DNA of 64,000 nt from an uncultured Armatimonadetes bacterium (GTDB taxonomy: Bacteria > Armatimonadota > Hebobacteria > Hebobacterales > Hebobacteraceae), in contig OY969415.1 of NCBI GenBank assembly GCA_963699135.1, forward strand, positions 3,833,577-3,897,576, given 5' to 3'. How positions within the stretch are numbered: the stretch's first letter is position 1; every line of letters begins with the position of its first letter. Position numbers and translations under genes: made by a program. This document shows, one piece after another, positions 1 through 64,000 of this stretch. The notes under the pieces were generated by a model. That model searched no databases and was not told the DNA's origin. It worked only from the letters and a program-made list of their open reading frames with translations.

Positions 1-547
1 GATAGAGTGGATCGAATCCCCCCAGCGCCAGCCACTTCTCCCGCCGGAACGCGAGCCCGCCACCATTTGCGTAGAGCTGCGGACAGGTCTCCGTAAGCCG
101 CGCCGGGTCGGTCTCATGGTGGATCGACAGCAGCCCCCGCTGCCACTCGCACGACGTGCGGTTCCCCAGCGTGTCCGTCAGCGAACCCTCCGGGTTGACG
201 AACTTGCATCCCACCGCAAACACGTCTTCCGCCGTCAAGTCTTCGAGTAGGGGAGGAAGGAAATCCGGCGCCACCACCATGTCGTTGTTCAGCAGCGCCA
301 CCACCTCGGTCTGCGCCGCCTCCACTGCCGCGTTGCAGGTGGCGCCGAACCCCCGATGGGGGAAGGCCATCACCTCCACCTCCGGGTGGACCGTGGCGAG
401 GTAATGGATGCTGTCGTCCGTGCTGCCGTCATCGGCCACCGCGACCACGTGGTCGCCGGCCGCTTTCGCTGCCGCCAGGGCCGCGGGCACGCATCGCTCC
501 AGCAGTTCGCGCCCATCGTAGTTGGCGAAGATCAGCGTCGCCTGCAT
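1..547 (-). CDS. Glycosyltransferase family 2 (5' part only; gene runs off the window start)
   Basis: Minus-strand translation from the ATG at 547 gives MQATLIFANYDGRELL...VAVADDGSTDDS...LLNNDMVVAPDFL, a typical GT2 N-terminal (DxD-type) domain. The ORF is open to position 1. It sits 5 bp downstream of the stop of the upstream GT gene. Confidence 0.8.
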   Translation of the reverse strand, partial: MQATLIFANYDGRELLERCVPAALAAAKAAGDHVVAVADDGSTDDSIHYLATVHPEVEVMAFPHRGFGATCNAAVEAAQTEVVALLNNDMVVAPDFLPPLLEDLTAEDVFAVGCKFVNPEGSLTDTLGNRTSCEWQRGLLSIHHETDPARLTETCPQLYANGGGLAFRREKWLALGGFDPLY

Positions 548-552
548 ACCCG

Positions 553-3459
553 TCAGGCCGATCTGCTTGCGCGAGCCGCCATTCGTTGGCGCAGCCTCCA
601 CACCAGCCCCTCGCCGCGCAAGCTTCCCCAGATAAGTCCCACCAGCGCCGTCAGCGCCGTCTTCTCCACCACCCCGACCGCCAACTGAACCAGCAGCAGC
701 AGCGGCTTGTAGGGCGCCAGCCACAGCACGTGCGCCGCCCCATCCGCTCTCACTTCGACCCGCCGCGCATGGCCTGCCAGCAGCGCCAGCAGTTCCGCCC
801 GCGCGCTGCCCTCGCCCGCCACCACGATGGAGTCGAACCGCATCTGCCTCAGCGCCGCCACCGTCTTGCGTGTGATCTGATAGCTCACTCCCGCCGCCCC
901 CGGCGCGGAGATCACCTGCTCTCCCGTCTCGTGCGCGGTCTCATCGCGAAGCGAGTCTGGCGACAGCACCGTGATCTCGACCCCGGGGTAGCGCGCCCGC
1001 ACCTGAGCCGCCGCCTCCCGCGCCAGCGCCGCCGATCCGGCCCGGATAATCAGCGTCACGTGGGGCGGCTCCCGCGGGTCCAGCCCCCACGGCGCGCTCC
1101 CGCGCCGCCGCACCAGTGCTTTCAGGCCCGCCTCCGCCAGCGCCGCCGGCAGCCTCCGCGCCAGCTCCCGCGGCGCGGGGGCGGCCACCTTTCGCACCGG
1201 CCGCGCGACCGGTATCGCCATCCGATCCGCAGTCCTCTCCGGCGACTGCATCCACCGCCGCAGCGGCGTCATCACCTGCGCCACCGTCCGATATCTGAAC
1301 GCGTATTCCTTCGCTCGCTCCGCGCAGCGCCGCCGCAGCGTCTCATCCCGCGCCAGTGCCAGTAGCGCCAGCTTCAGCCCCTGCGCGTCCCCCGGCGCGA
1401 ACGTTATTCCCAGGCGCGCGTCGTTGACCGCTTGGCTGATCTCCGTGCCCAGGCTCGTCACCACCGGCAGCCCCGCCCGCAGCATATCCAGTATTCGGTA
1501 CCGGCATCCGATCAGCATCTCGTAGCTGTATCGGTCGATGTTGATCCCCACGTCGCTCTCGAAGTAGTAATTGGGGACGGCCTCAGTCGGCGCCCAGCCC
1601 GTGAAGATGAACCGGTCCGCGAACTCACACCCCTCGATCCGCTCCCGGAACCGATAGAAGGTCTTCTCATCCCTCCCCGGCAGCGCCCCGCCCAGCGACA
1701 CGAACTTGATGCGCGCCTCCTCCGCCATCGCCGCCGTCAGGCCATCGAACAGCGTATCCACATCGGTCCAGGTGTTATAGCCTCCCGCCCACAACACCAC
1801 GAAGTCATCGTCCCCCACCAGCTTCCCTCGCATCACCGTTTCCCGGTGCCGATAGGGCGCATCCTCGATCGCGTTCGGCATGTATTGCACGCGGTCTTCG
1901 CCGTAGTTCCCCGCGCCCAGGCGTCCTATCGCGAACAGCTCCCCCACCGTCGCGTACTTCTGTCGCTGCGACACTACCGAGAACGCGTCACCCCGCGACA
2001 GCGCCGCCCGCTCCCGCGCCCAGGCCACGTGGATTGGCTCGTCGCTCCCATCCAATGCTGCCCGCGCCTGCGCTTCCGCCGGCGCGTACCCGTTCAGGTC
2101 CACCCACAACGGCGCCTCGGTCTTCAGCCGCGACGCGATCCACCCGCCATAGGCGTGCACCGCCACCACCGCCTCGGGTCGGACCTGATCGCAGATCCGC
2201 GCCAGCAGTTCCCCTCCCTCGAACGCCGCGTGCGCGGCCGAGTAGTAGGTCAAATGCTGGCCGCGGAATCGCAGCACCGGCGGCCGGCGATTCTCGTCCG
2301 CGTACGCGCCGGACATCCGCACCCCTACCACCGTCACCTCGTGCCCGTCGGCCATCAGCGCCTGCGCCACGTGCCAGGTGCGGAACGACAGCGCGCCCAG
2401 CCGCAGCTCCTTCTCGAATGGCAGCGGGCAGAAGCCGATCACCAGCACCCGCTTCCCCATCCCCGAGGAGCCGTAGGGGATCTCCCCGGCCTCCACTGCC
2501 TCCGGCGACACTGCGCCCGACGCCAGGCTCAGCACCTCCTCATCTCCCCGCGCCTGGCCCTGGCGTGATCGCTGCTTCGTCGCCAGCAACTCCGGCAACT
2601 GCGCCGCCGCCCGCAGAAACGCCGACCCCAAACGCGGGTTCAGTCGGGGCCGCATCAGCGCCCGCCACAGTTCCGCAAAATGCGCGTTCAGCAAGTGCGA
2701 GTCCGTCAGCGCCTTCCACGTGAACAGGATGCTGTTCTTGGCGAACATCAGGTCCACGTAACCGCCGGGGAAGTTCTTCGACGCATTGGTCTGGCGGTGC
2801 TGATGCACCATCCGGCTCGTCGGCTCGAACAGCAGCCGCCACCCCGCTTTCTGCGCCCGGTAAGAGATGTCAAGGTCCTCGAAGTAGAAGGGCCGGAACA
2901 GCCGGTCGAAACCGCCCAGCTTCAGGAACCGATTCCTGCGCCAGGCGCTCGACCCGCCCCCCGCGTAGATCACCGGGACCGCCTCCTCCGACTCCGGGTC
3001 CTCGTGGCGCAGCACGAACAACCCGCCCTCGAACCGCGCCCGCACCAGTCCCGTCTCTCGCACCAGACCGCCCCCGACTCGCTTCGGCGCCATCTGAATG
3101 TGCGCGGTCACCGCGAACACATCGTTATCCGCGAAGTGGCGCAGCAAGGGGGGGAGGAAGTCCGGCTCGACCAGCATGTCGTTGTTCAGGAAGACCAGCA
3201 CATCGCCGGTGGCGATGTCCGCCGCCGCGTTATTCGCCCCCGCGAAGCGCAGGTTGCGCGTTAGCGCCAGCACTCGGACTTGGGGGAATTCGCGGCGGAC
3301 GTACTCGACCGAATCGTCCGTGCTCGCATCATCGACCACGATCACCTCGTGGTCGCCGCCGGCCTGCTCGACCGCGCGCAGCGCCCGAGGCAGACAGGTC
3401 TCCAATAGCTGGCGGCCGTTCCAGGAAGAGACAATCAGGCTGGCGCGGACGGCGCTCAC
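553..3459 (-). CDS. Two-domain glycosyltransferase: N-terminal GT2 domain fused to a C-terminal GT4 (GT-B, family-1-like) domain
   Basis: The 997-aa track ORF spans 553..3546. It contains IVVDDASTDDS...LNNDMLVEPDF (GT2), then KRVLVIGFCPLP...EVTVVG and downstream GT-B motifs. The probable true start is the GTG at 3459, which overlaps the epimerase stop as GTGA. Confidence 0.85.
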   Translation of the reverse strand: MSAVRASLIVSSWNGRQLLETCLPRALRAVEQAGGDHEVIVVDDASTDDSVEYVRREFPQVRVLALTRNLRFAGANNAAADIATGDVLVFLNNDMLVEPDFLPPLLRHFADNDVFAVTAHIQMAPKRVGGGLVRETGLVRARFEGGLFVLRHEDPESEEAVPVIYAGGGSSAWRRNRFLKLGGFDRLFRPFYFEDLDISYRAQKAGWRLLFEPTSRMVHQHRQTNASKNFPGGYVDLMFAKNSILFTWKALTDSHLLNAHFAELWRALMRPRLNPRLGSAFLRAAAQLPELLATKQRSRQGQARGDEEVLSLASGAVSPEAVEAGEIPYGSSGMGKRVLVIGFCPLPFEKELRLGALSFRTWHVAQALMADGHEVTVVGVRMSGAYADENRRPPVLRFRGQHLTYYSAAHAAFEGGELLARICDQVRPEAVVAVHAYGGWIASRLKTEAPLWVDLNGYAPAEAQARAALDGSDEPIHVAWARERAALSRGDAFSVVSQRQKYATVGELFAIGRLGAGNYGEDRVQYMPNAIEDAPYRHRETVMRGKLVGDDDFVVLWAGGYNTWTDVDTLFDGLTAAMAEEARIKFVSLGGALPGRDEKTFYRFRERIEGCEFADRFIFTGWAPTEAVPNYYFESDVGINIDRYSYEMLIGCRYRILDMLRAGLPVVTSLGTEISQAVNDARLGITFAPGDAQGLKLALLALARDETLRRRCAERAKEYAFRYRTVAQVMTPLRRWMQSPERTADRMAIPVARPVRKVAAPAPRELARRLPAALAEAGLKALVRRRGSAPWGLDPREPPHVTLIIRAGSAALAREAAAQVRARYPGVEITVLSPDSLRDETAHETGEQVISAPGAAGVSYQITRKTVAALRQMRFDSIVVAGEGSARAELLALLAGHARRVEVRADGAAHVLWLAPYKPLLLLVQLAVGVVEKTALTALVGLIWGSLRGEGLVWRLRQRMAARASRSA

Positions 3460-4481
3460 GGCTTCGCCGACGCGCCCCCATGGGCGTTGCTCGTCCAGAT
3501 CGCGGGCGCCTTCGCGCTCGGCAGCTCCAGCGCCTCCTCGCTCCATGGCTGGGGCCCCATGGACTTCGCCCAGACCGCCATCGCCGCTATCGCCTCCTCG
3601 AAGCTGTGCCGCTCCTCATACCCGAGCAGCCGCTCCGACTTCTGCCAGGTGCTGAAGGCGTTCTTCACCTCCCGCGGCCGGTCGGGAACGTGGACGATCT
3701 CGGGCCGGGCGTCGAAGGCGGCACATACCGCCGTGCACATCTCATTCACCGTCACCGCCTGCTTCCCGCCCACGTTGATCACTTGCCGGTCCAGCTCCGG
3801 CCGGAGTTCCGTTGCCTTCAAGAACGCGGGCAGCGAATCGCCAATGTAGCTGAAGGCCCGCTTCTGCTCCCCGTCCCCGTAGACGTAGATCGGCTCCCCC
3901 CGCATGATGCGATTCATGAAGATCGCCACCACGTTGCGGAACGGATCGCACAGGCTCTGCCGGGCGCCGAAGACATTATGCGGGCGGATGATGGTGTAGG
4001 CGAACCCATGCACTTCGGCGAGGATCTCCGTGATCGCCTCCATCGCCGCCTTGTTCACCCCGTACACATCCACCGGTCGCCGCTCCATCACCTCGTCGAA
4101 CGGTGTCTCCTGCTCGCCGTAGACCGCCATCGAGCTGTACAGCACCACCTTTTTCATCCCCGCCCGAATCGCCGGCACCAGCGCGTTCACATACGCCATC
4201 AGGTTCCGGCCGGAGACATCGCGGGGCTGGAATTGCGATGCGCCCTCCCGCGCGTTCGCCGCCAGGTGACACAGCACATCCGGCGGATTGCTGGCGATCG
4301 CCTGTTCCGCGCCCGCCGGGTCCCGCAGGTCGAGCTGGATGAACTTCACCCCCGCGGGGAGGTTGCGCTCGAATCCCCCGCTCAGGTCGTCGATCGCGAC
4401 GACCTCGTGCCCCTGGGAGAGGAAGCCCTCCGTCACGTGCCCCCCCATGAACCCTGCCGCCCCTGTCACGATGATCCGCAC
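3456..4481 (-). CDS. NAD-dependent epimerase/dehydratase (SDR family, UDP-sugar 4-epimerase-like)
   Basis: MRIIVTGAAGFMGGHV (a GxxGxxG Rossmann motif) and a YxxxK-type SDR core. Length is 341 aa. Confidence 0.85.
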   Translation of the reverse strand: MRIIVTGAAGFMGGHVTEGFLSQGHEVVAIDDLSGGFERNLPAGVKFIQLDLRDPAGAEQAIASNPPDVLCHLAANAREGASQFQPRDVSGRNLMAYVNALVPAIRAGMKKVVLYSSMAVYGEQETPFDEVMERRPVDVYGVNKAAMEAITEILAEVHGFAYTIIRPHNVFGARQSLCDPFRNVVAIFMNRIMRGEPIYVYGDGEQKRAFSYIGDSLPAFLKATELRPELDRQVINVGGKQAVTVNEMCTAVCAAFDARPEIVHVPDRPREVKNAFSTWQKSERLLGYEERHSFEEAIAAMAVWAKSMGPQPWSEEALELPSAKAPAIWTSNAHGGASAKP

Positions 4482-4519
4482 TGGCGCTCCTCGGTTTTAG
4501 GAATCCGGCCCGGATGATA

Positions 4520-5038
4520 TCATTTCTGACCCGACCGCGGGGCCTTTCTTGCCCTGCCCACCAGTGCCTCCGTAAGGTCCGTCACCGCCATCCCCGCCAA
4601 GATCAGCAGCAGCGGCAGCACCAGCAGGGCGACACAGGCCTCGGCTATCACTCTCGCCCCCGCGCCCGCCACCCCCGCCGACAGTAGCTCCGAGCCGGAG
4701 AGCGGCCTGATCTCACCCCCCGCCTCCGCCTCCAGCAAGGCCTTCCCTCGCGCCCCCGAGAGCGCCGCCACCAGTGTCGCCTTCCAGAACGCACGGTGCA
4801 GGAACTGGTCACCGCCGTGAACCACCGCCGCCACCACGAACCCGCGCCGCCGCAGCTCCCGCACCACTCCCCGCGCCCCCAGCCCTCCCCAGGCTATCAC
4901 CTCGTCCGCATTCCGCGGCGGCTCCGAACCCACCAGCGCCGTCACCTGCGCCCCTGGATAGCGCGACTTCAGCGCCTCGATGGTCGCCTCCAGTGCCTCC
5001 GTCGGAACGATCGATATCAGCAGCGCCCGCGCTTCCAT
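4520..5038 (-). CDS. Hypothetical protein with a C-terminal TM helix; first member of a 3-copy paralogous 'domain-X' family in this locus
   Basis: 172-aa ORF with the pattern ALLISIVPTEALEATIEALKSRYPGAQVTALVGSE...RRRGFVVAAVVHGGDQ...PLSG and a hydrophobic C-terminus. It is paralogous to 11430..11906 and to the N-terminus of 13102..14557. Confidence 0.5.
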   Translation of the reverse strand: MEARALLISIVPTEALEATIEALKSRYPGAQVTALVGSEPPRNADEVIAWGGLGARGVVRELRRRGFVVAAVVHGGDQFLHRAFWKATLVAALSGARGKALLEAEAGGEIRPLSGSELLSAGVAGAGARVIAEACVALLVLPLLLILAGMAVTDLTEALVGRARKAPRSGQK

Positions 5039-5039
5039 G

Positions 5040-6011
5040 CTAATCCCTCGGCGGTTGCGCCGTGTGCCGCCATCCCATCGCCAGCAGTTCGTCGAAACGT
5101 GCCAGCGGAATCCGCCGCGCCCGCTGTATCCGCCGCCTCCGGCTCAGCATCCGCGGCGTCTGCCACAGCGCGCTCGCCACGATCGCCGCCACCAGCCCCA
5201 GCCCATCCCGCCGCGCGATCCCCAGCATCGACTCCCGCAGCCGCTTCGCCATCAGCGGAACCGTCGGCAGCAGCGCCCGCAGCGGCCAGTCCTTCGTCCA
5301 TACGTGCATCAGATTCCGCAGCCCTAGGAACACCGCCCGTCGGCTGTAGATCCCGCGCGATACTCCCTCCCGATGCCGCACCACTGCCGTCGGCACGTAC
5401 CGCGCCCGCCACCCCGCCAACTGCGCCCGCCAGTTCAAATCCGCATCCTCGTAGCTGATGAAGAAGTCGGGGTCGAACAACCCCACCTCCACCAGCATCG
5501 CCCGCCGATACAGCGCCGCCCCCGCGCAGGCCCCGAACACCTCCCGCGGCTGATCGAACCACTCCCCATCCCGCTGCCCCCGCCCGATGTCATACACCCA
5601 CCCGTCCCCGGTGCAGGCATGCCCGGCCGAGTTGATAAGCGTGGTGTCATCGTAGTACACCATCTTCGGCGCGCACATCCCCACCTGCGCCTCCGCCCGC
5701 ATCGTCCCGACCAGCTCCTCCAGGCAGCGCGCGTCCAGCTCCGTATCATTGTTCAGCGAGAACACGAACTCGCCCCGGCTTTCCCCCATCCCCGCATTCA
5801 TCGCCCGCGAAAACCCCATGTTGCGCGGAAAGCGGATCACTCTTACCTCGGGGTATCGCTCTGCGACGAGTTCGAGCGAGCCATCCGTCGAGCCGTTGTC
5901 CGGCATGATGATCTCGAAATCCTGGAACGTTTGCCCGCGGATGGAGTTGAGACAGGTGGGCAGCAGATGCGCCCCATTCCAGTTCAACAGCACGATCGTG
6001 AGCGCAGGCAT
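5040..6011 (-). CDS. Glycosyltransferase family 2
   Basis: MPALTIVLLNWNG...IIMPDNGSTDGS...SLNNDTELD (GT2 motifs). The start ATG overlaps the stop of the upstream gene (ATGA at 6011). Confidence 0.8.
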   Translation of the reverse strand: MPALTIVLLNWNGAHLLPTCLNSIRGQTFQDFEIIMPDNGSTDGSLELVAERYPEVRVIRFPRNMGFSRAMNAGMGESRGEFVFSLNNDTELDARCLEELVGTMRAEAQVGMCAPKMVYYDDTTLINSAGHACTGDGWVYDIGRGQRDGEWFDQPREVFGACAGAALYRRAMLVEVGLFDPDFFISYEDADLNWRAQLAGWRARYVPTAVVRHREGVSRGIYSRRAVFLGLRNLMHVWTKDWPLRALLPTVPLMAKRLRESMLGIARRDGLGLVAAIVASALWQTPRMLSRRRRIQRARRIPLARFDELLAMGWRHTAQPPRD

Positions 6012-7111
6012 CAGTCCGGCCCGGCCTCCCGGCCCAGCCCGAACCGCCGCAGCGCTTTCCACCCCGCCTTCGCCACCCACTCCGACACGCGGTACAGCCG
6101 CCGAGATGTCACCCGCTCGAACTCCTCCCGCATCAGGTGCATCTCCCGCCGGATCTTTATCATCTCCCCCTTGTCCGGGTCTAGCTCGCCGAACGCCTCC
6201 CTCACCCACGCCCGCCCCGCCTCCGCGAGATCGGCATCGCGCGTCAGCGCCCCCAGCTCCTCCTCCGGCGGCGGCGTCCGCCCCTTAAGCGCGTCCCTCA
6301 CCCCCAGCGCGTGGGCATAGCTCGTCACCGCCTCGTAGAACGAGTTCACTGTCACCGCCCGCGCCGCCTCGATGATCCCCAGGTCCTTCCTCAGCTCCGG
6401 GTGCTTCCGCCAGAACACCACCGCCGCCCGCCCGCACAGCCGCGTCCGCGCCAGGTGCCTGTCCAGGCTCGGCGCGTGGTGGTGATAGGTCAACGCGGCC
6501 CTCCGATACACGATTCGCAGCCCCCGCTGCACCATCCGGTACGCCAGCTCGATGTCCTCATAGGCCGCCTGCCGGAAGTCCTCGTCGAACCCCCCCGCCT
6601 CCTCCAGCCAGTGCCGCTGAATCGAGCAGTTCGCGGTGTAGAAGGTCCAGAAAGTCACGTTCTCCGGATCGTTGATGTAGGTGAAGCCGAACTGCGCCCC
6701 GTGATCCAGGAAGAACATCAGCGGCGTTATCTCCAGGTCCGGGTGCCACGACACGTGGCCCACCACGCCCACGTCACCGCTGCGTTCGTGCGCCTTCAGG
6801 TGCTCCTGGATCAGCCCCCGGTCGGGGATGCAGTCATCCCCCGTGAACAGGATGATCTGCCCCTTCGCCTCCCGTGTCCCCAGATTCCGGGCCGCCGCCG
6901 GCCCCTTGTTCTCCTGGCGGTAGTACCGCAGCCGCGACTCCGGCGCGCCCACCGCCGCCACCACCTCAGACGTCCCATCCGTCGCGCCGTCATCCACCAC
7001 CACTAGCTCATAATCATCCGCGCTCGCGCTCTGCTCGTGCAAGAGCTTCCGCAGAGTCTCGCCGAGCAGCTCGCTGCGATTGTAAGTAGGGACGACGACT
7101 GTCAGCCTCAA
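6011..7111 (-). CDS. Glycosyltransferase family 2 with a C-terminal coiled-coil extension and conserved tail motif
   Basis: LRLTVVVPTYNRSELL...VVVDDGATDGT...FTGDDCIP (GT2). The tail reads ...EEFERVTSRRLYRVSEWVAKAGWKALRRFG. The likely TTG start at 7111 overlaps the upstream stop and follows a GGGAG Shine-Dalgarno sequence. Confidence 0.75.
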   Translation of the reverse strand: MRLTVVVPTYNRSELLGETLRKLLHEQSASADDYELVVVDDGATDGTSEVVAAVGAPESRLRYYRQENKGPAAARNLGTREAKGQIILFTGDDCIPDRGLIQEHLKAHERSGDVGVVGHVSWHPDLEITPLMFFLDHGAQFGFTYINDPENVTFWTFYTANCSIQRHWLEEAGGFDEDFRQAAYEDIELAYRMVQRGLRIVYRRAALTYHHHAPSLDRHLARTRLCGRAAVVFWRKHPELRKDLGIIEAARAVTVNSFYEAVTSYAHALGVRDALKGRTPPPEEELGALTRDADLAEAGRAWVREAFGELDPDKGEMIKIRREMHLMREEFERVTSRRLYRVSEWVAKAGWKALRRFGLGREAGPD

Positions 7112-8583
7112 CGCTTGACTCCCAACGCGCGTAGCATACCCCACCCGGCCTGCGCCGCCTTCACCGACCACCGGTACAGCCGCCGTGAGGTGATCTCCCG
7201 AAGCTCCTGCCGCTGCTGCGCGAGCGACTCCTCGACGCTCCGCGCCCACCCCTCCACCTCCTGCGTGCGGGCGAACAGCCTCTGCACTTCGTACTCCCGG
7301 TCCGCCACCAGCCGCGCCAGCCAGTCCGCGTGCCGCCGCAGCGCCTCCACTTGCGCCGCCTGCCGCTCCGGGTCGCTCCGGTGTTCGTGCAGCGCCACCG
7401 CCAGCCGATACCCCTCCGCGGTCCTCTCCGCCGCCCGCTCCCAGGTATAGTTCGCCGCGATGTGCTCCTTCAGCCGCTCCGACTTCGGCGCGCCATAGGC
7501 CGCTAGCACCGCCTCCCGTATCGGGTCGATCCGCGCCGGATCGCAGTACCAGGCCATCTCCCCGAAGTACTCCGGCGGTGAACCGCGGTTCGTCGACACG
7601 ATGCTGCACCCCGCCGCCCCGGCTTCGAGCTGCGTCAGCCCCGGCAACTCCACCCAGCTCACCAGCGCGTGCACCTTCGCCGCCGCGTAAGCCGATGCCA
7701 GTTCCTCCTCGGATAGCGACGGGATGAAGTGCGTGTTCTCATCCGCATACCGCCGGCACAGATCGAGATAAGATTCTGGGTTCGCCTGCCCCACGATTAC
7801 CAGCGGAACCCCCGACCCCCGCATCGCCGCGATCAAGCTGAGCTGATTCTTCTTCTTCTCCACCCGCCCCACGCACAACACGAAATCCTGCACCCCATGC
7901 TTCTGCACGAACAGCTCCGGCCTCGCCTCGAACGACGTCGGCTTCGCCGCGTTCGGCACCACCACTGACCGGCTCAAGTCCATCCCGAACGCCTGACTCA
8001 AGTACTCGGCGTTCATCTGCGCGTTGGGCAGGTACACCGTCGCCAGATCGATCAGCGCCTGCCTCTGAAGCTGCTGCCGCGCCCGTCCCCGCATCTCGAT
8101 CGGATCCTGCGGCGGCGCTTTGCGCGGTGTGGGGTTTCCCTGGCCCGGCTCCGGCAGCTCCCAGTAATCCGTGTCCCCCCACTCCAAGAACTCCGTCAAA
8201 TCCGTGTGCACCGTCGACAGCGCCACCGGCTTCCCCTGAGCCAGCGCGTTCAGGCAGTGCTGATACGGCTCCTCCGGCCGGTCCAGGTTGATGGCATGCA
8301 CCAGATCATAGCCCGAGAGATCGACCTCCGTCTCCCCGGTCATCTCGGCCGAGACGCCCAGGTTCCGCAGGTGGGGGAGCATCATCTCCAACTGCACCAC
8401 ATCCCCGCCCGGCTTCTCCCGGAAGTCCGGCCTGATCTGCATCACCACCCGCAGCTCCCGCGTCGACGGGGCAACCGCCGCCCGCCGCGGCATCAGCCGC
8501 GCGCCCGTCTGCTGTTCCAGCAAGAACCGCGCCAACTCGGGCGACATCGCGGCCGCCTGCCGCATCCCCTCCCGCTTCCGCAT
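7108..8583 (-). CDS. Glycosyltransferase family 4 (GT-B) with a C-terminal coiled-coil and the same conserved tail motif
   Basis: Core FVLCVGRVEKKKNQ...EELASAYAAAKVHALVS...GLTQLEAGAAGCSIVST (GT4 EX7E region). The tail reads ...QELREITSRRLYRWSVKAAQAGWGMLRALG. Start chosen at MRKREG, downstream of the stop of the pyruvyl transferase gene. Confidence 0.75.
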   Translation of the reverse strand: MRKREGMRQAAAMSPELARFLLEQQTGARLMPRRAAVAPSTRELRVVMQIRPDFREKPGGDVVQLEMMLPHLRNLGVSAEMTGETEVDLSGYDLVHAINLDRPEEPYQHCLNALAQGKPVALSTVHTDLTEFLEWGDTDYWELPEPGQGNPTPRKAPPQDPIEMRGRARQQLQRQALIDLATVYLPNAQMNAEYLSQAFGMDLSRSVVVPNAAKPTSFEARPELFVQKHGVQDFVLCVGRVEKKKNQLSLIAAMRGSGVPLVIVGQANPESYLDLCRRYADENTHFIPSLSEEELASAYAAAKVHALVSWVELPGLTQLEAGAAGCSIVSTNRGSPPEYFGEMAWYCDPARIDPIREAVLAAYGAPKSERLKEHIAANYTWERAAERTAEGYRLAVALHEHRSDPERQAAQVEALRRHADWLARLVADREYEVQRLFARTQEVEGWARSVEESLAQQRQELREITSRRLYRWSVKAAQAGWGMLRALGVKR

Positions 8584-8656
8584 CACCTCGGCCGCCGCCG
8601 CTTCCCGGTTCGCCAGCAGCCTCTCGCACGATGCCAGCGCCGCCACCACGTCGAGA

Positions 8657-9694
8657 TCATCGGCCCCGTGCCGCGTACTCCTGCATCCCCATCGCCGCGC
8701 AGAAATCCCACACCTTCTGCACATACGGCAGCGCCACAAACGGAATCCCCGCGTCCGCCGCCAGCATCACCGCATGCAGCCGCATCCCTATCATCAGGTC
8801 GAACTGCGCCAGCGCCCCTACCAGCTCGGGCGGCCCCGCCGGCGGCTCGACAATCCGCGCTGCCCCCGGATTCCCCGCCGCCTCCAGCACCCGCTCCAGC
8901 GCCGTCCGGTCATCGTCGTGCAGCCGTTGCATCGGCAGCAGCGCCACCGTCGCCCCCAACCGCTCGACCAGTGCGCGCACCAGCTCGCCCGCCCGCGCCG
9001 TCAACCGCTCCATCGCCTCCGGCGCGCCCGCCTCTACCCCGCCGAACCGGAACCAGGGCCGCAGGTTCAGCGCGATCAGCGGACGACTCGCCGCCTCCAG
9101 CCCAGCGCGGCTGAGCCAATCCCGAGCCGCTCCTGCTTCACCGGGCTGCACCAACATCGCCGGATCGGCCGCCTCCTGCACCCGCGTCCGCGCCACCCCG
9201 CACTCCACCAGCAGCTCTGCCGAGGCCGCGTCGCGCACCGTGATCGCGCTCGCCTCCTCGCCGAGGAAACGCGCCACCCGCCGCGCCGTGTCCGTCATCA
9301 GCGGGCCCACCCCGACCCCGTACAACATCACCGGCCGGCTCGCCGCCCGCGCCGTCGCCGTGATCTTCGCCAGCTCGTATAGCCACTGCCGGTCCGGGGG
9401 TTCCGTGAGCAGACGCGCCAGGCTGGGGTTGTAGTCCACATCGTAGAGCAGCCCGCCCCCGCCGAGGATCACCAGATCGGCCTCCTCGATCGCGCGCGCC
9501 AACTCCGGCCGATCATCGTAGGAGAGTGCAGTCGCGTCGAAAGCCGAGGTGAGATGCGACAGCTCCGGCCCGCCCGCCACCTTCACCGCGCGGCCACCCG
9601 CCACCCCGTGCAGCTCGGTCAGCATGCCCCAGAGAATCGCATCATCGCCCAGATTAGAGTAGCCCGCCGCCCCGCAGACTAAGATGTGACCCAT
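8657..9694 (-). CDS. Polysaccharide pyruvyl transferase (CsaB/WcaK-like)
   Basis: MGHILVCGAAGYSNLGDDAIL...ADLVILGGGGLL...LMIGMRLHAVMLAADAGIPFVAL, the signature of the PS_pyruv_trans family. The upstream N-terminal ORF extension is discarded. Confidence 0.8.
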   Translation of the reverse strand: MGHILVCGAAGYSNLGDDAILWGMLTELHGVAGGRAVKVAGGPELSHLTSAFDATALSYDDRPELARAIEEADLVILGGGGLLYDVDYNPSLARLLTEPPDRQWLYELAKITATARAASRPVMLYGVGVGPLMTDTARRVARFLGEEASAITVRDAASAELLVECGVARTRVQEAADPAMLVQPGEAGAARDWLSRAGLEAASRPLIALNLRPWFRFGGVEAGAPEAMERLTARAGELVRALVERLGATVALLPMQRLHDDDRTALERVLEAAGNPGAARIVEPPAGPPELVGALAQFDLMIGMRLHAVMLAADAGIPFVALPYVQKVWDFCAAMGMQEYAARGR

Positions 9695-9833
9695 GGGCTT
9701 CGCCTCGGAAGAAGAGAGCGCAAAGAAGCTTCGTCGGGACACTGAGCTACTCCTGCGCTCGCGGGCCCGCCGTCCCTCCCCATCCCGTTGGGCAGGAGCT
9801 TGCTCCTGCCATCCCCCGACCCTGTCATTGCGA

Positions 9834-9872
9834 GGGGCAGCGCCGCGCGCTGCCCCGTGGCAGTTTCGCCGT
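9834..9872. repeat. Hairpin repeat, family A, R orientation (TGTCATTGCGAGGGGC...GCCCCGTGGCA)
   Basis: Imperfect palindrome shared with at least 16 other copies in the window. Confidence 0.7.
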
Positions 9873-10086
9873 TTATCCAAGCATCCGGGCCCCACTTCGC
9901 CTCTGCCCCACGCGCGCCCGCCTCGCACTCCACCAACCAGTGGCGTGGGCTTGTGCGCCTCCGGCGCATTCGCCGTGAGCAAGAGCGAGCGGTAACCCGC
10001 GTAGGCACGCTTCGCGTGCCTCTCCCTCCGCCCTGCGCTCACCCGGGTGGGGGGGGAGGGCGTCTTGCACCCCAGTCGCGGCTGCA

Positions 10087-11232
10087 CTACCTCCCGGCCA
10101 CCAACAGATAGCCCCTCTGCGTTAGCACCGTGAAGAGCAAGTGCAGTTGCACGCGCACCTGGTCTCGGATCGGGATGGCCTGCACGGCCTCCGGAGGAGC
10201 CTGCGAGGCTATGTACTGCCAGAACACGTCCTGGAGTGCGTCCGCCTCGCGCCCGTAGCCCTGACGTCGCAACACCCGCACCGCGCAGCATGACACCGCC
10301 AGCGCCTTCGCCCCGTCCTCCGGGCGAAGCTCCTTGGCGTGCCGCGCCTGGCTCCTCGCACTCTCGATGCGCACGACGTCGTCATCCTTGATGAGATCGA
10401 GAAGCTGCAGGTAGTGATCGATCGCGTCGCGCACGGTGGCCTGCTGGGAAGCGGACCAGTCGTGGTCGAGTGCGCTCGTGGAGAGCGCATAGCCGAGCAC
10501 TTCATCGAAGAAGGCAATACAGTCAGGGTTCACCTCGAAAGCGAAGGCGACGCTTCTCCGCGGATCCCGGATCGAGGAGGGAGGTGCGACGGGCTGGTCT
10601 GCGACCGGCATGCCCGTTGATCTCACGAAGGCAAGATGGGCATCCATCAAGCGCTCGTCGATCGCGGACGAGAGGAGGACGTAGTACCCGGGCGCGGGGA
10701 AGTGGCTCTCATCGTGCATGTCGAACAGGACGTCCGGCGCGAGCGCCGTCACGACCCGCGCGCCAGGCCGCCATCTCCGGGCAGGCAGTGGACGCGTTCC
10801 AGTACATGATCCGCTCATAGGGCGGCTCCCAGGACCCTCCGGCGAACACGCGCAGGTCCCCAGGGGCGAGGAACCACTCCTCATTGCGCAACACTCCGTC
10901 CGGATTGATGGTCGGGATAATCGCCCAGTTACACTGGAAGCGCATGACCTGCGGGTTCCGCTGTCGGAGCTGGTCACAGAGCCAGAACATGGTCAACGCG
11001 CAGACCGGCTCAGTTGGGTCCTCAAACCCCCACAGCAGCGCTGTTCTATCGTAGCCGCCATCGAAGCGGATCATGTCGATAGGCAGACCTTCCGCCGACT
11101 GACCGATTGTCTCGACGCTGAAGCCTGGCTGGCCTCGCAGCGCATCTGTCTGCGCCCGGATCTCTGCGAGCGTCAGATACCGCGCATACGTCGGCACAGA
11201 CGCCAGCAGCTCCTGTGGAAGCGCCTGCATGA
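10087..11232 (-). CDS. M14-family zinc carboxypeptidase, interrupted by one frameshift near 10780
   Basis: The N-terminal half (track ORF 10709..11473 frame, from MQALPQELL) contains ...IMYWNASTACPEMAAW. The C-terminal half continues in the 10087..10977 frame (...VLFDMHDESHFPAPGYY...). A 1-nt indel lies in a CGCGCG run. Confidence 0.6.
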
Positions 11233-11319
11233 CATCTCCTAACCGTTCGTTGCTTCGGCAGCTTGCTGCCGAAGCTTTCCCGCTGCCACCCTTTGTCCTC
11301 GCCGTTCCGCCCGCCATCG

Positions 11320-11420
11320 GCGGGCGCCAATCTGCGCAATCTGCGTAATCTGCGGTTACTGCCGTTGCCGTTCCCGCCGAAGGCGGCCCCCCCCTCTCTG
11401 CGCTCTCTGCGTCTCTGCGG
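11320..11420. repeat. Composite repeat, modules C and D, R orientation (GCGCAATCTGCGCAATCTGCGTAATCTGCGGTTACTGCCGTTGCCGTTCC...)
   Basis: Reverse complement of the GGAACGGCAACGGCAGTAACCGCAGATTGCGCAGAT... module found at 33.85, 46.8 and 47.5 kb. Confidence 0.7.
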
Positions 11421-11429
11421 TGAATGCCT

Positions 11430-11906
11430 CTACCCCTCCGCCTCCCCGACCCTCCCCACCAACCCGCTGCCATACAACCACACCGCCACCAACCCGAACC
11501 ACATCAGCGCCACCGGCGCCAGCAGGAATTGATCCACTATCGCCCACGCCAGCGCGAGCGCGCCGCGTCGCATCCCGAAGCGATAGAAGTAGTCCGGTGA
11601 CGGCACCAGCAGCTTGTGCCGCGCGCCGCTGAGCAGCGCCCTCATCCGCGCTCGCTCATGCCCGCCCGACATCGCGATGCAGACCGCGTCGAACCGCATG
11701 CCGCGCAGCCGAAGGAGCCCCTCGCTCCCGAGCGTATGGAAGCTCGCGCCCGGGAACGCGCGCTGTATCGCCCCCAGACACTGCTCGTCGAGGCCGGGGG
11801 TGACCAGGACGCGCAGCACCGGCGGCGTGCCGAGGTCGGCCCCTGTCACCCGCTCGCGGAAGAAGTCCAGCACATACCCGGCGCAGTAGCGCAGCAGGCC
11901 CCTCAT
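11430..11906 (-). CDS. Hypothetical protein, domain-X family member 2 (C-terminal TM helix)
   Basis: MRGLLRYCAGYVLDFF...AIQRAFPGASFHTLGSEG...RGMRFDAVCIAMSGGHERARMRALLSGARHKLL is paralogous to 4520..5038. Its ATG overlaps the probable GT4 stop (ATGA). Confidence 0.5.
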   Translation of the reverse strand: MRGLLRYCAGYVLDFFRERVTGADLGTPPVLRVLVTPGLDEQCLGAIQRAFPGASFHTLGSEGLLRLRGMRFDAVCIAMSGGHERARMRALLSGARHKLLVPSPDYFYRFGMRRGALALAWAIVDQFLLAPVALMWFGLVAVWLYGSGLVGRVGEAEG

Positions 11907-13105
11907 CGCCGCGCCCCGCGGCCCGCGTGAGTGCATCTTCCAGCCGCTCCGCCAGCCGGTCGTTGTCGTGCTCGCGCGCCGCCAGGTCACGACCAGCGGC
12001 CGACAGCCGCGCCTGCAGCCCCGCGTCACTCAGTGCTCGCGCCAATTGGTCGGCGAACGACCTCGCGTCATCTGCGACCAGCAGCTCCCGTTCGTGCGCG
12101 ACGTTGAGCCCCTCCGCGCCGCGGCTCGTCGTCACCACTGGCAGGCCCGCCGCTATCGACTCGACCACCTTGTTGCGCACCCCGGACCCCAGGCGCAGCG
12201 GCGCGGCCAGCGCGGCCGCCTCGTCCATCGTCGCGCGCAGATCGGGCACGAAGCCCACGATCTCCACGCTCGCGTCGCGCTCCATCCGGCCCAGCGCCTC
12301 CGGCGCCACTCGCGCCAGTTCCTCTCTCGTGCCGGTTCCGACCACCACTAGGCGCGCCGCGGGATTCGCCTTCACTACCTGTGGCCAGATCCTCCTGATA
12401 GAGGAAGAGCAGACCGTCGAGATTGGGGAAGTGCTCCATGTGCCCGAGGAAGAGCACGCGACCCGGCGCCGGCCGGCGCGGCCGCAACGCGAGCTGCTCG
12501 GGATCGACTCCGGGGGGGATGGCGGTGGTCTGCGTGCGCGGCGCCATCGCGTTGGTGATCCGCGCCTCTCGCTCCGAGACCGCGACCACGTGATCGGCCT
12601 TCCGGAACACCCCGGTCTCGTAACGCAGCATCCGCAGCCAGTCGAGCCGCGCCCGACACCGCTCCCAACCGCGCGCGGCCTCCATGCGCCGGCGATAGGC
12701 TAGCGATGTGAGTTCCAACGCAGTAACTACGCACGGCGCCGGCCGCGTCCATCGCCGGTACTGCGCCATGTTGCTGCTCGCGAACTGCACCACCTCCGGC
12801 CGGAAGTGGCGCGTCACCTCCGCGACGTCCGCCGCCAGCTCCTCCGAGTAGTACTCCGTCACCCATCGGGGCAGTTCCGCGAAGGAGCTGTAAGCATGTG
12901 GTGTTGGCTTCCGCAGCCGCGCCCTCGCCGGCTCGCAGTGACGCCCGATCTCTGCCAGCCCGGCCGCTTCCGCCTCCCGCTCGTAGCACCCCACGAACGC
13001 CACCTGATGCCTCTGCGCCAGCCGCCGCAGCCAACCCCAGATCTCCGCGTGGCCGCCTGCCACCGGCGGATAGGGGAGGAACGGGCTGACGAGTAGGATC
13101 CTCAC
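11903..13105 (-). CDS. Glycosyltransferase family 4, interrupted by at least two frameshifts (near 12385 and near 11940)
   Basis: N-terminal domain VRILLVSPFLPYPPVAGGHAEIW... is in track frame 12068..13336. The C-terminal domain ...KANPAARLVVVGTG...RLGSGVRNKVVESIAAGLPVVTT... is in frame 11656..12375. The GTG start overlaps the upstream stop (GTGA). Confidence 0.65.
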
Positions 13106-14557
13106 TCCGATTCCCCGCCCGCCTCCGGAGTTGCCAGCGCCAGGATATCGCGGTCCCCCAGATCGCCTCGACGCCGCGCCCGCCATCGCCTCAGCAGCGC
13201 CGTCGGCAGCATTGGTAGCGCCGCCAGCAGCGCCCGGCACATCATCCCCTCGCCCACTGGCAGCTCGCGATACAGCCGCGCGCACACGTACGCCCAGTGC
13301 TGCGCCAGCATCCCCGGATCGCGCATGTTCTTCCACGTGAAGATCAGCGCGTTCTTCAGAAACGCCTCATTCGCGTAGGCGTCCCCGAACCGCTTGCCAA
13401 TCCACGCCCGCCGCTGGTGCCACACCGACGCCTCCGGCTCGAACACCGAACGCCACCCCCGCCGCCACGCCCGATAGCCCAGCTCGATGTCCTCCCAGTA
13501 GAGCGGCCGGAAGATGGTCTCGAATCCGCCCAGCGCGGGTACCGCGCGCGGTGATACACCGACGACGCGCCGCCCGCGTAGAGGATCGGCCCGGCCTTCA
13601 GCGGTGGCAGGTGATAGGGTTCGGTAATGCCCGAGAACGCGGGCACGACGTTCCCCGTCTCCATTTGCGAGCCCTCGGGCAGCTCGATCCGCGAGCACAC
13701 CGCGAACGTATCCTCTCGATCGAAGTGAGGCAGGATCGCTCGCAGAAATCCCGGCCGCACTTGCACGTCGGTGTTGATCAGCGCGAACAGCGGCGTTGTG
13801 GTCGCCGAGATACCCGCCCTCACCGCGCCCGCGAACCCCTGGTTCCTCTCCAGCCGCAGCACCTTCACACTCGGGTATTGCTGCCGCACATACTCCGCCG
13901 TCCCATCCGTGCTCGCGTCGTCCACCACCATCACCCGATGCTGCCGCCCCGCCTCCGCCAGCAGCGGCGGCAGACAGAAGTCCATCAACTGCTTCTGGTT
14001 GTAGGTGGGGACGATGAACGTAACGGTGCGGCCGATGGGTGGGCCGGGGTCGGGGATCGGTGGCCTTACCACTGCCAGCCGCCAGATCCAGTCGGCCCCG
14101 CGCACCTTCAGCATCACGCCCAGGTACAGGTATGATAGCGATTTCGCGAGGATCATGCGCGCCCACCATCGCCCGCTCAGCGGGCGATAGGGAGGCAGGT
14201 GAAGTTGGTGCCACTCGCCCGCCCTGCCGTACGCGAGCGTGACCCGCGCCCCGGCCAGCGCCCCCGTCAGCTTCCCGCGCCGGCCGCCCTCTCCCGTCAG
14301 CAGCAACACCGCCACGTCATACCGCCGCCCCCGCGCGCCGATCATCCCGCGCGGCCCCCCCGCTTCTCCCAGCGCTTCTATGGAGAGATCTGGGGCAATC
14401 GCGCGCAGCTCCGCCAGCGCTTGCTGACCGGCCGCGGACTGCGTGGAGCCGGCGAGGAGCCCGCGCCGCCATTCCTTCGCGCCGGGGAGATCGGTGAGAT
14501 CGACAGGGGTGAGATAGACGTTTCCTACAGTTCTGATCAGCTCAGACAGGAGGGGCA
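13102..14557 (-). CDS. Fusion protein: N-terminal domain-X (member 3), TM segment, then GT2 domain; one frameshift near 13555
   Basis: MPLLSELIRTV...RAIAPDLSIEALGEAGG...RGRRYDVAVLLLTGEGGRRGKLTGALAGARVTLAY...PLSG (domain X), then MILAKSLSYLYLGVMLKV (TM), then TFIVPTYNQ...VVDDASTDGT (GT2). The GT2 C-terminus continues in frame 13102..14214. Confidence 0.65.
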
Positions 14558-15325
14558 TAGGGAGCCCTCGCTTGCGCCGCCGCGCGCTCCACTTCGTCCA
14601 CCGACGTCCGATACTTCGCCACCACGTCTTCGCTCGCGCCATCCATCATCATGTGCCCATGGTCCAGCCAGATCGCCCGCTCGCAGAACTTCCTGATCGA
14701 GTTGAGTTCGTGCGACACCACCAGGATCGTCTTCCCCTACTTGCTTGAACTGCCGCAGCCGCTCGAACGACTTGTGCTGGAAATGCTCGTCGCCCACCCC
14801 CAACACCTCGTCGATCAGCAGCACATCCGGGTCCAGATGCACCGCCACCGAGAACCCCAGCCGCACCACCATCCCACTCGAATACGTCTTCACCGGCGCG
14901 TCCATGAACTCGCTCAGCTCGGCGAAATCCACGATCGCATCGTACTGCTGCGCGGTCTGCTTGCGACTGAGGCCCAGCAGGCTCGCATTCATAAACACGT
15001 TCTCGCGGCCGGTCAGGTCGGGGTGGAATCCTGTCCCGAGTTCCAGCATCGGGCACACCCGCCCCTCCACCTGCACCGACCCGCGCGTTGCCACCAGCAC
15101 CCGCGCCAGGATCGCCAGCAGCGTGCTCTTCCCCGATCCGTTGGGCCCCACCACGCCCACCACCTCGCCGGGGTTCACCGTGAACGACACGCTCCGCAGC
15201 GCCCAGAACTCCTCGTAGCCCGTCTGCCCCCGGAAGAACGCCACCAGCGCCTCCTTCAGCGTGTTCACCCGCTGATGAGGCCGCCGGTACTGCTTCCAGA
15301 GATCGCGGACCTCGATCCTGCTCAC
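14543..15325 (-). CDS. ABC transporter ATP-binding protein (Wzt/TagH-like polysaccharide exporter ATPase), one frameshift near 14720
   Basis: GVVGPNGSGKSTLL (Walker A), YSSGMVVRLGFS (ABC signature) and LLIDEVLGVGD (Walker B). The C-terminus GKTILVVSHELNSIRKFCERAIWLDHG is in a different frame. The GTG start overlaps the permease stop, and the stop overlaps the next gene by 15 nt. Confidence 0.7.
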
Positions 15326-16233
15326 TACGCCCGCTCCGCAAAAAGATACGACTTCCGATGGAAGATGATGTGCCCCGCCACCGCGAACACGATCGCGATC
15401 GCGGCCGATCCGAGCACATACCACCCCATGGGATACTGCGCCTGCAACTGCGCCTGCAGCGCCGCCGCCGCCTCGGGGGTGCGAGTCGCGCCCGAGCTCA
15501 CCACGATCGGATTCCCCCCGCCCTCCAGCAGTCCGCTGCGATAGCCCAGCACGCACATCGCCACCGGGTCCAGCAGATAGAGCTGCTTGATCTGCGGCAG
15601 GTAGTCCGAGATGATCTGCGTCAGCCAGTTCTTCCCCGTCACCTGCTTGCCCAGGAAGTTGCCCAGCGGATACAGGATCGGTGTCAGGAAGAACCACAGC
15701 GACAGCAGGTTGCCGACGATGAACTTCACATCGGCATAGAACACGCTCCACGCCGCCAGCATCGACGACAGCCCATAGGCGAACACGGCGATCAACACCG
15801 TCGCGGGGATCACCAGCCAGTAGTGATAGTTGACATCCACCCGCCAGATCGCGAACAGCCCCAGCAGCACCAGGAAGGCGAGCGCAAGGTGCACCAGGTT
15901 GGAGATCAGCGCGGCGATCGGCAGAATGCAGCGGGGGAAATAGGCCTTCTTCACCAGCGCCAGCTCCGCCGTCACACAGGCGGTGCTGTCGAGCACGGTC
16001 TGGGAGAAGAACAGCCACGGCAGGAACCCGGTGATGAGGAACGCGGTGTAGTCCTTCTGCGGGTTCTCCATGATGATCTTGAAGACGAAATACCACACCC
16101 CGATCTGCATCAGGGGATTCAGCAGCGACCAGAAGAACCCCAGAATCGAGTTCTTATAGCGCACCCGGAGATTGCGTCGGACGAGGTTCCACAGCACCTC
16201 CCGATAGCGCCAAAGCTCGGCGATTTCCTTCAT
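15325..16233 (-). CDS. ABC-2 type transporter permease (Wzm-like)
   Basis: 302 aa with six hydrophobic segments. The N-terminus ...NLVRRNLRVRYKNSILGFFWSLLNPL is the characteristic ABC-2 permease motif. Confidence 0.8.
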   Translation of the reverse strand: MKEIAELWRYREVLWNLVRRNLRVRYKNSILGFFWSLLNPLMQIGVWYFVFKIIMENPQKDYTAFLITGFLPWLFFSQTVLDSTACVTAELALVKKAYFPRCILPIAALISNLVHLALAFLVLLGLFAIWRVDVNYHYWLVIPATVLIAVFAYGLSSMLAAWSVFYADVKFIVGNLLSLWFFLTPILYPLGNFLGKQVTGKNWLTQIISDYLPQIKQLYLLDPVAMCVLGYRSGLLEGGGNPIVVSSGATRTPEAAAALQAQLQAQYPMGWYVLGSAAIAIVFAVAGHIIFHRKSYLFAERA

Positions 16234-16319
16234 AATGTGGCCCGCAAACGCCTCCGCCGGCGATTATACAGGGCGCAGCAGTGGCAGTCAAAGCGGCGGT
16301 TGCTCCGTGGCGGCCTCGC

Positions 16320-16600
16320 CATTGCTGTCATCCCGAGCGACTCGCCACTCCGAGCAGAGCGAGAAGGCGAGTTATGCGAGGGATCAAGACCTGCGGAGCC
16401 GACCGGAGGAAGGCGACTCCCCATTCCCAGGGCAAGAGTCCCTAGGCTGCCATCGGCGGCCGGGATGGCGGCCTGCGAAGCCGGCTTAGCCACTCGTCTC
16501 CTGCCATGGCCTCTGCCGTTTCCGTCCGTAGGGGCGTGATTCATCACGCCCTCCCATCTGTCATTGCGAGGGGCGGCCGCTTCCGCCCCGTGGCAATCTC
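16320..16600. repeat. Composite repeat region in R orientation (TGATCC/CAGGATGACAGCAACGGC module, GGCGTGATTCATCACGCC module, family-A hairpin)
   Basis: Reverse-complement matches to modules present downstream of 21 kb in forward orientation. Confidence 0.55.
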
Positions 16601-16796
16601 GCAGTTCCCTCCGGCGCAGGTGGCCTCTGACTATCCGCGTCCATCACACCCCCACCCTTGTCCGCCCACCAACCACCATGTCCCACTGCCGGCCTTCTTC
16701 CCGGCCGGCCCTCCCACTACCATGGCTCCGGCGTGGGAAGGCGTCACGGAGTCACCCGACAGAGCCGACCCCGCCCAAGTGAGAAAGGGGATCAGA

Positions 16797-17102
16797 ATGA
16801 AGATGCTCATGCACGCCAGGATGCCTCACAAGGAGTTCAACGCCGCCCTCCGTGATGGCACCGCCGAGAAGAAGATGAAGCAGATCCTCGAGGCCACGAA
16901 GCCCGAAGCCGTCTACTTCACCGAGTGGAAAGGCCAGCGCAGCGCCCTCATGATCGTCAACCTGAATGACCCATCAGGGGTGCCCGCGCTCGCCGAGCCG
17001 TGGTTCCTGACCTTCAACGCAGACGTCGAGTTCCACATCGTCATGACCCCGGAAGACCTGGCCAAAGGTGGGCTGGAGGCTCTCGCGAAGAAGTGGGCCT
17101 AG
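16797..17102 (+). CDS. Small conserved hypothetical protein (about 100 aa; DUF3303-like by pattern, uncertain)
   Basis: ATG at 16797 preceded by AAAGGGG. The product is MKMLMHARMPHKEFNAAL...EAVYFTEWKGQRSALMIVNLND...PWFLTFNADVEFHIVMTPEDL. The upstream part of the track ORF lies in repeat DNA and is rejected. Confidence 0.5.
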   Translation: MKMLMHARMPHKEFNAALRDGTAEKKMKQILEATKPEAVYFTEWKGQRSALMIVNLNDPSGVPALAEPWFLTFNADVEFHIVMTPEDLAKGGLEALAKKWA

Positions 17103-17177
17103 CACAGGCCGATCGCACGCCCGAACGGAGCTGACGGGGAGCCACCGACTCCCCTCCCTGCCCACGCGCCGCCCCTC

Positions 17178-17224
17178 CCACTGTCATTGCGAGGGGCGGC
17201 CGCCTTCGCCCCGTGGCAATCCCG
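17178..17224. repeat. Hairpin repeat, family A, R orientation
   Basis: CTGTCATTGCGAGGGGCGGCCGCCTTCGCCCCGTGGCAATCC. Confidence 0.7.
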
Positions 17225-17306
17225 CCGTCGCCGTTCCGCTGCTGAAGCAGCGGAGACGCGCCGCGAAAAGCGGCACGAAAAGTGGCGTTTTCGCAAGAGT
17301 GCACCG

Positions 17307-17324
17307 ATGTTCCACGTGGAACAT
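17307..17324. promoter_or_regulatory. 18-bp perfect palindrome ATGTTCCACGTGGAACAT (candidate operator or recombination site)
   Basis: Exact inverted repeat in a 1.15-kb non-coding region. It is followed by repeated GCATTTCGGGG motifs. Confidence 0.4.
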
Positions 17325-18249
17325 TTCGGGGATTTCCGGGGTGTTCACATTGGCGGAATCGGAGGGTGGGGTGGGAGGCGAGGGAGTGAAGGGGAACTGA
17401 GGGGGCGGAGAGCGGGAATCGGCATAAGTAAGCAAGGCATTTGTAGTACAAGAGGCAAGCTGAAATGGGGTCGATTTCCGTACGCGGGCCTTTTGGCATC
17501 TGCCCTGGAAGGTGGCTAGATGGGCCCAGGAGAGGGAGGGCGAGTTAGGTCCGCGTCGCGAAATGCGCCTATCAGGGTTTTTTCGGGGGAGGGCCGAACT
17601 ATTTCACGTAGGGCAATCCAGGGGGGTCAGAGGGGAAGCTGGGGGCATTTCGGGGTCTGATGGCAGGTGCGCGCAGGGGTGCATAGGGTGCACGAAATGC
17701 GCGGTTCGAGGGGTGGGATTGGGCTGTTTCCGGGGGTTCGGGAGCGTGCATTTCGGGGCTGGAAATGGGCCCGGATCGGGGTGTACTAAGGGGTTAGTAC
17801 AGTGGGTTTGGGCATAGGCATAAGTGGAATGGGGGCGGGAGGACTTCGCTCACGCATCGGCTTCTGTGGCCATGCCCGCGACATGAGAGAAAGAGCTTGC
17901 TGCCTCTGCCCGGATGACTCTGGTTCCGAGTGCTACGGGAATGGAGGCAGTGCCCGCCGTCGATAGCCCGACACAGCGCGGTGTCACTCGCGGGCAGGTC
18001 AGGGCCGAGGATAGGCGGAAGTGATGGCGACATGAGGGATCGTCTGTGGCAGATCATTGGTTGCGCGGCCGTGCTGTCGGGAATCGTACCGCGTAGCGAA
18101 AGCTGCACTTCGGTCAAACTTGCTCCGTCTGACAGCGGCGGCTCCTTCGATCAGTGGCCCAGGACATGGGAGGCGGTGAGCCGCCGGTATGCGCAGCAGG
18201 AGGGCGGCGGGATGCGCGGCTTCCGCGGGCGGGACGATGGGGATGACGC

Positions 18250-19956
18250 ATGACACGGGAGGAGTTGCTTGAGCTGATCGCCAGCGTCCGCCGATATGAG
18301 AGCGAACTTGGCTCCGTAGAAGTGAAGTCTGCTCATCGGGGCACGCCGAAACGCCTCTTCGAACTCCTCTCTGCACTCGCCAACCGCACTGGTGGCGGCG
18401 CTATCCTCTTCGGGCTGGAGGAAAGCACGGACTACCGAGTCGTGGGAGTGGGCGATGCTAGCCGTCTACAAGAGGATGTTGCCAGCATTGCAGCCGAGAT
18501 GGAGCCCCCTCTTCGTCCGGAATTCACGGTTGACGAGGTGGAAGGCCACACTGTCGTCGCAGTGGAAGTGCCAGAGGTGCCCGTGCAGCAGCGCCCCTGC
18601 CACCTCAGGTCCTCTGGCCTACAGAAGGGCTCGTTCATCCGAGTCGGCAATAGCAACCGCTTGATGACCGACTACGAGATTCTTCGGATACATCAGCGCC
18701 CGCATCCAACCCACATATGACGGGGAGGTAGTGAGTGAAGCAACACTTCGAGGACCTAGACGACACGAAGCTGCTCGCGTATCTCAGCGCCCTGAGGCAG
18801 AGCCGCACGGACGCCTCTTACCTTGAGCAGCCGCGGGAACGGGTGCTAATGCAGTTCCGCATCGCAAAGGAAGACGAGGGTGTCCTGCGGCCGACTCTGG
18901 CTGGGTTGCTGGCCTTCGGGAGATATCCGCAGAGCTTCGAGCCGCAGCTCGTTATCACCTACATTCAGTTCTACGGCACGAGCGAAAATGAGAAGACGCC
19001 TCGGGGTGAGCGCTTCCTGGATAGCCGCAAGTTCGAGGGTGCACTGCCAGACCTCGTTGATGCCGCTGTGCGGCACGTCATGGCCAGCCTGCGCAAGAGC
19101 AGTCTGATAGAAGGACTCTACCGAAGAGATATACCAGAGTATCCTGAGGAGGCCGTCCGTGAGGCCGTGGTGAATGCAGTCGTTCACCGCGATTACAGCA
19201 ACTACGTGCGAGGCAGCTATGTCCAGATTCGGCTTTTCGCGGATCGCCTGGAGATCCAGAGCCCGGGTGGCCTCTACGGCAATGTGACCGAGGACACCCT
19301 CGAAATGGAGCACTCGACCCGGAATCGAGTCCTGATGCGATTCCTAGAGGACCTCCGAATCGCAGAGAATCGCGGCAGCGGCATCAGCGCTATGAACCGC
19401 GCCCTGCGCGATGCCAATCTGGAGCCACCCAGGTTCCAGGACAAGAGGAGTTCGTTCTGGGTCACTTTTCGAAGTCACTCGCTGATGAGTCCAGACACCA
19501 TCACGTGGCTCAACCAGTTTGCCGCGCAGCCTCTCAACGACCGCCAGCGACTCACGCTCGCCTACCTCCGTAGCAACGAACAGATCACCAACCCTATCTA
19601 CCGCCAGCTCAACCATGTGGACCCGCTGACCGCTACCAAGGAGCTGCAGGAGCTCGCCAGGACCGGGCTAGTAGAGCAGCACGAAGTGAGGAGATGGGCT
19701 CACTGACGTTCTGAATCCCTTACTTGTCCAGCCTGCGAGGGCAGAGACGCGGACCAATGAGGAGAAGGTTCTGGCATATGTTCAGGAGCATGGTTCCATT
19801 CGCAACCCGGAATGTCGGGATCTGCTGGGCCTACGCAGGCATCAAGCGCGCTTGCTCCTGAAGGGGCTCGTTGAGAAGCGTCTCTTAAGGCGTACGGGAG
19901 AGACGCGCGGCACTCGCTACGTGCTCCCCTATGCCCTGGCCCCGCGGGATAGCTGA
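18250..19956 (+). pseudogene. Fragmented COG2865-type regulator gene (AlbA_2/Schlafen-like N-domain + HATPase_c_4 + C-terminal wHTH), split into three frames
   Basis: Fragment 18250..18720 is an AlbA_2-like domain (frame 1). Fragment 18735..19706 is an HATPase_c_4-like domain (frame 3). Fragment 19732..19956 (frame 1, no start codon) reads EEKVLAYVQEHGSIRNPECRDLLGLRRHQARLLLKGLVEKRLLRRTGETRGTRYVL, the typical wHTH tail of this family. Confidence 0.65.
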
Positions 19957-19966
19957 TGCGCGGGGC

Positions 19967-20009
19967 TTTGCAAAAGTTTTGCAAAGTTTTGCAAAGATTT
20001 TGCAAAAGC
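19967..20009. repeat. Tandem repeat, 4 copies of TTTTGCAAA(A)G
   Basis: CTTTGCAAAAG TTTTGCAAAG TTTTGCAAAG ATTTTGCAAAAG. It is AT-rich in a 70% GC background and lies 230 bp upstream of the NHL lipoprotein gene. Confidence 0.8.
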
Positions 20010-20238
20010 TCTGCAGACGGCCATGGCAGGCGGCATCTCAGGCCTGCGACAGGTTCACGACGTGCCTGGATATCCCCACCGCGAACCCTCCACATAACCG
20101 GCCGACAAGCCCGCGCCGCTGGTCGGTGGGACGTGGAGGGGGCGGGCGCGGGGGCAGAGACGGGTTCGCATTGACAGCGGCCCCCCTGAAGGAGAATCCA
20201 GACAGTAGTGGTAAAGTGGTGTTAGTCTCTGAAGGAGA

Positions 20239-21219
20239 ATGTCCATGTCTATGGTGCGCAGGGGTGCGCTGATGGCGCTGGCGGCGGTGGCCGCGGCGGG
20301 GTTGCTGGCCGGGTGCGGCGGGCCGGTGATTGGCGGGACGAAGTATGTCGCCCAGTGGACCGAGTACGCCGGCGCGGGGAAGATCGATCACCCGGAAGGG
20401 CTGTCCGTCGATGGGCAGGGGAACCTGCTGGTGGTGGACACCTGGAACAACCGGGTCCTGCGCGCCGATGGCAGCGGGAAGCTGCTGACCTCCTTTGGGG
20501 AGAGGGGCAGCAAGGCCGGGCAGCTCATGTCGCCCCGCTCGGTGACCACGGACAAGGACGGCAACATCTACGTCGTCGATAACTGGAACCACCGGATCGA
20601 GAAGTTCTCGCAGGACGGGAAGTTCCTGCTGACGATCGGGAAGAAGGGGAGCCCGAAGGGATACAACGAGGCGAAGGGTCAGTTCCTGTATCCCTATGGG
20701 ATCGCGGTGGACTCGAAGGGGTACATTTACGTCTCCGACTTCAACCAGAACCGGATTCACAAGTTCGATTCCGCGGGCAAGTTCGTGATGATGTGGGGCA
20801 CAGAAGGCCGCCAGGACGGGCAGTTCAGCAAGCCCGCGGGATTGGCGATAGACAAGACTGACCGGCTCTACGTAGCCGATCTGGGCAATGATCGGGTGCA
20901 GGCGTTCCGGTCGGATGACACCGGGAAGAAGATGAACTTCGACGGGAAGTGGGGGGAAACGGGCAAGGACCCGGGGCAGTTGGACCGGCCGTATAACGTG
21001 GGCGTGGACGCGCAGGGCGACGTGTATGTGGTGGAGATGGGCAATCACCGACTGCAGAAGTTCACGGCGTCGGGGAAGTTGGTGTTCGTGTCGGGCAAGT
21101 GGGGCGAGGGCGAGAACGACTTGAACTGCCCCATCGCGGTGGCGGTGGGGGCGGACAAGGCGATCTACATCTCGGACCTGGGGAACAATCGCATTCTGAA
21201 GTGGACGCCCGCGTCGTAG
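20239..21219 (+). CDS. NHL-repeat lipoprotein (six-bladed beta-propeller)
   Basis: Signal peptide with lipobox LLAGCGG. Six repeats of the NHL pattern (e.g. GNLLVVDTWNNRVLR, GNIYVVDNWNHRIEKF, GYIYVSDFNQNRIHKF, DRLYVADLGNDRVQAF, GDVYVVEMGNHRLQKF, KAIYISDLGNNRILKW). Shine-Dalgarno GAAGGAGAA. Confidence 0.8.
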   Translation: MSMSMVRRGALMALAAVAAAGLLAGCGGPVIGGTKYVAQWTEYAGAGKIDHPEGLSVDGQGNLLVVDTWNNRVLRADGSGKLLTSFGERGSKAGQLMSPRSVTTDKDGNIYVVDNWNHRIEKFSQDGKFLLTIGKKGSPKGYNEAKGQFLYPYGIAVDSKGYIYVSDFNQNRIHKFDSAGKFVMMWGTEGRQDGQFSKPAGLAIDKTDRLYVADLGNDRVQAFRSDDTGKKMNFDGKWGETGKDPGQLDRPYNVGVDAQGDVYVVEMGNHRLQKFTASGKLVFVSGKWGEGENDLNCPIAVAVGADKAIYISDLGNNRILKWTPAS

Positions 21220-21240
21220 GGGCGATGCAGGGGGGTTGCG

Positions 21241-21522
21241 ATGCTGCCCTCTGAGAGGAGTGAGAAGTGGGTGCGGCGCCTGGCCTGGGCCGCATTCATT
21301 TTTGTGATCCTGTACTTGCTCATCTGGATGATCAAGTTCATCGTACCGGTGTTCGGGAATGTGATGAAGCAGCGGGAGCCGCCGCCGGAGGCGCGGGGGA
21401 CGGGAACGGCGGGGAAGGCTGCGAGGATCGTTGCCCGGCACGATTGTGCCGGGCAGAAGCCCGCTGGGGGACAACTGGCCGTTCGTCCCCCAGACCCCCT
21501 CACCGGCTTCTGGCGTTTCTGA
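21241..21522 (+). CDS. Possible small membrane protein whose 3' end runs into repeat family B
   Basis: MLPSERSEKWVRRLAWAAFIFVILYLLIWMIKFIVPVFGNV... has one TM helix. The last 30 codons are encoded by repeat B, so the C-terminus is doubtful. Confidence 0.3.
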   Translation: MLPSERSEKWVRRLAWAAFIFVILYLLIWMIKFIVPVFGNVMKQREPPPEARGTGTAGKAARIVARHDCAGQKPAGGQLAVRPPDPLTGFWRF

Positions 21523-21634
21523 CGAGGGCATGGGGTGGCAGCGGAGGGGATGGCAGGAGCGATTTCCTGCCGAGCGGAGGAACGGCGAGATTGCCACGGG
21601 GCGGCGACTGCGTCGCTGCCCCTCGCGGTGACAG
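21431..21634. repeat. Repeat family B (about 110 bp, two hairpins) followed by a family-A hairpin, + orientation
   Basis: TTGCCCGGCACGATTGTGCCGGGCAGAAGCCCGCTGGGGGACAACTGGCCGTTCGTCCCCCAGACCCCCTCACCGGCTTCTGGCGT...GGGTGGCAGCG, then GAGATTGCCACGGGGCGGCGAC...CCCCTCGCGGTGACAG. Confidence 0.8.
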
Positions 21635-21689
21635 CGGGGGCGGCGCTGGTGATCGCAGGGGTGTCGCTGATCATGATGCACCAGCGAGT

Positions 21690-22661
21690 CTACGGGGAGG
21701 GCGGTTCCTCGGCGGCGTAGGCTTCGCCGACGGGGGCTTCGATGCGGGAGGCGATCTGGTCCAGCACGGCGGCGGGGTGGCGGCCGGAGAGCCTGGCCTC
21801 GGGGGTGAGGATGAGGCGGTGGGCGAGGGCGGGGAAGAGCAGCGTCTTGACGTGGTCGGGGAGGACGAAGCTGAGGTGGTCGCAGGCGGCCGCGGCCTGG
21901 CCGGCGCGCAGGAGGGCGAGGGAGCCGCGGGGGCTGGCCCCGAGCGCGATGTCGGGATGGCTGCGGGTGGCCTGCACCAGGCGGACGATGTAGTCGCGCA
22001 CGTTGGTATGCACGAAAATGCGGCGCACCTGCTGCTGGGCATCCAGCAGCTCATCGCTCGTTACCACCTGCTGCACTTGCTCGATGGGATGGGAGAGCTG
22101 CAGCTTCTGCAGGATCTCCCTCTCCGACTCGGCTGAGGGGTAGCCGATGGTCATGCGCAGCAGGAAGCGGTCGAGCTGGGCCTCCGGCAGCGGGAAGGTG
22201 CCTTCGTACTCGATCGGGTTCTGGGTGGCGATGACGCAGAAGGGCCGCGCGAGGACGCGGGTGACGCCATCGACGGTCACTTGGCGCTCGGCCATCGCTT
22301 CGAGCAGTGCGGACTGGGTGCGCGGGGGCGCGCGGTTGATCTCATCAGCCAGGACGATGTTAGCCATAATCGGGCCGGGGCTGAACTCGAACTGGCCGGT
22401 CCGCTGGTTGAAGATGGAGAGGCCGGTGATGTCGCTGGGCAGGAGATCGGGGGTGCACTGGATGCGCCGGAAGGTGGCGCCGATGGAGGCGGCGAGGGCG
22501 CGGGCGAGCATGGTCTTGGCGACACCGGGCACGTCCTCGATGAGGATGTGCCCATCGGCGAGGAGGCCGACGACGACGAGGCGGACGGCATCGGGCTTGC
22601 CGACGACCACTTTCTCGATGTTGCCGATCAAGCGCCTGGCGAGGAGGCCGGGAGTCGCCAT
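21690..22661 (-). CDS. MoxR-family AAA+ ATPase
   Basis: GHILIEDVPGVAKTMLARALA (Walker A), VLADEINRAPPRTQSALLEAMAERQVTV (Walker B / sensor) and VIATQNPIEYEGTFPLPEAQLDRF. Confidence 0.9.
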   Translation of the reverse strand: MATPGLLARRLIGNIEKVVVGKPDAVRLVVVGLLADGHILIEDVPGVAKTMLARALAASIGATFRRIQCTPDLLPSDITGLSIFNQRTGQFEFSPGPIMANIVLADEINRAPPRTQSALLEAMAERQVTVDGVTRVLARPFCVIATQNPIEYEGTFPLPEAQLDRFLLRMTIGYPSAESEREILQKLQLSHPIEQVQQVVTSDELLDAQQQVRRIFVHTNVRDYIVRLVQATRSHPDIALGASPRGSLALLRAGQAAAACDHLSFVLPDHVKTLLFPALAHRLILTPEARLSGRHPAAVLDQIASRIEAPVGEAYAAEEPPSP

Positions 22662-22780
22662 CTAGCGGCGGTCCTTCCGCGCGGATAGGGTGGTGCTCGA
22701 CGGAGGGCTTCTTCGATGTGGGGAGGGGGGAATCCTGCGGGGCGCGGGGGGGCAACGGCCGGGAGAACTGCGGGAACCAT

Positions 22781-22950
22781 TGCCCGGCACAATTGTGCCG
22801 GGCAGAAGCTCGCTGGGGGACGACTGGCCGTTCGTCCCCCAGACCCCCGCACCGGCTTCTGGCGTTGCTGACGAGAGCACGCAGTGGTAGCGAGGGAAAC
22901 GGCAACGCCGAGATTGCCACGGGGCGGCGACGGCCGCCCCTCGCAGTGAC
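22781..22950. repeat. Repeat family B + family A hairpin, + orientation
   Basis: Same modules as at 21431, 95% identical over the B core. Confidence 0.8.
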
Positions 22951-23025
22951 AGGTTTGGGCGGCGACAGGAATGTGGGGGCGGCGGCGTAATATCAGAGCC
23001 AGATGCTGGGAGGAGGAGAGTGGGA

Positions 23026-23531
23026 TGGAACTGATGGAGGTGGTGCGGCAGCGGCGCAGCGTGCGTAAGTACCGGCCGGATCCGGTGCCGCAGGCGAAGC
23101 TGGACCTGGTGCTGGAGGCGGCGCGGTTGGCGCCGTCGTGGGCGAATGGGCAGTGTTGGACGTTTATCGTGGTGACCGATCCGAAGGTGAAGCAGGAGTT
23201 GGCGAAGGCGGGGAATGAGTGGATCGAGCAGGCTCCTGCCATTATCACTGCCTGCGCGGACCCGAAGGCGAGCGGCACGAAGGGGGATCAGGGCTACTAT
23301 CTGCTGGATATCGGCATCGCGATGGAGCACCTGGTGCTGGCGGCGGCCGAGCAGGGGCTGGGCACGTGCTGGATCGGCTGGTTCGATGAGGCGAAGGCGA
23401 AGAAGGCGCTGGGGGTGCCCGACGGGATCAGGGTGGTGGCGACGACGCCGCTGGGATATCCGGACGAGGAGCCGGAGGCGCGGTCTCGCAAGCCGCTGGA
23501 GGAGATCGTGCGGAAGGATCGGTGGGGGTAG
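23026..23531 (+). CDS. Nitroreductase family protein
   Basis: MELMEVVRQRRSVRKY...LEAARLAPSWANGQCW...GTCWIGWFDE, the classic NADH/nitroreductase fold motifs. Shine-Dalgarno GAGGAGGAGAG. Confidence 0.85.
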
Positions 23532-23534
23532 GGA

Positions 23535-23885
23535 GGCGGCATTCACCGCAGAGACGCAGATGACGCAGAGAGCGGAAAGGCGTGATCCCTCGCTTCGCTC
23601 AGGATGACAACAGGGAGGGAGTGGCAGGACCGAGGTCCTGCCGAACGGGAGGAAGGGGAGAGGCACGCCGGGGACGGACGCGAGGAACGAGCACCGAGAT
23701 TGCCACGGGGCGGCGACTCTGTCGCTGCCCATCGCAATGACAGATAGCAGTGAGTGGCAGGAGCACGGGATGAATCCCGTCCCTGCGGGGGCATCGGCGA
23801 CAGGCTACCGAAGGAACCAACACCGAGATTGCCACGCGCGCCTCGGCTCCGGTCGGAGCCGAGGCGGCTCGCAATGACAGAGCGA
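23535..23885. repeat. Composite mosaic repeat array (modules C, TGATCC/CAGGATGACA, F, A, A-variant)
   Basis: Non-coding. Contains CGCAGAGACGCAGATGACGCAGAG, GGCAGGACCGAGGTCCTGCC, GAGATTGCCACGGGGCGGCGAC...GCAATGACAG, and a long-stem variant GCCTCGGCTCCGGTCGGAGCCGAGGC. Confidence 0.75.
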
Positions 23886-24187
23886 GTGAGAGGTTGGGGG
23901 GTGGGGGAGCGGAAAGCGGGATTATTGGGGTTTATGGCGCGGGTCTGAGGGGGTATGTGGCAAGTAAGGCCTGCCGATTCGGTCTGTGATCGAACTGGGC
24001 TTCTCATCTTTGCGGATTGCCGAGGATCGCTTCGCGTTCCGGTGCGGACCGGGTTGGGAGAATGCGTCGGTCTCCCATGCACGCGGGGCGATGCTCGCGC
24101 GGCGCGATGGCGCGACAGCCCGCAGCCTCAGTACGGTCCCGCGGCATGGGTCCAACTTCAGCCGAGTGTGGCAAGATTCTGCAGACC

Positions 24188-25246
24188 ATGACCATTAGTG
24201 GCCAGAACTGTAGGAACTGCGGTCATGAGTTGGCGGAAGGCACTGCGTTTTGTTCGCGGTGTGGTCGCCACGTGGTGGGCGCAGAGGGGCTGGTCTCGAG
24301 CAACGGGGAAACCTACCTGGCGCTGATGACGGCGAATGTGATGCGCCTCCGGCGGCAGTGGGAAATGGCCGAGGCGAAGTGCAGCGAGGTGCTGCAGAGA
24401 GACCCGCAGAATGCGGCGGCCTGCTCGGTGATGGGCGACATCACCCGCGACCAGGGGAAGCTGAGAGACGCGATCGAGTGGTACAAGATGGCGCTCGATC
24501 ACAACCCCGGCAGCTCGAGCGACCGCAAGAAGCTGGAATCGCTGATCGATGAAGTGTTCGCCCCGGGCCGGGAAGGCGCGGTGCAGAGGGCGGTGGATGC
24601 GGTTTCGCACGGGGTGTCGGATGCCCTGGCGGAAGTGCGCATCGCGCGTCCTCCGAAGCCGCTGGCGCTGGTGGTGGGCACGGTGCTGCTGGTCATTCTC
24701 CTCATCGCCCTCTCCACGGTCTTGATGGGACGCAAGGTGGGGACGCCGCAGTCTTCGGAAGACCGCCCCGCATCGCTGATCCCCCCCAGGGCGACATCGC
24801 CGGGGCCGAAGGATCGGAGCCCGGGCGGCGCGGTGGCGAAACCGCGGGAGGCAGCGCCAGATCTGCTGGCGCGGGAGGTGGAGCTGAAGCAGCGGCTGGA
24901 GAAGGACGCCCGCCAGACAGATCCGAACTGCGAGGTGCTGCAGGTGGAGATCGACCCGCGCGACGCCAGCGTGGATATGCACATAACCATGCTGCGCCTG
25001 TGGTCGGCGCCGGCGATGAGGAAGTCGATTCTGGGTGAGATGTCGACGTTGGCGAGCAGCGCGGCCGAATGGGACAGCCGGGTGTCGAAGGTGAGGCAGA
25101 GATACGCGCTGAGAGGGCCCGGGGGCGCGGAGGAAGTGGTGGCGCTGGCGGAGGGAAACCGGGAGCAGGTGGCCAGGCTGCGGGACGTGGGCGAGGACAC
25201 CGAGAAGGTGCTGCAAGTCTGGTGGGCGCCGGAGCTGAGGGAGTGA
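24188..25246 (+). CDS. Zinc-ribbon + TPR + single-TM protein (hypothetical)
   Basis: CRNCGHELAEGTAFCSRCG (zinc ribbon), a TPR-like segment (EWYKMALDHNPG), and TM helix LALVVGTVLLVILLIALSTVLM. The start is uncertain; an alternative lies upstream at about 24149. Confidence 0.55.
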   Translation: MTISGQNCRNCGHELAEGTAFCSRCGRHVVGAEGLVSSNGETYLALMTANVMRLRRQWEMAEAKCSEVLQRDPQNAAACSVMGDITRDQGKLRDAIEWYKMALDHNPGSSSDRKKLESLIDEVFAPGREGAVQRAVDAVSHGVSDALAEVRIARPPKPLALVVGTVLLVILLIALSTVLMGRKVGTPQSSEDRPASLIPPRATSPGPKDRSPGGAVAKPREAAPDLLAREVELKQRLEKDARQTDPNCEVLQVEIDPRDASVDMHITMLRLWSAPAMRKSILGEMSTLASSAAEWDSRVSKVRQRYALRGPGGAEEVVALAEGNREQVARLRDVGEDTEKVLQVWWAPELRE

Positions 25247-25276
25247 AGCGGGTGGGGGCCGCTTCGGAGACGACTC

Positions 25277-25720
25277 ATGGGTGATATTCCCGTCCGGGTC
25301 TCGTGGGTGGGGCGCAGCTCGGAGTCGTCTTACCTGCTCGTTCTGCGCGATGGCGCCGGCACCGCGCTTCCGATGACCATCGGCCCGTGCGAGGCGATCG
25401 CGATCTGGAGCGCGCTGCGACACGACGAGGAGCAGGGGATCCCTGAGGGGCCAGGCACCGACGATCTGCTCTGCGCACTCCTCGGGCAGCTGGGCTGCCG
25501 GCTGACGAAAGTGGTGATCGATGACCTCTGGAACGAGGTCTATTACGCGAAGCTGCACGTGGCGGTCGATGGGGAGGCGATGACGATCGATGCCAGGCCC
25601 AGCGACAGCGTGGCGATGGCGTTGAGGGCGGAGGCGCCGCTATTTGTGGCGTCGTCAGTGATGGAGGCGGCGGGGACGACGGAGGAGCAGGAGGAGGGGG
25701 GGTCGCTGGAGGCGGAGTGA
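25277..25720 (+). CDS. Bifunctional nuclease family protein (DUF151/BFN domain)
   Basis: 147 aa. VRVSWVGRSSESSYLLVLRDGAGTALPMTIGPCEAIAIWSAL matches the DUF151 pattern (nuclease domain followed by an acidic tail). Confidence 0.7.
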   Translation: MGDIPVRVSWVGRSSESSYLLVLRDGAGTALPMTIGPCEAIAIWSALRHDEEQGIPEGPGTDDLLCALLGQLGCRLTKVVIDDLWNEVYYAKLHVAVDGEAMTIDARPSDSVAMALRAEAPLFVASSVMEAAGTTEEQEEGGSLEAE

Positions 25721-25729
25721 GGGGGGGGA

Positions 25730-25996
25730 CGGCAACGGCTTCCGCGGTAGAGGCGCAGAGGGCGCAGAGGAACGGCGGTACGACTGGCACCTATTGCCCG
25801 GCACGATTGTGCCGGGCAGAAGCCCGCTGGGGGACGACTGGCCGTTCGTCCCCCAGACCCCCTCACCGGCTTTGGGCGTCCTGACGAGAGCATGAGGTGG
25901 CAGCGAGGGAGTGGCCAGCGGCTTGCGGCAGGGCCTGCCAGATGGCGGAACACCGAGATTGCCACGGGGCGGCAACGGCCGCCCCTCGCAATGACA
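25730..25996. repeat. Composite repeat (module C, family B, family A), + orientation
   Basis: GAGGCGCAGAGGGCGCAGAGG, then TTGCCCGGCACGATTGTGCCGGGCAG..., then GAGATTGCCACGGGGCGGCAACGGCCGCCCCTCGCAATGACAG. Confidence 0.8.
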
Positions 25997-26105
25997 GCTG
26001 GGGCTCTGACTTTGGTGTCGTAATGGCCTGTGGGGGCGCGACTTCCGCTACTGGCTGGTGTCAAATCGCTCGGAAGTTGAGCGTTAGACGCCCGCGAGGG
26101 TAGCA

Positions 26106-27233
26106 ATGAGTCGGCGGCACCTTACTGAGATCGAGCTTGTCGAGTATGCAGATGGCGAGATGGTCCCCGCTAGGATGGATCGGGCGGAGGAGCATCTGCG
26201 CCAGTGTGACGCCTGTGCGGCGGCTTTGGCGACGTCTCGCCGGACGGTGGCCGCAGTCAAGCGGCTGAGCCTTCAGCCCACGCCGGTCGATCTGCGTTCC
26301 CGCGTTCGCGCCAAGCTGGCGGTGGAGCTGGAAGCGGCTCTGAGTTGCCGGCAGGCGGCGCCACTTCTTCACGAACACATCGACCGCTGTATCTCCCCGA
26401 TCTTGGGCCTGCGCTTGCAGCGTCACCTGGAATCCTGCTCGGCTTGCCGGCAGGAACTGGCGCGACTCGAAGCCGCAACTCACCTGGTCCGCACGCTAAC
26501 CCCGGTGGTCGCTCCCGCGCAGGTGCGCGAGCGGGTGGCCGCGGCGGCGGGCGGGCGGGTGCGTCGGAGCGGATGGGAGCTGCGGCTGCGACCGGCGCTG
26601 GCGATCGCCGGAACCGCGGCGGTGGCAACGCTGGCGCTGTTGATGCGACCCGCGCTGCAGCCGAGCACAGAACCGTCTGCGCCGATGATGGCGGCCCTGC
26701 CACATGGTCCGGCCGCGCTGGTTGAGCGGGCGACGGTGACTCCGCCTCCAGTGGCGGTAGCCCAGGCAGAGGTCAGCACGGAGGCGCCGGCGGAGATGGT
26801 GACCGCTTCCGCTTCGGTGGAGCCGGCTCCGACCAGGCGGGTGAGGTCGGCGCTCGCGAATCGGGGCAGCTCACCAAGGGCGGTCCCGGCTGTGGTGCGG
26901 CAGCGGCCGAACCAGACGGTACCGATGGTGGTCGCTGTCTCCACTACCCCGACGCCAGCGGCGATGCAGGCGTTGAGGACGGTGGCGACGAGCGTCGAGT
27001 ATGACAAGGACGCGCGACGGGCGATGGACGAGGCGGCGGCGAGCTACGCAGTGTTGCATTCGGAAGACACACTGAATCAGGTGCCGGAGCTAGGGATTCC
27101 GACGGCGAGCGAGAAGGCCCCGGAACGGCCGAGCGCGGGGACGCCCGCGACGATCCCGGCAGGGGCGAAGTCCGGCCACAACGCGGCGTCCGGGCCTGAC
27201 GAGGGCGATCTCCTATCCGGCCCGCTGGTGTAG
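26106..27233 (+). CDS. Putative anti-sigma factor with two tandem zf-HC2 (ZAS-like) motifs, a TM helix and a Pro/Ala-rich extracytoplasmic domain
   Basis: HLRQCDACAAAL and HLESCSACRQEL (H-x3-C-x2-C twice), then TM LAIAGTAAVATLALLM, then a low-complexity periplasmic tail. No sigma-factor gene is adjacent. Confidence 0.55.
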   Translation: MSRRHLTEIELVEYADGEMVPARMDRAEEHLRQCDACAAALATSRRTVAAVKRLSLQPTPVDLRSRVRAKLAVELEAALSCRQAAPLLHEHIDRCISPILGLRLQRHLESCSACRQELARLEAATHLVRTLTPVVAPAQVRERVAAAAGGRVRRSGWELRLRPALAIAGTAAVATLALLMRPALQPSTEPSAPMMAALPHGPAALVERATVTPPPVAVAQAEVSTEAPAEMVTASASVEPAPTRRVRSALANRGSSPRAVPAVVRQRPNQTVPMVVAVSTTPTPAAMQALRTVATSVEYDKDARRAMDEAAASYAVLHSEDTLNQVPELGIPTASEKAPERPSAGTPATIPAGAKSGHNAASGPDEGDLLSGPLV

Positions 27234-27277
27234 GCGGGCTGTTTCTGCGGAATAACCGCCTGAAGGGCGGGGGTGCG

Positions 27278-27520
27278 GTGAATCTGTTCGGTCGGACAAC
27301 TCCTGCAGGTTCGTGGACGGTGCGCTTGGCGGCGCCGGTACTGGCCGCGTGCCTGCTGGCGGCCGCGATGGGCACGGCCTGCGCGCTGAGCGGCTCCACG
27401 GTCGACAGCGTTTCGCCTCTCACCCTCAGCTACCAGCCACCCAACCCTCTGAGCCGCGCTTCCACTTCGGGCGGCCAGAGGGGCCGCTGCAACTGGCGCT
27501 TGGGGGGACGGGGGGCATGA
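27278..27520 (+). CDS. Possible small secreted protein (80 aa), stop overlapping the next start (ATGA)
   Basis: Signal-peptide-like N-terminus MNLFGRTTPAGSWTVRLAAPVLAACLLAAAMGTACA. Alternatively it is the frameshifted leader of the downstream gene. Confidence 0.3.
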   Translation: MNLFGRTTPAGSWTVRLAAPVLAACLLAAAMGTACALSGSTVDSVSPLTLSYQPPNPLSRASTSGGQRGRCNWRLGGRGA

Positions 27521-29520
27521 GGCTGGAGGCGCTCGCCTTCATCGGTGGGAAGGCGACGCGGCTGGCGGATACGTCGCCGTCGCTCGCGCTAGCCGGGCCG
27601 TCGGCTATCGGCAGCCGGAGCGTGGGCGCGATGGGGCCTCTGGGGTCATCGAGCGCGGCGTCTGATGAAGCGACTTACTATCGGCTCGGGCTGACCCGGG
27701 GCGCGATGCAGTTCCAGGCGAGGCTGATGGATGTCGGGGCGCGGTTCGCGCCGTCGGCGCAGGCCCTGGAGCAGATCGACCCGGCCGATGCGAAGGCGCT
27801 GAAGGAAGCGGCCGGAACGCAAAACCTGGATGTGAGCATCGGATGGAAGCTGTCGCGCGGGGCCTCGCTAACCTCCCAGCTCACTAGCTTGCGCAACGAT
27901 CGGCCGGGGGATGGGAACCGGGGCCGCACGGTCTCTGACATGAACCACGCGCTGGCGCTGGCGCTTGGACCTAGGAGCGCGTTCCAGGCGACGATGAGCG
28001 AGCACGACGAGAAGTGGGACCCAACGCTGGGCAAGATGAATCTGCAGCGGAGCACGGGCGGGATGGAGTTCCGTACGCAGTTTGGCGCGAACAGCGGCAA
28101 CACGATGCGGATGGCGATGACGAACACGCGAACGAAAGAGGGCGGCAGCGAGAAGACGGAGTCGGTGCGGGAGATGCACCTGAACCTGGCGCCGATGAGC
28201 CGACTGCAGCTTGCCGCGGATTCGGTCGCGAAGAGTTCGGGCCGAGGTCAAGGCCAGAAGACGGATAGCGTGGCTGCGACCATGAAGCTGGCGCCGAGCG
28301 CGCAGTTCGCGGCGATCCTGAAGTCGCTGACGGCCGAGAGCGGAAGCTGGAGCCGGGAGTCGGAGATGAAGTTCGACTCGACGCTGGGGCACGGAACGAG
28401 CACGGCGCAGTTGACGGCGCAGCAGAAGACGGTGCGGGCGGCCGATCCGAGCGGATCGCGGCAGACGGGCAATGTCGGTGTGGATGGCGGCATCGGGTCG
28501 GGCTTGGGGCGGACGAACCTGCGCATGGCGATGGCGACGGAACGGTCGCTGGGGCCGGCCCAGGCGACGAGTCGGAACACGACGACGCATGTCGACCGGG
28601 CGCTGGGGCCGCGGCTGAGGCTGTCGGCGGACCGGGAGGCGCGGCTGGCGACGGGCTCACAGCGGACGACGAGCGTGAAGTCATCCTACCAGGCGGTGGC
28701 CGACCTGGGCCCGCGCACGAAGCTGACGACTCAGCTCAATACGCAGCGGACGAGCCAGAGCGAGCGGCAGATGATGCGGGATATGGTCTTCGAGCACCAG
28801 GCTCGAGCATTCCGGCTGCGCTCGCAGCAGCAGATGTGGCGCGAGGGCGCGGTGAAGCGGGCCGCCTCACAGTACGCGGTGGACCTGCCCAGCGGGCAGG
28901 TGCCGGAGTGGGCGAAGGACATCACCCGCGGGCACCAGTTCGCGGACGCGCATGACTATATGGCGCCGAAAGATCCGGCCTGGTTGGACATGCCGTTCTC
29001 GGGATTCCGGGTGTGGACGAAGCGCTACCGGGGCGGGAACGACGATCACGTGAAGAGCGTGGGCCTGGCGCATCGGACGATGATCTCGGATCGCTGTCAC
29101 CTGCAGGTGGCGATGCAGAAGCGGCCGGAGGGGGAGGATGGCGAGCTGAAGGGGCGGCCGCTACCCGTGGCGCGCAAGGTGGTGGAGGTGGGCACGCTGG
29201 TGACGGGCCGGCTGGTGGCGCACACGCGGTACACGGATGATGAGAGCACGTCGGGGCCGTTCGTGCGGCGGCACGATATCGGGTTTGGGCTGAGGGGTCT
29301 GCTCTCGGATCAGGAGCAGTTGGAGGCGGTGGTCTCGCGGGAGATCAGCAACGGTCTGGACAAGGCGAGCGGGCGCACCAGCGTAACGCTGATGTATGCG
29401 CTGAAGGCGAGCGACGAGCAGCAGGTGAGCTTCAAGGGGGGCTATGCCTGGCCGACGACGGGGGCGCAGGCGCCGCGGCCGGAGTATCGCTGGAGCCTGG
29501 GGTATAGTAAGCCGATCTGA
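27517..29520 (+). CDS. Large Ser/Thr/Gln-rich hypothetical protein (667 aa), possibly a beta-barrel or porin-like outer-membrane protein
   Basis: Long ORF with alternating polar/hydrophobic short strands and no strongly hydrophobic helices. There is no signal peptide in this frame, which raises the possibility of a frameshift against 27278..27520. Confidence 0.5.
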   Translation: MRLEALAFIGGKATRLADTSPSLALAGPSAIGSRSVGAMGPLGSSSAASDEATYYRLGLTRGAMQFQARLMDVGARFAPSAQALEQIDPADAKALKEAAGTQNLDVSIGWKLSRGASLTSQLTSLRNDRPGDGNRGRTVSDMNHALALALGPRSAFQATMSEHDEKWDPTLGKMNLQRSTGGMEFRTQFGANSGNTMRMAMTNTRTKEGGSEKTESVREMHLNLAPMSRLQLAADSVAKSSGRGQGQKTDSVAATMKLAPSAQFAAILKSLTAESGSWSRESEMKFDSTLGHGTSTAQLTAQQKTVRAADPSGSRQTGNVGVDGGIGSGLGRTNLRMAMATERSLGPAQATSRNTTTHVDRALGPRLRLSADREARLATGSQRTTSVKSSYQAVADLGPRTKLTTQLNTQRTSQSERQMMRDMVFEHQARAFRLRSQQQMWREGAVKRAASQYAVDLPSGQVPEWAKDITRGHQFADAHDYMAPKDPAWLDMPFSGFRVWTKRYRGGNDDHVKSVGLAHRTMISDRCHLQVAMQKRPEGEDGELKGRPLPVARKVVEVGTLVTGRLVAHTRYTDDESTSGPFVRRHDIGFGLRGLLSDQEQLEAVVSREISNGLDKASGRTSVTLMYALKASDEQQVSFKGGYAWPTTGAQAPRPEYRWSLGYSKPI

Positions 29521-29589
29521 GGGGATAGGTCGTAGAGGGTGCTGATCGCGGCAGATAGGCATCGCCGTCGAGCTTAGGAGGGAGCGACG

Positions 29590-31671
29590 ATGCGTCTTGA
29601 CATGCGAGCTGGCCTACTCTTGGTAGCGCTGATGCTGGCCTCTTTCCCCGTAGTATCCTGGTGCGATACACCGCCGCGGGACGCTCTGCAGCCGTGGAAC
29701 CCCAGTCTGTCGTCACAGGGCCAGCCGGGCTATGACGCCCGACTCGATGAGCCGGTGAAGTTCTGGCAGCCTGGCATCACGCTGGCCGAGGTGTTTGCCA
29801 GCATCAGGCAGCAGACCGGCGTAACTCTGGGCTTCTTCCCCGCGGACGACGAGAACCAGCGAGTGCGCGTGCACCTGTTCCTGAACCCCGGTGAGCCTCC
29901 GTCACTCCGCAGCCTCCTGGTGCAGCTCGCGTGGGTGACTGACTGCTCGTTCTCCGAGGCCGAGCAGGATGGGCAGATAGCCTACTATCTCATGGCGACC
30001 AGCATCGCGCGAGGCGCCGACGAGGGGTTGAAGGCGCGCGAGGTGCAGGCGCATACGGAGGTGGCTCAGACGCAGCGGGCAGTCCTGGACAAGCTGGCGG
30101 AACTGCGGGAGGCGTTGGAGCTTCCGCGAGAAGAGGCGATCGCCCGCTATCAGGGCAAGGATGATCGCATGCTGCTCGGCCTGCTCGATCCACCCCACCG
30201 GGCAGCGGCGCAGATCGCGGTGCTGCGCCTCCTGCCCTGGGTCGGCACGCTGCAGATGGAGCCGGATGAGCCGCCGATCTACCGCGGGTATGGCCTCGGG
30301 TACACCGCCGGGGCGATGACGCCGGAGGAGCAGGCCGCCTGGGTCACGGCGTTCGGCATTGACCCGAATGGGATGGAGTTCCAGAACGACAAGGTGTGCT
30401 TCGGCGCTGGCGTGATGTCGGCAGGTTCCGCGGAAGTGTCATGCCCGACGCTCTTGACCGCGACCGGGGGAGTCGAGAACGCGGGAGTGTATCCAACCGA
30501 TCGCTACACGGTTCTCGACCTCGGCCGGGAAGCCGCCCTCGCCCCGGAGGAGCAGATCACGCTGCGGCGCGAGCTCGGCGAGCAGATCAGCCAGGCGGAC
30601 GAGAAGACGTTCGTGGATCAGCGAAAGAAGGAGCTGGCAGTCGCGGCCGAGGTCGCGCAGGTGGAGGCCTCCGGCGCGGCGCTAACCTCCCAGTTCTCCA
30701 ACGCACTGGCGGGAGCAGCGCTGGTGCTAGAGCCAGGGAAGACCTACCAGGCATGGCAGATCGAGGAGGCGGTGGCACGGGCAACCGGCCTTAGCGTGGT
30801 GTCTGACGGCCTGCTCTACGCCTCCGCGGCTGCGGCCCCGTCGGGACAGGCCCGCGTCTTGGCAACGCTGGAGGCGCTCTGCTCGATACCGTCCCGAGAC
30901 TTCATGCACTCTCCTGAGTGGGAGTGGGGAGACGTAGGGAGCTTCCTGCGCTTCCGCACCTCGAATCGTGATGTCTGGCGGGCGGCCATGCTGCTGCAGG
31001 CGACGGTCGACTGGCTAGACGTCGAGGTCCGCCCCTTCCTCCCGAAGCCGGAAGAGAGCGCGAAGTCCGTGGGGTTCACCCTCACCATCGATCCCGAGCA
31101 GTGGACGCGACAGTTCGCCCGCCTGAGCGATCTCCAGATGCGGTACGGCGCGCGCGTGCTGCATGGGGATCCACGCGATCCGGCCGAAGTTGCGCGGCAC
31201 GCGACCTGGGAGTTGGCTTCCCAGTACGTGCAGGCCGGCATGCTGCTGCTGCGCTTCCTGGGCGACATGGACAGCGCCCAGTGGGAGCTTGCCCGCGCCG
31301 GCACGCTTCGCTTCCCCGAGGACGTGACGCCGGACCAGGGAAGAGCGCTGGCGCAGGCACTCGCCGAGAACGTGTTGGTCCCGCCCGCGGCCAATGACTA
31401 TCCGCACATTCGCATCTCACTCGACGAGGCCGAACTGCGCCAGTACCCGAAAACCGGAGCCAGTCTGGTATTCTGGACCTACTCATCGGCGGGCAAGGGC
31501 GAGGGCGGTGGGAGTTACGACGTCTTGGTAGGGGCCCCGCCGAAGGCCTGCTATCGAATAAAGCTATCAGCCAGCCCAACGGAGGGGGCATCGGCGGAAG
31601 ATGCCCGCCGCTTCGAGAAGCAGGTTACGTTTCTGCCCAAGACGCTCACTGTGGAGGCGCAGATCCCCTAG
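29590..31671 (+). CDS. Secreted hypothetical protein (693 aa)
   Basis: N-terminal signal peptide MRLDMRAGLLLVALMLASFPVVSWC. I recognised no known domain. Confidence 0.55.
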   Translation: MRLDMRAGLLLVALMLASFPVVSWCDTPPRDALQPWNPSLSSQGQPGYDARLDEPVKFWQPGITLAEVFASIRQQTGVTLGFFPADDENQRVRVHLFLNPGEPPSLRSLLVQLAWVTDCSFSEAEQDGQIAYYLMATSIARGADEGLKAREVQAHTEVAQTQRAVLDKLAELREALELPREEAIARYQGKDDRMLLGLLDPPHRAAAQIAVLRLLPWVGTLQMEPDEPPIYRGYGLGYTAGAMTPEEQAAWVTAFGIDPNGMEFQNDKVCFGAGVMSAGSAEVSCPTLLTATGGVENAGVYPTDRYTVLDLGREAALAPEEQITLRRELGEQISQADEKTFVDQRKKELAVAAEVAQVEASGAALTSQFSNALAGAALVLEPGKTYQAWQIEEAVARATGLSVVSDGLLYASAAAAPSGQARVLATLEALCSIPSRDFMHSPEWEWGDVGSFLRFRTSNRDVWRAAMLLQATVDWLDVEVRPFLPKPEESAKSVGFTLTIDPEQWTRQFARLSDLQMRYGARVLHGDPRDPAEVARHATWELASQYVQAGMLLLRFLGDMDSAQWELARAGTLRFPEDVTPDQGRALAQALAENVLVPPAANDYPHIRISLDEAELRQYPKTGASLVFWTYSSAGKGEGGGSYDVLVGAPPKACYRIKLSASPTEGASAEDARRFEKQVTFLPKTLTVEAQIP

Positions 31672-31689
31672 TAGGCGTTGGGCGTCGCA

Positions 31690-31925
31690 TGGTCCGGGGG
31701 CGGACGCGAGGAACGAACACCGAGATTGCCACAGGGCGGCGACTCTGTCGCTGCCCCTCGCAATGACAGTGGGGGAGGGAGTGGCAGGACCGAGGTCCTG
31801 CCGAACGGGGGAAGGGGAGAGGCACGCCGGGGGCGGACGCGAGGAACGAACACCGAGATTCCCGCTAGAGGCGGGCAAGGCCACGGGGCGGCGACTCTGT
31901 CGCTGCCCCTCGCAATGACAGTGGT
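31690..31925. repeat. Composite repeat (module F + family A, twice), + orientation
   Basis: GGCGGACGCGAGGAACGAACACCGAGATTGCCAC...GCAATGACAGTG occurs twice, separated by GGGAGTGGCAGGACCGAGGTCCTGCCGAACGGG. Confidence 0.8.
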
Positions 31926-32060
31926 GGGGGGGGCAGGAGGCGGGCGGCTGCTCTCTGCGGGGCTCCTGCGAAGCTTACGAGAATGTGGAATAAGCGGTTG
32001 TGGTGCGGCGGTTCCACACCGGCACTTCACCTTTTGCACTTGTAGAAGTGGAGTCTTTCC

Positions 32061-33434
32061 ATGGCAGTAAGCCGCAATTCCAAGCCAGCACAGCAGAAAA
32101 AGGGGATACCGCGAGGAGCGATCGCGGCTGGTCTGCGCTGTCTGGTGTTGGTGACAGTGTTTGCGCTGACGCGCCTGCAGGGGGCGGCGCATTCCCATCT
32201 GTTCGAGATCGCGGTGGCGGCGGGGGCGGTGTATGTGATGGTGACGACGTTCGTGCCCCTGAGCCGGCGCGATCCGCGACGGGCGGCGATGCTGACGCAG
32301 GCGATCGATGTGGCGCTGATCACGCTGCTGGTCTACGCGGACTCGGGTGTGACCAGCAACTACTACCTGCTCTATTTCGTGCCCATCCTGGTGGCCGGGG
32401 CGAAAGCGGACTTCCGAGACGCGATCGTGGCGGCGGGGCTGTCGGCCGCGGGCTATCTGGTAGTGGGCGCGCTGCAAGGCCCGACGGCGGTCGTGACCAC
32501 AAGCGCGATGTCGCGGGCGCTCTCGTTCGGCATCCCGATGGGCATGATGGCGATCTTCTTCGCGATTCTGGTGAACGAGCAGCAGAAGCATGCACGGCTG
32601 GCCCAGCAGTATGACGACGCGATGCGGGCGAAGGCCGATTTCCTGTCGAAGGTGTCGCACGAGTTCCGGACGCCGCTGACGGCGATCGTGGGGTTCAGCC
32701 AGTTGCTCTACGAGCATAGCGGTACGCTGGATCCGAAGCGGCAGAAGGAGTACCTCGTCATCGTGCGAGAGCAGTCGCAGCACCTGGCGCGCATGATCGA
32801 GGATATCCTCGACCTGACCAAGATCGAGGAGGGCCGGCTGAAGCTGAAGCGGGAAGCGATGCAGGTGTCGGATGTGATCGAGACGGCGCTGATGCTGCTG
32901 GACCACCCGGAGGATCGCGAGCGGGTCGCGCTCTCGGTGGAGCCGCGGACGCGGGCGGTGTACGCCGATCGCAGCGAGATCGAGCAAGTGATGGCGCGGC
33001 TGCTGCACACCGCGTTCAAGCTGTCGGAAGTCGGGGCGTCGGTGCCGGTGCGGATCGGCCCGGCGGTCGAGGAAGATACGATACAGGTCAGCATACACCT
33101 CACGCCGCTGGACGAGTGTGAGGAGACGCTGGCGCCGTTGACCGAGAGCGCCGAGAAGATGGTGGCGCGGAAGTCCAACGGGAAGAGTCTTGGCCTCGCG
33201 GTGGCCAGGGCGCTGATCGAACTGCATGGCGGTCGTATCTGGGTGGAGGAGAGCTATGATACCGGCGTAGCTCTCACGTTCGTGCTCCCGGTGTGCCAAC
33301 CAAAGGAGATCGGGCCAGAGGTGATTGTGGGTTTGACCATCGGGTCCGAGGCGGCAGGAGCGGAGGCTCATGGCGAGGATAATGATCGTGGACGACGACC
33401 CGTTCGCGCGGAGGCTCATGCGGGACAGCCTTGA
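32061..33434 (+). CDS. Sensor histidine kinase (multi-TM N-terminal domain, HisKA + HATPase_c)
   Basis: FLSKVSHEFRTPLTAIVGF (H-box). The C-terminal GKSLGLAVARALIELHGGRIWVEES (G2-box region) follows four or five N-terminal TM helices. Confidence 0.8.
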   Translation: MAVSRNSKPAQQKKGIPRGAIAAGLRCLVLVTVFALTRLQGAAHSHLFEIAVAAGAVYVMVTTFVPLSRRDPRRAAMLTQAIDVALITLLVYADSGVTSNYYLLYFVPILVAGAKADFRDAIVAAGLSAAGYLVVGALQGPTAVVTTSAMSRALSFGIPMGMMAIFFAILVNEQQKHARLAQQYDDAMRAKADFLSKVSHEFRTPLTAIVGFSQLLYEHSGTLDPKRQKEYLVIVREQSQHLARMIEDILDLTKIEEGRLKLKREAMQVSDVIETALMLLDHPEDRERVALSVEPRTRAVYADRSEIEQVMARLLHTAFKLSEVGASVPVRIGPAVEEDTIQVSIHLTPLDECEETLAPLTESAEKMVARKSNGKSLGLAVARALIELHGGRIWVEESYDTGVALTFVLPVCQPKEIGPEVIVGLTIGSEAAGAEAHGEDNDRGRRPVRAEAHAGQP

Positions 33435-33753
33435 TCTGTCGGGTGAGCACTATCAGGTCTTCGATATGGATCGAGGTAAGCTCGCGCTGGAGCTGATCGC
33501 GGTGGAACGGCCGGACGTCGTGCTGCTCGATATCAGCATGCCCGAGATCGGCGGGATCCCGGTGTGCACGGAGATCAAGCGGAACCCGGCGACGACGGAG
33601 GTGAGGATCATCATCGTGAGCGCGCACTGCGGGAGTGACTTCATCGCGGAATGCTTGAGCGCGGGCGCGGATGATTATGTCACGAAGCCGTTCCAGCCGG
33701 ATGAGCTGGCGCGACGCGTGAGGAAGGTGCTGGCCGAGGCGGTGATGGCGTAG
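33370..33753 (+). CDS. Single-domain response regulator (CheY-like receiver)
   Basis: RIMIVDDDP...DVVLLDISMPEIGG...IIIVSAH...KPF (receiver-domain motifs D-D-K). It overlaps the kinase 3' end. Confidence 0.85.
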   Translation: MARIMIVDDDPFARRLMRDSLDLSGEHYQVFDMDRGKLALELIAVERPDVVLLDISMPEIGGIPVCTEIKRNPATTEVRIIIVSAHCGSDFIAECLSAGADDYVTKPFQPDELARRVRKVLAEAVMA

Positions 33754-33759
33754 GGGGTA

Positions 33760-34390
33760 TCCACCGCAGAGACGCAGAGGGAATGGCAAGGCGCGATCCC
33801 CGCCGGAGGCGGGCAAGTTTCGCTGTGCTCAGGATGAGAGCAACGGCGGAACGGCAACGGCAGTAACCGCAGATTGCGCACCCTCCTCACGGCCGGCGGG
33901 CAGGGATTGCGCAGATTAGGCCCGCCTACCGGCGGGCGAACGGCAACGACGAAGCACCGCGGGGCAGCGACTGTGTCGCTGCCCTTCGCAATGGCAACGG
34001 GAGGAGGGAGGGCGTGATGAATCACGCCCCTACGGGAGGGGCTTCGGCAGTAGAACTACCGAAGCAACGGGAAACCCCCTCACCGGCTCTTAGCGTCCTG
34101 GCGAGAGCATTGGGTGGCAGCGGCGGGAGGGAGTGGCAGGAGGCAAGCTCCTGCCCAACGGGGAGACGGCGGGATTGCCACGCGCGCCTCGGCTCCAGTC
34201 GGAGCCGAGGCGACTCGCAATGACAGTGAGGGAGGAAGTGGCAGGACCGAGGTCCTGCCGAACGGGAGGAGGGAGGGCGTGATGAATCACGCCCCTACGG
34301 GAGGGGCTTCGGCAGTAGAACTACCGAAGCAACGGGAACGGCGAGATTGCCACGGGGCGGCAACGGCCGCCCCTCGCAATGACGGCAGGA
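33760..34390. repeat. Longest composite mosaic repeat array, about 630 bp (modules C, D, A-variants, B-tail, F, G x2)
   Basis: Non-coding. It contains two copies of GGGCGTGATGAATCACGCCCCTACGGGAGGGGCTTCGGCAGTAGAACTACCGAAGCAACGGGAA (module G), the hairpin GCCTCGGCTCCAGTCGGAGCCGAGGC, and two family-A hairpins. Confidence 0.8.
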
Positions 34391-34480
34391 GGTCGGCGTT
34401 GACACCCCTTATCGGCTGACTTAGAATGCACGCGGGCGTCGCGGTGCTGGCGGCGCGGATTTCACGTACGGGGGAGTGCG

Positions 34481-34927
34481 GTGCCTGATGTGCATTCCGA
34501 GGTGGTGATCGATTCGCCGCCGCCGTCTGTGTATGCGCTGGCGAAGGACGTGGAGGGGTTGCCGGAGTTCCTGCCCAACGTGCAGAGCGTGGCCATCCGG
34601 GAGCGGGATGGCTCCCGCACGGTGAGCGAGTGGGTGGGGCTGGTGCCGGAGTTCAGGCGGACCATCAAGTGGGTGGAAGAAGATGTCTGGGACGATGGCG
34701 CGATGCGTTGCCAGTTCCGCTCTCTGTCCGGGGATTGGGACCGCTATGAGGGGTTCTGGACATTTGCGGCGGAGGGAGCGGGCACACGAGTGACGCTGGG
34801 CATCAGCTATGACTACAATGTGCCGCTGATCGGTCCGCTGATCCAGAAGCTGCTGCAGAAGCTGGTGCAGCGCAATGCAGAGGAGACACTGGACGGGCTG
34901 AGGCGGCGGGTGATGAAGGAAGGCTGA
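34481..34927 (+). CDS. SRPBCC-family protein (polyketide cyclase/dehydrase-like, START/Bet v1 fold)
   Basis: 148 aa. The pattern VVIDSPPPSVYALAKDVEGLPEFLPNV...TRVTLGISYDY is typical of SRPBCC ligand-binding proteins. Confidence 0.65.
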   Translation: MPDVHSEVVIDSPPPSVYALAKDVEGLPEFLPNVQSVAIRERDGSRTVSEWVGLVPEFRRTIKWVEEDVWDDGAMRCQFRSLSGDWDRYEGFWTFAAEGAGTRVTLGISYDYNVPLIGPLIQKLLQKLVQRNAEETLDGLRRRVMKEG

Positions 34928-34928
34928 G

Positions 34929-36308
34929 TTGGCGGAACCGAAGGAAATCGCAATCATAGGGGCGGGTCCGGCCGGGATCTTCGCGGCGCTGGCGCTATCA
35001 GGGGTCGAGGGGACGCGGGTGCGCGTCTTCGACAAGGGCCCGGACATCGACGAGCGGCTGGCGAACCGGGAGGCGGAGAAGGGGGAGCGCGATCCGAAGT
35101 GGATGCTCTGCGGGTGGGGCGGGGCGGGCGCGTTCTCGGATGGCAAGCTGACGCTCTCGACAGAGATCGGCGGGCAACTCACCACCTATCTGCCGCGGCC
35201 GCAGGTGGAGGCGCTGCTGGACGAGGTCGACCGGATGTGGCTGAGGTTCGGGGCGCCGGAGCAGTTGTACGGCGCGGATGAGGAGGCGATGGCCGGGTTG
35301 GCGCACCGCGCCACGGCGGCGGACCTGGAGTTCATCGGCACTCGCATCCGCCACCTGGGAACGGATCGGTGCCCGGTAGTGCTGCAGGAGATGCGACGTT
35401 CGCTGGGCGGGAACGTGGAGGTCCATGCGCGGGAGGCGGTCGAGCGGGTGATGGTGGAAGACGGCGCGGTGGCGGGGGTGGAGACATCGGAGGGCAAGAA
35501 GTACCGAGCCGATTTCGTGATCGCGGCTCCGGGTCGCGAGGGCTCCGAGTGGTTCATGAAGGAGGCGGCGCGACTGGGCCTGGAGCGCGCGGACAACCCG
35601 GTGGATGTGGGGGTGCGGGTGGAGGTGGCGGCGGAGACGCTGGCGGAGATCACGAGCGTGGCCTATGAGTCGAAGCTGATCTTCTACTCGCGCAGCTTCG
35701 ATGACAAGGTGCGCACGTTCTGCATGTGCCCGTATGGGGAAGTGGTGACGGAGCAGTCGGATCACGTGGTGACGGTGAACGGGCACAGTTACGCGCACAA
35801 GCGGACACCGAATACGAACTTCGCGCTGCTGGTGAGCACTCGCTTCACGGAACCGTTCCACGATCCCATCGCCTACGGCCGGTATCTGGCGCGGCTGGCG
35901 AACCTGATCAGCAACGGGGTGATCTGCCAACGCCTGGGCGATCTGCGATTGGGGCGGCGCTCGACGGAGCAGAGGATCGCGCGGGGGCTGGTGCGGCCCA
36001 CGTTGGAGTCGGCGACGCCGGGCGATCTGAGCTTCGTGCTGCCGCACCGGCATCTGACAGGGATACTGGAAGCATTCGACGCGCTGGATCGCTTTGTGCC
36101 CGGGCTCGGATCGCGTCACACGCTGCTCTATGGGATCGAGATCAAGCTCTACTCGGCGCGGCCGCGGCTGAGCGATGCGCTGGAGACGAAGGTGGGGAAT
36201 CTGTTCGCGGTGGGCGATGGGGCGGGGGTGACGAGGGGGTTGCTACAGGCGAGCGCGAGCGGGTTCCATGCGGGGCAAGAGGTGTGCCGCCGGATCGGGT
36301 CCGGCTAG
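34929..36308 (+). CDS. FAD-dependent oxidoreductase (COG2509-type, NAD(P)/FAD-binding)
   Basis: IAIIGAGPAGIFAALAL (GxGxxG) ... FAVGDGAGVTRGLLQASASG (C-terminal FAD motif). The start is a TTG. Confidence 0.8.
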   Translation: MAEPKEIAIIGAGPAGIFAALALSGVEGTRVRVFDKGPDIDERLANREAEKGERDPKWMLCGWGGAGAFSDGKLTLSTEIGGQLTTYLPRPQVEALLDEVDRMWLRFGAPEQLYGADEEAMAGLAHRATAADLEFIGTRIRHLGTDRCPVVLQEMRRSLGGNVEVHAREAVERVMVEDGAVAGVETSEGKKYRADFVIAAPGREGSEWFMKEAARLGLERADNPVDVGVRVEVAAETLAEITSVAYESKLIFYSRSFDDKVRTFCMCPYGEVVTEQSDHVVTVNGHSYAHKRTPNTNFALLVSTRFTEPFHDPIAYGRYLARLANLISNGVICQRLGDLRLGRRSTEQRIARGLVRPTLESATPGDLSFVLPHRHLTGILEAFDALDRFVPGLGSRHTLLYGIEIKLYSARPRLSDALETKVGNLFAVGDGAGVTRGLLQASASGFHAGQEVCRRIGSG

Positions 36309-36319
36309 CGTCGCGGGTT

Positions 36320-37141
36320 TCACTTGGCCGGGAGGGGAATCCCGGCGGCGGCGAGGTCCGGCTGCATGGCGGCGCTGCGCACGAAGCCGATGAAGTCCTG
36401 CGCGAGAGCGGTTCTGGGGCTGCCTTTGCAGATGCCCATCTGCATGCTGGCCGGCCGCTCGTTCGGATAGCTGATGGACGGCCCCAGCGTAATCATGGCG
36501 GCGTCCGCCCGGCCCGGCAGTTTCAGCAGCAGACAGGGGTCATAGATCACACCCGCCGAGGCCTCGCCCTTGGCGATCGCGCTGAGGGCTTCGCTTCCAC
36601 TCCGCTGTAGTTCCAACTTGTGCTGCGCGTTGGCCCAGAGGCCCAGGCGCTCGAGCGCATGCTTGGCTTCAGTGCCGAGGGAGGTGACGCCGGCGAGGGG
36701 CATGACGATGGACTTGATGGAGTCGGAGGCGAGGTCTTCGGGCCTGCTGATGGGGGGATTGGAGGCGGGGCTGGCGATGGTCAGGGTGAAGCGACCGACA
36801 CTGCGCCGCATGGAAGCGTCCATGCGGCCGTCGCGCTCCAACATGCCGAACTCGGATTCCCCAAGGCAGATGAAGAGGTCAGGCGTCGCTCCGCCCTCGA
36901 TCTTCTGCACGAGGGCGGCGGGCTCTCCGCCTTCGACCTTCAGCTTCTTGCCGGGGTTGGCGGCAGCGAACTTGGCGCCGGCGGACTCGATCACGGGGAC
37001 GAGGGCGCAGGCGACATAGGCGGTGAGGGTATCGGGGTCGCCGGACGCGGCAGATGGAGCCGGCTTCCTGGCGCGCGAGCAACCGACCGCCAGTACCAGC
37101 ACTCCCAACAGGAGCGGTGTCAGTCTTTTCAGGTTCAGCAT
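36320..37141 (-). CDS. Periplasmic substrate-binding protein, molybdate/tungstate ModA-like (PBP2 fold)
   Basis: Signal peptide and lipobox MLNLKRLTPLLLGVLVLAVGCS, then an SBP-like body. The track ORF's N-terminal extension is rejected because it overlaps tRNA-Pro. No permease or ATPase partner is adjacent. Confidence 0.6.
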   Translation of the reverse strand: MLNLKRLTPLLLGVLVLAVGCSRARKPAPSAASGDPDTLTAYVACALVPVIESAGAKFAAANPGKKLKVEGGEPAALVQKIEGGATPDLFICLGESEFGMLERDGRMDASMRRSVGRFTLTIASPASNPPISRPEDLASDSIKSIVMPLAGVTSLGTEAKHALERLGLWANAQHKLELQRSGSEALSAIAKGEASAGVIYDPCLLLKLPGRADAAMITLGPSISYPNERPASMQMGICKGSPRTALAQDFIGFVRSAAMQPDLAAAGIPLPAK

Positions 37142-37242
37142 CACAGCCGCGCCTCGGCCCTCGCTTGGCGCTAGGGAGGGCGAACAGAACGTCCCATCCG
37201 TCGCCTGGGATGGGAGCAAGTCTGCACCCTCACGATGCGAAG

Positions 37243-37317
37243 TCGGGGTGGGCAGATTTGAACTGCCGACCTCACGGTCCCGAACCGTGCGCTCTAGCCA
37301 AGCTGAGCTACACCCCG
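37243..37317 (-). tRNA. tRNA-Pro (anticodon CGG)
   Basis: Minus-strand sequence CGGGGTG TA GCTC AGCTTGGCTA GAGC G CACGG TTCGGGA CCGTG AGGTC GGCAG TTCAAAT CTGCC CACCCCG A gives a perfect cloverleaf. The C1:G72 pair and G37 are typical of tRNA-Pro. Confidence 0.85.
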
Positions 37318-37516
37318 GCACTGAAGCGGCCGCCGCAGGAGGCCGGCGAAGCGCTTCCGACTCCGCATGATAGCATGCGCGGGAGGCATCGTCAACGCGG
37401 GGGAGGAGGGAGGACTGAGAGGGGAAAGGGGAGAGGCGAACGGCAACCAGGCGCCGGCGCGTTGTGGGGCGGCTGGGGGTGTGCTAGAATCGGCGGCGGG
37501 GTCAGGAGGCGCGCGA

Positions 37517-37900
37517 TGGAGTGCCCGAACTGCGGACGGAAGGCGGAGGAGGGGACGAACTTCTGCGCTCATTGCGGGGCTTCGCTGCGCTCGCAGGCGC
37601 TCGATCGCATGATCCAGGACGCGCGCCGGTTGGTGGACGCAAACCCCGAGGAACGCTTCCGCGCGCTTCAACCTGGCCCTGGCCTGCAAGTTGGGCGGGC
37701 TCGATGAGCTGGCGCGGGAGGAGTTCGGGCGGGTGGCGGCGATGCAGCCTGACTATGGGGACGCATACTATGAGATGGGGGCGCTGTACGCGAAGGCGGG
37801 TCAGTTGGAGGAGGCGCGGGCGGCGCTGCGGCGCGCGCTGGAGGTGGAACCGGGTCACGCGAAGGCGGCGCGGTTGCTGGAGCGGTTGGAGGGGAGGTAG
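37517..37900 (+). CDS. Zinc-ribbon + TPR protein, one frameshift near 37665 (paralog of 24188..25246)
   Basis: MECPNCGRKAEEGTNFCAHCG... in track frame 37054..37707. The TPR part (...LGGLDELAREEFGRVAAMQPDYGDAYYEMGALYAKAGQLEEA...) continues in frame 37691..37900. Confidence 0.5.
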
Positions 37901-37904
37901 GCGG

Positions 37905-38297
37905 AAATCATCATCCGCAGATGGCGCAGATTACGCGGATTGGTGCCCGCTGACGCGGGCGGAACGGCATTCACCGCAGAGGCGCCCGCCTACGCCAAGG
38001 TCGCCTGAGGCGACTGAAGCTTCGGCGGGCGGGCTCCGGGCGCGGAGAAGGTAAGCCGCCTTCGGCGGAGGGAACGACGAGATTGCCACGGGGCGGCAAC
38101 GGCCGCCCCTCGCAATGGCAGGCAGGGACGTAGTGGCAGGAGCAAGTCGCCGGAGACGACCAAGGCTTCTGCCAAACGGGAGGAGGGCGCAATGAATTGC
38201 GCCCCTACAGGCTGGGGGAGAGGCGCGTTGGGCGCGGGAGCAGATACCGAGATTGCCACGGGGCAGCGCCTGTGTCGCTGCCCCTCGCAATGACATC
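37905..38297. repeat. Composite mosaic repeat array (modules C/D, G-variant, two family-A hairpins)
   Basis: ATCATCCGCAGATGGCGCAGATTACGCGGATTGG..., GGCGCAATGAATTGCGCC, and GAGATTGCCACGGGGCGGCAACGGCCGCCCCTCGCAATGGCAG. Confidence 0.75.
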
Positions 38298-38307
38298 TTG
38301 GGGCAGG

Positions 38308-39446
38308 TCAGGACGGGATGGCTTGTTTGAGCAGTTCGAGGGTTTCGGGCTCGTTGACGGGGCGGGGGTTGGTCTTGACGGCTCCGGCGAGGAGGCCGTC
38401 TTTGGCGAGTTTGGGTAGGTGGTTGGAGGGGATGTCGAGTCCGGCGAGGCCGAGGGGGACGTGGAGGTCCCGCATCAGTGATTCGACGGCCTCGGCGGCG
38501 TCATCGGCGGTGGCAGTGGGACGGCCGGTGAGGGCCTGGCCGACGCGGGCGAGCTTGGCGTGCGCGTGGGTGTCGTTGTAGCGCATGACGGCGGGCAGCA
38601 TGCGGCCGCAGGCTTCGCCATGGGGAACGGCGTAGCGGGCGCCGATAGGGTGGGCGAGCCCGTGCACGAGCCCCAGGCCGGCGTTGGCGAAGGCCATTCC
38701 CGCGGTCATGGAGGCGAAGGCCATGCCTTCGCGGGCCGGCCGGTCGGCGCCGTCGGCGAATGCCTGGCGCAGGTGGATGCCAACGAGTTCGATGGACTGT
38801 AGAGCCAGCCCCTCGCTGGGCGCGGTGGCGCCGGTGGAGAGGTAGGATTCGGTGGCGTGGGTGAGGGCGTCTAACCCGGTGGCGGCGGTGATAGCCGGAG
38901 GCAGGCTGACGGTCAGTTCGGGGTCGGTGATGGCAACCCGGGCGAACCAGTAGGGGCTCCGCATTCCCATCTTGATCTCCCTCTCGTCGTCCATCAGCAC
39001 GGCGACGGAGGTGATCTCGCTGGCGGTGCCGGAGGTGGTGGCGATGTTGATGAGAGGGAGGCCGGGGCGGTCGATGGCCTTGCCGCGCAGGTAGTCGAGG
39101 ATGGAGCCCTCCAGGACGGCCGTGGCGGCGATAGCGCGAGCGGCGTCCATGGGACTGCCCCCGCCCAGGCCGATGAGCAGGTCGCAGCTCTCGGTCCGCG
39201 CGATGTTGGCGGCGCGGTCAACGGTTCTGGTGCTGGGGTCGGACTCGACCTCGTCGAACAGCACGACGCTGACGCCGGCGGCGGAGAGCAGCTTGGTGAC
39301 CCGGTCGGCGATGCCAGATCGCTTCATGGCGGACCGGCCGGTGACCAGCAGGGCGTGCCGGCCGAGCTTGGCCGCCTCTTCGCCAACCTTCTCAACCGCG
39401 CCCCACCCGAAGTGGGTTACGCCGGGAAGCCTGAATTCGTATGGCA
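38308..39446 (-). CDS. Iron-containing alcohol dehydrogenase (Fe-ADH family)
   Basis: GVTHFGWGAV...LLIGLGGGSPMDAARAIA... and a conserved His cluster (HGLAHPIGARYAVPHG). GTG start preceded by AAGGAGTG. Confidence 0.85.
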
Positions 39447-39524
39447 CGATGTCACTCCTTGGAGGGGAACAGCCAGGGAAGGAGGTTCTGCTTGGGGGCG
39501 GGTGGGTCCTGGCGGTGGGGGGGG

Positions 39525-39780
39525 GAGGAACGGCAACGGCGATCATCCGCAGATGGCGCAGAGGACGCAGAGGGATGGCGGTACGGCTGGCACCCATTGC
39601 CCGGCACGATTGTGCCGGGCAGAAGTCCGCTGGGGGCGACTGGCCGTTCGTCCCCCAGACCCCCTCACCGGCTTCTGGCGTCCTGGCGAAAGCACGGGGT
39701 GGCAGCGGGGGAAAACGAAGCCACGGACGGTGACAAACACCGAGATCACCACGGGGCGGTGACGGAGCCGCACGACGCGA
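39525..39780. repeat. Composite repeat (module C + family B + degenerate A), + orientation
   Basis: GGAACGGCAACGGCGATCATCCGCAGATGGCGCAGAGGACGCAGAGGG, then TTGCCCGGCACGATTGTGCCGGGCAG.... Confidence 0.8.
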
Positions 39781-39798
39781 TGGCCGTGAAGTACAACG

Positions 39799-41067
39799 CT
39801 AGAGCTTGAGGCGAAAGATGACGGTCTCGGTCATCTGGAGGAGGATGGCGGCGGCGAGGACGCCGGCGAGGATGACGACGGCGTTTTCGGCGGAGAACCA
39901 CTGGGCCTCCTGGAGGGGCTGGGCATAGGGAACGGCGGCGACGGTGCCGGCGAGGAGGCTGCCCAGGTACTGGTCGAGGTACTGGTAGCCGTCCCGGAGG
40001 GGGGTGATGAGCATGCCGATGATGGCGGCGGCGGCCGGGTAGGCGAGCCAGGAGAGGACGCGGTACTTGAACTTCTGGTGGTCGAGGTAGATGGGGCACT
40101 CGCCGCAGGGAGGTCGGTTGCGACGGACCCGGGAGGGGGCCTTCTTGAGGGGCGCGGGTCGCTTGGCCTGCATCTGCTGAGCCCGAGACTGGACAGTCTG
40201 CATCTCTTCGGCGACCTGGACCTTGGCGCGGGAGCCGACGGTATCGAGCAGCCGGGTAGCAAGCCCCTGGTCGCAGTAGCAGCCGGAGCGGGCCTTCCAG
40301 CAGGATTTCTGCTCGTGGTAGCGGGGACAATGCACCCGGAGACTGCCGCGGCAGAAGTGAAGCTCCCAGCACTTGCGCATGAGGGAGGGCTTGCCGCCGA
40401 TGGGCTCCTCGGACATGTTGGCCATGGCAGAGGCGAAACCGGCGTGGCGGGTGATGGCACCGGTGCGGGGGGCATAGGACACGAGGATGACGCGCCCGAT
40501 GACGGCCCGCAGGAAACCGAGGACCATCATGATGCCGCCGGAGGTCTGGAAGCTGCCGATCATGGAGTAGGAGAGGTCAACCAGGTCCTGGGCGCTGGTG
40601 GCCGGGACGCGGCTGCGGATCACGATTGGGAGAACAAGCCAGCAGGCAACCCCCGCCACGAGCAGCATGAGGCCGGTCGCTTCGGCCCGGTAGTGGCGAA
40701 TGCTTGCCGCGAGCAGACAGAGCCAGAGCCCCCAGAGGAAGACTTGGCTGATGAATCCGACATTGCGCTTGACGCCCTCGAGGGCGGTGCCGGCGATGAT
40801 GGGGGCGGCCAGCCCACCTGACATGAGGATGAACATGAGATAGGTGAGGCTGAGGAGCGCGGCGACGGCGCTAAGGCAGATGCACTGCTCCAGCGCTCTC
40901 TGCCAGGCAGGTCGAACTACCCGTTCGGGCTCGGTGCGGGGCTTCGGTCTACGGCCACCCATCCCGATCGTCTCCCTCGGCGCATCCCGTCTTGAGATGG
41001 CCCACAATCGCAGTATAGCCGAGGCAGAGGCGGCTGACAAGGGCTGGAGGGCGCTGTATCCACCCAA
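39799..41067 (-). CDS. Hypothetical multi-pass membrane protein with a cytoplasmic Cys-rich segment
   Basis: About 8 hydrophobic segments. A central loop reads CWELHFCRGSLRVHCPRYHEQKSCWKARSGCYCDQ...CGECPIYLDH. The start is uncertain (ATG at 41067, or at about 40960). Confidence 0.5.
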   Translation of the reverse strand: MGGYSALQPLSAASASAILRLWAISRRDAPRETIGMGGRRPKPRTEPERVVRPAWQRALEQCICLSAVAALLSLTYLMFILMSGGLAAPIIAGTALEGVKRNVGFISQVFLWGLWLCLLAASIRHYRAEATGLMLLVAGVACWLVLPIVIRSRVPATSAQDLVDLSYSMIGSFQTSGGIMMVLGFLRAVIGRVILVSYAPRTGAITRHAGFASAMANMSEEPIGGKPSLMRKCWELHFCRGSLRVHCPRYHEQKSCWKARSGCYCDQGLATRLLDTVGSRAKVQVAEEMQTVQSRAQQMQAKRPAPLKKAPSRVRRNRPPCGECPIYLDHQKFKYRVLSWLAYPAAAAIIGMLITPLRDGYQYLDQYLGSLLAGTVAAVPYAQPLQEAQWFSAENAVVILAGVLAAAILLQMTETVIFRLKL

Positions 41068-41109
41068 GGAGGGCGGGAGACCGGGCTGCGAATTTCTCCC
41101 AATTCCCCC

Positions 41110-41138
41110 TTGACAGGGCCCTGGGGGGTCGCTATACT
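41110..41138 (+). promoter_or_regulatory. Consensus sigma-70-type promoter TTGACA-17 bp-TATACT
   Basis: -35 box TTGACA at 41110..41115, a 17-bp spacer, and -10 box TATACT at 41133..41138. Confidence 0.6.
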
Positions 41139-41144
41139 CCGTGC

Positions 41145-41262
41145 AACAAACCGCATATGACCCCTGGTGGCGGGTCTACATAAGTGACAGGCTAACCCCA
41201 CCCCAAACCCCACCCCACCACGAGGCGGCAGACTCCCCCGGTCTGCCGCCTCACCTTTTTTT
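41145..41262 (+). ncRNA. Candidate small RNA of about 118 nt with a C-rich motif (CCCCACCCCAAACCCCACCCCACCAC), between the consensus promoter and a strong intrinsic terminator
   Basis: No plausible ORF. The promoter lies directly upstream. The 3' end is formed by a 12-bp GC stem plus a T7 tract. The C-rich stretch is complementary to G-rich Shine-Dalgarno-like sequences. Confidence 0.45.
41222..41262 (+). terminator. Rho-independent terminator
   Basis: GAGGCGGCAGAC-TCCCCCG-GTCTGCCGCCTC (a perfect 12-bp stem), then ACC TTTTTTT. Confidence 0.75.
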
Positions 41263-41269
41263 GGGGGGG

Positions 41270-41413
41270 GGGGGCGGCATTCGCCGCAAAGGCGCAGAGG
41301 GCGCAGAGAACGGCGAAGGCGTGATCCTTCGCTGCGCTCAGGATGACAGCAACGGCGGAACGGCGACGACGAGATTGCCACGGGGCGGCGACGGCCGCCC
41401 CTCGCAATGACAG
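41270..41413. repeat. Composite repeat (module C, TGATCC/CAGGATGACAGCAACGGC module, family A)
   Basis: GCGCAGAGGGCGCAGAG ... GTGATCCTTCGCTGCGCTCAGGATGACAGCAACGGCGGAACGGCGACGAC GAGATTGCCACGGGGCGGCGACGGCCGCCCCTCGCAATGACAG. Confidence 0.8.
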
Positions 41414-41541
41414 TAAGGTGGGCCAGTTGCGTGACTGGCTTGACAGTGTCGTCGGTGATTGGTAGGGTCAGCAGAAGCGCTGATGGCGGCGCGGGACGAG
41501 GGGGGGGACGCAAGAATTAGCCGAATCGGAGGGAAGTAGCT

Positions 41542-41707
41542 GTGTCAAAGTGGCAATGCACCGCCTGTCCTTACGTCTATGACCCCACGGTGGGGGATCC
41601 GGAGAACGGGGTGGCGCCCGGGACGGCATTTGAGGAACATCCCGGACGACTGGACGTGCCCGGTGTGCGGGGTGTCGAAGGACCTGTTCGAGGAGGTCGT
41701 GGAGTAG
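41542..41707 (+). CDS. Rubredoxin, interrupted by a 1-nt indel near 41636
   Basis: [32 protein letters not shown], then a frame change. The +1 frame continues ...[21 protein letters not shown], giving the second CxxC. The indel sits in a C-run. Confidence 0.7.
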
Positions 41708-41742
41708 TCGGGAACCACGCGGAAAGCTGAGGTGTAGGGATA

Positions 41743-42768
41743 GTGCGAGCGGTTTTGCAGCATGGGATTCGGGATGTGCGCACGGGGGAGATGGCGGACC
41801 CGAAGCCGGGGCCTGGGGAGGCGTTGCTGCGCACCCGGGCGGTGACGATCTGCGGGTCGGATATCCACGCCTGGGCGGAGGGGGCGGTGGGCGGGGTGAA
41901 GTGGGACATCCCCTTCGTGCCCGGCCATGAGGCGTCGGCGGTGGTGGAAGACCCGAACGGGTCCGGCCTGAAACGCGGCCAGCCGGTGGTGGTAGACCCG
42001 GCGGCCTCCTGCGGCGAGTGCGATATGTGCCGGATGGGAGACTTCCATCTCTGCCGGAAGGTCAGATTCCTGGATCTACCGCCGATACACGGAGCGATGA
42101 GGGAGCTGTTCGCCTGGCCCACGTTCCGAGTCTTCCCGCTTCCCGAGGCGATGGACCCGGTGGAGGCGCCGCTGCTGGAGCCGCTGTCGGTGGCGGTGCA
42201 TGCGGTGGAACTCACCCTGAACCTGGAGGGGGCGACGGTGGCGGTGGTCGGGTGTGGCGCGGTGGGGCTGCTGACGCTGCAGGCGGCGCGTCTGAAGGGT
42301 GTGAAGAGGGTGATCGCGGCGGACCTGATCCCGGAGAGGCTGGCGCTGGCGAGCAAGCTCGGCGCGGATGAGGTGATCCGGGCGGACCAGGTGGCGACGG
42401 CGGAGGAACTGATGAAGGCGACGGGCGGCCGGGGGGTTGACGTCTCCTTCGAGGCAGCGGGGCCGCCGGAGGCGCTGCGAGTCTGCATCGAGGCGACGCG
42501 GCCGAAGGGTCATGTCACGGTGATCGGGGTGCCCTCGGAGGACGACTACCTGCTGCCAGCGCAACCGCTGCGGCGGCACGAGTTGACGCTGCAGTTCGTG
42601 AGGCGACAGAACGAGAACTTCCCGGAGTCGATCGCGCTGGCGGGGGAGGGGCGAGTGAAGCTGAGCCCACTGCTCACGCACCGGTTCCCGATGGAGCGGG
42701 CGCGAGAGGCGTTCGAACTCGCTGAGCGAAAAGGGGACGGAGCGGTTCGGGTCGCGGTCACGTTCTGA
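41743..42768 (+). CDS. Zinc-dependent alcohol/polyol dehydrogenase (MDR family, sorbitol/threonine dehydrogenase-like)
   Basis: CGSDIH...GHEASAVV (catalytic Zn), CGECDMCRMGDFHLC (structural Zn), and VVGCGAVG (NAD Rossmann). Confidence 0.85.
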   Translation: MRAVLQHGIRDVRTGEMADPKPGPGEALLRTRAVTICGSDIHAWAEGAVGGVKWDIPFVPGHEASAVVEDPNGSGLKRGQPVVVDPAASCGECDMCRMGDFHLCRKVRFLDLPPIHGAMRELFAWPTFRVFPLPEAMDPVEAPLLEPLSVAVHAVELTLNLEGATVAVVGCGAVGLLTLQAARLKGVKRVIAADLIPERLALASKLGADEVIRADQVATAEELMKATGGRGVDVSFEAAGPPEALRVCIEATRPKGHVTVIGVPSEDDYLLPAQPLRRHELTLQFVRRQNENFPESIALAGEGRVKLSPLLTHRFPMERAREAFELAERKGDGAVRVAVTF

Positions 42769-42808
42769 CGCGAGCATCTACCCAGCGACCCCGCCGCGGG
42801 GGAGGGAG

Positions 42809-44495
42809 ATGTCGCGCCGCAGGTTCTCACTGGGTATCGACTTCGGGACGGAGAGCGGCCGGGCGCTGCTCGTCGATGTCGCGCACGGGCGAGGAGGTCG
42901 CCACCTGAGGTCTACCCGTATGCCGACGGCGTGATCGACCGCACGCTGCCCGAACGGCGCAGCCGCTGCCGCCGGACTGGGCGCTGCAGAACCCCGCGCG
43001 ACTACCTCGAAACCCTCCGCCAGCACCATTCCCGCGGTGCTGAAGTCCTCGGGGATCTCCCCCGACGATGTGATCGGCATTGGCATCGACTTCACGGCCT
43101 GCACCATGCTCCCCACGGATGCCAGCGGCACGCCGCTCTGCCTGAGGCCGGAATGGCGCAAGCAACCCGCACGCCTGGGTGAAGCTGTGGAAGCACCACG
43201 CGGCCCAGCCGGAGGCGGACAGGATCAACGCCATCGCCCAACAGCGCGGCGAGACCTGGCCTCAGCGGTATGGCGGCAAGTACTCCTCCGAGTGGTTCTT
43301 CTCCAAGGTGCTGGCAGATCCTGGACGAGGCGCCGGAGGTGTACGCGGCGGCCGACCGGCTGCTGGAGGCGGCCGACTGGTCGGTGTGGCAGCTCACCGG
43401 CCGGGAGACGCGCAACCTGCCGCCGGCGGGCTACAAGGCGATGTGGGAGAAGCAGCGCCGGGTTCGTGAGCAACGAGTTCCTGGCAGCGCTTGGACCCGC
43501 GGCTGGAGCGGCGTCGTGGACGAGAAGATGCTGCGCGACGGTCTCGCGCGCTGGGCAGAAGCGCGGGCGGCCTGACGGAGGAGATGGCAAAGCTGACCGG
43601 GCTGCGGGCGGGCACTCCGGTGGCGGTCGCGCAACGTGGACGCGCACGCCGCGGTGCCCGCGGCCGGGATTCGCGAGCCTGGCAAGATGCTGATGATCAT
43701 GGGCACATCCATCTGCCACATGCTGCTGGGCACGGAGCAGCAAGCCGGTCGCCGGGATGTGCGGGGTGGTGGAGGACGGGATTCTGCCCGGGCTTCTTCG
43801 GCTACGAGGCGGGGCAGTCGGGCGCGGGGGACATCCTCGCCTGGTTCGTGCGGACCTTCGCGCCGCCAGACGGGAGCCGCGACCCGCATGAGGCGCTGGA
43901 GCGCGAAGGCGGCCAAGCTCGCAGCCGGGCGAGTCGGGCCTGCTCGCCCTGGACTGGTGGAACGGCAACCGCTCGGTGTTGGTGGACACGCACCTGTCGC
44001 GGGCTGCTGCTGGGGGCGACACTGGACACGACGCCGGTCGAGATCTACCGAGCGCCGATCGAGTCCATCGCCTTCGGCACCCGCGACCATCATCGAGAAC
44101 TTCGAGCAGTACGGCATCGCGGTGAATGAGCTGTACGCCTGCGGGGGGATGCCGGAGAAGAACACGCTGCTGATGCAGATCTTCGCCGACGTGACGGGGC
44201 GGTCGATCAAGCTCGCCCGCTCGTCGCAGACGTCGGCGCTGGGGGCGGCGATGTTCGGGGCGGTGGTGGCGGGAGGCGAAGGCCGGCGGGTACGCAAGCA
44301 TCTACGATGCCATCGCGCAGATGGGCGGGCGTGAGGGATACGGTCTACACGCCGAAGGCGGAGAACCACGCGAGTTACGGGGAGCTGTTCAAGGAGTACG
44401 TGCAGCTCCACGATCACTTCGGGCGCGGGGGCAATGAGGTGATGAAGCGGCTGCGGGCGACGAAGGCGCGAGCAGCGGAATCGCCAGGCCTAATG
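42809..44495 (+). pseudogene. araB: L-ribulokinase (araB-like, FGGY kinase) disrupted by many frameshifts
   Basis: MSRRRFSLGIDFGTESGRALLVDVAHG... Typical FGGY/ribulokinase segments ([85 protein letters not shown]) are spread over at least 6 different reading frames. Confidence 0.7.
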
Positions 44496-44516
44496 GGTAG
44501 AGACAGGAGAAATAGG

Positions 44517-45931
44517 ATGAAGAAGGTGAAGATCGGGTTCATCCCCTCGCACCGGATGCCGTTCGGCGAGCAAGTGGGCGGTGGAGATGCGGGCGCGCTG
44601 TCTGAAGGCGATGAAGAAGGTCCCCGGGGCGGAGATCGTCGTGCCCGACGACAAGCTCACGTTCAAGGGCGTGGTGCGCAACCTGGAGGACGCGAAGAAG
44701 ACGCTGGCAGCTCTTCCAGGAGCAAGGACGTGACGGGCGTGATCGTGGGCGGGATGACCTTCGGGCAGGAGGTCTCGGCGGTCGGCGTGATCATCGCGGG
44801 GCTGCCGAAGGGCGACGCCGGTGCTGCACTTCGCCACGAAGGGGCAGGTGGACCCGGACGGGACGCGCCCTTCCGACTCGTGGTGCGGGCAGTTCATGAT
44901 CGCATCGGCGATGAAGCGGCGAGAGATCCCGTTCGAGCACATCCCGACCTGCTTCCCGGAGGAGCCGGTGTTCGAGCAGGCGGTGTCGCGCTTCACGCGC
45001 GCCTGCGCGGCGCACGAAGGTGTTCCGCGGCAGCGCGCATCGGGCAGCTCGGCGTGCGACCGGAGGAGTTCGAGTCGGTGTGGTGGGACGAGGCGTCGCT
45101 GCAGCGCGACTTCAACCAGACGGTGGTCCCGATCGACCTGGCCGACATCTTCATGCGCCTGGACGAGGTGCGGCGCGAACGACGCCGAGGTGAAGAAGGT
45201 CGCGCGGAAGATCATCGGCCGGGGCCAAGATCGCCGGCGGAGGCGAAGGAGTTCGTGACGCACGCTCGCCCGGATGGAAGTGGCGATGCTGCGCCTGGCG
45301 CAGGAGAAAGAACCTGGACGCGCTGGCGGTGAACTGCTGGGAGCAGGTCCAGAAGCGCTATGGCATCTGCGTCTGCTCGGTGCTGGGCCGGCTGACCGAT
45401 CAGGGCCTGCCTGTGCGCGTGCGAGGTGGACGTCTACGGCGCGGCGACACATGCTGGCCGCGTTCGGCGCGAGCCTGGGCAAGACGCCGCCGCACTTCAT
45501 CGACTGGACCGAACTGCACCCGACGAAGGAGAACGTGTGGCTGGCCTGGCACTGCGGCAATGCCCCGCCGAGCCTCGTGCGCGCAGGCGACTGCGACGTC
45601 GTGCATCAGCAGCACAGCATCATCCCGCGCCGGCCGGCCTGGGGGACGCGCGAGTTCCGGCTGAAGACCGGCCCGGTGACCTGCTGCCGACTGGTGGAGT
45701 ACGATGGCGTGGTTCACGATGTTCATCGGCAGCGGCGAGGTCGTGGACATGACGCCCAACGTCCGCGGGTCGTACGGCTGGGTGAAGGTGAAGGACGTGA
45801 TGGATTGGGAGCAGAAGATGGTCGAGCACGGGATCATCCATCACGGGGTGCTGATCCACGACCCGGAGGTGGCGGACGCGCTGGAGAGTTTCTGCAAGTT
45901 CAATGGAATCGATGTGGTGAGGGGGGCGTAG
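44517..45931 (+). pseudogene. L-arabinose/L-fucose isomerase-family protein (COG2407-type) disrupted by many frameshifts
   Basis: MKKVKIGFIPSHRMPFGEQ..., ...MTFGQEVSAVGVIIAGLPK, ...WCGQFMIASAMKRREIPFEHIPTCFPEEPVFEQAVSRFTRACAAHEG..., ...RVVRLVEYDGVVH..., ...GSGEVVDMTPNVRGSYGWVKVKDVMDWEQKMVEHGIIHHGVLIHDPEVADALESFCKFNGIDVVRGA. The segments are distributed over several frames. RBS GGAGAAATAGG. Confidence 0.65.
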
Positions 45932-45955
45932 GAGTACGGCAGTACGGCTAGCACT

Positions 45956-46065
45956 GACTGCCCGGCACAATTGTGCCGGGCAGAAGCCCGCTGGGGGACG
46001 ACTGGCCGTTCGTCCCCCAGACCCCCTCCCCGCCTTCTGGCGTTCTGACGATAGCGCGGGGTGGC
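45956..46065. repeat. Repeat family B, + orientation
   Basis: TGCCCGGCACAATTGTGCCGGGCAGAAGCCCGCTGGGGGACGACTGGCCGTTCGTCCCCCAGACCCCCTCCCCGCCTTCTGGCGT...GGGTGGCAGCGACAGG. Confidence 0.8.
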
Positions 46066-46128
46066 AGCGACAGGCCCTGCTTGTTGGCGGCCGGTTGGTG
46101 TGCTAGACTCAGGGTGAGGGAAGCGACC

Positions 46129-46488
46129 ATGGGACTGACACATGTTGACATGGAGATCGCGAACCCGGCGGACCCGAAGTCGAGGGCTACGGTTCGGCTG
46201 TTAGTGGATTCTGGGGCAACGCTGTCCGTGGTGTCGGGCACGCTCCTGCGCCGGCTCGGGATTCGCCTCCACTCGAAGCGCAGTTCCATCCTGGCAAACG
46301 GGGAGAAGATAGAGCGCCAGATCGGAAACGCTGACTTCCTGTTCCAGGGGCAGCACGGGGCCTCGCCGGTGATCTTTGGGAAAGCCGGCGATAGCGATCT
46401 GCTGGGGGTGGTCACGCTGGAGGCGCTTGGGTTCATCCTCGATCCGCTGCGTAGGGAGCTGCGGCCGCTGCCGATGATGTTGGCGTGA
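46129..46488 (+). CDS. Retropepsin-like aspartic protease (clan AA, bacterial single-domain form)
   Basis: 120 aa. RLLVDSGATLSVV carries the catalytic D-S/T-G-A motif, and GVVTLEALGFILD is the flap/dimerisation region. RBS AGGGTGAGGGAAG. Confidence 0.65.
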   Translation: MGLTHVDMEIANPADPKSRATVRLLVDSGATLSVVSGTLLRRLGIRLHSKRSSILANGEKIERQIGNADFLFQGQHGASPVIFGKAGDSDLLGVVTLEALGFILDPLRRELRPLPMMLA

Positions 46489-46555
46489 GGCCCTCAAGGA
46501 TCAGTCACGCTCTCGACCTGTTCTGGCTTCCAGCGATGTGGTAAACTCCGATAGC

Positions 46556-46632
46556 GCGCCCGTAGCTCAGCTGGATAGAGCACCAGACTTCGGATCTGGG
46601 TGTCGGGGGTTCGAATCCCTCCGGGCGCGCCA
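46556..46632 (+). tRNA. tRNA-Arg (anticodon TCG), CCA encoded
   Basis: GCGCCCG TA GCTC AGCTGGATA GAGC A CCAGA CTTCGGA TCTGG GTGTC GGGGG TTCGAAT CCCTC CGGGCGC G CCA. All stems pair. Confidence 0.85.
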
Positions 46633-46639
46633 GGGGAAC

Positions 46640-46800
46640 CCATGGCACAATCTCGACTGTCGGCGATCTCCTCGCGCTCTGGCCAAGGGAAGAGGTGATC
46701 GATCCGGAGTCGCATCACCCCAACACGCAGATGCCGGCGCAGGCGATGCCGAAGAGGCAATTGGATGCGTTAGCGGATTATCTGGAGGGGCTGAAGTGGG
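46640..46800 (+). other. Possible 3' remnant of a c-type cytochrome gene directly after tRNA-Arg
   Basis: Frame 3 reads ...TVGDLLALWPREEVIDPESHHPNTQMPAQAMPKRQLDALADYLEGLKW and then runs into repeat DNA. It resembles cytochrome c C-terminal tails. There is no start codon and no CxxCH motif. Confidence 0.25.
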
Positions 46801-46810
46801 GGGACGCCGA

Positions 46811-47044
46811 CGGCGGGAACGGCAACGGCAGTAACCGCAGATTGCGCAGATGACGCAGATTGGCGCCCGCCTAACGGCGGGCGGAACGGCAACGACGTGA
46901 TCCTTCGCTGCGCTCAGGATGACAGCAACGGCACACGGCCCCACCCCTGCTGCGCAGGGGTAGGCTACTGGCTGAGGATGACAGTAGTGGGGGCGAACAC
47001 CGAGATTGCCACGGGGCAGCGACGCGGTCGCTGCCCCTCGCAAT
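46811..47044. repeat. Composite repeat (modules D, TGATCC/CAGGATGACAGCAACGGC, E and family A); left copy of a direct-repeat pair flanking 47135..47407
   Basis: GGAACGGCAACGGCAGTAACCGCAGATTGCGCAGATGACGCAGATTGGCGCCCGCCTAACGGCGGGCG...GTGATCCTTCGCTGCGCTCAGGATGACAGCAACGGC...GGCCCCACCCCTGCTGCGCAGGGGTAGGCTACTGGC...GAGATTGCCACGGGGCAGCGACGCGGTCGCTGCCCCTCGCAATGACAG. Confidence 0.8.
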
Positions 47045-47134
47045 GACAGCAGGAGAGCTACTTGCGCGGGACGACGTTGCTGGTGACGGGTGGGCCGCCG
47101 AAACGCGAAGGGATTCCACGCAGGGAGGACTTGA

Positions 47135-47407
47135 ATGACGGCACGGAAGAGCTTCACCGCGGACGAGGCGAAGGCGATCGGCGAGCAGCTCGGGATCGAT
47201 TGGGGCAAGTTCAATGTCGAGGAGTTCCGGATGGGGATGGACGTGGAGCTGGAGCATGGGCTGCGCGATCCACAGACGAATGTGACGAATGATGATCCGC
47301 TGATGACGGGGAGGATTGCGCTGGCGCACCTGAATGAGTTCCCGGATTACTATCAGCGGCTGGAGGGGATGGAGAAGGTGGCGGAGGCGTACTGGGAGGG
47401 GAAGTAG
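47135..47407 (+). CDS. Small conserved hypothetical protein (90 aa) carried between two composite direct repeats
   Basis: MTARKSFTADEAKAIGEQLGIDWGKFNVEEFRMGMDVELEHG... RBS CAGGGAGGAC. Confidence 0.6.
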   Translation: MTARKSFTADEAKAIGEQLGIDWGKFNVEEFRMGMDVELEHGLRDPQTNVTNDDPLMTGRIALAHLNEFPDYYQRLEGMEKVAEAYWEGK

Positions 47408-47454
47408 AGGGGATGATTAGCCGCCGATGAACGCCGATGGACGCAGATGAGGGG

Positions 47455-47625
47455 AGGCCGCCTTCGGCGGAGGAACGGCAGCGACAGTAACCGCAGATTG
47501 CGCAGATTACGCAGATGCAGCGGGCGAACGGATGCCCGCCGCGGGAAGGCGTGATCCCTCGGCTTCGCCTCAGGATGACAGCAACGGCCCCACCCCTGCT
47601 GCGCAGGGGTAGGCTACTGGCGCTA
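47455..47625. repeat. Composite repeat (modules D, TGATCC/CAGGATGACAGCAACGGC, E); right copy of the direct-repeat pair
   Basis: GGAACGGCAGCGACAGTAACCGCAGATTGCGCAGATTACGCAGATGCAGCGGGCG...GTGATCCCTCGGCTTCGCCTCAGGATGACAGCAACGGCCCCACCCCTGCTGCGCAGGGGTAGGCTACTGGC. It ends at the stop codon of the metallopeptidase gene. Confidence 0.8.
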
Positions 47626-47994
47626 GCAGCCGAGTTCGCGGAGGCGTTGGTCGGAGATGCCGAAGTGGTGGGCGATTTCGTGGAGGACGGTGTGGCGGAC
47701 CTGGGTGATGATGTCGGCGGGGGTGCGGGTCACTTGCTCGATGGGGCCCTGGAAGATGGTGATGCGGGCGGGGAAGAGGGGGGAGCCCCAGGCGGAACGC
47801 TGGGTGAGGGGGACGCCGTGGTAGAGCCCCAGCAGCAGATGGCCGGGCGGTAGTTCACGCTCGCCCAGGTGCTCGGCAGTTGGGTGGTTCTCGACGATGA
47901 CCTCGACGTTCTCGAGCTTCTCCCGGAAGTCAGGTGGCAGACCCTCTAGGGCCTCGGTGACAAGTCGCTCGAACTCGGCGCGGGGGATTCGCAT
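47623..47994 (-). CDS. Zincin-like metallopeptidase family protein (Zn-dependent protease, HExxH)
   Basis: MRIPRAEFERLVTEALEGLP...VRHTVLHEIAHHFG (HEIAH is a zinc-binding motif). Confidence 0.7.
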   Translation of the reverse strand: MRIPRAEFERLVTEALEGLPPDFREKLENVEVIVENHPTAEHLGERELPPGHLLLGLYHGVPLTQRSAWGSPLFPARITIFQGPIEQVTRTPADIITQVRHTVLHEIAHHFGISDQRLRELGC

Positions 47995-48014
47995 GGGGGG
48001 ATTATAGCATGGGA

Positions 48015-48185
48015 GGGTCCTGAGGCGCAGAGGACGGCGGGACGGCTGCACTTATTGCCCGGCACAATTGTGCCGGGCAGAAGTCCGCTGGGGGACGACT
48101 GGCCGTTCGTCCCCCAGACCCCCTCGCCGGCTTCTGGCCTCCTGGCGAAAGCGCGGGGTGGCAGCGGAGTATGGAGGGGAGCCGA
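48015..48185. repeat. Composite repeat (module C + family B), + orientation
   Basis: GAGGCGCAGAGGACGGCGGGACGGCTGCACTTATTGCCCGGCACAATTGTGCCGGGCAGAAGTCCGCTGGGGGACGACTGGCCGTTCGTCCCCC.... Confidence 0.8.
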
Positions 48186-48206
48186 ATAGGCTCCCCTCCG
48201 CGATAC

Positions 48207-48968
48207 TCAGACGCCGAGGACTTTGAGGTAGTCGCGGCTGATGCGGCAGGATTCGGTGGGGTCGAGCTTGGTGGTGTCTTGCTCGACGACGATCCATTCG
48301 GGGTTGCAGGCGCGGGCGACTCCGAGGGCGGCAGGGAGGTCGACGGCCCCGCGGCCCAGCTCACGGAAGTCGTCGGCGCCGTCGCCACCAGTGCCATCTT
48401 TGAAGTGGAAGTAAAGGCAGCGGTCGCGATAGCAGTCGATGAACTCGGCCGGCTTCTCGCCACCGGCGTGCACCCAGTAGACGTCGGTGCAGAGCTTGAC
48501 CAGCTCAGGATCGGTGGCGGCGAGCATGGTGTAGAAGGGCGTGGCGCCGTCGATCTTGCGGAATTCCCAATGGTGGTTGTGATAGCAGAGGGTGACACCG
48601 GCATCACGGCAGGCGCGGCCGGCGTCGTTGAGGACCCGGGCTACCGCGAGGTAATCGTCAATGGACTTGAGGGAGCTGTCGCCGGAGCTGATGACGAAGC
48701 GGCCGCCGAGCGCCTTGACGAGGGGAATGCGTTTCTTCAGCCCCTCCAGGTCTCTGAGATCATTGAGGCCGCCGTGGCCGCCGGCATAGGCGAGGCCGGC
48801 CTTCTTGGCGGCCGCCTGAACATTGTCAACCTCGGCCTGACTTGAGGGGATCCCGCCCTCGAAGCCGTCATAGCCGGCCGCGGCGACGCCGGCGAGGACG
48901 CCGGGAAGGTCGCTCTGCGCACGGCGTCCGTAGATGATGAGTTGGACCCCGACCTGCATCTTTGCCAT
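48207..48968 (-). CDS. Sugar phosphate isomerase/epimerase (xylose-isomerase-like TIM barrel)
   Basis: 253 aa. ...YDGFEG..., HNHHWEF, and ...VEQD... are TIM-barrel metal-ligand motifs of the AP endonuclease 2 / xylose isomerase-like fold. Confidence 0.75.
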   Translation of the reverse strand: MAKMQVGVQLIIYGRRAQSDLPGVLAGVAAAGYDGFEGGIPSSQAEVDNVQAAAKKAGLAYAGGHGGLNDLRDLEGLKKRIPLVKALGGRFVISSGDSSLKSIDDYLAVARVLNDAGRACRDAGVTLCYHNHHWEFRKIDGATPFYTMLAATDPELVKLCTDVYWVHAGGEKPAEFIDCYRDRCLYFHFKDGTGGDGADDFRELGRGAVDLPAALGVARACNPEWIVVEQDTTKLDPTESCRISRDYLKVLGV

Positions 48969-49370
48969 CTCAGTCCCTCCATGTCGCGATATTCGGTCGC
49001 GTTCGCCTGGTTGCTTCTTCGGCGGGGCGGGAAACGCCTGCGGGTGCAGAGGAAGCGTTTCCAGGCGGTCAGGGCTACGCGGGGCGGCAGGTCCAGCAGG
49101 GGCGGCGGACTCCCAAACCAGGGCGTTTTGTGGAATAGGACCACCGGTTGCACCAAGGAAGCCCCGGGCGCGCGGCTCGGCTTCTCGGACGGCGGCAACG
49201 CAGCGGTTTGCGATGCGGGAAGTCCCGAAAGGGGCACGCCGACGAGAGGGCGAGTTCTGCGTGGGAAGCTCGGGGAGCGCGGGAAGGTCGGCGCAGACGG
49301 AATAGAGTGGTTCCGCGGAGCACGATTCTGCGCGTCTCCTTCCCTCACGGAAACGGCGGAGGTATCGGCA

Positions 49371-50267
49371 ATGGAGAGCAGTCGAATCGACGGGACGGCC
49401 CTGGCGCCCTATGGGAACACGTCAGTGATCGCGTTCGTGAACGAGAAGGGCGGGGTAGCCAAGACCACTTCCTGCGTGAACCTGGCGGCGGCTTTGGCAC
49501 AGCGTAACCAGCGAGTACTCTGCATCGACCTCGACCCACAGGCGAACGCGACGACGGCCTTCGGCATAGCCGCCGACCAGGCCATTTCCCGGGAGGCGCA
49601 CTGCCTGCTGACGATGCCTCGCTTCCCACTGGAGCGCGCCATCGTCTCGACACAGATCGAAGGACTCGACCTGATTCCTTCGAGCGCGCGGCTGGCCGAC
49701 TGCGATAAGACGCTGGTGATGGAAGTGGGCCGAGAGGGAAGGCTGCGGGGGAAGCTCCGTGACTTCTACCGGAGCGTGCTCACGGATAAGTATGACGCGG
49801 TGCTAATCGACTGTCCGCCGTCGCTGGACATGCTGACCATCAACGCGCTGACCGCGGCGACGCATATGATCGTGCCGGTGACGACGAAGTTCTACGCGCT
49901 GAAGGGAATGGCGCTGCTGGGAGACCTGGTGGCGACTCTGCACGAGCAGATCGGCGCCTCGGTGAAGCTGCTGGGCATTCTGATCACGATGTTCGACAAG
50001 AAGACGGCGCTCGACCTCACCATCTATCGTCTGCTGAAGGAGAAGGTCGAGAGCGAGTATGGAGATTACCTGTTCTCGACCATCATCTCGAAGAGCGTGG
50101 TGGTGAGCGAAGCGGAGGCCGGCGGGCTGCCGGTGCTGATGCGGGAGCCCGAGTCGCGAGCAGCGACGGCCTACCACGAGCTGGCGGCGGAGATGCTCGA
50201 CCGGCTTCGGTTCAGCGTTCCCGGACTGGTCGGATCGGCCCCCGGGCATATGATGGCGCAGGTCTAG
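49371..50267 (+). CDS. ParA/MinD-family ATPase (Soj-like)
   Basis: IAFVNEKGGVAKTTSCVNLAAAL (deviant Walker A KGGxxKT) and DAVLIDCPPSLD (Walker B). Confidence 0.85.
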   Translation: MESSRIDGTALAPYGNTSVIAFVNEKGGVAKTTSCVNLAAALAQRNQRVLCIDLDPQANATTAFGIAADQAISREAHCLLTMPRFPLERAIVSTQIEGLDLIPSSARLADCDKTLVMEVGREGRLRGKLRDFYRSVLTDKYDAVLIDCPPSLDMLTINALTAATHMIVPVTTKFYALKGMALLGDLVATLHEQIGASVKLLGILITMFDKKTALDLTIYRLLKEKVESEYGDYLFSTIISKSVVVSEAEAGGLPVLMREPESRAATAYHELAAEMLDRLRFSVPGLVGSAPGHMMAQV

Positions 50268-50291
50268 TAGCCCGAGGAGGGAGAATTGGCA

Positions 50292-51515
50292 ATGACTACG
50301 ATAGGCGATTCGAAGCTGACAGAGGCCTCGCCGTTCTCAGGTGAAGATTGCTCAGCGCTGATTACGGTGAGCACCCCTGACTGCGAGACCCCGATTTGCC
50401 GCCTCGGCGGCGCCAGGGACATCCTCGGCGATCTGACCGTGCGTCAGCTTATCGAGCGAGTGGTTAGCCCTAATTCGCTTCTTTCGGTGCAAGTGCCGAT
50501 GACGCAGTTGGAGGCCGAGACGCCGACGGCGATGGCGATCAGTGAGTTGCTGACGGCGGGGTGCGAGGTCATCCTCGAAGGCGATGGCAGCGCGCCGGTT
50601 CCGCTGGACCAGCCCGCGGCGGCGATCACCGAGGCGCAAGTGGGCGCGCAGGGCAGCTCGTTCGTTAGTATCAGCCTGGAAGTGCGAGCGGCAAGCGACG
50701 GCGTGGACGCCGCACACGAGCGAAGGCAGGTCTCTGTCCCGGAGGTGGTTGAGGTGGAGGCGCCCGCGGCGCAGGTGCAGATGGCCGAAGAGGCGCCCGC
50801 CGGCAACCAAGGACAGGTCTCGGATCCCGAGGTGGCAGAAGTGGCCCCCGTCTCGGCCGCCCAGTCCGAGGAGACGCCCCCGGCGGAGCCGATGCCGGTG
50901 GAGAAGATCGAGGAGCTGTTCGCGGAGGTGTTGGCGGAGCCAGAGGAAGAGGTGGCTCCCGCGCCAGTGGCCGAAGTGAACCTGGCCCCCATGGCCCCCG
51001 CCTCGAACATCGTCGCGATCGTGGCTGAGACGCCGGCAAGGCAGCCTCGATCGACGGGGAACTCGGACACCCGCAAGGAGTACATCCGCAAGAGCGACTG
51101 GCTGCGAGCACAGTTCTTGCCAGAGGTGCAGGCGCTGGACTTCAGCGGGCTCTTCGTCGGCAACCTGGGCATGGGCGTACGGGAGGAGCAGGCGCGGCGG
51201 ACGGTGGTGTTGGCGGATCCTTCCCGCATCACCGAAGTGCTGCTGCGCGGCAACAGCTACCGGCGCACCGGCGATCACGCCAGGGCCCTGATCTGCTATC
51301 AGGAGCTGGTGGACATGGATTCGAGCAACGCCGACTTCCGGTTCCTGCTGGGCAAGACGCTGATCGAACTCGGTCAGTACGAGCAGGGGATCGAGGCGCT
51401 CAATCGGGCGAAGGAACTCGGGCACGAGGGAGCGCGCAAAGAGCTGGAGACGGTGAAGACATCCATACCAAAGGCGCGGAACCCGCTGGGCTTCCTCAAG
51501 TTCTGGAAACAATAA
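50292..51515 (+). CDS. Hypothetical protein with an acidic Pro/Ala/Glu-rich linker and a C-terminal TPR-like domain; probable ParA partner
   Basis: It lies 25 bp downstream of parA, with RBS GAGGAGGGAGAA. The C-terminus ...ALICYQELVDMDSSNADFRFLLGKTLIELGQYEQGIEALNRAKELG is TPR-like. A terminator follows. Confidence 0.55.
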   Translation: MTTIGDSKLTEASPFSGEDCSALITVSTPDCETPICRLGGARDILGDLTVRQLIERVVSPNSLLSVQVPMTQLEAETPTAMAISELLTAGCEVILEGDGSAPVPLDQPAAAITEAQVGAQGSSFVSISLEVRAASDGVDAAHERRQVSVPEVVEVEAPAAQVQMAEEAPAGNQGQVSDPEVAEVAPVSAAQSEETPPAEPMPVEKIEELFAEVLAEPEEEVAPAPVAEVNLAPMAPASNIVAIVAETPARQPRSTGNSDTRKEYIRKSDWLRAQFLPEVQALDFSGLFVGNLGMGVREEQARRTVVLADPSRITEVLLRGNSYRRTGDHARALICYQELVDMDSSNADFRFLLGKTLIELGQYEQGIEALNRAKELGHEGARKELETVKTSIPKARNPLGFLKFWKQ

Positions 51516-51548
51516 CGGCTTCAGGCCGTTCCTCAATAAAGCCCTCGA

Positions 51549-51590
51549 ACCAGAGATGGTTCGGGGGCTTTCGTTTTGGCCGAGGGAGGG
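51549..51590 (+). terminator. Rho-independent terminator after the parA operon
   Basis: AGCCCTCGAACC-AGAGAT-GGTTCGGGGGCT followed by TTCGTTTTGG. Confidence 0.5.
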
Positions 51591-51617
51591 ACAGCAGCGG
51601 AAGCGAATACAGGCCAC

Positions 51618-52310
51618 ATGCAGAACGACGCGGCGCTGGTACTGTTCGCGCGCGGACCTTCGCCCGGCGCGACGAAGACGCGCCTGATCCCGGCGCTCGG
51701 CGCGGAGGGAGCGGCGGAGCTGTACCGGTGCTTCCTGCTCGACACGCTGGCGTCGGTCTCGCAGGTCCCGGCGGCGATGGTGGTGGCGGCGTCCGACCCG
51801 GATCAGATGGAAGCGGTGCGAGCGCTGGCGGCCGAGGGGTGCCCGCGAGCAGTGGTGACGGCGCAGTCCGGCGGTGACCTGGGAGCGCGGATGGCGCACG
51901 CGTTTCGGGAGGCATTCGCGCAGGGCTATCGGCGGGTGGTGATCCTGGGGACGGACCTACCGAGCTTGCCGCCGGAGCGGGTGGGGCAGGCGCTGGAGTT
52001 GCTGCGGGATCGGCGGCTGGTGCTGGGCCCATGTACTGACGGCGGCTACTACCTGATCGGGCTGAGCGCGCTGCTGCCTCAACTCTTCGAGGGGATAGGG
52101 TGGGGGGGCGACGCCGTGCTGGCGGACACGCAGCGCCGGGCGGAGTCGCTGGGGGTATCGGTCGCGCGGCTCGACCCCTGGTCGGATGTCGATACACCGC
52201 AGGACTTGGAGGCGCTGCGGGCGGATCTCGACGCGCGGTCGCGAGCCGGGGAACCGATCCCGTGCCCGCACACCTGGCGGTATCTGTGCCAGGAGATGAG
52301 GGGCCAGTAG
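51618..52310 (+). CDS. DUF2064-family protein (TIGR04282-like 'transferase 1' of the rSAM/selenodomain-associated pair; assignment from memory)
   Basis: ALVLFARGPSPGATKTRL...VILGTDLPSLP...GPCTDGGYYLIG...PWSDVDTPQDL are conserved DUF2064 motifs. The stop abuts the next start (TAGATG). Confidence 0.65.
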   Translation: MQNDAALVLFARGPSPGATKTRLIPALGAEGAAELYRCFLLDTLASVSQVPAAMVVAASDPDQMEAVRALAAEGCPRAVVTAQSGGDLGARMAHAFREAFAQGYRRVVILGTDLPSLPPERVGQALELLRDRRLVLGPCTDGGYYLIGLSALLPQLFEGIGWGGDAVLADTQRRAESLGVSVARLDPWSDVDTPQDLEALRADLDARSRAGEPIPCPHTWRYLCQEMRGQ

Positions 52311-53006
52311 ATGGGACCAAGCCCGCGCATCGCCGTCATCATCCCCGCGCTAAACGAGGAGCAGTCTATCGGCCGGGTGATCCAAGCGATCCCGGCGGAG
52401 TTGGACTGCGACATCGTGGTGGTGGATAACGGATCGAGCGATGGGACGGCGCGGGTGGCGGTGGAGCACGGAGGGCGGGTGGTGGGGGAGTCCGAGAGGG
52501 GCTATGGGGCGGCGTGTCTGGCCGGACTGGCGGCGCTGCGCGACCCGGAGGTGGTGGCGTTTCTGGACGCGGACTTCAGCGACGATCCGGCGCTACTGGG
52601 GGCGCTGGTTTCCCCGATTCTCGACGGGCAGACCGACTTCGTGATCGGCTCGCGGATGCTGGGGAAGCGGGAGCCGGGAGCGATGCCATTCCACACTGTC
52701 TTCGGGAACTGGCTAGCCGGGCGGATACTGACACACCTCTATCGCCAACCAGCAACGGACCTGGGGCCATTCCGGGCGGTTCGATACTCGGAGTTGCTGC
52801 GCCTGGGGATGCGCGACCGCGGATACGGGTGGACGATAGAGATGCAGGCGAAGGCGGCGCGGCTGGGGCTGAGGACAATCGAGGTCGCGGTTCCCTATCG
52901 GAAGCGGGTGGGGCGGTCGAAGATCAGTGGGTCGCTGGTGCCGTCGGTGAAGGCGGCAGTGGTGATCCTGAGCACGGCGTTTCGACTGCTGAGGTGGAGA
53001 GGCTAG
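52311..53006 (+). CDS. Glycosyltransferase family 2 (TIGR04283-like 'transferase 2'; partner of the DUF2064 protein)
   Basis: IAVIIPALNEEQSI...IVVVDNGSSDGT...FLDADFSDDP...FGNWLAGR, a DPM1-like GT2. Confidence 0.75.
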   Translation: MGPSPRIAVIIPALNEEQSIGRVIQAIPAELDCDIVVVDNGSSDGTARVAVEHGGRVVGESERGYGAACLAGLAALRDPEVVAFLDADFSDDPALLGALVSPILDGQTDFVIGSRMLGKREPGAMPFHTVFGNWLAGRILTHLYRQPATDLGPFRAVRYSELLRLGMRDRGYGWTIEMQAKAARLGLRTIEVAVPYRKRVGRSKISGSLVPSVKAAVVILSTAFRLLRWRG

Positions 53007-53102
53007 GGAGGGCTGTGTCGCGAGAAGTCTGCACTCGGCCGCGGCGGGCGACAGGGGTAGGCGCGGGAGCCACCTAACCTGGAGCGAGCAGGAGGTGGGG
53101 GC

Positions 53103-54185
53103 ATGCAGCAGGAGCGGTGTCTCGCGCGCCCGCGTCTCCACCAGGCGCGGTTCGATGTGCTCTCAGGCGGAAGGCTGTTGGTCGTCGTCGCATTGGTGGT
53201 GCTGTTCGGGGGGCGCAAGCTGGCGGAACTGACCCATCATCCGCTTCCCCCAGGGCTGGATGAGTTCACCGGACTGGCCATCTGGTGGATCTACTGGGGC
53301 AGCGTGGTCGGGTTCGGCCTGGTGGTGATGGCGCGGTGGCGGAATACCTACTTCCGGTGGCGGACCGTCAGCGCGATGGTGAGCCAGACGCTGTTTGGCA
53401 TCCTCCTGGGGGGCCCACTCGCGCCGGGGCTGCACGTGCCGGATTTCGCGCGCCGCTTGCACCTGACGTGGCCGCTTCACATGGGCGTGATCACACCATA
53501 CGCGCGGGAGCACGATCCACCGGCCTTCGTGTACGGGATCATCATCTCCCTCATCGCCTGGCCTGTCATCACGAGCTTCCTGGGGATGCGCTACTGCTCT
53601 TGGTTCTGCGCGTGCGGGAACCTGGCCGAGACGATGGGGGATGTGTACCGCGTGCGCGGGCCGAAGGGGCCGGCGCGCCAGTCGCTGGATAACATGGGCT
53701 ATGGCGTGCTGGCGCTGGCGGCGGTGGCGACGGCGCTGTTGTGGGTGCGGGTCGATGGCGGGTTCCGGTGGTACGACCTGGTGATCGCGTTCCTGATCGC
53801 GGACATCATCGGGATTGGCGCCTACCCGATACTCGGGAGTCGGGTGTGGTGCCGATTTTTCTGCCCGCTGCGGGCAACGCTGGGGTGGTTCTCGCGGCGG
53901 GGGCGGTTCGCCATCTACACCAGCCGGCAGAGGTGCATCGAGTGTGGGACCTGCAACCGGTACTGTGAGATGGGGATCGATATCCGGAGGAGGGCGAGGC
54001 AGGGGATTCCGCTGCGGGACACGGAGTGCGTGGCGTGCGGCGCGTGCATCGCGGTGTGCCCGCGATACGCGCTGAGCTTCCACCCATTCCCGTCGGCGGA
54101 GGAGGCGGTGAGGGCGAGGAACGCGCGGCGGTTTCGGGTGCGGTTCAAGCGGCAACTGGCGACGCCGCGGGAGGGGAGAGGATGA
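53103..54185 (+). CDS. Integral-membrane 4Fe-4S ferredoxin-type protein (NapH/MauN-like)
   Basis: Several TM helices, then CSWFCACGNL, CRFFCPLRA, CIECGTCNRYC and CVACGACIAVCP (iron-sulfur cluster motifs). Confidence 0.7.
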   Translation: MQQERCLARPRLHQARFDVLSGGRLLVVVALVVLFGGRKLAELTHHPLPPGLDEFTGLAIWWIYWGSVVGFGLVVMARWRNTYFRWRTVSAMVSQTLFGILLGGPLAPGLHVPDFARRLHLTWPLHMGVITPYAREHDPPAFVYGIIISLIAWPVITSFLGMRYCSWFCACGNLAETMGDVYRVRGPKGPARQSLDNMGYGVLALAAVATALLWVRVDGGFRWYDLVIAFLIADIIGIGAYPILGSRVWCRFFCPLRATLGWFSRRGRFAIYTSRQRCIECGTCNRYCEMGIDIRRRARQGIPLRDTECVACGACIAVCPRYALSFHPFPSAEEAVRARNARRFRVRFKRQLATPREGRG

Positions 54186-55410
54186 CGCCATACGTGATCA
54201 TTGGGAACGGCGTGGCGGCAGTGACGGCCGCGGAGGCGATCCGAGAGCGAGGGGATACGACACCGATCGTGGTCCTAACCGATCAGGAGTGCGCTTTCTA
54301 TTCTCGGCCATGCCTCTACTACATCATGTTGGGGCGGATCGAGTGGGGGGACGCGTGGGGGAGGCCGGATGATTTCTACTCGCGCAGCGGCATCGAACTC
54401 AGATGCAGCACTCACGTCACCGGGATCGACCCGGTGGGTCACACGGTGGAGGTGGAGGGGCAGGGCAAGCTACCGTACTCGCGTCTGCTGGTGGCGGCGG
54501 GGACGCGGGGGCGGATGCCGCCGTGGGCGCAGACGCCACTGCGCGGAGTGGTTGGCCTGAACACGCTGCTCGACGTGTCGGCAATGACCGACGCGGTGAG
54601 CAGCGGAGGCGGGGCGGTGGTGGTCGGGGGAGGCCTGACCTCGATCGAGATGGTGGAGGTGTGTCGGCGGTGGGGGATTCCGACGACCTTCATCATGCGG
54701 GGGGAGCGGTTCCTCGAATCGCAGCTCGACGGGGAGGAGGCGGAGATGATCCACCGGCGGCTGCGGGAGGCCGGGGTGGAGGTGGTGACGGGGGATGAGA
54801 TCGTGTCTCTGGAGGAGCGGGAGGGCCGCGTGTCGGGCGCGGCCACCAAGTCTGGACGGCGGATCGAGTGTGACATCGTAGGCTGTGCGGTGGGGGTGCT
54901 CCCGAACAAGGAACTGGTGGCGGAGGCGGGAGGGGAGGTGGCGGCGGGAGTGGTGGTGGACGATCAGATGCGGACGACGCTGCCGAACGTCTACGCGGCG
55001 GGGGATTGCGCGCAGGTGCGGCAGCCGGATGGCACGGTCGCGCCGCCGGAGATGCTGTGGTATGTGGCGGGCGATATGGGTCGGGTGGCGGGAGCGAACA
55101 TGGCCGGCGAAGGGGCGACGTACCGGCGTCGCGTGTTCCTGAATGTGTCCGAGTTCTGCGGGCTGGATTTCTGCGGGGTGGGAGAGATCCGACCCGGCCA
55201 AGCTGGGGTCGAAGAGACAAGGACTCGCGAGGCGAAGGGGAGCGCAGCGCGCGGCTGGTGACCCGCGAGGGGAGGCTGGTCGGCGCGTGCTTCGTGGGAG
55301 ACATCCGACTGTCGGATATCGCGTGGGGAGTGATTGAGAAGGGCGCGAGGATCGACGAGTTGCACTCGTCCCATCCATTCCGTTTGCTGGCGGAAAGGGG
55401 TTCGCCATGA
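54182..55410 (+). CDS. FAD-dependent pyridine nucleotide-disulfide oxidoreductase (NAD(P)H-dependent, nitrite-reductase/NADH-oxidase-like), one frameshift near 55200
   Basis: MTPYVIIGNGVAAVTAAEAI (FAD GxGxxA), AVVVGGGLTSIEM (NAD) and YAAGDCA. The C-terminal dimerisation domain ...GRLVGACFVGDIRLSDIAWGVIEKGARIDEL is in frame 55006..55410. The start overlaps the upstream stop, and the stop overlaps the next start (ATGA). Confidence 0.7.
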
Positions 55411-56231
55411 ATCCGCGTCACGTCGCTGCTGCTGGTGTCGCGCTCCTTGTGCTGGCGGCTCTCGCCGCTGGGGCCGGGCAAGCGCCGGAGGGCGGGGTGA
55501 GTGGTCACCCGGCCTGGGGAGCCTCCATTCATTGGAACTTCTATGAGACCATGCGCAAGAACGTGGTCGACGGGAGGCTCGACTACGGGAGGATGAAGCG
55601 AACGAGCAAGCCCGTGCTCGACAAGTACCTCCGGGATCTGGCGAAGGACGACCTGAAGGGCCCTTCGTGGAGGCCGTGGGACAGCAATGACAGGCTGGCG
55701 TTCTGGCTGAACGCGTACAACGCGTGCGTGATCTCGGGAATCATCGAGCGCTATCCGAGGATCAAGAGCGTGCAGGAGGTGAAGGGGTTCTTCGACGACA
55801 AGCGGTGGAAGGTGGCGGGGCAGGTGATGTCGCTGAACGAGATCGAGAAGAAGGTGCGCTCGTTCGGGGACCCGCGCATCCACTTCGTGTTGGTGTGCGG
55901 GGCGAAGAGTTGCCCGCCGCTGCGGCCGTACGCGATGATGGGCGATGAGCTGCAGGGGAAGCTGGAGGAGATCACGAGGAAGGTGGTCAATGACGAGCGG
56001 TACGTGCAGGTTGACGCGAAGTCGAAGCGGCTGCGGCTGACCCGCACCATGAGCTGGTATCAGCAGGATTTCGCGGACAAGTATGGGTCGCTGGAGAAGT
56101 TCCTGCTGCGCTATCTGAAGGAGCCGAAGCGCGCGGAGTTGGCAGCGGGGGGCTACACCACCGAATTCATGCCGTATGACTGGGCGCTGAACGACGCGAG
56201 CGGAGCCGCCACCAAAGGAACTGCGCGATGA
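55407..56231 (+). CDS. DUF547 domain-containing secreted protein
   Basis: Signal peptide MNPRHVAAAGVALLVLAALAAGAGQA. LAFWLNAYNACVISGII and HFVLVCGAKSCPPL are characteristic of DUF547. Confidence 0.7.
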   Translation: MNPRHVAAAGVALLVLAALAAGAGQAPEGGVSGHPAWGASIHWNFYETMRKNVVDGRLDYGRMKRTSKPVLDKYLRDLAKDDLKGPSWRPWDSNDRLAFWLNAYNACVISGIIERYPRIKSVQEVKGFFDDKRWKVAGQVMSLNEIEKKVRSFGDPRIHFVLVCGAKSCPPLRPYAMMGDELQGKLEEITRKVVNDERYVQVDAKSKRLRLTRTMSWYQQDFADKYGSLEKFLLRYLKEPKRAELAAGGYTTEFMPYDWALNDASGAATKGTAR

Positions 56232-57531
56232 GAAGAGCGTAGACCGGCAGATACCCGGCCCAGAGGAGGGTGTGGTGCACGGGGATGTTGCCGGGGTAGA
56301 GCCAGCGAATGTAGTATTGAAGCGAGAGGGTGAGGGTGAGGAGCAGCCATCCCGGGACGGACCACCAGCAGAGCAGGGGAGTGGTCCAGATGCCGTACCA
56401 GGGCATGGTGGGGGCGCCGAGGAGAAGCTGGGCGCAGATGGTGGTGAAGGTGGCGCCCATCAGCCACTCCAGGCCGGGCTGCTGACGCCAGACGAGCCAG
56501 GCGACGAGGGTGAGGAGGGCGATGGTCGTCAGGCCGCGGGCGATGGCGAAGTGGTACTCGGTGATCGGGGTCAGATGCCAGTTGATGAGGAAGAAGATGC
56601 TGCTGTTCGTCTCCCAATGGCCTATGAACTCGGAGAGGCCGGTGAAGAGGCGGCGGCCGATGCCGACGTAGGGCACGAGCAGGAGAAGGCAGGCGAGGCC
56701 GAACCAGGCCAGCGCTCTGACCCCACCGCGCTTGATGAAGAACGGCAGCGCGGGAAGCGCGAATCCCTTGGCCAGCACTGCTCCGGCAAAGGTGACGGCG
56801 GAGGCGGCGCGCACTTGGGAGTCGCGGCGGGCAGCGAACCAGAAGGCGAGCAGCAGCAGAAGCAACCCGAAGCAGTCCACATGCAGGCCGATGGCCGCTT
56901 CCGTGACCGGCAGGGGACACCAGGCATACCAGATGACGCGCTCGGGCGGGCGGCCGGTCTTGCGCAGCAGGGCGATGAGGAGCAGGACGCTCGCCAGATC
57001 GCAAGCCACGAAGACCCAGCGGAACAGCTCAGGGTCAGCGGGGTGGAGGCGGGCGATCCCGGCGAACAGCAACTCGGCCGACGGGGGGTAGATGGTCGGG
57101 ACTTCCTTGTGCCAGATCTGCTCCCAGCTCGCGTCTCGCAGGTGGCTTAGCTCGGGGGCGTTGGGGGGGTAGAGGTAGGGGTTGACGCCGGAGTTGCTGA
57201 CCCGGCCGTCCCAGAGGTAGCGCCAGTAGTCGGTGGTGAGGGGAAGGCGCGTTTCGAGGGCGACGATGCGGAGGCCGAGGGCGGCGACCACGATCCAGAC
57301 CAACCACCAGCGAGGCGCGTTCCTCACGCGCGCGACGATGAGCGCGGCGGGGAGATAGCAGAACCAGGCGAGCGCATAGGCGCGAACAAACGCGGACGCC
57401 CATTCGCCGTGGCCGGCAGTATGAAGGGCGGCGGCGGAGGCGAGGCCGAGGGCGATCAGCGCGAGGCCGGCCGCGAGCAGCGGCCAGCCTGCGCGGGCAC
57501 GCGAAGCAACACCCCCGGCCGCCGGCGACAT
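56167..57531 (-). CDS. DUF2029-family integral membrane protein (GT87/PMT-like polyprenol-sugar-dependent glycosyltransferase fold)
   Basis: 454 aa with about 12 TM helices. The N-terminal loop ...TTDYWRYLWDGR...GVNPYLYPP is typical of DUF2029 mannosyltransferase-like proteins. Convergent overlap with the DUF547 3' end. Confidence 0.6.
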   Translation of the reverse strand: MSPAAGGVASRARAGWPLLAAGLALIALGLASAAALHTAGHGEWASAFVRAYALAWFCYLPAALIVARVRNAPRWWLVWIVVAALGLRIVALETRLPLTTDYWRYLWDGRVSNSGVNPYLYPPNAPELSHLRDASWEQIWHKEVPTIYPPSAELLFAGIARLHPADPELFRWVFVACDLASVLLLIALLRKTGRPPERVIWYAWCPLPVTEAAIGLHVDCFGLLLLLLAFWFAARRDSQVRAASAVTFAGAVLAKGFALPALPFFIKRGGVRALAWFGLACLLLLVPYVGIGRRLFTGLSEFIGHWETNSSIFFLINWHLTPITEYHFAIARGLTTIALLTLVAWLVWRQQPGLEWLMGATFTTICAQLLLGAPTMPWYGIWTTPLLCWWSVPGWLLLTLTLSLQYYIRWLYPGNIPVHHTLLWAGYLPVYALLIAQFLWWRLRSRRSAPSHTA

Positions 57532-57532
57532 G

Positions 57533-58390
57533 CTAGCGACTCGACCGCCCGCGTTCGGCCTTAGTCTTGAGCGGTTGGGCTGACCTGATGTAGAACTCGG
57601 TTTGGAGCTTGAGGGTGGTGGTATCCTTCTTCACCGCCTGGTAGACCTTCACCAGACCGCGGATGTGGGCCTCGAGCTGGAGCTGGCCCATCTCGGCGGT
57701 GGCGGTGGCGGGATCCCCCGCGAAGTGGTTGGGGTAGTTGGCGTACCAGAACATACCGGTGTGGAAGGGAACGCCGGCGAGGCGCTTCCGGGGCAGGCCG
57801 CTCTCGGAGGCGGCCTTCTCCATCTGCACCAGGTCGGGCCGAATGGCGAGCATGCCAGCGGTCTCGGGCTCACAGGCATGGCCTCCCCAGTCGGTCTTGC
57901 GCAGCTTTCGCACCTGCTCCATGAGCTTCGGGTCGGACTCCGGGTGGGCGATGTAGACGGCGTAGTCGCGGGGCGAGGAGAGCTGGGTGAGGCAGAAGAA
58001 GGGCAGCCAGTCGTTGTTGCCGCCGTGACCGTTCACGATGAGGATCTTCTCGAAGCCGTTGCGAGCGATGGTCTCGCAGACCGCCTGCAGCAGTTGGCTC
58101 AGCAGCTCGGGCGGGATGGTGACGCAGCCGGGCTGATGGCGGGCCTCGTAGATCTGGCCGAAGTAGTAGTGGGGGAAGACCACGGCGTACTCCCTCTGGG
58201 CAGCGCCGATGGAAGCGGCCCGGGCGGCCATGACGTCAGTGCCCAGCGGAAGATGGGGGCCGTGCTTCTCGATCACGCCGATGGGCAGGACGCAGACGCG
58301 CTTGGCGCGGGCCACGGCGCCGGGAAAATCGGAGGCGGTCAGCTCCTCCCACTGCACCGATAGGGACTTCGATGGGGATTTCGCTCTCAT
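57533..58390 (-). CDS. Creatininase (creatinine amidohydrolase) family protein
   Basis: VLPIGVIEKHGPHLPLGTD...IVNGHGGN...HACEPETA are metal-binding motifs of the creatininase family. Confidence 0.8.
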   Translation of the reverse strand: MRAKSPSKSLSVQWEELTASDFPGAVARAKRVCVLPIGVIEKHGPHLPLGTDVMAARAASIGAAQREYAVVFPHYYFGQIYEARHQPGCVTIPPELLSQLLQAVCETIARNGFEKILIVNGHGGNNDWLPFFCLTQLSSPRDYAVYIAHPESDPKLMEQVRKLRKTDWGGHACEPETAGMLAIRPDLVQMEKAASESGLPRKRLAGVPFHTGMFWYANYPNHFAGDPATATAEMGQLQLEAHIRGLVKVYQAVKKDTTTLKLQTEFYIRSAQPLKTKAERGRSSR

Positions 58391-58482
58391 GGTCACACTC
58401 CTTGACCCAGAGAGTTAGCGAAGGCGCGGGGGGATTCCTTTCGGGGGGGGAGGGAGGGAGGGAACGGCAACGGCGGCACGGC

Positions 58483-58600
58483 GGTTGCCCGGCACGATTG
58501 TGCCGGGCAGGAGCCCGCTGGGGGACGACTGGCCGTTCGTCCCCCAGACCCCCTCACCGGCTTCTAGCGTCCTGGCGATAGCTTTGGGTGGCAGCGGAAA
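58483..58600. repeat. Repeat family B, + orientation
   Basis: TTGCCCGGCACGATTGTGCCGGGCAGGAGCCCGCTGGGGGACGACTGGCCGTTCGTCCCCCAGACCCCCTCACCGGCTTCTAGCGT...GGGTGGCAGCGG. Confidence 0.8.
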
Positions 58601-58956
58601 GCGGGGACGGCCGGAAGAGCCACGCCACTGGTCGGCGGGGTGCATGGTGGGGACAACGGAGAAGCCACAAGGCCCTGTTGAACGGGTATCGGAGGCAGTT
58701 GGAATGACGTTCTTGGGGCTGTGGGGGTATTCTGGGGCGGTTTGGGGCTTCTGGGAGGCGCTGAGAGGGGGGTGGGTGCCGCTTCGCGGGTGGTCTTAGA
58801 GTGGCCTGGGCAAATGGGGTATATGTTTGTGGGCGGCTCCGTGTTGGGGCGCCCTAATGGGGACCGCAACCCCCCACCACCCATAGGCGCCCCGGCGACC
58901 GCCTCCGTCGGGGCGCCACCTTTTCCGGTTCTGGCAGGCGCTGATGGGCCGCGATC

Positions 58957-59727
58957 TTGCTGTGGAGGTTTCTCATGGAAGTGCAGGTTTCGTTTGACTC
59001 GCAGGGCCAGGCGATCTCCGGCATGCTCCATCTCCCCGAGAAGGAAAGAGGCCCCGGGATCATCATGTGCCACGGGTTCACGGGCAGCAAGTCGGAGGCG
59101 CATCGTCTGTTCGTGAATACAGCCCGGGATCTCTGCGCGCATGGGGTCGCGGTGCTGCGATTCGATTTCCGCGGGTCGGGAGGCAGTGCGGGCGAGTTCC
59201 GGGAGATGACGACATCGGGCGAGATCGAGGACGCGGGGGCGGCGCTGGGCTACCTGGCATCGCGGCCGGAGGTGGAAGCCGACCGCTTGGGGGTACTCGG
59301 GCTGAGCCTGGGCGGGTGTGTGGCGGCCTGTCTGGCGGGACGCGACGGGCGGGTGAAGTCGCTGGTGTTGTGGGCGGCGACGGCGCACCCGGAGGGATTG
59401 CACGAGCGGCTGAAGCCGGAGTTTGGGGACCGGGAGGTGCTCGATTTCAGCGGCTGGGGTCTGGGGCGAGGATTCCTGGATGATCTGCTGGAAGTGCATC
59501 CTCTCGCGGACGCGGCGAAGTACACTGGGCCGACGCTGATCGTCCACGGGGAGAACGACCAGGCGGTAGCGCTGTCGCACGCACACGATTACGAGAAGGC
59601 ACTGGGCGGAAGCAAGCGGGTGCGGGTGATCGCCGGAGCGGACCACGTGTTCTCGAATCTGACGTGGCAGTCGGAAGCGATCTCGGTTTCCCGACAATTC
59701 CTGCTGGACACGATCGGGAAGGTATGA
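58957..59727 (+). CDS. Alpha/beta hydrolase (dienelactone hydrolase / BAAT-like)
   Basis: HGFTGSKSE..., GLSLGG (nucleophile elbow GxSxG), and ...ADHVF (catalytic His region). Confidence 0.75.
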   Translation: MLWRFLMEVQVSFDSQGQAISGMLHLPEKERGPGIIMCHGFTGSKSEAHRLFVNTARDLCAHGVAVLRFDFRGSGGSAGEFREMTTSGEIEDAGAALGYLASRPEVEADRLGVLGLSLGGCVAACLAGRDGRVKSLVLWAATAHPEGLHERLKPEFGDREVLDFSGWGLGRGFLDDLLEVHPLADAAKYTGPTLIVHGENDQAVALSHAHDYEKALGGSKRVRVIAGADHVFSNLTWQSEAISVSRQFLLDTIGKV

Positions 59728-59753
59728 GGGTGTGATGCGATGAGGGCAAGCAC

Positions 59754-60149
59754 GTGGTGACCAAGTTCCGGACGCTCGATGAGATGGTGACGTATCTGAA
59801 GGCGCGAGGCGTAAGCGAAGCGCGGGTGACCGGGAAGGTGGCGACGAGCACCAGCCCGGGCGGGGGGCAGGTCACGTTCCGCGGGCGGCTGATCGTGTCG
59901 GCCGAGCTGGAGGGGGAGGAGAAGGCGGCCTACGAGGAGCGCGTGCATCGGGTGGTGAGTGACACGGGAGCCCCGACGCTGCCGACCGACACGAAGCGAG
60001 AGGGGGATCTGCACGCGGCGCAGACAGCGCTGCTGGGGCAACTGAAGGCCTACCGGGCTGAGTACCAGGCGGTGATGCAGTCGGCGCGGGAAGCGGTCAC
60101 GAGGGCGCTCGACATGGCCGGCATCACCGTGGTCGAGGGGGGCGACTAG
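59754..60149 (+). CDS. Hypothetical protein (131 aa)
   Basis: ORF with coding-like composition, four bases upstream of the next ORF. No recognisable motif. Confidence 0.35.
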   Translation: MVTKFRTLDEMVTYLKARGVSEARVTGKVATSTSPGGGQVTFRGRLIVSAELEGEEKAAYEERVHRVVSDTGAPTLPTDTKREGDLHAAQTALLGQLKAYRAEYQAVMQSAREAVTRALDMAGITVVEGGD

Positions 60150-60153
60150 CGCG

Positions 60154-60417
60154 ATGCGGATCACGATTGCGGTTCACGGTCACTTCAGATCTACCTCCTC
60201 GGTGGGCAATGACGAGATGACTTTCACCTTGCCCGACGCCGACGGGCTTCGCATCCGGGACTTGCTGGAGACGCTGAACATCGTCGAGGAAGAGATCAAG
60301 CAGGTTACCTTCAACGGCCGCAACGGCCGGCTGGACGAGGCGGTCCGGCACCGGGCGCGGCTGGAGTTCTTCCCGCGAGAGCGGGCGAGGGGGGCGCGCT
60401 CGTCGGTCGAGGGCTAG
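60154..60417 (+). CDS. Possible MoaD/ThiS-like beta-grasp small protein (atypical C-terminus)
   Basis: MRITIAVHGHFRS...LRIRDLLETLNIVEEEIKQVTFNGRNGRLDEAV...LEFFP resembles a ubiquitin-like sulfur carrier. It lacks the terminal GG, so the end may be frameshifted. Confidence 0.35.
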   Translation: MRITIAVHGHFRSTSSVGNDEMTFTLPDADGLRIRDLLETLNIVEEEIKQVTFNGRNGRLDEAVRHRARLEFFPRERARGARSSVEG

Positions 60418-60476
60418 CAACCTCGGCAGATGAGAGTGATGGTCGGACTGCGGCCGGGCGGCATCCGCCCGCGGCG

Positions 60477-62220
60477 CTACCAGCCTACCGCGTAGCTGAC
60501 GCTGCGGGGGGAGGCGGCGCCGGAGATGACGCCGGTGTCGGCGTCGAAGCGGATGGCGAGGGCGGCGCCATTCACCCAGTCCCCAGTGGCCTGCACTTTG
60601 TGGCCGCGCGCCTCCAGCTCTTTGCGCACCGACTCCGGTATCCTTCCCTCCACTACCACCAGGCCGGGCGTGTGGCCGCGCGGGTAGAAGGAGCTGCGGA
60701 AGTGGCCACTGTGGAAGTTGGGCGCGTCGATGGCCTCCTGGAGGTTCATACCGAAGTCGACGTGATTCAGGAAAAGCTGGAGCGTCCACTGGTCCTGGTT
60801 GTCGCCACCGGGAGTGCCGAAAACCATCCAGGGGCGGCCGTCCTTGGTGACGAGGGAGGGGGTGAGGGTGGAGCGGGGCCGCTTGCCGGGCTGGAGGCAG
60901 TTGGGGTGCGCGGGGTCGAGCCAGAACATCTGGCCGCGGGTGCCGAGGGGGAAGCCGAGGCCCGGCACGACGGGCGAGGAGGAAAACCAGCCGCCGCTGG
61001 GCGTGATGGAGATCATGTTGCCGAAGCGGTCGATGGCGTCGAGCTGGGTGGTGTCGCCGATGTGCAAGATAGGCCAATCATTGCTGGGCTCGGGCGGGGT
61101 GATCTTCGGGACGGCGATGTCGAGGCCGGGGCGATCCTCCAGGGAGGCGCGCTCACCGACGAGCTCGCGGCGCTCGGCCGCGTACTGTTTCGAGAGGAGC
61201 TTGTCCCATGGCATGTTCACGAACTGAGGGTCGCCGTAGTAGGACTCGCGGTCGGCGAAGGCGAGCTTGGCGCACTCGATGACGGTGTGGATGTACTCGG
61301 GGGTGTTGTGGCCCATGGCGGCGAGGTCGTAGCCCTCGAGGAGGGTGAGCTGCTGAAGGAAGACGGGGCCCTGACACCAGCTATTGCACTTGTGGACGGT
61401 GAGCCCGCGGTAGTCCACGTTCACGGTCGGTTCGACCTGGGCGGCGTAGGAGGCGAAATCCTCCTCGGTGAGCAGGGCGGAGTGAGGCTTGCCGCTGGCG
61501 TCCATGACCTCGTGGTTGCGGGCGAACTTCACGATCTCGCGGGCGATCTCGCCGCGGTAGAAGACATCGCGGGCGGCGCGGAGGGCGGCGACGCGGCCCT
61601 TGCGGGCGGCCTTGCGCTCGGCCTCGATCAGCAGGTCCATGGTGGCGGCCCAGTCGGACTGGACGAAGACTGCACCGACCTCGGGGGCCTTGTCGCCGGG
61701 GGCGAAGGCTTTGATGCTGCTGGGGTAGTGCTTGCGCCAGTGGGGGAGGTTGTTGCTGATGGAGCCGCGCAGCTCATCGTGCATCGGGAAGCCGTCGCCG
61801 GCGAGTTCGATGGCGGGCGCCAACACATCCTCGAGGGTCATGGTGCCGAAGGTGGCGAGGGCGGTGATGTAGGCGTCGCAGGTGGCGGGGACGACGGCGG
61901 GCAGGAAGCCGTCGCCGGGGATGAGCTCGATGCCCAGCTCCCGGTAGCGCTCGATGGTGGCTTCCCGCGGGCGCGACGCCATGGCCGTTGACGGCGAAGG
62001 CGCGGCGCTGGTCGGCGGAATAGATGAGGGTGGGGGCTTCGCCGGCGATGCCGTTCTGGTGGGGCAGTAGCACGGCAAGGGCGAATCCGGCCGCGACACC
62101 GGCGTCGATGGCGTTGCCGCCGGCCTCCAGCATGCTCAGCCCGGCCTGGGCCGCAAGGTAGTGTCCCGCGGCAACCACACCGTTAGTCCCGTAGATGACG
62201 GGTCGGGTCGTGAAACTCAT
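60477..62220 (-). CDS. ggt: Gamma-glutamyltransferase (GGT, Ntn-hydrolase), one frameshift near 61965 in a G-run
   Basis: The N-terminal part MSFTTRPVIYGTNGVVAAGHYLAAQAGLSMLEAGGNAIDAGVAAGFALAV... is in frame 61774..62397. The rest (...GDTTQLDAIDRFGNMISITPSGG... with catalytic Thr region, ...GTPGGDNQDQ...) is in frame 60477..62099. Confidence 0.8.
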
Positions 62221-62228
62221 GATGGCTC

Positions 62229-63335
62229 CTACTCCAGCTTCTTTCTGAACCGCAGGGCGCTCAGGGTGAAGATGACTCCGCCGAGGGCGACGAGGGCGAC
62301 CACCTGCGGCCACAGCTCTGCTATTCCAGCACCCCGCAGGAAAATCCCCCGGACGATTTCGACGAAGTAGCGGAGGGGGATGAGGCGGGTGATCCACTGC
62401 ACCAGGAGGGGCATGTTCTCGATGGGGAACATGAAGCCGGAGAGAATGACGGAGGGCATGATGACGAAGAAGGCGGTGAGCATGGCCTGCTGCTGAGTGC
62501 GGGAGACGGTGGAGATGAACATTCCGAGGCCGAGGGTGGTGAGGAGGAAGGCAACGGAGAGCAGGAGGAGGAGGGGGCCGCTGCCGACCATGGTGATGCC
62601 GAACCAGAAGCGGGCGAGGATGACGATGAGGATGACGTCGAGCAGGCCGATGGCAGCGAAGGGGAGGGTCTTGCCAAGCATCAGCTCCATGGGCCGAAGG
62701 GGGGTGACGATCAATTGCTCCAGAGTTCCGGTTTCCCGCTCCCGAACGAGGGCCAGCGCGGTCATGGCGGTCATGACGGTGCCCAAGATAGTGCAGATGA
62801 CGCCGGGGACCATGTAGTCCAGGCTTTTCAGGTTCGGGTTGTAGTAGATGCGGGGGTGGTTTTCGATCGGCGCTTTCGCCACCAGTGCGGGCTGCTGGTT
62901 GCGGGCGAACTGGGCGATGAGCGCGCCGGTGTAGCCGGCGGCGACGCCGGCGGTGTTCACGTCGGCGCCGTCGATGATGACCTGCAAGCGGGCGGGCTCG
63001 CCGTGGGCGAGCCGTTTGGAGAAGTCATCGGGGATATAGAGCCCCAGGGTGGCGCGGCCGGATTCGATGGGCTCGTCGAGCTGATCGGGCGAGTCCACCT
63101 GGCCGCGGAGCGTGAAGTACCCGGAGCGGCGGAAGCTATCGACCAGCTCGCGGCTGTCAGACTGTCGATTCCGGTCGCAGACCACGAGGCCGATGTCTTT
63201 CACGTCGAGCGTGACTGCATAGCCGAAGACGAGGAGCTGGAAGATGGGCGCGAAGATGAGCGGCATCAGCATCCGCGGATCGCGGCGGAGCTGAAGCAAC
63301 TCTTTGCGCATCAGCACGCGTAGTCTTCGACGCAC
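62229..63335 (-). CDS. ABC-2 type transporter permease
   Basis: 368 aa. MRKELLQLRRDPRMLMPLIFAPIFQLLVFGYA is the ABC-2 N-terminal motif, followed by a periplasmic loop and 5 C-terminal TM helices. Confidence 0.8.
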   Translation of the reverse strand: MRRRLRVLMRKELLQLRRDPRMLMPLIFAPIFQLLVFGYAVTLDVKDIGLVVCDRNRQSDSRELVDSFRRSGYFTLRGQVDSPDQLDEPIESGRATLGLYIPDDFSKRLAHGEPARLQVIIDGADVNTAGVAAGYTGALIAQFARNQQPALVAKAPIENHPRIYYNPNLKSLDYMVPGVICTILGTVMTAMTALALVRERETGTLEQLIVTPLRPMELMLGKTLPFAAIGLLDVILIVILARFWFGITMVGSGPLLLLLSVAFLLTTLGLGMFISTVSRTQQQAMLTAFFVIMPSVILSGFMFPIENMPLLVQWITRLIPLRYFVEIVRGIFLRGAGIAELWPQVVALVALGGVIFTLSALRFRKKLE

Positions 63336-63346
63336 ACTTGCTCCGA

Positions 63347-64000
63347 TCAGAGAGTCTTCTTGAACCTGCGCACGCTGCCGAGGAGGACGGCAGCGGCGAT
63401 GGCGGTCATCGCGAGCGCGCGGGGCCAGAGTATGCCAAGCCCCGCGCCTTTGAGCATGATGGCGCGAGCGATCACCATGAAGTGGGTCGCCGGGTGGAGC
63501 TGCACGAGCAACTGGAGGGCGCGGGGCATGCTGCTGAGAGGGAAGACGAATCCGGTGAGCAGCATCGTCGGCAGGAGGGTGGCGACGAGGGCGATGAGGT
63601 AGGCGACCTGCTGACTCTGCGTGGAGACGGAGATCAGCAGCCCGATGGCGAGGGCGGCGAGGAGATAGATGAAGGTGAGGAGGGCGAAGAGGGCCGGGTC
63701 GCCGCGGAGGGGCACGTGGAACAGTAGTCGCCCCGCGCCGAGGATAAGGATGACGTCCATCCAGGCGATGCCGACATAGGGGAGCATCTTCCCGAGCATT
63801 AGCTCGCCGGCGGTAATCGGCGAGACTACCAGCCCTTCGATGGTGCCGAGTTCTCGCTCCCGCACGATGGTCTGGGAGGTGAGGAGGGCGGCGAGCATCA
63901 TCAGGATCACGACGAGCAGGCCGGGAACGATGAAGGTGGTGCTCGACAGGTCCTCGTTGAACCAGATGCGAACCTCGGGCTGGATGGTGGCGAGGGAGGC
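63347..64000 (-). CDS. ABC-2 type transporter permease (3' part; start lies beyond the window end)
   Basis: The reading frame stays open to position 64000 (...IQPEVRIWFNEDLSSTTFIVPGLLVVILMMLAALL...). It is paralogous to 62229..63335. Confidence 0.75.
   Translation of the reverse strand, partial: ASLATIQPEVRIWFNEDLSSTTFIVPGLLVVILMMLAALLTSQTIVRERELGTIEGLVVSPITAGELMLGKMLPYVGIAWMDVILILGAGRLLFHVPLRGDPALFALLTFIYLLAALAIGLLISVSTQSQQVAYLIALVATLLPTMLLTGFVFPLSSMPRALQLLVQLHPATHFMVIARAIMLKGAGLGILWPRALAMTAIAAAVLLGSVRRFKKTL

Follow-up and report, generated by a model that had tools for sequence, protein, structure and literature searches.

Short imperfect-palindrome hairpins that occupy intergenic regions in high copy number, with several families per genome, are known from bacteria as REP elements, which build BIMEs and REPINs and form mosaic arrays with linkers that vary between strains. 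In classical BIMEs and REPINs the hairpins form inverted pairs, and their orientation is not locked to the replichore. Strand specificity is a property of another group of hairpin-bearing elements, the IS200/IS605 insertion sequences (IS608, ISDra2) and their gene-less PATE/MITE-like derivatives, whose orientation correlates with the direction of replication, the active strand lying on the lagging-strand template (PMC3971601, PMC3333891). The bias is statistical in the published cases; IS200, IS200/IS605 and IS607 elements are aligned with the fork when local GC skew is taken as its indicator (PMC3971601), and the strand used in Y1 transposition is the top one, on the lagging-strand template (PMC3333891 and PMC6006769, which cite Ton-Hoang 2010).

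Inside one replichore long repeats are preferentially direct, and from one replichore to the other preferentially inverted (PMC9297083); this tendency was described for identical copies of 100 bp or more (rRNA operons, IS elements). Oppositely oriented copies give rise to origin-spanning inversions between strains (PMC9297083, PMC2134941). Leading-strand orientation with a flip at the origin also characterises the 'architecture-imparting sequences' KOPS/SRS and Chi, 8-mers that occur all over coding DNA and are each read by a defined protein. The bacterial oriC itself is marked by a sharp minimum of the cumulative GC skew, diverging genes, non-coding short boxes and an AT-rich tandem nearby.

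The locus described here lies in a 64-kb stretch of DNA (the window), and it resembles each of these systems in part. Its repeats share the general appearance of REPs and BIMEs, but they are strictly head-to-tail, with one orientation per replichore, and lack the 5' GTAG (or CGTC) tag of the REP/RAYT (TnpA-REP, Y1) systems. The orientation bias known from IS200/IS605 elements is absolute here, in much shorter modules (28–170 nt) that are not accompanied by tnpA or tnpB; the likeness does not extend to identified ends, a target tetranucleotide or guides. The pattern is identical to that of long repeats, although it is exceptionless and concerns 28–170-nt modules, and, unlike KOPS or Chi, the repeats are intergenic mosaics with interchangeable content.

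Repeat modules and their orientation

The repeats dispersed through the window form REP/BIME-like mosaics, in which about ten kinds of short hairpin module, most of them 28–56 nt long, are arranged head-to-tail in intergenic arrays. Copies of family B are near-identical and show no covariation, and no Rfam family matched the repeats. The hairpin frame of module A is also present in other phyla, its outer frame being conserved base for base; in an Atribacterota MAG it occurs in inverted REP/iREP-like pairs.

Probing with eight module consensus sequences revealed that every copy left of 17.3 kb is in reverse orientation (9822–9842, 11329–11359, 16322–16339, 16526–16554, 16558–16600 and 17181–17221). 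These copies belong to an A-type hairpin with a C-like hairpin upstream of the pyruvyl-transferase gene (9783–9867), the F heptamer repeats CGCAGAT/CGCAGAG with linkers (11319–11445), an array of an E-like TGATCC...GGATGACAG module, D and A (16300–16625), and the last reverse A copy (17181–17224), which lies 16 nt left of the skew minimum. Every copy from 21431 on is in forward orientation, amounting to about 45 module copies in 14 arrays, and all seven family B copies of the window are among them. The first forward array (21385–21634) consists of B, C-like and A modules and is followed by B and A (22734–22952), F-like, E, C, A, D-like and A variant 3 (23520–23830), B, a hairpin and A (25745–26006), and A, C, A (31690–31975). 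The largest array (33790–34400) comprises E, F, A, D, G, a truncated B tail, C-like, A variant 3, C, D, G and A. Further arrays contain F, hairpins, A, D-like and A (37900–38300), F-like, E and A (41260–41430), F, a hairpin, E, hairpins and A (46790–47060), and F, a hairpin and an E-like module (47460–47600), and single B copies are located at 39547–39720, 45909–46082, 48006–48179 and, between divergent genes, 58436–58609. The only minus-strand matches right of the switch correspond to the self-complementary hairpin inside B.

The same result was obtained with a self-BLAST of the window, which is free of module definitions. Among pairs of at least 35 nt and at least 80% identity, 75 right–right pairs and one left–left pair were direct, 22 left–right pairs were inverted, and there were no exceptions. 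The flip in repeat orientation between 17.3 and 21.4 kb noted in the preliminary description, including the seven B copies, is thus borne out in full. The GAGATTGCC...GCAATGACAG strand of the modules is always the G-rich strand, which counts as the leading strand by sequence and is physically the lagging-strand template. In modules A and E the numbers of G and C are the same, so base composition cannot set their orientation.

Replication strand, transcription and strain comparison

The cumulative G−C curve reaches its minimum at 17237–17243, and the best two-segment breakpoint is at 17240. The mean (G−C) per nucleotide is −0.116 to the left and +0.115 to the right. The GC skew is about −0.2 and +0.2 on the two sides, a very strong and symmetric switch, and this is the single skew switch visible in the 64 kb. 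The GC3 skew on the plus strand is negative on the left and ranges from +0.2 to +0.57 on the right, in plus- and minus-strand genes alike, and is fully developed up to the junction from both sides. A sign common to genes of both strands indicates a replication-type asymmetry. Since the orientation of the modules is fixed relative to the replication strand, it flips exactly where the direction of replication flips, and the replication-related boundary proposed earlier for this region lies at position 17240.

The rule extends to independent contigs of the same lineage. The orientation of family B equals the sign of the local skew in all 24 metagenome contigs (15 distinct regions outside the window), and 68 of 69 copies of families A, C, D, E, F and G agree with it too, the one disagreeing copy lying where the local skew is about zero. 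Orientation random with respect to strand, which would have made the pattern a chance cluster, was therefore not observed, and the agreement with local skew upholds the suggestion that insertion or selection of the repeats depends on the strand.

Repeat orientation tracks the replication strand and not transcription. The left genes (553–16233), an exopolysaccharide cluster, are all on the minus strand, as previously described, but plus-strand genes account for only about 70% on the right, where at least 11 minus-strand genes are confirmed by Pfam, so the reported flip of gene polarity holds there only as a bias. Genes flanking the repeat copies are co-oriented with them in 30 cases and anti-oriented in 23. 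Five B copies, at 39.6 kb, at 48.1 kb and in three other contigs (L024, L029, L034), are located between two opposite-strand genes. The key case separating replication strand from transcription is the copy at 39547–39720, which lies between the minus-strand Fe-ADH gene (38308–39597) and the minus-strand gene at 39799–41067; the copy at 48006–48179 is flanked by the minus-strand zincin (47623–48051) and AP endonuclease-type (48207–48968) genes.

Strains that are 90–94% identical differ at orthologous sites by the gain, loss or exchange of entire modules, which keep their orientation; in sister strain L048, for example, a B element replaces most of the array at 23520–23830. A sister strain, represented by L055 and L056 from two independent assemblies, carries an inversion of about 13 kb across the switch, in which about 22.9 kb is joined to 9709→2033 reversed. 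Both breakpoints fall within arrays of opposite orientation (the zones of 9783–9867 on the left and 22734–22952 on the right), and every gene is still on the G-rich strand.

Origin of the one-orientation rule

We favour, with a probability of about 0.6, the view that the window holds the divergence point of the two forks of the 4.66-Mb chromosome and that the repeats spread through a single-stranded DNA intermediate, with selection reinforcing the outcome. The forks would diverge at about 17,240, and an enzyme would pick out one particular strand of each hairpin and insert it at the fork into the lagging-strand template, in the manner of the Y1/HUH transposases of the IS200/IS605 family and, as has been proposed, of the related REP-associated RAYTs. 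Because copies are direct within and inverted between replichores, recombination among them yields only origin-spanning inversions, which would leave every gene on its original replication strand; selection probably reinforces the rule of one orientation per replichore. Strand-specific insertion of single-stranded DNA, so reinforced, appears to be the most likely mechanism. Neither a Y1/HUH nor a RAYT gene was found in the 443 kb searched with approximate probe sequences, and no clean pair of empty and filled insertion sites was found; Y1/HUH and RAYT genes are usually single-copy. In the Atribacterota MAG, the one other genome with several examinable copies, the hairpin frame occurs locally in both orientations, so that an enzyme family common to both, if there is one, would not enforce a single orientation in every case.

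Selection alone could produce the same picture, although we consider this unlikely. Modules would then insert or arise either way round, and copies inverted within a replichore would be purged because recombination between them would invert segments and move genes and skewed sequence to the wrong strand, the extreme strand asymmetry leaving one orientation per replichore. The direct-within, inverted-between pattern so predicted is exactly that of the window and agrees with the documented tendency of long repeats (PMC9297083). Recombination between arrays does occur, as the breakpoints of the sister-strain inversion demonstrate, the very strong skew is a peculiarity of this lineage, and the Atribacterota hairpins indicate that no intrinsic orientation is imposed in that phylum. 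However, most modules, at 28–56 nt, are poor substrates for homologous recombination, and still the rule has no clear exception, diverged copies included. A few recent wrong-way copies would be expected, yet the roughly 115 copies included none; in other bacteria REPs are tolerated by the hundred whichever way they point, and the published tendency is statistical and concerns identical repeats of at least 100 bp.

The switch region and directional signals

The polarity of the switch, with the skew turning from minus to plus and both the G-rich strands and gene orientation diverging from 17.24 kb, is that of an origin and not of a terminus, contrary to one of the earlier proposals. The junction looks like an active origin, even though it differs from a typical oriC in having no adjacent dnaA or dnaN; these and other classical origin-linked genes were absent within 17 kb to the left and 47 kb to the right, and no cluster of canonical DnaA boxes was found. 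It is also part of an island that varies between strains: the 3.9 kb from 16270 to 20206, which include the switch, are missing from relatives with 72–85% NHL protein identity. These have a gap of only 250–390 bp at the junction and a GC3 skew near zero, so that a conserved origin cannot be demonstrated at this locus.

The absence of dnaA and DnaA boxes, the lineage-specific and partly foreign 3.9 kb, and the fact that inversions do happen here would suit a switch that is a rearrangement scar or the edge of foreign DNA, with repeats that travelled with the flanking DNA. We regard this as improbable. The adjacency of the minus-strand ABC-2 permease and plus-strand NHL genes across the junction is ancestral, being kept in four to five distant relatives (L049, L050, L052, L053, L054), and no rearrangement, including the inversion point suggested before, can thus have created the switch. 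Moreover, skew in the flanks cannot be reversed by inserting DNA between them, and GC3 skew is at full strength as far as the junction from either side; genes and G-rich strands point away from this position, as they do at an origin, and the observed inversion spans the switch with polarity preserved.

In accordance with the preliminary description, the segment at 17.1–18.25 kb has no coherent reading frame and is modestly GC-poor (GC 0.60–0.64 versus 0.67). The 18-bp perfect palindrome ATGTTCCACGTGGAACAT reported there is real (17307–17324) but carries no statistical weight, since 80 of 200 composition-matched shuffles contained a perfect palindrome of at least 18 bp. An array of ten boxes with an ATTTC/GAAAT core follows (17323–17766) and includes, in alternating orientation, all four window copies of the 8-mer GCATTTCG; these are candidate protein-binding boxes of the origin region. 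The adjacent non-coding block (17780–17834), 91% conserved in a sister strain, contains the inverted repeat TGTACTAA-GGGG-TTAGTACA, and sister strain L057 likewise has conserved non-coding blocks and ATTTCG boxes at the switch. A frameshifted AlbA_2 (Schlafen-type)/HATPase_c_4 pseudogene on the plus strand (18250–19957) is foreign cargo, skew-neutral and of lower GC content; sister strains have CHAT and 120-aa genes at its site. The AT-richest stretch in the window, a fourfold TTTTGCAAAG tandem (19968–20010), is a possible unwinding or binding element.

It is doubtful, more so than a scar at the switch, that the modules or their G-rich linkers are chromosome-architecture signals read directionally in replication or segregation, like KOPS/SRS orienting FtsK/SpoIIIE, Chi, or polar fork-barrier or primase sites, with function keeping their orientation. 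What defines such sequences is a polarity of this sort, locked to the replichore and changing at the skew switch; the base-for-base conservation of the module A outer frame across phyla suggests recognition by a protein, and GGGNAGGG-type motifs in the arrays number 13 versus 1 on the right and 1 versus 6 on the left. Nevertheless, this motif polarity is expected from the skew itself, the known signals are 8-mers throughout coding DNA and not 40–170-nt intergenic hairpin mosaics, free swapping of modules between strains at a given site argues against a site-specific function, and the Atribacterota hairpins stand side by side in both orientations.

Action at the RNA level, with the repeats serving as mRNA terminators, stabilisers, processing sites or small-RNA genes whose flip mirrors gene polarity, was suggested by their apparent co-orientation with transcription and finds some encouragement in hairpins that would fold in RNA too and in the many arrays just downstream of co-oriented genes (e.g., 25277–25720, 29590–31671 and 33370–33753), but it is very improbable, being already contradicted by the flanking-gene counts and the five B copies between opposite-strand genes and gaining nothing from Rfam or covariation. 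In addition, tRNA-Pro is head-on in the right replichore, so independent RNA genes in this genome are not bound to strict co-orientation.

Reversal of strand asymmetry at 17.24 kb

The window has a G+C content of 67% and an exceptionally strong GC skew, of about −0.2 at 1–17 kb and about +0.2 at 17–64 kb. The cumulative G−C curve reaches its minimum at 17237–17243, and a two-segment fit placed the best breakpoint at 17240 (the switch), with symmetric means of −0.116 and +0.115 (G−C) per nucleotide on its two sides. Genes were called from codon-position GC, and most were confirmed with Pfam. Left of the switch, all 12 genes of the block 553–16233 are on the minus strand and constitute an unbroken exopolysaccharide cluster encoding glycosyltransferases, an epimerase, a pyruvyl transferase, and an ABC-2 exporter. 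Right of it, about 70% of the genes are on the plus strand, yet at least 11 well-supported genes lie on the minus strand, among them those for MoxR (21690–22661), Fe-ADH (38308–39597), a zincin (47623–48051), GT87 (56167–57531), creatininase (57533–58396), GGT (60477–62099), and ABC-2 permeases (62229–63910), as well as genes 39799–41067 and 48207–48968.

Read on the plus strand, GC3 skew ranges from +0.2 to +0.57 in the right-side genes, plus- and minus-strand alike, and from −0.14 to −0.60 in the left block, except for gene 10087–10977 (0.00); it is at full strength right up to the junction on both sides. Since this strand-wide asymmetry is blind to gene direction and reverses at one point, it is a signature of replication, not a coding-strand effect. 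G-richness as well as gene direction points away from 17.24 kb on both sides, a polarity that belongs to an origin rather than to a terminus. The tRNA-Pro (CGG) gene at 37242–37317 is encoded against the inferred direction of replication; strict co-orientation with replication thus does not extend even to RNA genes in this genome. A GC3 skew of 0.3–0.5 is limited to the species-level lineage (the window, the sister strains L048 and L055, and JGI contigs), and values near 0 were found in the syntenic contigs L049, L050, L052, and L053, with 72–85% identity in the protein of NHL, the plus-strand gene right of the switch. The extreme strand asymmetry of the lineage, missing in its nearest relatives, may stem from the replication or repair machinery.

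Repeat orientation and the replication strand

The intergenic regions carry 53 hairpins in 18 arrays, all outside genes save one copy of module B; these are short imperfect palindromes in many copies, and the arrays are mosaics of about ten hairpin modules. The preliminary description had noted that repeat orientation flips together with gene polarity, and the flip of the repeats was confirmed without exception by both module-consensus probing and an unbiased self-BLAST of the window. Among self-BLAST pairs of at least 35 nt, 75 were right–right direct, 22 left–right inverted, and one left–left direct, with none of any other kind; there were thus no inverted pairs inside one replichore, and the arrays run head to tail. 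The final reverse copy ends at 17224, 16 nt short of the skew minimum, and the earliest forward copy starts at 21385.

The genome-wide comparison of orientation with strand, which had been called for at the outset, was carried out on independent contigs. When public metagenomes were scanned for the core of module B, which is invariant and strand-asymmetric, 24 contigs were recovered, about 90% identical to the lineage and representing 15 distinct regions outside the window and three overlapping it. In all 24 contigs B points the way that the sign of the local skew predicts, and it still does if the skew is taken from the GC3 positions of flanking genes alone. Among the copies of families A, C, D, E, F, and G in these contigs and in L048, 68 of 69 match the local skew calculated with arrays masked, and at the lone mismatching copy this skew is only +0.016. 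Altogether, none of about 115 copies in the window and the metagenome contigs is clearly oriented against the local skew.

Module orientation tracks the replication strand, not the genes. Two forward copies of B, at 39.6 kb and at 48.1 kb, are each flanked on both sides by minus-strand genes; over the window and the 24 contigs, 30 genes flanking B are co-oriented with it and 23 anti-oriented, and five B copies have both neighbours on the opposite strand. Base composition was likewise ruled out as a cause, because G and C counts are exactly equal in module A (all three variants) and in module E, so that neither mutational bias nor G-richness explains the orientation of these modules. In every module, the forward strand coincides with the G-rich strand, which is the lagging-strand template.

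These very short, gene-less hairpin repeats provide an unusually clean natural case in which replication direction is recorded without exception. With gene direction and base composition excluded as causes, they are a good system for weighing strand-specific insertion at the fork against selection in the spread of REP-like sequences. Repeat orientation could also serve to place metagenome contigs from this lineage in one replichore or the other, and to find origins in cases where neither dnaA nor DnaA boxes help.

The switch as a probable replication origin

We consider it probable, at roughly three chances in four, that the switch is the origin of replication. The origin features present are the cumulative GC-skew minimum, the diverging G-rich strand, the diverging gene bias, and a polarity-preserving inversion. 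The last was found in two independent assemblies of sister strains, L055 and L056 (about 91% identical), where the sequence at about 22.9 kb is joined to window positions 9709→2033 in reverse complement. This corresponds to an inversion of about 13 kb (window 9.8–22.9 kb; L055:1–11622; L056:1–4887) with breakpoints 7.4 kb to the left and 5.7 kb to the right of the switch, both inside oppositely oriented arrays. Distal exopolysaccharide genes thereby change replichore, yet every gene stays on the G-rich strand. In L048, where the reciprocal junction was sought, the first gene is unrelated to window gene 10087–10977. Origin-spanning, polarity-preserving inversions are a classical origin signature, a concept that PMC2134941 and PMC9297083 cite. 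Because every repeat copy obeys the orientation rule, repeat-mediated recombination can yield only inversions of this kind, one of which was caught between the sister strains.

The possibility that the junction is a rearrangement scar is opposed by its ancestry: a minus-strand ABC-2 permease gene lies directly beside the plus-strand NHL gene, as in the window, in five relatives (72–85% identity in the NHL protein and 43–61% in the 735-aa protein). An insertion, moreover, is unable to reverse the skew of its flanks. Weighing against an origin here, the segment 16270–20206 (3.9 kb) is absent from the more distant relatives. The switch in distant relatives is itself uninformative, since their GC3 skew of about 0 is too weak to locate an origin. 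Apart from a small ORF, the 3.9-kb segment has no similarity to plasmids and phages. On the plus strand, immediately left of the switch, this lineage-specific segment includes ORF 16797–17102 (101 aa), which matched no Pfam family; its distant DNA matches (71–80%) are on secondary replicons of Burkholderia/Ralstonia, one of them annotated as pantothenate synthetase.

The usual hallmarks, a DnaA-box cluster and dnaA/dnaN linkage, are missing from the window: canonical and relaxed scans for DnaA boxes (TTATCCACA-like) revealed no enrichment even at two mismatches, and dnaA, dnaN, and other origin-proximal genes are not among the approximately 50 Pfam-annotated genes. The region of about 1 kb directly right of the skew minimum contains no reading frame. 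Within it, ten boxes with an ATTTC/GAAAT core are crowded into 440 nt (17323–17766), against a window mean of 0.35 per 500 nt, and all four GCATTTCG octamers of the window fall in the same interval; RNA folding of the GCATTTCG region indicated no structure (z = −1.0). The box type and the blocks 17614–17655 and 17780–17834, the latter with the inverted repeat TGTACTAA-GGGG-TTAGTACA, are conserved in the sister strain L057, and this box-bearing region counts towards the origin reading. Four tandem copies of TTTTGCAAAG at 19968–20010 make up the AT-richest 40-mer of the window; they lie 2.7 kb from the skew minimum and were not found upstream of NHL in relatives. The 18-bp palindrome highlighted earlier is not significant and was rejected as an origin feature, since one at least as long occurs in 40% of shuffles. 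Of the earlier interpretation, the replication boundary and the strand-specific insertion or selection of the repeats are supported; a terminus, a role for the palindrome, and action of the repeats at the RNA level found no support.

Between the conserved non-coding switch segment and NHL lies foreign, skew-neutral cargo that differs among strains. In the window it includes a frameshifted AlbA_2 (Schlafen-type)/HATPase_c_4 pseudogene (18250–19957; compared with L057:381–2694), which ends just before the TTTTGCAAAG tandem; L055 and L057 carry a CHAT-domain gene and a 120-aa gene in its place. The interval resembles a small, strain-variable island of defence-like character at the putative origin.

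Nature and spread of the hairpin modules

Module A occurs in three variants with a common frame, GAGATTGCCAC-[hairpin]-TCGCAATGACAG, and module B, whose boundaries are defined, is about 150 nt long with two invariant hairpins. Modules C, D, E, F, and G have purine-rich linkers in which AACGGC recurs; the recurring frame is GAT-stem...stem-ATGACAG plus AACGG(C) linkers. ACGG after a hairpin was rejected as a cleavage tag of universal use, since it lies within 12 nt downstream of just 13 of the 53 hairpins. In the literature, sequences such as CGCAATGAC and GTCATTGCGAG matched nothing but primers. The conserved small membrane-protein ORF 21241–21522 encodes 93 aa here versus 80 aa in L049, because its 3' end enters a B repeat, the insertion of which remodelled the C-terminus.

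We conclude that the repeats are REP/BIME-like hairpins acting like strand-specific elements of the IS200/IS605 type, at an origin defined by skew and without its customary hallmarks, dnaA and DnaA boxes. REPs are short (about 20–45 nt) imperfect extragenic palindromes in many copies, as are the modules; however, the conserved GTAG (or CGTC) 5' of the hairpin foot is absent from the module consensus sequences, and the basic BIME unit of two inverted REPs (REP + iREP, REPIN) does not occur among the modules. Module A has an outer frame (GAGATTGCCACGGGGC...GCCCCTCGCAATGAC) that recurs base for base in MAGs of other phyla with 34–67% G+C, labelled Atribacterota, rumen Clostridia, Armatimonadota, and Alphaproteobacteria (L001–L023), variation among them being confined to the apical part. 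Only in the Atribacterota MAG do adjacent inverted copies of the frame resemble the REP/iREP pairs of BIMEs and REPINs. This distribution across phyla, together with the inverted Atribacterota pairs, indicates that the hairpins are of a widespread REP-like kind; the strictness of one orientation per replichore is particular to this lineage. The rumen copies are single, with conserved flanks (ATCGGTT and TATTTTGAATAA), and the apical sequence in the Armatimonadota MAG SPRUCE 339 is nearly the same as in module A of the window.

The Y1/HUH transposases found in the IS200/IS605 family work on a single strand of ends that carry hairpins, and their elements are oriented with the fork (PMC3971601); according to PMC3333891 and PMC6006769, both citing Ton-Hoang et al. 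2010, Y1 elements insert into the lagging-strand template. The active strand of these elements has the same relation to that template as the forward strand of the modules, and the orientation bias of their non-autonomous derivatives with replication direction is likewise shared. A similar role in mobilising REPs has been proposed for RAYTs, the REP-associated relatives of Y1. Of the other features of IS200/IS605 elements (subterminal hairpins, no terminal inverted repeats, no target-site duplication, and a fixed 4–5-nt target), hairpins were seen in the modules. By analogy, one strand of the module hairpins could be taken by a Y1/HUH-type enzyme and inserted into the lagging-strand template. 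A tblastn search using IS200 TnpA and the E. coli RAYT as queries gave no match to a Y1 transposase or RAYT in the 443 kb examined.

Selection could produce a similar pattern, since inverted repeats within a replichore lead to counter-selected, polarity-breaking inversions, and inverted pairs across replichores are tolerated (PMC9297083). The sister-strain inversion demonstrates that recombination between arrays is real, and selection against within-replichore inverted repeats would reinforce the orientation rule. We favour strand-specific insertion as the probable generator of the pattern, with selection as reinforcement, because the rule is absolute, including modules of only 28–56 nt, because it holds for many families at once, and because differences between strains already obey it. 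Where strains 90–94% identical were compared at orthologous intergenic sites, unique flanks align and whole modules have been gained, lost, or swapped, with orientation retained; for example, L048 has a full B where the window has the B tail alone, with A+D+G in front of that tail. No clean empty/filled site pair was found among the orthologous sites compared.

A structured RNA family, which would be expected to show an Rfam match or covariation, is not supported. At gathering and E ≤ 1 thresholds, Rfam matched only two tRNAs and none of the repeats, and an alignment of 23 B sequences gave no covariation support (term +0.24), the hairpins being invariant and the copies too similar. The near-identity of B copies is easier to reconcile with a recently amplified family than with an ancient structured RNA. 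Integron attC-like sites were ruled out by the lack of RYYYAAC/GTTRRRY cores and the dispersal of arrays among core genes.

A far bolder reading, which we regard as improbable, is that a chromosomal origin without canonical DnaA boxes or dnaA linkage is built on ATTTCG-type boxes in a strain-variable, defence-like island, and that the hairpin mosaics are a lineage-specific replication-strand system. Such a system would consist either of a HUH enzyme, now domesticated, that lays down polar arrays exclusively on the lagging-strand template, or of polar signals read in replication or segregation, and would be tied to the exceptional strand asymmetry (GC3 skew 0.3–0.5) missing in relatives with 72–85% NHL identity.

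Larger insertions and deletions also distinguish the strains. A segment of about 0.5 kb (37407–37890), with a small zinc-ribbon/TPR-like ORF, is missing at the orthologous site in the sister-strain contigs L048 and L046. In place of window gene 29590–31671, L048 carries a strain-only IS element with an rve/DDE integrase (L048:7817–8965), the GC3 skew of which is opposite to that of the flanking DNA, as it should be if the element was inserted recently.

Follow-up and report, generated by a model that had tools for sequence, protein, structure and literature searches.

A parS site and a candidate non-canonical replication origin at a strand switch in an uncultured Armatimonadota chromosome

In an uncultured Armatimonadota chromosome, a gene-free stretch within the 64-kb window (the whole stretch of DNA analysed) probably acts as a replication origin of an unusual kind. 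This conclusion follows from the combination of a junction between replication arms, a parS site and a conserved core of ATTTC repeats that has none of the usual DnaA boxes. We read the stretch as an origin-proximal centromere together with a non-canonical candidate oriC, and consider this reading reasonably likely to be right.

The junction between replication arms

The cumulative G–C curve of the 64-kb window has its minimum at 17237, and the best changepoint falls at 17240. GC skew, calculated over 2 kb, was −0.10 to −0.25 over positions 1–17000 and +0.10 to +0.26 over 19000–64000, with smaller values (+0.04 to +0.14) in the low-GC block at 16000–20000. The skew is about −0.2 to the left of the switch and about +0.2 to the right, regardless of gene strand, and minus-strand genes on the right still have a positive skew (+0.13 to +0.22 across all positions, +0.23 to +0.50 at third codon positions). 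Skew here tracks the replication arm, not the gene strand. As the skew is flat between 15.7 and 20 kb except in the G-rich element described below, the switch is placed to about 4 kb and not to the element alone.

The orientation of REP-like copies also changes at this point. All three copies on the left (up to 17221) are on the plus strand, and 9 to 12 of the 12 on the right (from 21589) are on the minus strand, independent of the strand of the neighbouring gene. Genes on the left are nearly all on the minus strand, and on the right plus-strand genes outnumber minus-strand genes by about 17 to 5. Within the 64-kb window, the GC disparity thus has a minimum of the kind looked for in an oriC, with an origin-type strand switch and a flip of both REP and gene orientation. 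A sequence-only reading of this DNA had placed the element at the switch in repeat orientation and gene strand, and the minimum at 17237 confirms this. It did not draw the conclusion that we reach here, that two replication arms meet at the locus with the polarity of an origin.

Gene order in the closest syntenic relatives (L093–L095) is conserved on both sides of the junction. On one side these have Wzm (86% amino acid identity) and GT2 in the same relative order as in the window; on the other, also in the same order, are NHL (82%), MoxR (85%), TPR, zf-HC2, a 735-aa protein and HisK. Synteny kept across the junction argues against a recent inversion, and on this evidence the junction is ancestral. 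In the same relatives, the gap between Wzm and NHL is only ~390 nt, and the whole 4-kb block at 16234–20238 is missing, element included. The element is therefore dispensable at this locus in L093–L095, whose skew is too weak for placing their own origin. These syntenic relatives without the block are the main caveat to the origin reading.

Loci L089 and L103 are also without the element. The L104 contig terminates directly after the neighbour gene, and contigs with an 81%-identical Wzm all terminate just upstream of Wzm. Exact-protein look-ups of the window genes matched no record, and a scan of the genome collection with the 101-aa neighbour returned only relatives of ≤72% identity, which come from many phyla and in no case align to the element.

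The parS site, the repeats and the conserved core

The features of the region are as follows (strand given where there is one).

17170–17228, plus strand: last plus-strand REP-like copy (GTCATTGCGAGGGGCGGCCGC...CCCGTGGCAATC), with a partner copy at 16547–16605; directly followed on the right by the minimum at 17237
17244–17829: conserved non-coding element, type A, G-rich on the plus strand; 81.5% identity over 589 nt to positions 672–1256 of the metagenome relative L085
17308–17323: parS centromere site TGTTCCACGTGGAACA, inner 16 nt of the palindrome at 17307–17324; unique in the window
17322–17328, plus strand: CATTTCG copy 1, adjoining parS; a further ATTTC at 17332–17336
17364–17384, plus strand: G-quadruplex-type motif GGGTGGGGTGGGAGGCGAGGG (regex scan); a second at 17611–17645
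17424–17463: the 40-mer with the least GC in the region (40%), a weak candidate for a DNA-unwinding element (DUE); conserved in L085
17501–17829: core (~330 nt) common to the type-B relatives L001, L087 and L088, all without parS
17559–17565, minus strand: CATTTCG copy 2 (the plus strand reads CGAAATG)
17600–17615, plus strand: degenerate parS-like site TATTTCACGTAGGGCA, read from the sequence, its left half one mismatch from TGTTTCAC
17607–17652: conserved block 1 (CGTAGGGCAATCCAGGGGGGTCAGAGGGG..GCATTTCG), 85% identical in type-B relatives despite diverged surroundings
17646–17652, plus strand: CATTTCG copy 3
17693–17699, minus strand: CATTTCG copy 4
17749–17755, plus strand: CATTTCG copy 5
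17782–17801: TGTACTAA-GGGG-TTAGTACA, a hairpin or inverted repeat within conserved block 2 (17780–17829)
17830–18249: non-conserved spacer reaching the AlbA_2 pseudogene; no homology in any relative, ORFs without Pfam hits
19967–20008: four tandem TTTTGCAAAG units outside the element, an alternative DUE/oriC candidate

The 1.15-kb non-coding stretch (17100–18250) has a GC content of 0.60–0.63, compared to 0.67–0.70 in its flanks, and its GC skew peaks at +0.40, so that its earlier description as a GC-poorer, G-rich island holds. The G-runs had been called quadruplex-prone, and the regex scan found two canonical G4-type motifs among them; across the 64-kb window there are 14 such motifs on the plus strand and one on the minus strand. 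The absence of a credible ORF was likewise borne out. The longest mechanical ORFs in the element reach 152 aa, none of the eight ORFs within 17041–18376 has a Pfam hit at E ≤ 1, no ORF of the element carries the high-GC3 coding signature, and single-base indels relative to L085 disrupt every reading frame. There is no tRNA or tmRNA near the element.

ParB is loaded at parS, a 16-bp sequence, and this system segregates newly replicated origins and recruits SMC. The 18-bp perfect palindrome ATGTTCCACGTGGAACAT at 17307–17324, picked out by the sequence-only reading, is real and far above chance: it is single in the 64-kb window even allowing 3 mismatches, where 0.01 matches are expected. Its inner 16 nt satisfy the parS palindrome pattern TGTTNCACGTGNAACA, differ from TGTTTCACGTGAAACA by 2 mismatches, placed symmetrically, and are identical to the validated P. 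aeruginosa sites parS2 and parS3 (PMC4368675). We conclude that the palindrome core is a canonical chromosomal parS, a predicted ParB-binding site. It lies 70 nt from the cumulative G–C minimum of the window. The 16-mer is identical in L085 (at L085 position 735) and is absent at the corresponding locus of type-B L001, L087 and L088 and of L093–L095. A 19-nt stretch without differences in L085 contains the degenerate parS-like site. No ParB gene was found in the 64-kb window, and its sole ParA/MinD-like gene (48942–50267) has a longer, 441-aa AAA_31 architecture without a ParB partner. For the dyad we also considered palindromes of the archaeal ORB, Noc NBS, CRP/FNR and LexA types, and dropped them given its exact identity to parS. 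A BLAST search with the element found no match in plasmids or phages; a viral scan returned parS plus 7 nt in a single phage family of low GC, where the homology did not extend further, a match that we judged coincidental.

The five-fold motif reported earlier holds only for its 7-mer core, CATTTCG, because the full motif CATTTCGGGG is present three times. CATTTCG occurs five times in the 1.15-kb stretch and once in the remaining 62.8 kb of the window, and all four copies of the 8-mer GCATTTCG in the window fall in 17559–17755. Judged against dinucleotide shuffles of the element itself (1000–2000 shuffles for the window and relatives), both CATTTCG (5 observed, 0.10 expected) and ATTTC/GAAAT (10 observed, 1.26 expected) are enriched, with 0 of 2000 shuffles as high in either case. 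The consensus in the element is G-n-S-C-ATTTC-S-G-G. ATTTC is also enriched in L085 (9 compared to 1.0 expected) and in type-B L087 (5 compared to 0.86), where no shuffle was as high. In L003, which has no alignable homology to the element, a G-rich gap of 1.18 kb without genes lies at that locus's skew minimum, and five copies occur where 1.4 are expected. Every version shows enrichment of the motifs, in part at positions that are not homologous. In this comparison the ATTTC repeats behave like a binding-site cluster, with enrichment kept in all relatives while positions turn over. The earlier suggestion of a cluster of regulator-binding sites therefore survives in a more specific form, as parS plus enriched ATTTC repeats with positional turnover.

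The type A element aligns to its L085 counterpart with only 3–4 single-base indels (nhmmer E = 1e-195), and the flanks differ on both sides. Positions 258–591 of the nhmmer model match L001, L087 and L088 at E = 1e-21. The hairpin at 17782–17801 is 100% identical in L085, L086, L087, L088 and L001 (DNA fold −5.5 kcal/mol, z = −6.3), and a search of 241 million metagenome records with the hairpin (TGTACTAAGGGGTTAGTACA) returned only four relevant contigs. Across relatives with different flanks, the element keeps strict spacing, and the motif cluster is retained where single copies have moved. Conservation stops sharply at 17829 in all relatives. The cargo to the right differs by relative (Y1_Tnp, TnpB-like, CHAT or an AlbA_2 pseudogene), and Y1_Tnp and TnpB-like genes flank the element in L085 and L086 only, beyond the conserved boundary.

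Several origin hallmarks are missing. There is no DnaA-box cluster: sites ≤2 mismatches from TTATCCACA are absent within 17100–18237, only two sites at ≤1 mismatch occur in 64 kb, and 15.5–20.5 kb has only 3-mismatch look-alikes and zero TTWTYCAC sites. Neither strand of 16200–18300 has a DnaA-trio array (a run of ≥3 [T/A]A[G/A] trios), and Pfam scans of 40 ORFs on both sides of the switch found no dnaA, dnaN, parAB, gidAB, rpmH or rnpA in the 64-kb window. The element has no strongly AT-rich stretch, and its weak DUE candidate is the 40-mer at 17424–17463. A canonical oriC is excluded because there is no DnaA-box cluster, DnaA-trio array or dnaA/dnaN neighbour. If the element is an origin at all, it is a non-canonical one.

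Origin, centromere or neither

How might such an element work? In an origin-proximal centromere with a non-canonical oriC, bidirectional replication would begin inside or beside the element. The ATTTC repeats and the invariant hairpin block could form a platform for an initiator or an origin-organising protein, and parS beside this platform would allow segregation to begin once the origin has been copied. A more radical version, which we think unlikely, is that the ~330–590-nt G-rich module, with its ATTTC iterons, G4-prone runs and invariant hairpin, is an origin without any DnaA boxes. Firing might then depend on a diverged DnaA, on an initiator other than DnaA or on a mechanism assisted by R-loops or G4 structures, with the unusually strong ±0.2 skew of this lineage built up around the module, which may have come with the 4-kb block. 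Arrival with a block that is missing from the syntenic relatives would mean that the origin had been relocated or replaced.

A somewhat unlikely alternative is that the element is a centromere only, made up of a ParB/parS partition site and accessory sites (half-sites or sites for nucleoid proteins), and that the origin lies a few kb off in the flat-skew zone, for example at the TTTTGCAAAG array. The parS site is certain by sequence, the element has no DnaA boxes, and the skew switch is placed just to ~15.7–20 kb once the G-rich element is set aside. The array, 2.1 kb to the right of the element, is the most AT-rich stretch of the window (45 nt, GC 0.31), and is followed by two weak DnaA-box-like 9-mers, ATATCCCCA at 20070 and CCCTCCACA at 20086 (TCCACA core at 20089). 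ParB and Noc half-sites have an [A/G]TTTC core, to which the ATTTC motif is similar. However, TCCACA occurs at 0.47 per kb, so that the two weak boxes are about at chance level, and the array is absent from every relative flank examined, including the right flanks of L086 (3 kb) and L087 (2.4 kb), whereas the element is conserved. Moreover, the type-B relatives retain the core without parS, which indicates that the core has a function of its own.

It is quite unlikely that the locus is instead a rearrangement or recombination boundary, where the element would be what remains of mobile DNA or a target for it (IS200/IS605, REP/RayT or island integration) and would carry parS by chance. Such a boundary would fit the lower GC of the 16234–20238 block and its absence from syntenic relatives, the REP copy adjoining the skew minimum, the sharp conservation boundaries and the different mobile or defence cargo to the right in each relative. 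Against this, synteny across the junction is ancestral, REP copies outside the glycosyltransferase cluster (16560, 17183) keep the left-arm orientation, and polarity, gene orientation and parS all fit an origin. The dispersed copies and Y1 transposase/TnpB expected of REP or IS200/IS605-type elements were not found, as the element is single-copy in the 64-kb window, with no transposase or integrase near it there; the four contigs among 241 million records and the lack of plasmid or phage homology also speak against mobility. The earlier idea of a scar left by a lost mobile element is therefore not supported for the conserved core, although the flanks are full of mobile DNA.

A large structured ncRNA, G-rich if read from the plus strand or C-rich from the minus strand, is very unlikely. 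The CGAAATGC and GCATTTCG 8-mers are exact reverse complements in the order (−)(+)(−)(+), so two stems are possible, with the inverted copies as helices. Indels are very few at 81% identity, and the RNAalifold z score (relative to column shuffles) of the core was −0.86, or −2.24 on the minus strand. For the full element, however, z was only −0.98 and −0.36, the structure taken over both sets was not significant, and Rfam gave no match in the region at the gathering threshold or at E ≤ 10. In L085 the partner motifs become GTATTTGG and GAATTTCG without compensating changes, and type-B motif copies lie at non-homologous positions. A consensus scan found 0 promoter or terminator sites; a sigma-54 promoter at 17493 was rejected because its −12 element is missing. 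The ncRNA proposed by the sequence-only reading was thus not supported. Hardly credible is a decayed protein-coding gene. There are mechanical ORFs of 100–152 aa, and the neighbouring AlbA_2 gene is visibly decaying, but the missing Pfam hits and GC3 signature, the frame-breaking indels between conserved homologues and the block-wise conservation with repeated short motifs all argue against it. Rather than a decayed gene with its motifs lost, the relatives hold conserved non-coding DNA with the motifs retained.

Significance and comparison with known systems

Origin predictors rely on DnaA boxes and linkage to dnaA, and to our knowledge replication origins have been experimentally defined in only a few phyla. 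The locus, from a phylum that has received little study, combines a sharply localised origin-type switch and a perfect parS with a lack of recognisable DnaA boxes, and so provides a concrete case for probing the universality of the DnaA-box/DnaA-trio design. The locus may also inform the question of origin replacement, as the syntenic relatives have neither the block nor a strong skew. Even conservatively read, it supplies a fixed point (origin, parS) by which MAGs of this lineage can be oriented and growth rates estimated from coverage.

The element bears what we take to be a superficial likeness to archaeal ORBs (a dyad followed by a G-string), with its dyad TCCACGTGGA and a GGGG a few bases later. 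Unlike an ORB, it is in a bacterial host, its dyad is even-centred and an exact parS, and there is no Orc1/Cdc6 gene in the window. The Noc-binding site (NBS, ATTTCCCGGGAAAT) has an ATTTCC half and the parS half-site a GTTTC core, and the ATTTC(C/G)G core here is similar to both. However, the ATTTC copies are half-site-like only, with no palindromic full ATTTCCCGGGAAAT sites, and Noc is not known outside Firmicutes. Iteron-type origins of plasmids and secondary chromosomes similarly have a short motif in both orientations over a few hundred bp with a partition site adjacent; in contrast to these, the copies here are not regularly spaced direct repeats, there is no nearby initiator (rep, rctB-like) or par gene, and plasmid homology is absent.

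The comparison with chromosomal parS/ParABS systems is closer. The element has the same 16-bp TGTTCCACGTGGAACA as P. aeruginosa parS2 and parS3, examples of a class to which B. subtilis spo0J parS also belongs; the predicted site is conserved in one relative and, as in this class, origin-proximal if our reading of the origin is right. It differs in having one copy in 64 kb and no parAB operon nearby, and in that the closely related type B lineage lacks parS here. Ori-Finder predicts oriC from the GC-disparity minimum, a DnaA-box cluster and an indicator gene (PMC10225481). Compared to bacterial oriC regions, the element lacks the DnaA-box cluster, DnaA-trios and dnaA/dnaN neighbour, has only a weak candidate for an AT-rich DUE, and instead has the G-n-S-C-ATTTC-S-G-G motif in a strongly G-rich sequence with G4-type runs. 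Like them, it is non-coding and intergenic, lies at the window's GC-disparity minimum where genes and strand-biased repeats diverge, and carries short repeated motifs with constrained spacing and an adjacent centromere site.

Strand switch and synteny

GC skew, genes and REPs (a REP-like 59-nt repeat family) all reverse at 17100-18250, as the sequence-only reading had claimed for gene strand and repeat orientation. In 2-kb windows the skew was -0.10 to -0.25 over 1-17000 and +0.10 to +0.26 over 19000-64000, and was weaker in the low-GC block 16000-20000 (+0.04 to +0.14). The cumulative G-C minimum of the window fell at 17237; with two segments, the best changepoint was 17240. As the skew is flat over about 15.7-20 kb, the G-rich element aside, the switch is localised to about 4 kb. 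Genes on the left are almost all on the minus strand; those on the right divide into about 17 plus and 5 minus. Across five Pfam-supported minus-strand genes right of the switch the plus strand still had a skew of +0.13 to +0.22, and of +0.23 to +0.50 at their codon third positions: skew tracks replication arm, not gene strand. All REP copies are on the plus strand up to 17221 and on the minus strand from 21589 onward. Their orientation is independent of the neighbour's strand, a plus-strand gene being followed by a plus-strand REP in the left arm and by minus-strand REPs in the right.

REP copies in the window (GTCATTGCGAGGGGCGGCCGC...CCCGTGGCAATC)
Left: 9824, 16560, 17183; plus strand
Right: 22930, 25975, 31747, 31899, 34363, 38099, 38274, 41391, 47027; minus strand

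The leading strand is G-rich. A negative-to-positive change in skew with diverging genes is therefore, also by the Ori-Finder criteria (PMC10225481), the origin signature.

Every named relative of Wzm, a neighbouring protein, belongs to the Armatimonadota. On three contigs of relatives (L093-L095) the genes to either side of the junction are retained in unchanged relative order, which argues against a recent inversion and shows that the junction is old.

Genes kept in L093-L095
One side of the junction: Wzm (86% aa), GT2
Other side: NHL (82%), MoxR (85%), TPR, zf-HC2, 735-aa protein, HisK

Only about 390 nt separate Wzm from NHL in these contigs; in the window a further block of 4 kb lies there.

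Contents of the block 16234-20238
REP copy
101-aa gene, 16797-17102
Second REP copy
Conserved G-rich element, 17244-17829 (core, 17501-17829)
AlbA_2/HATPase_c_4 probable pseudogene, 18250-19946 (pieces 18250-18720; 18735-19706; winged-helix C-terminal about 19747-19946)
AT-rich tandem array, 19967-20008: TTTTGCAAAG (about 10.5 nt) four times over, with the palindrome TTTGCAAA in every unit; flanked by the AlbA_2 pseudogene and the NHL gene

Of all the evidence, L093-L095 weigh most heavily against a simple picture in which this locus is a conserved oriC. Their GC skew is almost nil, and their own origin is thus not placeable from them. The syntenic relatives L093-L097 held zero REP copies. Arm-specific skew in the window lineage is extreme (about +-0.2, up to 0.5 at codon third positions); it is similarly strong in L002 and L088, and only about 0.0-0.05 in L093-L095, L097, L098 and L102 (syntenic, proteins 82-86% identical). 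The AlbA_2/HATPase_c_4 gene, Schlafen-like and RecG C-terminal-like, is multiply frameshifted over at least three frames. In a relative with an 81%-identical Wzm, four independent assemblies (L098-L101, first 135 nt) all stop 105-135 nt upstream of Wzm, at GACATTTTCGCTCTGCATTTTCACGGGG; this sequence is similar to the ATTTC motif family described below, which hints at a repeat or variable element at these contig ends.

The parS site and the ATTTC cluster

The perfect 18-bp palindrome reported earlier, ATGTTCCACGTGGAACAT, was found at 17307-17324 and is single in the 64 kb, even at up to three mismatches. Its inner 16 nt, TGTTCCACGTGGAACA, depart from the generic parS (ParB-binding centromere site) TGTTTCACGTGAAACA at two symmetric positions, and are identical at every letter to parS2 and parS3 of P. 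aeruginosa, which have been mutated and their function demonstrated (PMC4368675). Burkholderia and Bdellovibrio papers cite the same 16-mer as parS. Judged by its letters, the palindrome core is a bona fide parS sequence, and it is very probably functional. The 24-nt TGTTCCACGTGGAACATTTCGGGG, which joins parS and the first motif copy, is exact in one low-GC phage family (IMG/VR contigs L108-L111, GC 0.43) with no other homology, where it is probably a phage parS with a chance extension. The stretch from the REP copy to parS contains a GC-rich hairpin (17226-17263; -15.3 kcal/mol when folded as DNA), followed by the 12-nt tandem repeat CGAAAAGCGGCA x1.9 (17264-17286); both are partly conserved in the relative L085.

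The five-fold motif was recovered as CATTTCG (17322+, 17559-, 17646+, 17693-, 17749+), with one copy in the other 62.8 kb. Against 2000 dinucleotide shuffles of the element itself, the five copies compare with 0.1 expected, and 10 copies of ATTTC/GAAAT with 1.26; no shuffle reached either count. All four window copies of GCATTTCG lie inside 200 nt. The pooled logo reads G-n-S-C-ATTTC-S-G-G. Composition also agreed with the description of a GC-poorer, G-rich, quadruplex-prone island with long G-runs: GC is lowered to about 0.61, GC skew reaches +0.40, and two canonical G4-type motifs are present.

Conservation in relatives

Scanning a metagenome collection with the hairpin at 17782-17801, TGTACTAAGGGGTTAGTACA, turned up four relevant contigs and one chance match. 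Comparative alignment, the check named beforehand, showed the element conserved as DNA in L085 and its core in L001, L087 and L088 (type B). L085 was 81.5% identical to 17244-17829 over 589 nt, and the A3 alignment needed just 3-4 indels, each of a single base. Its parS is identical, and it has nine ATTTC motifs (1.0 expected). Its flanks are unlike the window's: accA C-terminus and a small lipoprotein on the left, an IS200-like Y1 transposase on the right. Type B keeps only 17501-17829, most strongly at 17607-17652 and 17780-17829; parS is absent, a CHAT-domain gene comes next, and the 101-aa gene is shared at 95% aa identity. Type B has five ATTTC motifs (0.86 expected), at partly non-homologous positions. 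L086 begins within the element and runs on into a TnpB-like gene. Conservation ends at 17829 in all sequences compared, and the differing cargo beyond this edge suggests an insertion hot spot.

Cargo past the right edge
L085, 1453-1935, minus strand, IS200-like Y1 transposase
L086, 494-1870, plus strand, TnpB-like protein (Cas12f1-like TNB + RuvC)
L087, 954-2624, minus strand, CHAT-domain protein

In another relative, L003, the 101-aa gene is present at 78% identity and is followed by a 1.18-kb gene-free G-rich gap (10304-11480) that coincides with the contig's cumulative skew minimum (10540) and is weakly enriched in the same motif; homology to the window element was not alignable. Restriction-modification genes follow the gap. 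The 101-aa protein is DUF3303-like, keeps about 70% identity over many phyla (2743 hits in the database) and is labelled 'panthothenate synthetase' by some sources; its gene in the window has one direct REP copy on each side. The relative L089 has nothing comparable, so the 101-aa gene on its own does not mark an origin.

That the region lacks a credible ORF was borne out: ORFs of 17041-18376 had neither a Pfam match at E<=1 nor a high-GC3 signature. The proposed structured ncRNA did not hold up. The region contained no Rfam family and no promoter-like or terminator-like site, RNAalifold energies did not go beyond those of column-shuffled alignments (z, full element: -0.98 and -0.36; three-sequence core: -0.86 and -2.24), and the possible stems, CGAAATGC/GCATTTCG pairs, are altered in L085 without compensation. 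The element was without match as plasmid or phage DNA.

Origin or centromere

A conserved non-coding element of protein-binding type lies exactly at the strand switch of origin polarity. It is not a canonical oriC: we found no DnaA-box cluster and no DnaA-trio array, none of dnaA, dnaN and parAB is encoded in the 64 kb, and the element's lowest-GC 40-mer falls only to 40% GC. The main rival takes the element as centromere only, with the origin elsewhere in the flat-skew zone and the TTTTGCAAAG x4 array as candidate. That array is the most AT-rich 45 nt in the whole window (GC 0.31) and is followed by two weak DnaA-box-like 9-mers (20070 and 20086); none of the relatives' flanks compared contains it.

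We favour a replication start in or beside the element as most likely. Adjoining parS would allow immediate ParB loading and origin segregation, and the ATTTC cluster with the invariant hairpin block may form an initiator or organiser platform. An origin within about 3 kb is likely; that the conserved core is itself oriC is plausible but falls somewhat short of an even chance. The parS site itself is of a known kind. Compared with canonical oriC, three defining tests came out negative, and on that account we file the element as origin-like in its working but outside that family; on a bolder reading it is possibly an origin that does without DnaA boxes and may have been relocated.

Follow-up and report, generated by a model that had tools for sequence, protein, structure and literature searches.

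The intergenic region between a gene for a Cys-rich membrane protein and a rubredoxin gene contains a consensus promoter, a C-rich stretch and a terminator-like hairpin, which raises the question of whether it forms the gene of an independent small RNA (sRNA), and of how such an RNA would act. A first-pass annotation had called it a stand-alone sRNA and had kept a cis-acting leader or attenuator of rubredoxin as the alternative. The present analysis covered the window (the whole stretch of DNA analysed, 64,000 nucleotides) and the homologous loci of other genomes. The stand-alone call is strongly supported by sequence conservation, by covariation and by the absence of any conserved ORF, and the region very probably encodes a real, independently transcribed small non-coding RNA of ~118 nt that matches no described family.

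Promoter, hairpin and transcript in the window

The promoter TTGACA-17-TATACT that had been reported at 41110-41138 was recovered by a consensus scan on the plus strand, with the -35 hexamer TTGACA at 41110-41115, a 17-bp spacer and the -10 hexamer TATACT at 41133-41138, and it matches the consensus at 11 of 12 positions. Only three sites reach 11/12 on the two strands of the 64-kb window, and a 10-kb scan gave 3 promoter-like sites against 0.5 expected from shuffles. About 85 nt after the promoter (41222 versus the promoter end at 41138) starts a hairpin of 13 pairs, 12 of them Watson-Crick and one U-G, which spans 41222-41252 and is followed by ACC and T7, ending at 41262. The 12-bp GC stem with a T7 tail described earlier (41222-41262) was thereby confirmed by scan, and it is the single instance, on both strands of the 64-kb window, of a perfect hairpin of at least 10 bp with at least 5 T behind it. 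The C-rich string CCCCACCCCAAACCCCACCCCACCAC, also noted before, was located at 41196-41221; it is unique in the window, where shuffles predict 0 matches. A perfect tandem duplication of AACCCCACCCCA was detected at 41194-41217 by Tandem Repeats Finder. The folding energy of the predicted transcript interval is -41.2 kcal/mol (z = -4.8 versus shuffles).

We infer that the gene is expressed, and its exact transcript ends were predicted from the geometry of promoter and terminator, with the 5' end placed 6-8 nt past the -10 hexamer and the 3' end within the run of T. The structure of the gene and its divergent neighbour is established as follows:

39802-40962, minus strand: gene of a 387-aa multi-pass membrane protein with 8 invariant Cys, the conserved divergent neighbour (homologue alignment)
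41012-41040, minus strand: divergent promoter TTGTCA-17-TATACT of the membrane-protein gene (scan; AGTATA...CAAG conserved in the alignment)
41089-41107, plus strand: A/T-rich block gcGAATTTCTCCCAATTCc, UP-element-like, an A/T stretch at about -42 to -52 with a putative UP function
41110-41138, plus strand: sigma-70-type promoter TTGACA-17-TATACT (scan; common to all 44 distinct homologues)
41145-41262, plus strand: predicted sRNA transcript of ~118 nt (match of covariance model R1 at 41143-41261, 130 bits)
41159-41176, plus strand: 5' hairpin GACCC...GGGUC (family consensus GACUCGC-loop-GCGAGUC; covariation)
41192-41221, plus strand: invariant C-rich region CUAA-CCCC-A-CCCC-AAA-CCCC-A-CCCC-A-CC-AC, with AACCCCACCCCA twice, the proposed seed or binding platform
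41222-41252, plus strand: terminator hairpin with a 12-bp stem GAGGCGGCAGAC/GUCUGCCGCCUC and the loop UCCCCCG at 41234-41240 (scan)
41253-41262, plus strand: ACC spacer and T7 tail (read from the sequence)

On the 3' side of the terminator, the window contains a G12 run, then ~150 nt of dispersed repeats and then the rubredoxin promoter. The repeat array mentioned in the first-pass annotation does exist downstream; it lies outside the RNA and is a window-specific insertion of dispersed repeats. The repeat family has two modules, GTGATCCTTCGCTGCGCTCAGGATGACAG and GAGATTGCCACGGGGCGGCGACG..GCCGCCCCTCGCAATGACAG, and a copy of it sits as an insertion between the terminator of the sRNA gene and the promoter of rubredoxin. 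Copies of this two-module repeat were found at 41263-41420, 23520-23700, 23800-23930, 31860-31960, 34150-34260 and 46840-47060; the orthologous intergenic regions lack them, and the insertion is confined to the window genome. A second dispersed repeat of ~80 nt, a double hairpin TTGCCCGGCACRATTGTGCCGGGCAGAAGCCCGCTGGGGGACGACTGGCCGTTCGTCCCCCAGACCCCCTCACCGGCTTCT that looks REP- or MITE-like, has seven copies in one orientation with 91% mean column identity (each ~90 nt, at 21421, 22770, 25784, 39587, 45947, 48045 and 58475), one of which lies just past the stop codon of the membrane-protein gene, in the spacer before an Fe-ADH gene. Runs of 8-12 G or C occur at 41263-41274, 10049, 11387, 25721, 31926, 39517, 41500 and 58443. 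The G12 run abuts the T-tail of the sRNA, and a G8 run lies within the rubredoxin 5' UTR; the G12 run is complementary to the C-rich seed (inverted repeat I4) and is unconserved in orthologues. The rubredoxin of the window (41542-41707) is split over two frames, the first part ending in GTAFEE, owing to a single additional base near 41633-41636 (GAGGAACATCCC, against E-[DEG]-V-P in the orthologues); the gene is a pseudogene, or the frameshift is an error of assembly or sequencing. In every orthologue, rubredoxin is intact and 54-55 aa long.

Homologues of the RNA and their conservation

Homologous loci were gathered through the contigs of membrane-protein homologues, a protein-alignment scan of a metagenome collection and a genome scan with a 21-mer. 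In total, 56 loci with 44 distinct sequence variants were obtained, with one copy per genome, and the hosts belong to the Armatimonadota, class Candidatus Hebobacteria and relatives. Hebobacteria are a class of anaerobic sediment Armatimonadota known solely from anoxic-sediment metagenomes (PMC10290634). Most loci of membrane-protein homologues bear the sRNA gene in the identical divergent placement. The 21-mer, CCCCACCCCAAACCCCACCCC, was found in 57 stretches among 185,579 species-representative genomes; 11 of these are the true sRNA, each single-copy, and their genomes include the complete chromosomes OY970296.1 and CP070816.1 (one copy each) as well as four MAGs labelled Candidatus Hebobacteria or Hebobacterum.

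The other stretches with the 21-mer were discarded as unrelated CCCC...GGGG hairpin repeats (sphingomonads, Anaerolineae), actinobacterial repeats or assembly junk. In sphingomonads, Hyphomicrobiaceae and Anaerolineae, CCCCACCCCAAACCCCACCCC forms one arm of short CCCC...GGGGAGGGG hairpin repeats unrelated to the sRNA (loci L023-L034, L041-L044, L051-L053, L063, L066, L072 and others). With the covariance model R1, built from 29 sequences, no second copy of the sRNA was found in the window, and no diverged copy was found in the loci where something else neighbours the membrane gene, for example a csp gene, tRNAs or IS remnants. A search of viral contigs for the sRNA sequence gave no matches, and literature searches gave none either.

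Several assemblies deserve separate mention. The contig JAUVSA010000006.1 (L058), labelled 'Bacillota bacterium', carries the sRNA together with an Armatimonadota-type membrane protein (47% identity); the bin is probably mislabelled or contaminated. The contig ends of L009, L015, L077, L078, L080 and L129 fall inside the invariant core of the sRNA at differing positions, which fits the core being an assembly breakpoint among co-occurring relatives. In L050, an N-gap lies within the RNA.

All homologues share the promoter, the 5' hairpin, a 33-nt stretch (CUAA CCCCACCCCAAACCCCACCCC ACCACGAG) and the terminator hairpin with the UCCCCCG loop. The promoter pattern CCCTTGACA-N17-(C)GCTATACT was found in 44/44 distinct homologues, and nearly all of the 43 aligned promoter regions have an A/T-rich stretch at about -42 to -52. 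In the promoter alignment, no operator shared between the divergent promoters was detected besides this A/T-rich block, the rest of the inter-promoter DNA being unconserved. The RNA starts with ~20 variable nt, followed by the hairpin, which is doubled in some lineages. Five of the seven pairs of the 5' hairpin show two-sided changes that preserve pairing, and 95.6% of cells are paired, compared with 34-45% in the control in which the 3' partner was slid by 1-3 columns. A semi-conserved linker, YACAUAKGU..ACAGG, lies 3' of this hairpin.

The linker is followed by a near-frozen block of 63 nt, GCUAA-CCCCACCCCAAACCCCACCCCACCAC-GAGGCGGCAGACUCCCCCGGUCUGCCGCCUCA, which shows mostly 0-1 and at most 3 mismatches across lineages; in the same lineages, the neighbouring proteins are only 64-76% (Fe-ADH), 60-78% (Zn-ADH) and 40-73% (membrane protein) identical. 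Within it, the 33-nt anchor from CUAA to GAG, whose last three bases GAG are the start of the stem, is identical in all 56 loci and 44 variants. The terminator stem is paired in 100% of cells across 29 sequences: A-U became G-U in 5 sequences, one compensatory change from G-C to A-U was observed (L108), and the loop-closing pair changed once, from U-G to U-A, with pairing kept. The C5 of the terminator loop is invariant. Covariation, which the first-pass annotation had suggested examining, therefore supports the 5' hairpin, and the changes in the terminator keep its pairing; together they establish selection at the RNA level on both hairpins. In the orthologues, the tail retains CACCUU, followed by just 2-5 U (T7 in the window), and because the U-tail is this short in most of them, the mode of termination is not certain.

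The consensus fold obtained with RNAalifold contains solely the 5' hairpin and the terminator and leaves the C-rich stretch unpaired. In partition-function folding of 39 variants, the C-rich region has a mean unpaired probability of 0.75. The loop UGGUGG of hairpin 1 can pair with CCACCA of the seed in a subset of the variants, the window included. Such a pseudoknot or self-masking was dropped as a family feature and left out of the family model because only a subset of lineages has it.

Coding potential and neighbouring genes

Could the conserved unit be something other than a free-standing RNA gene? One candidate product is a small protein: either the GTG frame of 89 aa, or a shorter peptide rich in Pro and Thr whose frame crosses the C-rich region. 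Of the three forward frames, two stay open across the core, and the window has a GTG-initiated ORF of 89 aa at 41141-41410. This frame, which the first-pass annotation had not considered credible, is unconserved, and in the window it passes through the terminator into the non-conserved repeats. In at least 15 of the 39 variants, neither open frame offers an ATG, GTG or TTG inside the transcript; furthermore, the indels of the 5' region are not multiples of 3, there is no Shine-Dalgarno sequence, and synonymous-site variation is zero. These results establish that the unit is non-coding and make a peptide product barely credible.

The proposal that the RNA is a cis-acting 5' leader or attenuator of a downstream rubredoxin / Zn-ADH operon finds some footing in the gene order, as rubredoxin is the next same-strand gene in the window and in many orthologous loci. 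However, the RNA is followed by citrate synthase in L014, by NuoE/F-like genes in L018 and by an ORF of 123 aa in L016, and the constant partner of the RNA is instead the divergent membrane-protein gene. Rubredoxin has its own promoter on the 3' side of the terminator, TTGACA-17-TAGGGT at 41440-41468 in the window and TTGACA-17-TAGCTT or similar (TTGACA-17-TAGNNT) in the orthologues. In the window, the start codon of rubredoxin lies ~280 nt beyond the terminator, a distance that includes the inserted dispersed repeats. No conserved alternative antiterminator fold was seen in the consensus, and no riboswitch family matched in Rfam. Since the downstream gene varies and has its own promoter, the leader or attenuator that had been named as the alternative is contradicted, and we reject it as highly improbable; the independence of the RNA from the downstream gene is established by the same comparison.

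On the other side, the unit and the gene of the Cys-rich membrane protein (39802-40962, minus strand) are transcribed away from each other, just as had been annotated, and the latter gene is linked to the sRNA gene at every sRNA locus with enough flanking sequence. Homologues of the membrane protein (P0001-P0099, ~385 aa) were found on Armatimonadota-type contigs only. Family searches assigned the protein to no Pfam or NCBIfam family, and an exact look-up showed that it is not on record. Several long predicted helices flank a Cys-rich domain (CWELHFCRGSLR..CPRY...CW..RSGCYCDQ ... PCGECPIYLEHQ). An AlphaFold model was confident for the transmembrane helices only, and its Cys-rich domain was of too low quality for a fold search. 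The protein may be a metal or redox sensor. The Fe-ADH gene always follows the membrane-protein gene, and the gene of a TPR/zinc-ribbon protein on the opposite strand adjoins Fe-ADH. In lineages without the sRNA at this site (L095, L096, L102, L110 and L114), the divergent position is taken by a gene for a cold-shock protein (MARGKVKWFNPQKGYGFIEV...), which has a TTGACA promoter of its own; elsewhere, tRNA genes (L091, L092) or an apparent mobile-element remnant (L097) are found there.

The conserved linkage to the membrane-protein gene could also be taken to mean that the element works as DNA, with a template-strand G-quadruplex motif, GGGGTGGGGTTTGGGGTGGGG, and the 12-bp palindrome controlling that gene and the transcript being incidental; both the G4-forming sequence and the perfect palindrome can be read straight from the sequence. 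Nevertheless, the element lies 150-240 bp from the promoter of the membrane-protein gene, beyond a conserved promoter that points into it, and the compensatory changes of the 5' hairpin, together with the changes to G-U and from G-C to A-U in the terminator, indicate selection on RNA. Because the observed substitutions are of the helix-preserving RNA type, a DNA-only role is improbable.

Candidate modes of action and comparison with known RNAs

The reading that we favour, with a joint probability of roughly one half, combines a gene and a mechanism: a single-copy gene with a strong sigma-70-type promoter and a GC-rich hairpin end would give rise to a non-coding RNA of ~115-150 nt across the family, and this RNA would act in trans, pairing through its C-tracts with G-rich sites in mRNAs. 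The pairing mechanism, the targets and the physiological role are put forward here as a model with three modules. The first is the 5' hairpin (two in some lineages), the sequence of which drifts while the pairing is kept, and which is probably a stabilising cap. The second, a linker of ~55 nt predicted to be unpaired, ends in an invariant run of four CCCC tracts (AACCCCACCCCA twice, then CCAC). The third, the terminator hairpin, carries a fifth C-tract in its loop, UCCCCCG. Single-stranded stretches rich in G, mostly within or beside the RBS of several unlinked mRNAs, would be the pairing partners of the exposed C-tracts, and the pairing would change the translation or stability of these mRNAs; the strong G-C pairing could make a chaperone dispensable. 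Occlusion of the RBS through pairing with G-rich Shine-Dalgarno regions, as the first-pass annotation had proposed, is plausible by analogy.

Pairing in trans is considered the most likely mechanism because there are precedents among experimentally studied sRNAs with multiple C-tracts and because Shine-Dalgarno regions with GGGG are frequent; a crude count showed that G-rich RBS regions with GGGG are common in the window genome. The target searches covered 64 kb and short loci. Complementarity to the seed was no more frequent in ~450 translation-initiation regions of the available loci than in coding controls, and no conserved interaction of the sRNA with four syntenic genes was detected (z-scores near 0). 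Perfect 9-mer complements of the seed were scattered over the window, none of them at a convincing RBS. A duplex-energy scan of the window was uninformative because its predictions were swamped by the G-rich background. Since these tests sample a small fraction of any genome, they weaken the trans-pairing hypothesis only slightly.

The degree of conservation calls for a second explanation to be weighed. All of the 33-nt stretch, with its linkers, and nearly all of the terminator stem are invariant. This goes beyond what is usual for multi-target seeds, and it fits a ligand of a protein or of cellular machinery at least as well; in a pairing seed, one would not normally expect each base of the linkers to be frozen as well. 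Accordingly, we considered an abundant housekeeping or global-regulator RNA that would bind a conserved protein or cellular machine rather than mRNAs, its regularly spaced C-tracts, free of G and U, and its invariant hairpin titrating or guiding a C-tract-binding factor. Candidate partners would be Rho, a KH-domain or cold-shock-domain protein, or a G-rich rRNA segment, with a logic like that of CsrB/CsrA or 6S/RNAP. We regard this explanation as doubtful. It is favoured by the contrast between the invariant 33-nt stretch, with a terminator stem-loop nearly so, and proteins that are 40-78% identical, and by the motif being a perfect tandem and mirror-symmetric repeat. The promoter is like that of a stable RNA: it has consensus hexamers 17 bp apart, an A/T-rich block upstream of them and a GC-rich discriminator, and it lacks a conserved operator. 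Rho primary sites prefer C-rich, G-poor, unstructured RNA. In addition, the local searches gave no mRNA target signal, and there is no long complementary partner elsewhere in OY970296.1 and CP070816.1, as a scan of both strands gave one match in each. Against it, no candidate protein gene is linked to the locus, the C-tracts number just four to five, and none of the results is direct support for binding to a protein. Between species, the known protein-sponge RNAs differ in the number and spacing of their motifs, whereas both are fixed here.

A more specific form of this explanation, a constitutive and abundant housekeeping RNA of anaerobic Armatimonadota whose C-tract array and hairpin dock onto or titrate a core component, is rather unlikely; if true, the RNA would rank with 6S or CsrB, as a global regulator of a new kind. 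The total invariance of the 63 nt, setting aside the few mismatches mentioned above, poses a concrete puzzle and could point to a new RNA-protein partnership. In practical terms, the invariant core breaks metagenome assemblies and could be used as a lineage marker.

The RNA was also compared with known families. A search of the whole window against Rfam 15 at the gathering threshold returned two tRNAs only, with no match to the sRNA and none to 6C or RsaE/RoxS. A permissive search (E <= 10) with the locus and the divergent homologue L016 gave matches at chance level only (sX13, MIR1858, int-alpA and M23), and 6C and RsaE/RoxS were absent among the matches up to E = 10 for the window region and L016. 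The best match to the locus was sX13 (RF02232), with 17.3 bits and E = 0.74 against a gathering threshold of 50 bits; what aligns is mainly the C-rich loop CUCCCCC of the terminator together with the stem, and the L016 variant has no sX13 match. With 17.3 bits below the 50-bit threshold, the RNA is therefore not a member of sX13. As far as literature searches show, no regulatory RNA of Armatimonadota has been described. The RNA constitutes a new sRNA family, belongs to a general kind that is already known, and is confined to an uncultured class of Armatimonadota. It would be the first conserved sRNA family for the Hebobacteria lineage and is backed by a clean alignment, by a covariance model and by a fixed landmark in the genome.

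RepG of Helicobacter pylori pairs through a C/U-rich terminator loop with a G-repeat in an mRNA leader. The present RNA resembles it in that the terminator loop is the invariant UCCCCCG and the genome has many runs of G8-G12. The two show no homology, and RepG has one main target with a variable G-repeat, whereas the main C-rich module here lies outside the terminator. The sRNA sX13 acts independently of Hfq on G-rich mRNA motifs. This RNA of the Xanthomonadaceae is likewise ~115 nt long with several CCCC motifs, but it comes from Gammaproteobacteria and has three stem-loops with the C-motifs in the loops.

The 6C RNA binds the G-rich RBS regions of several mRNAs with its C-rich loops, without a chaperone such as Hfq or ProQ (PMC6486639). 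Like the RNA described here, 6C of Actinobacteria (M. tuberculosis) is small and independently transcribed, occurs in high-GC hosts, exposes runs of C and is conserved across a large taxon. In 6C, however, the C-runs lie in two hairpin loops, whereas here four C-tracts lie in a single-stranded tandem repeat and one in a loop; the two RNAs belong to different phyla and have no detectable homology in sequence or structure. RsaE/RoxS is reported to target the Shine-Dalgarno regions of metabolic mRNAs through C-rich regions (PMC5419742, PMC10433868). This RNA of Bacillota is also highly conserved and has several C-rich regions, which lie in loops and in single-stranded segments; redox-responsive factors control it, whereas the present RNA shows no visible conserved operator and a different architecture. 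The family adds a further independent case of the 'multiple C-tract' sRNA design, beside those of Actinobacteria, Bacillota and Xanthomonas, and it supports the view that strong G-C seed pairing recurs as a solution in high-GC or Hfq-independent bacteria.
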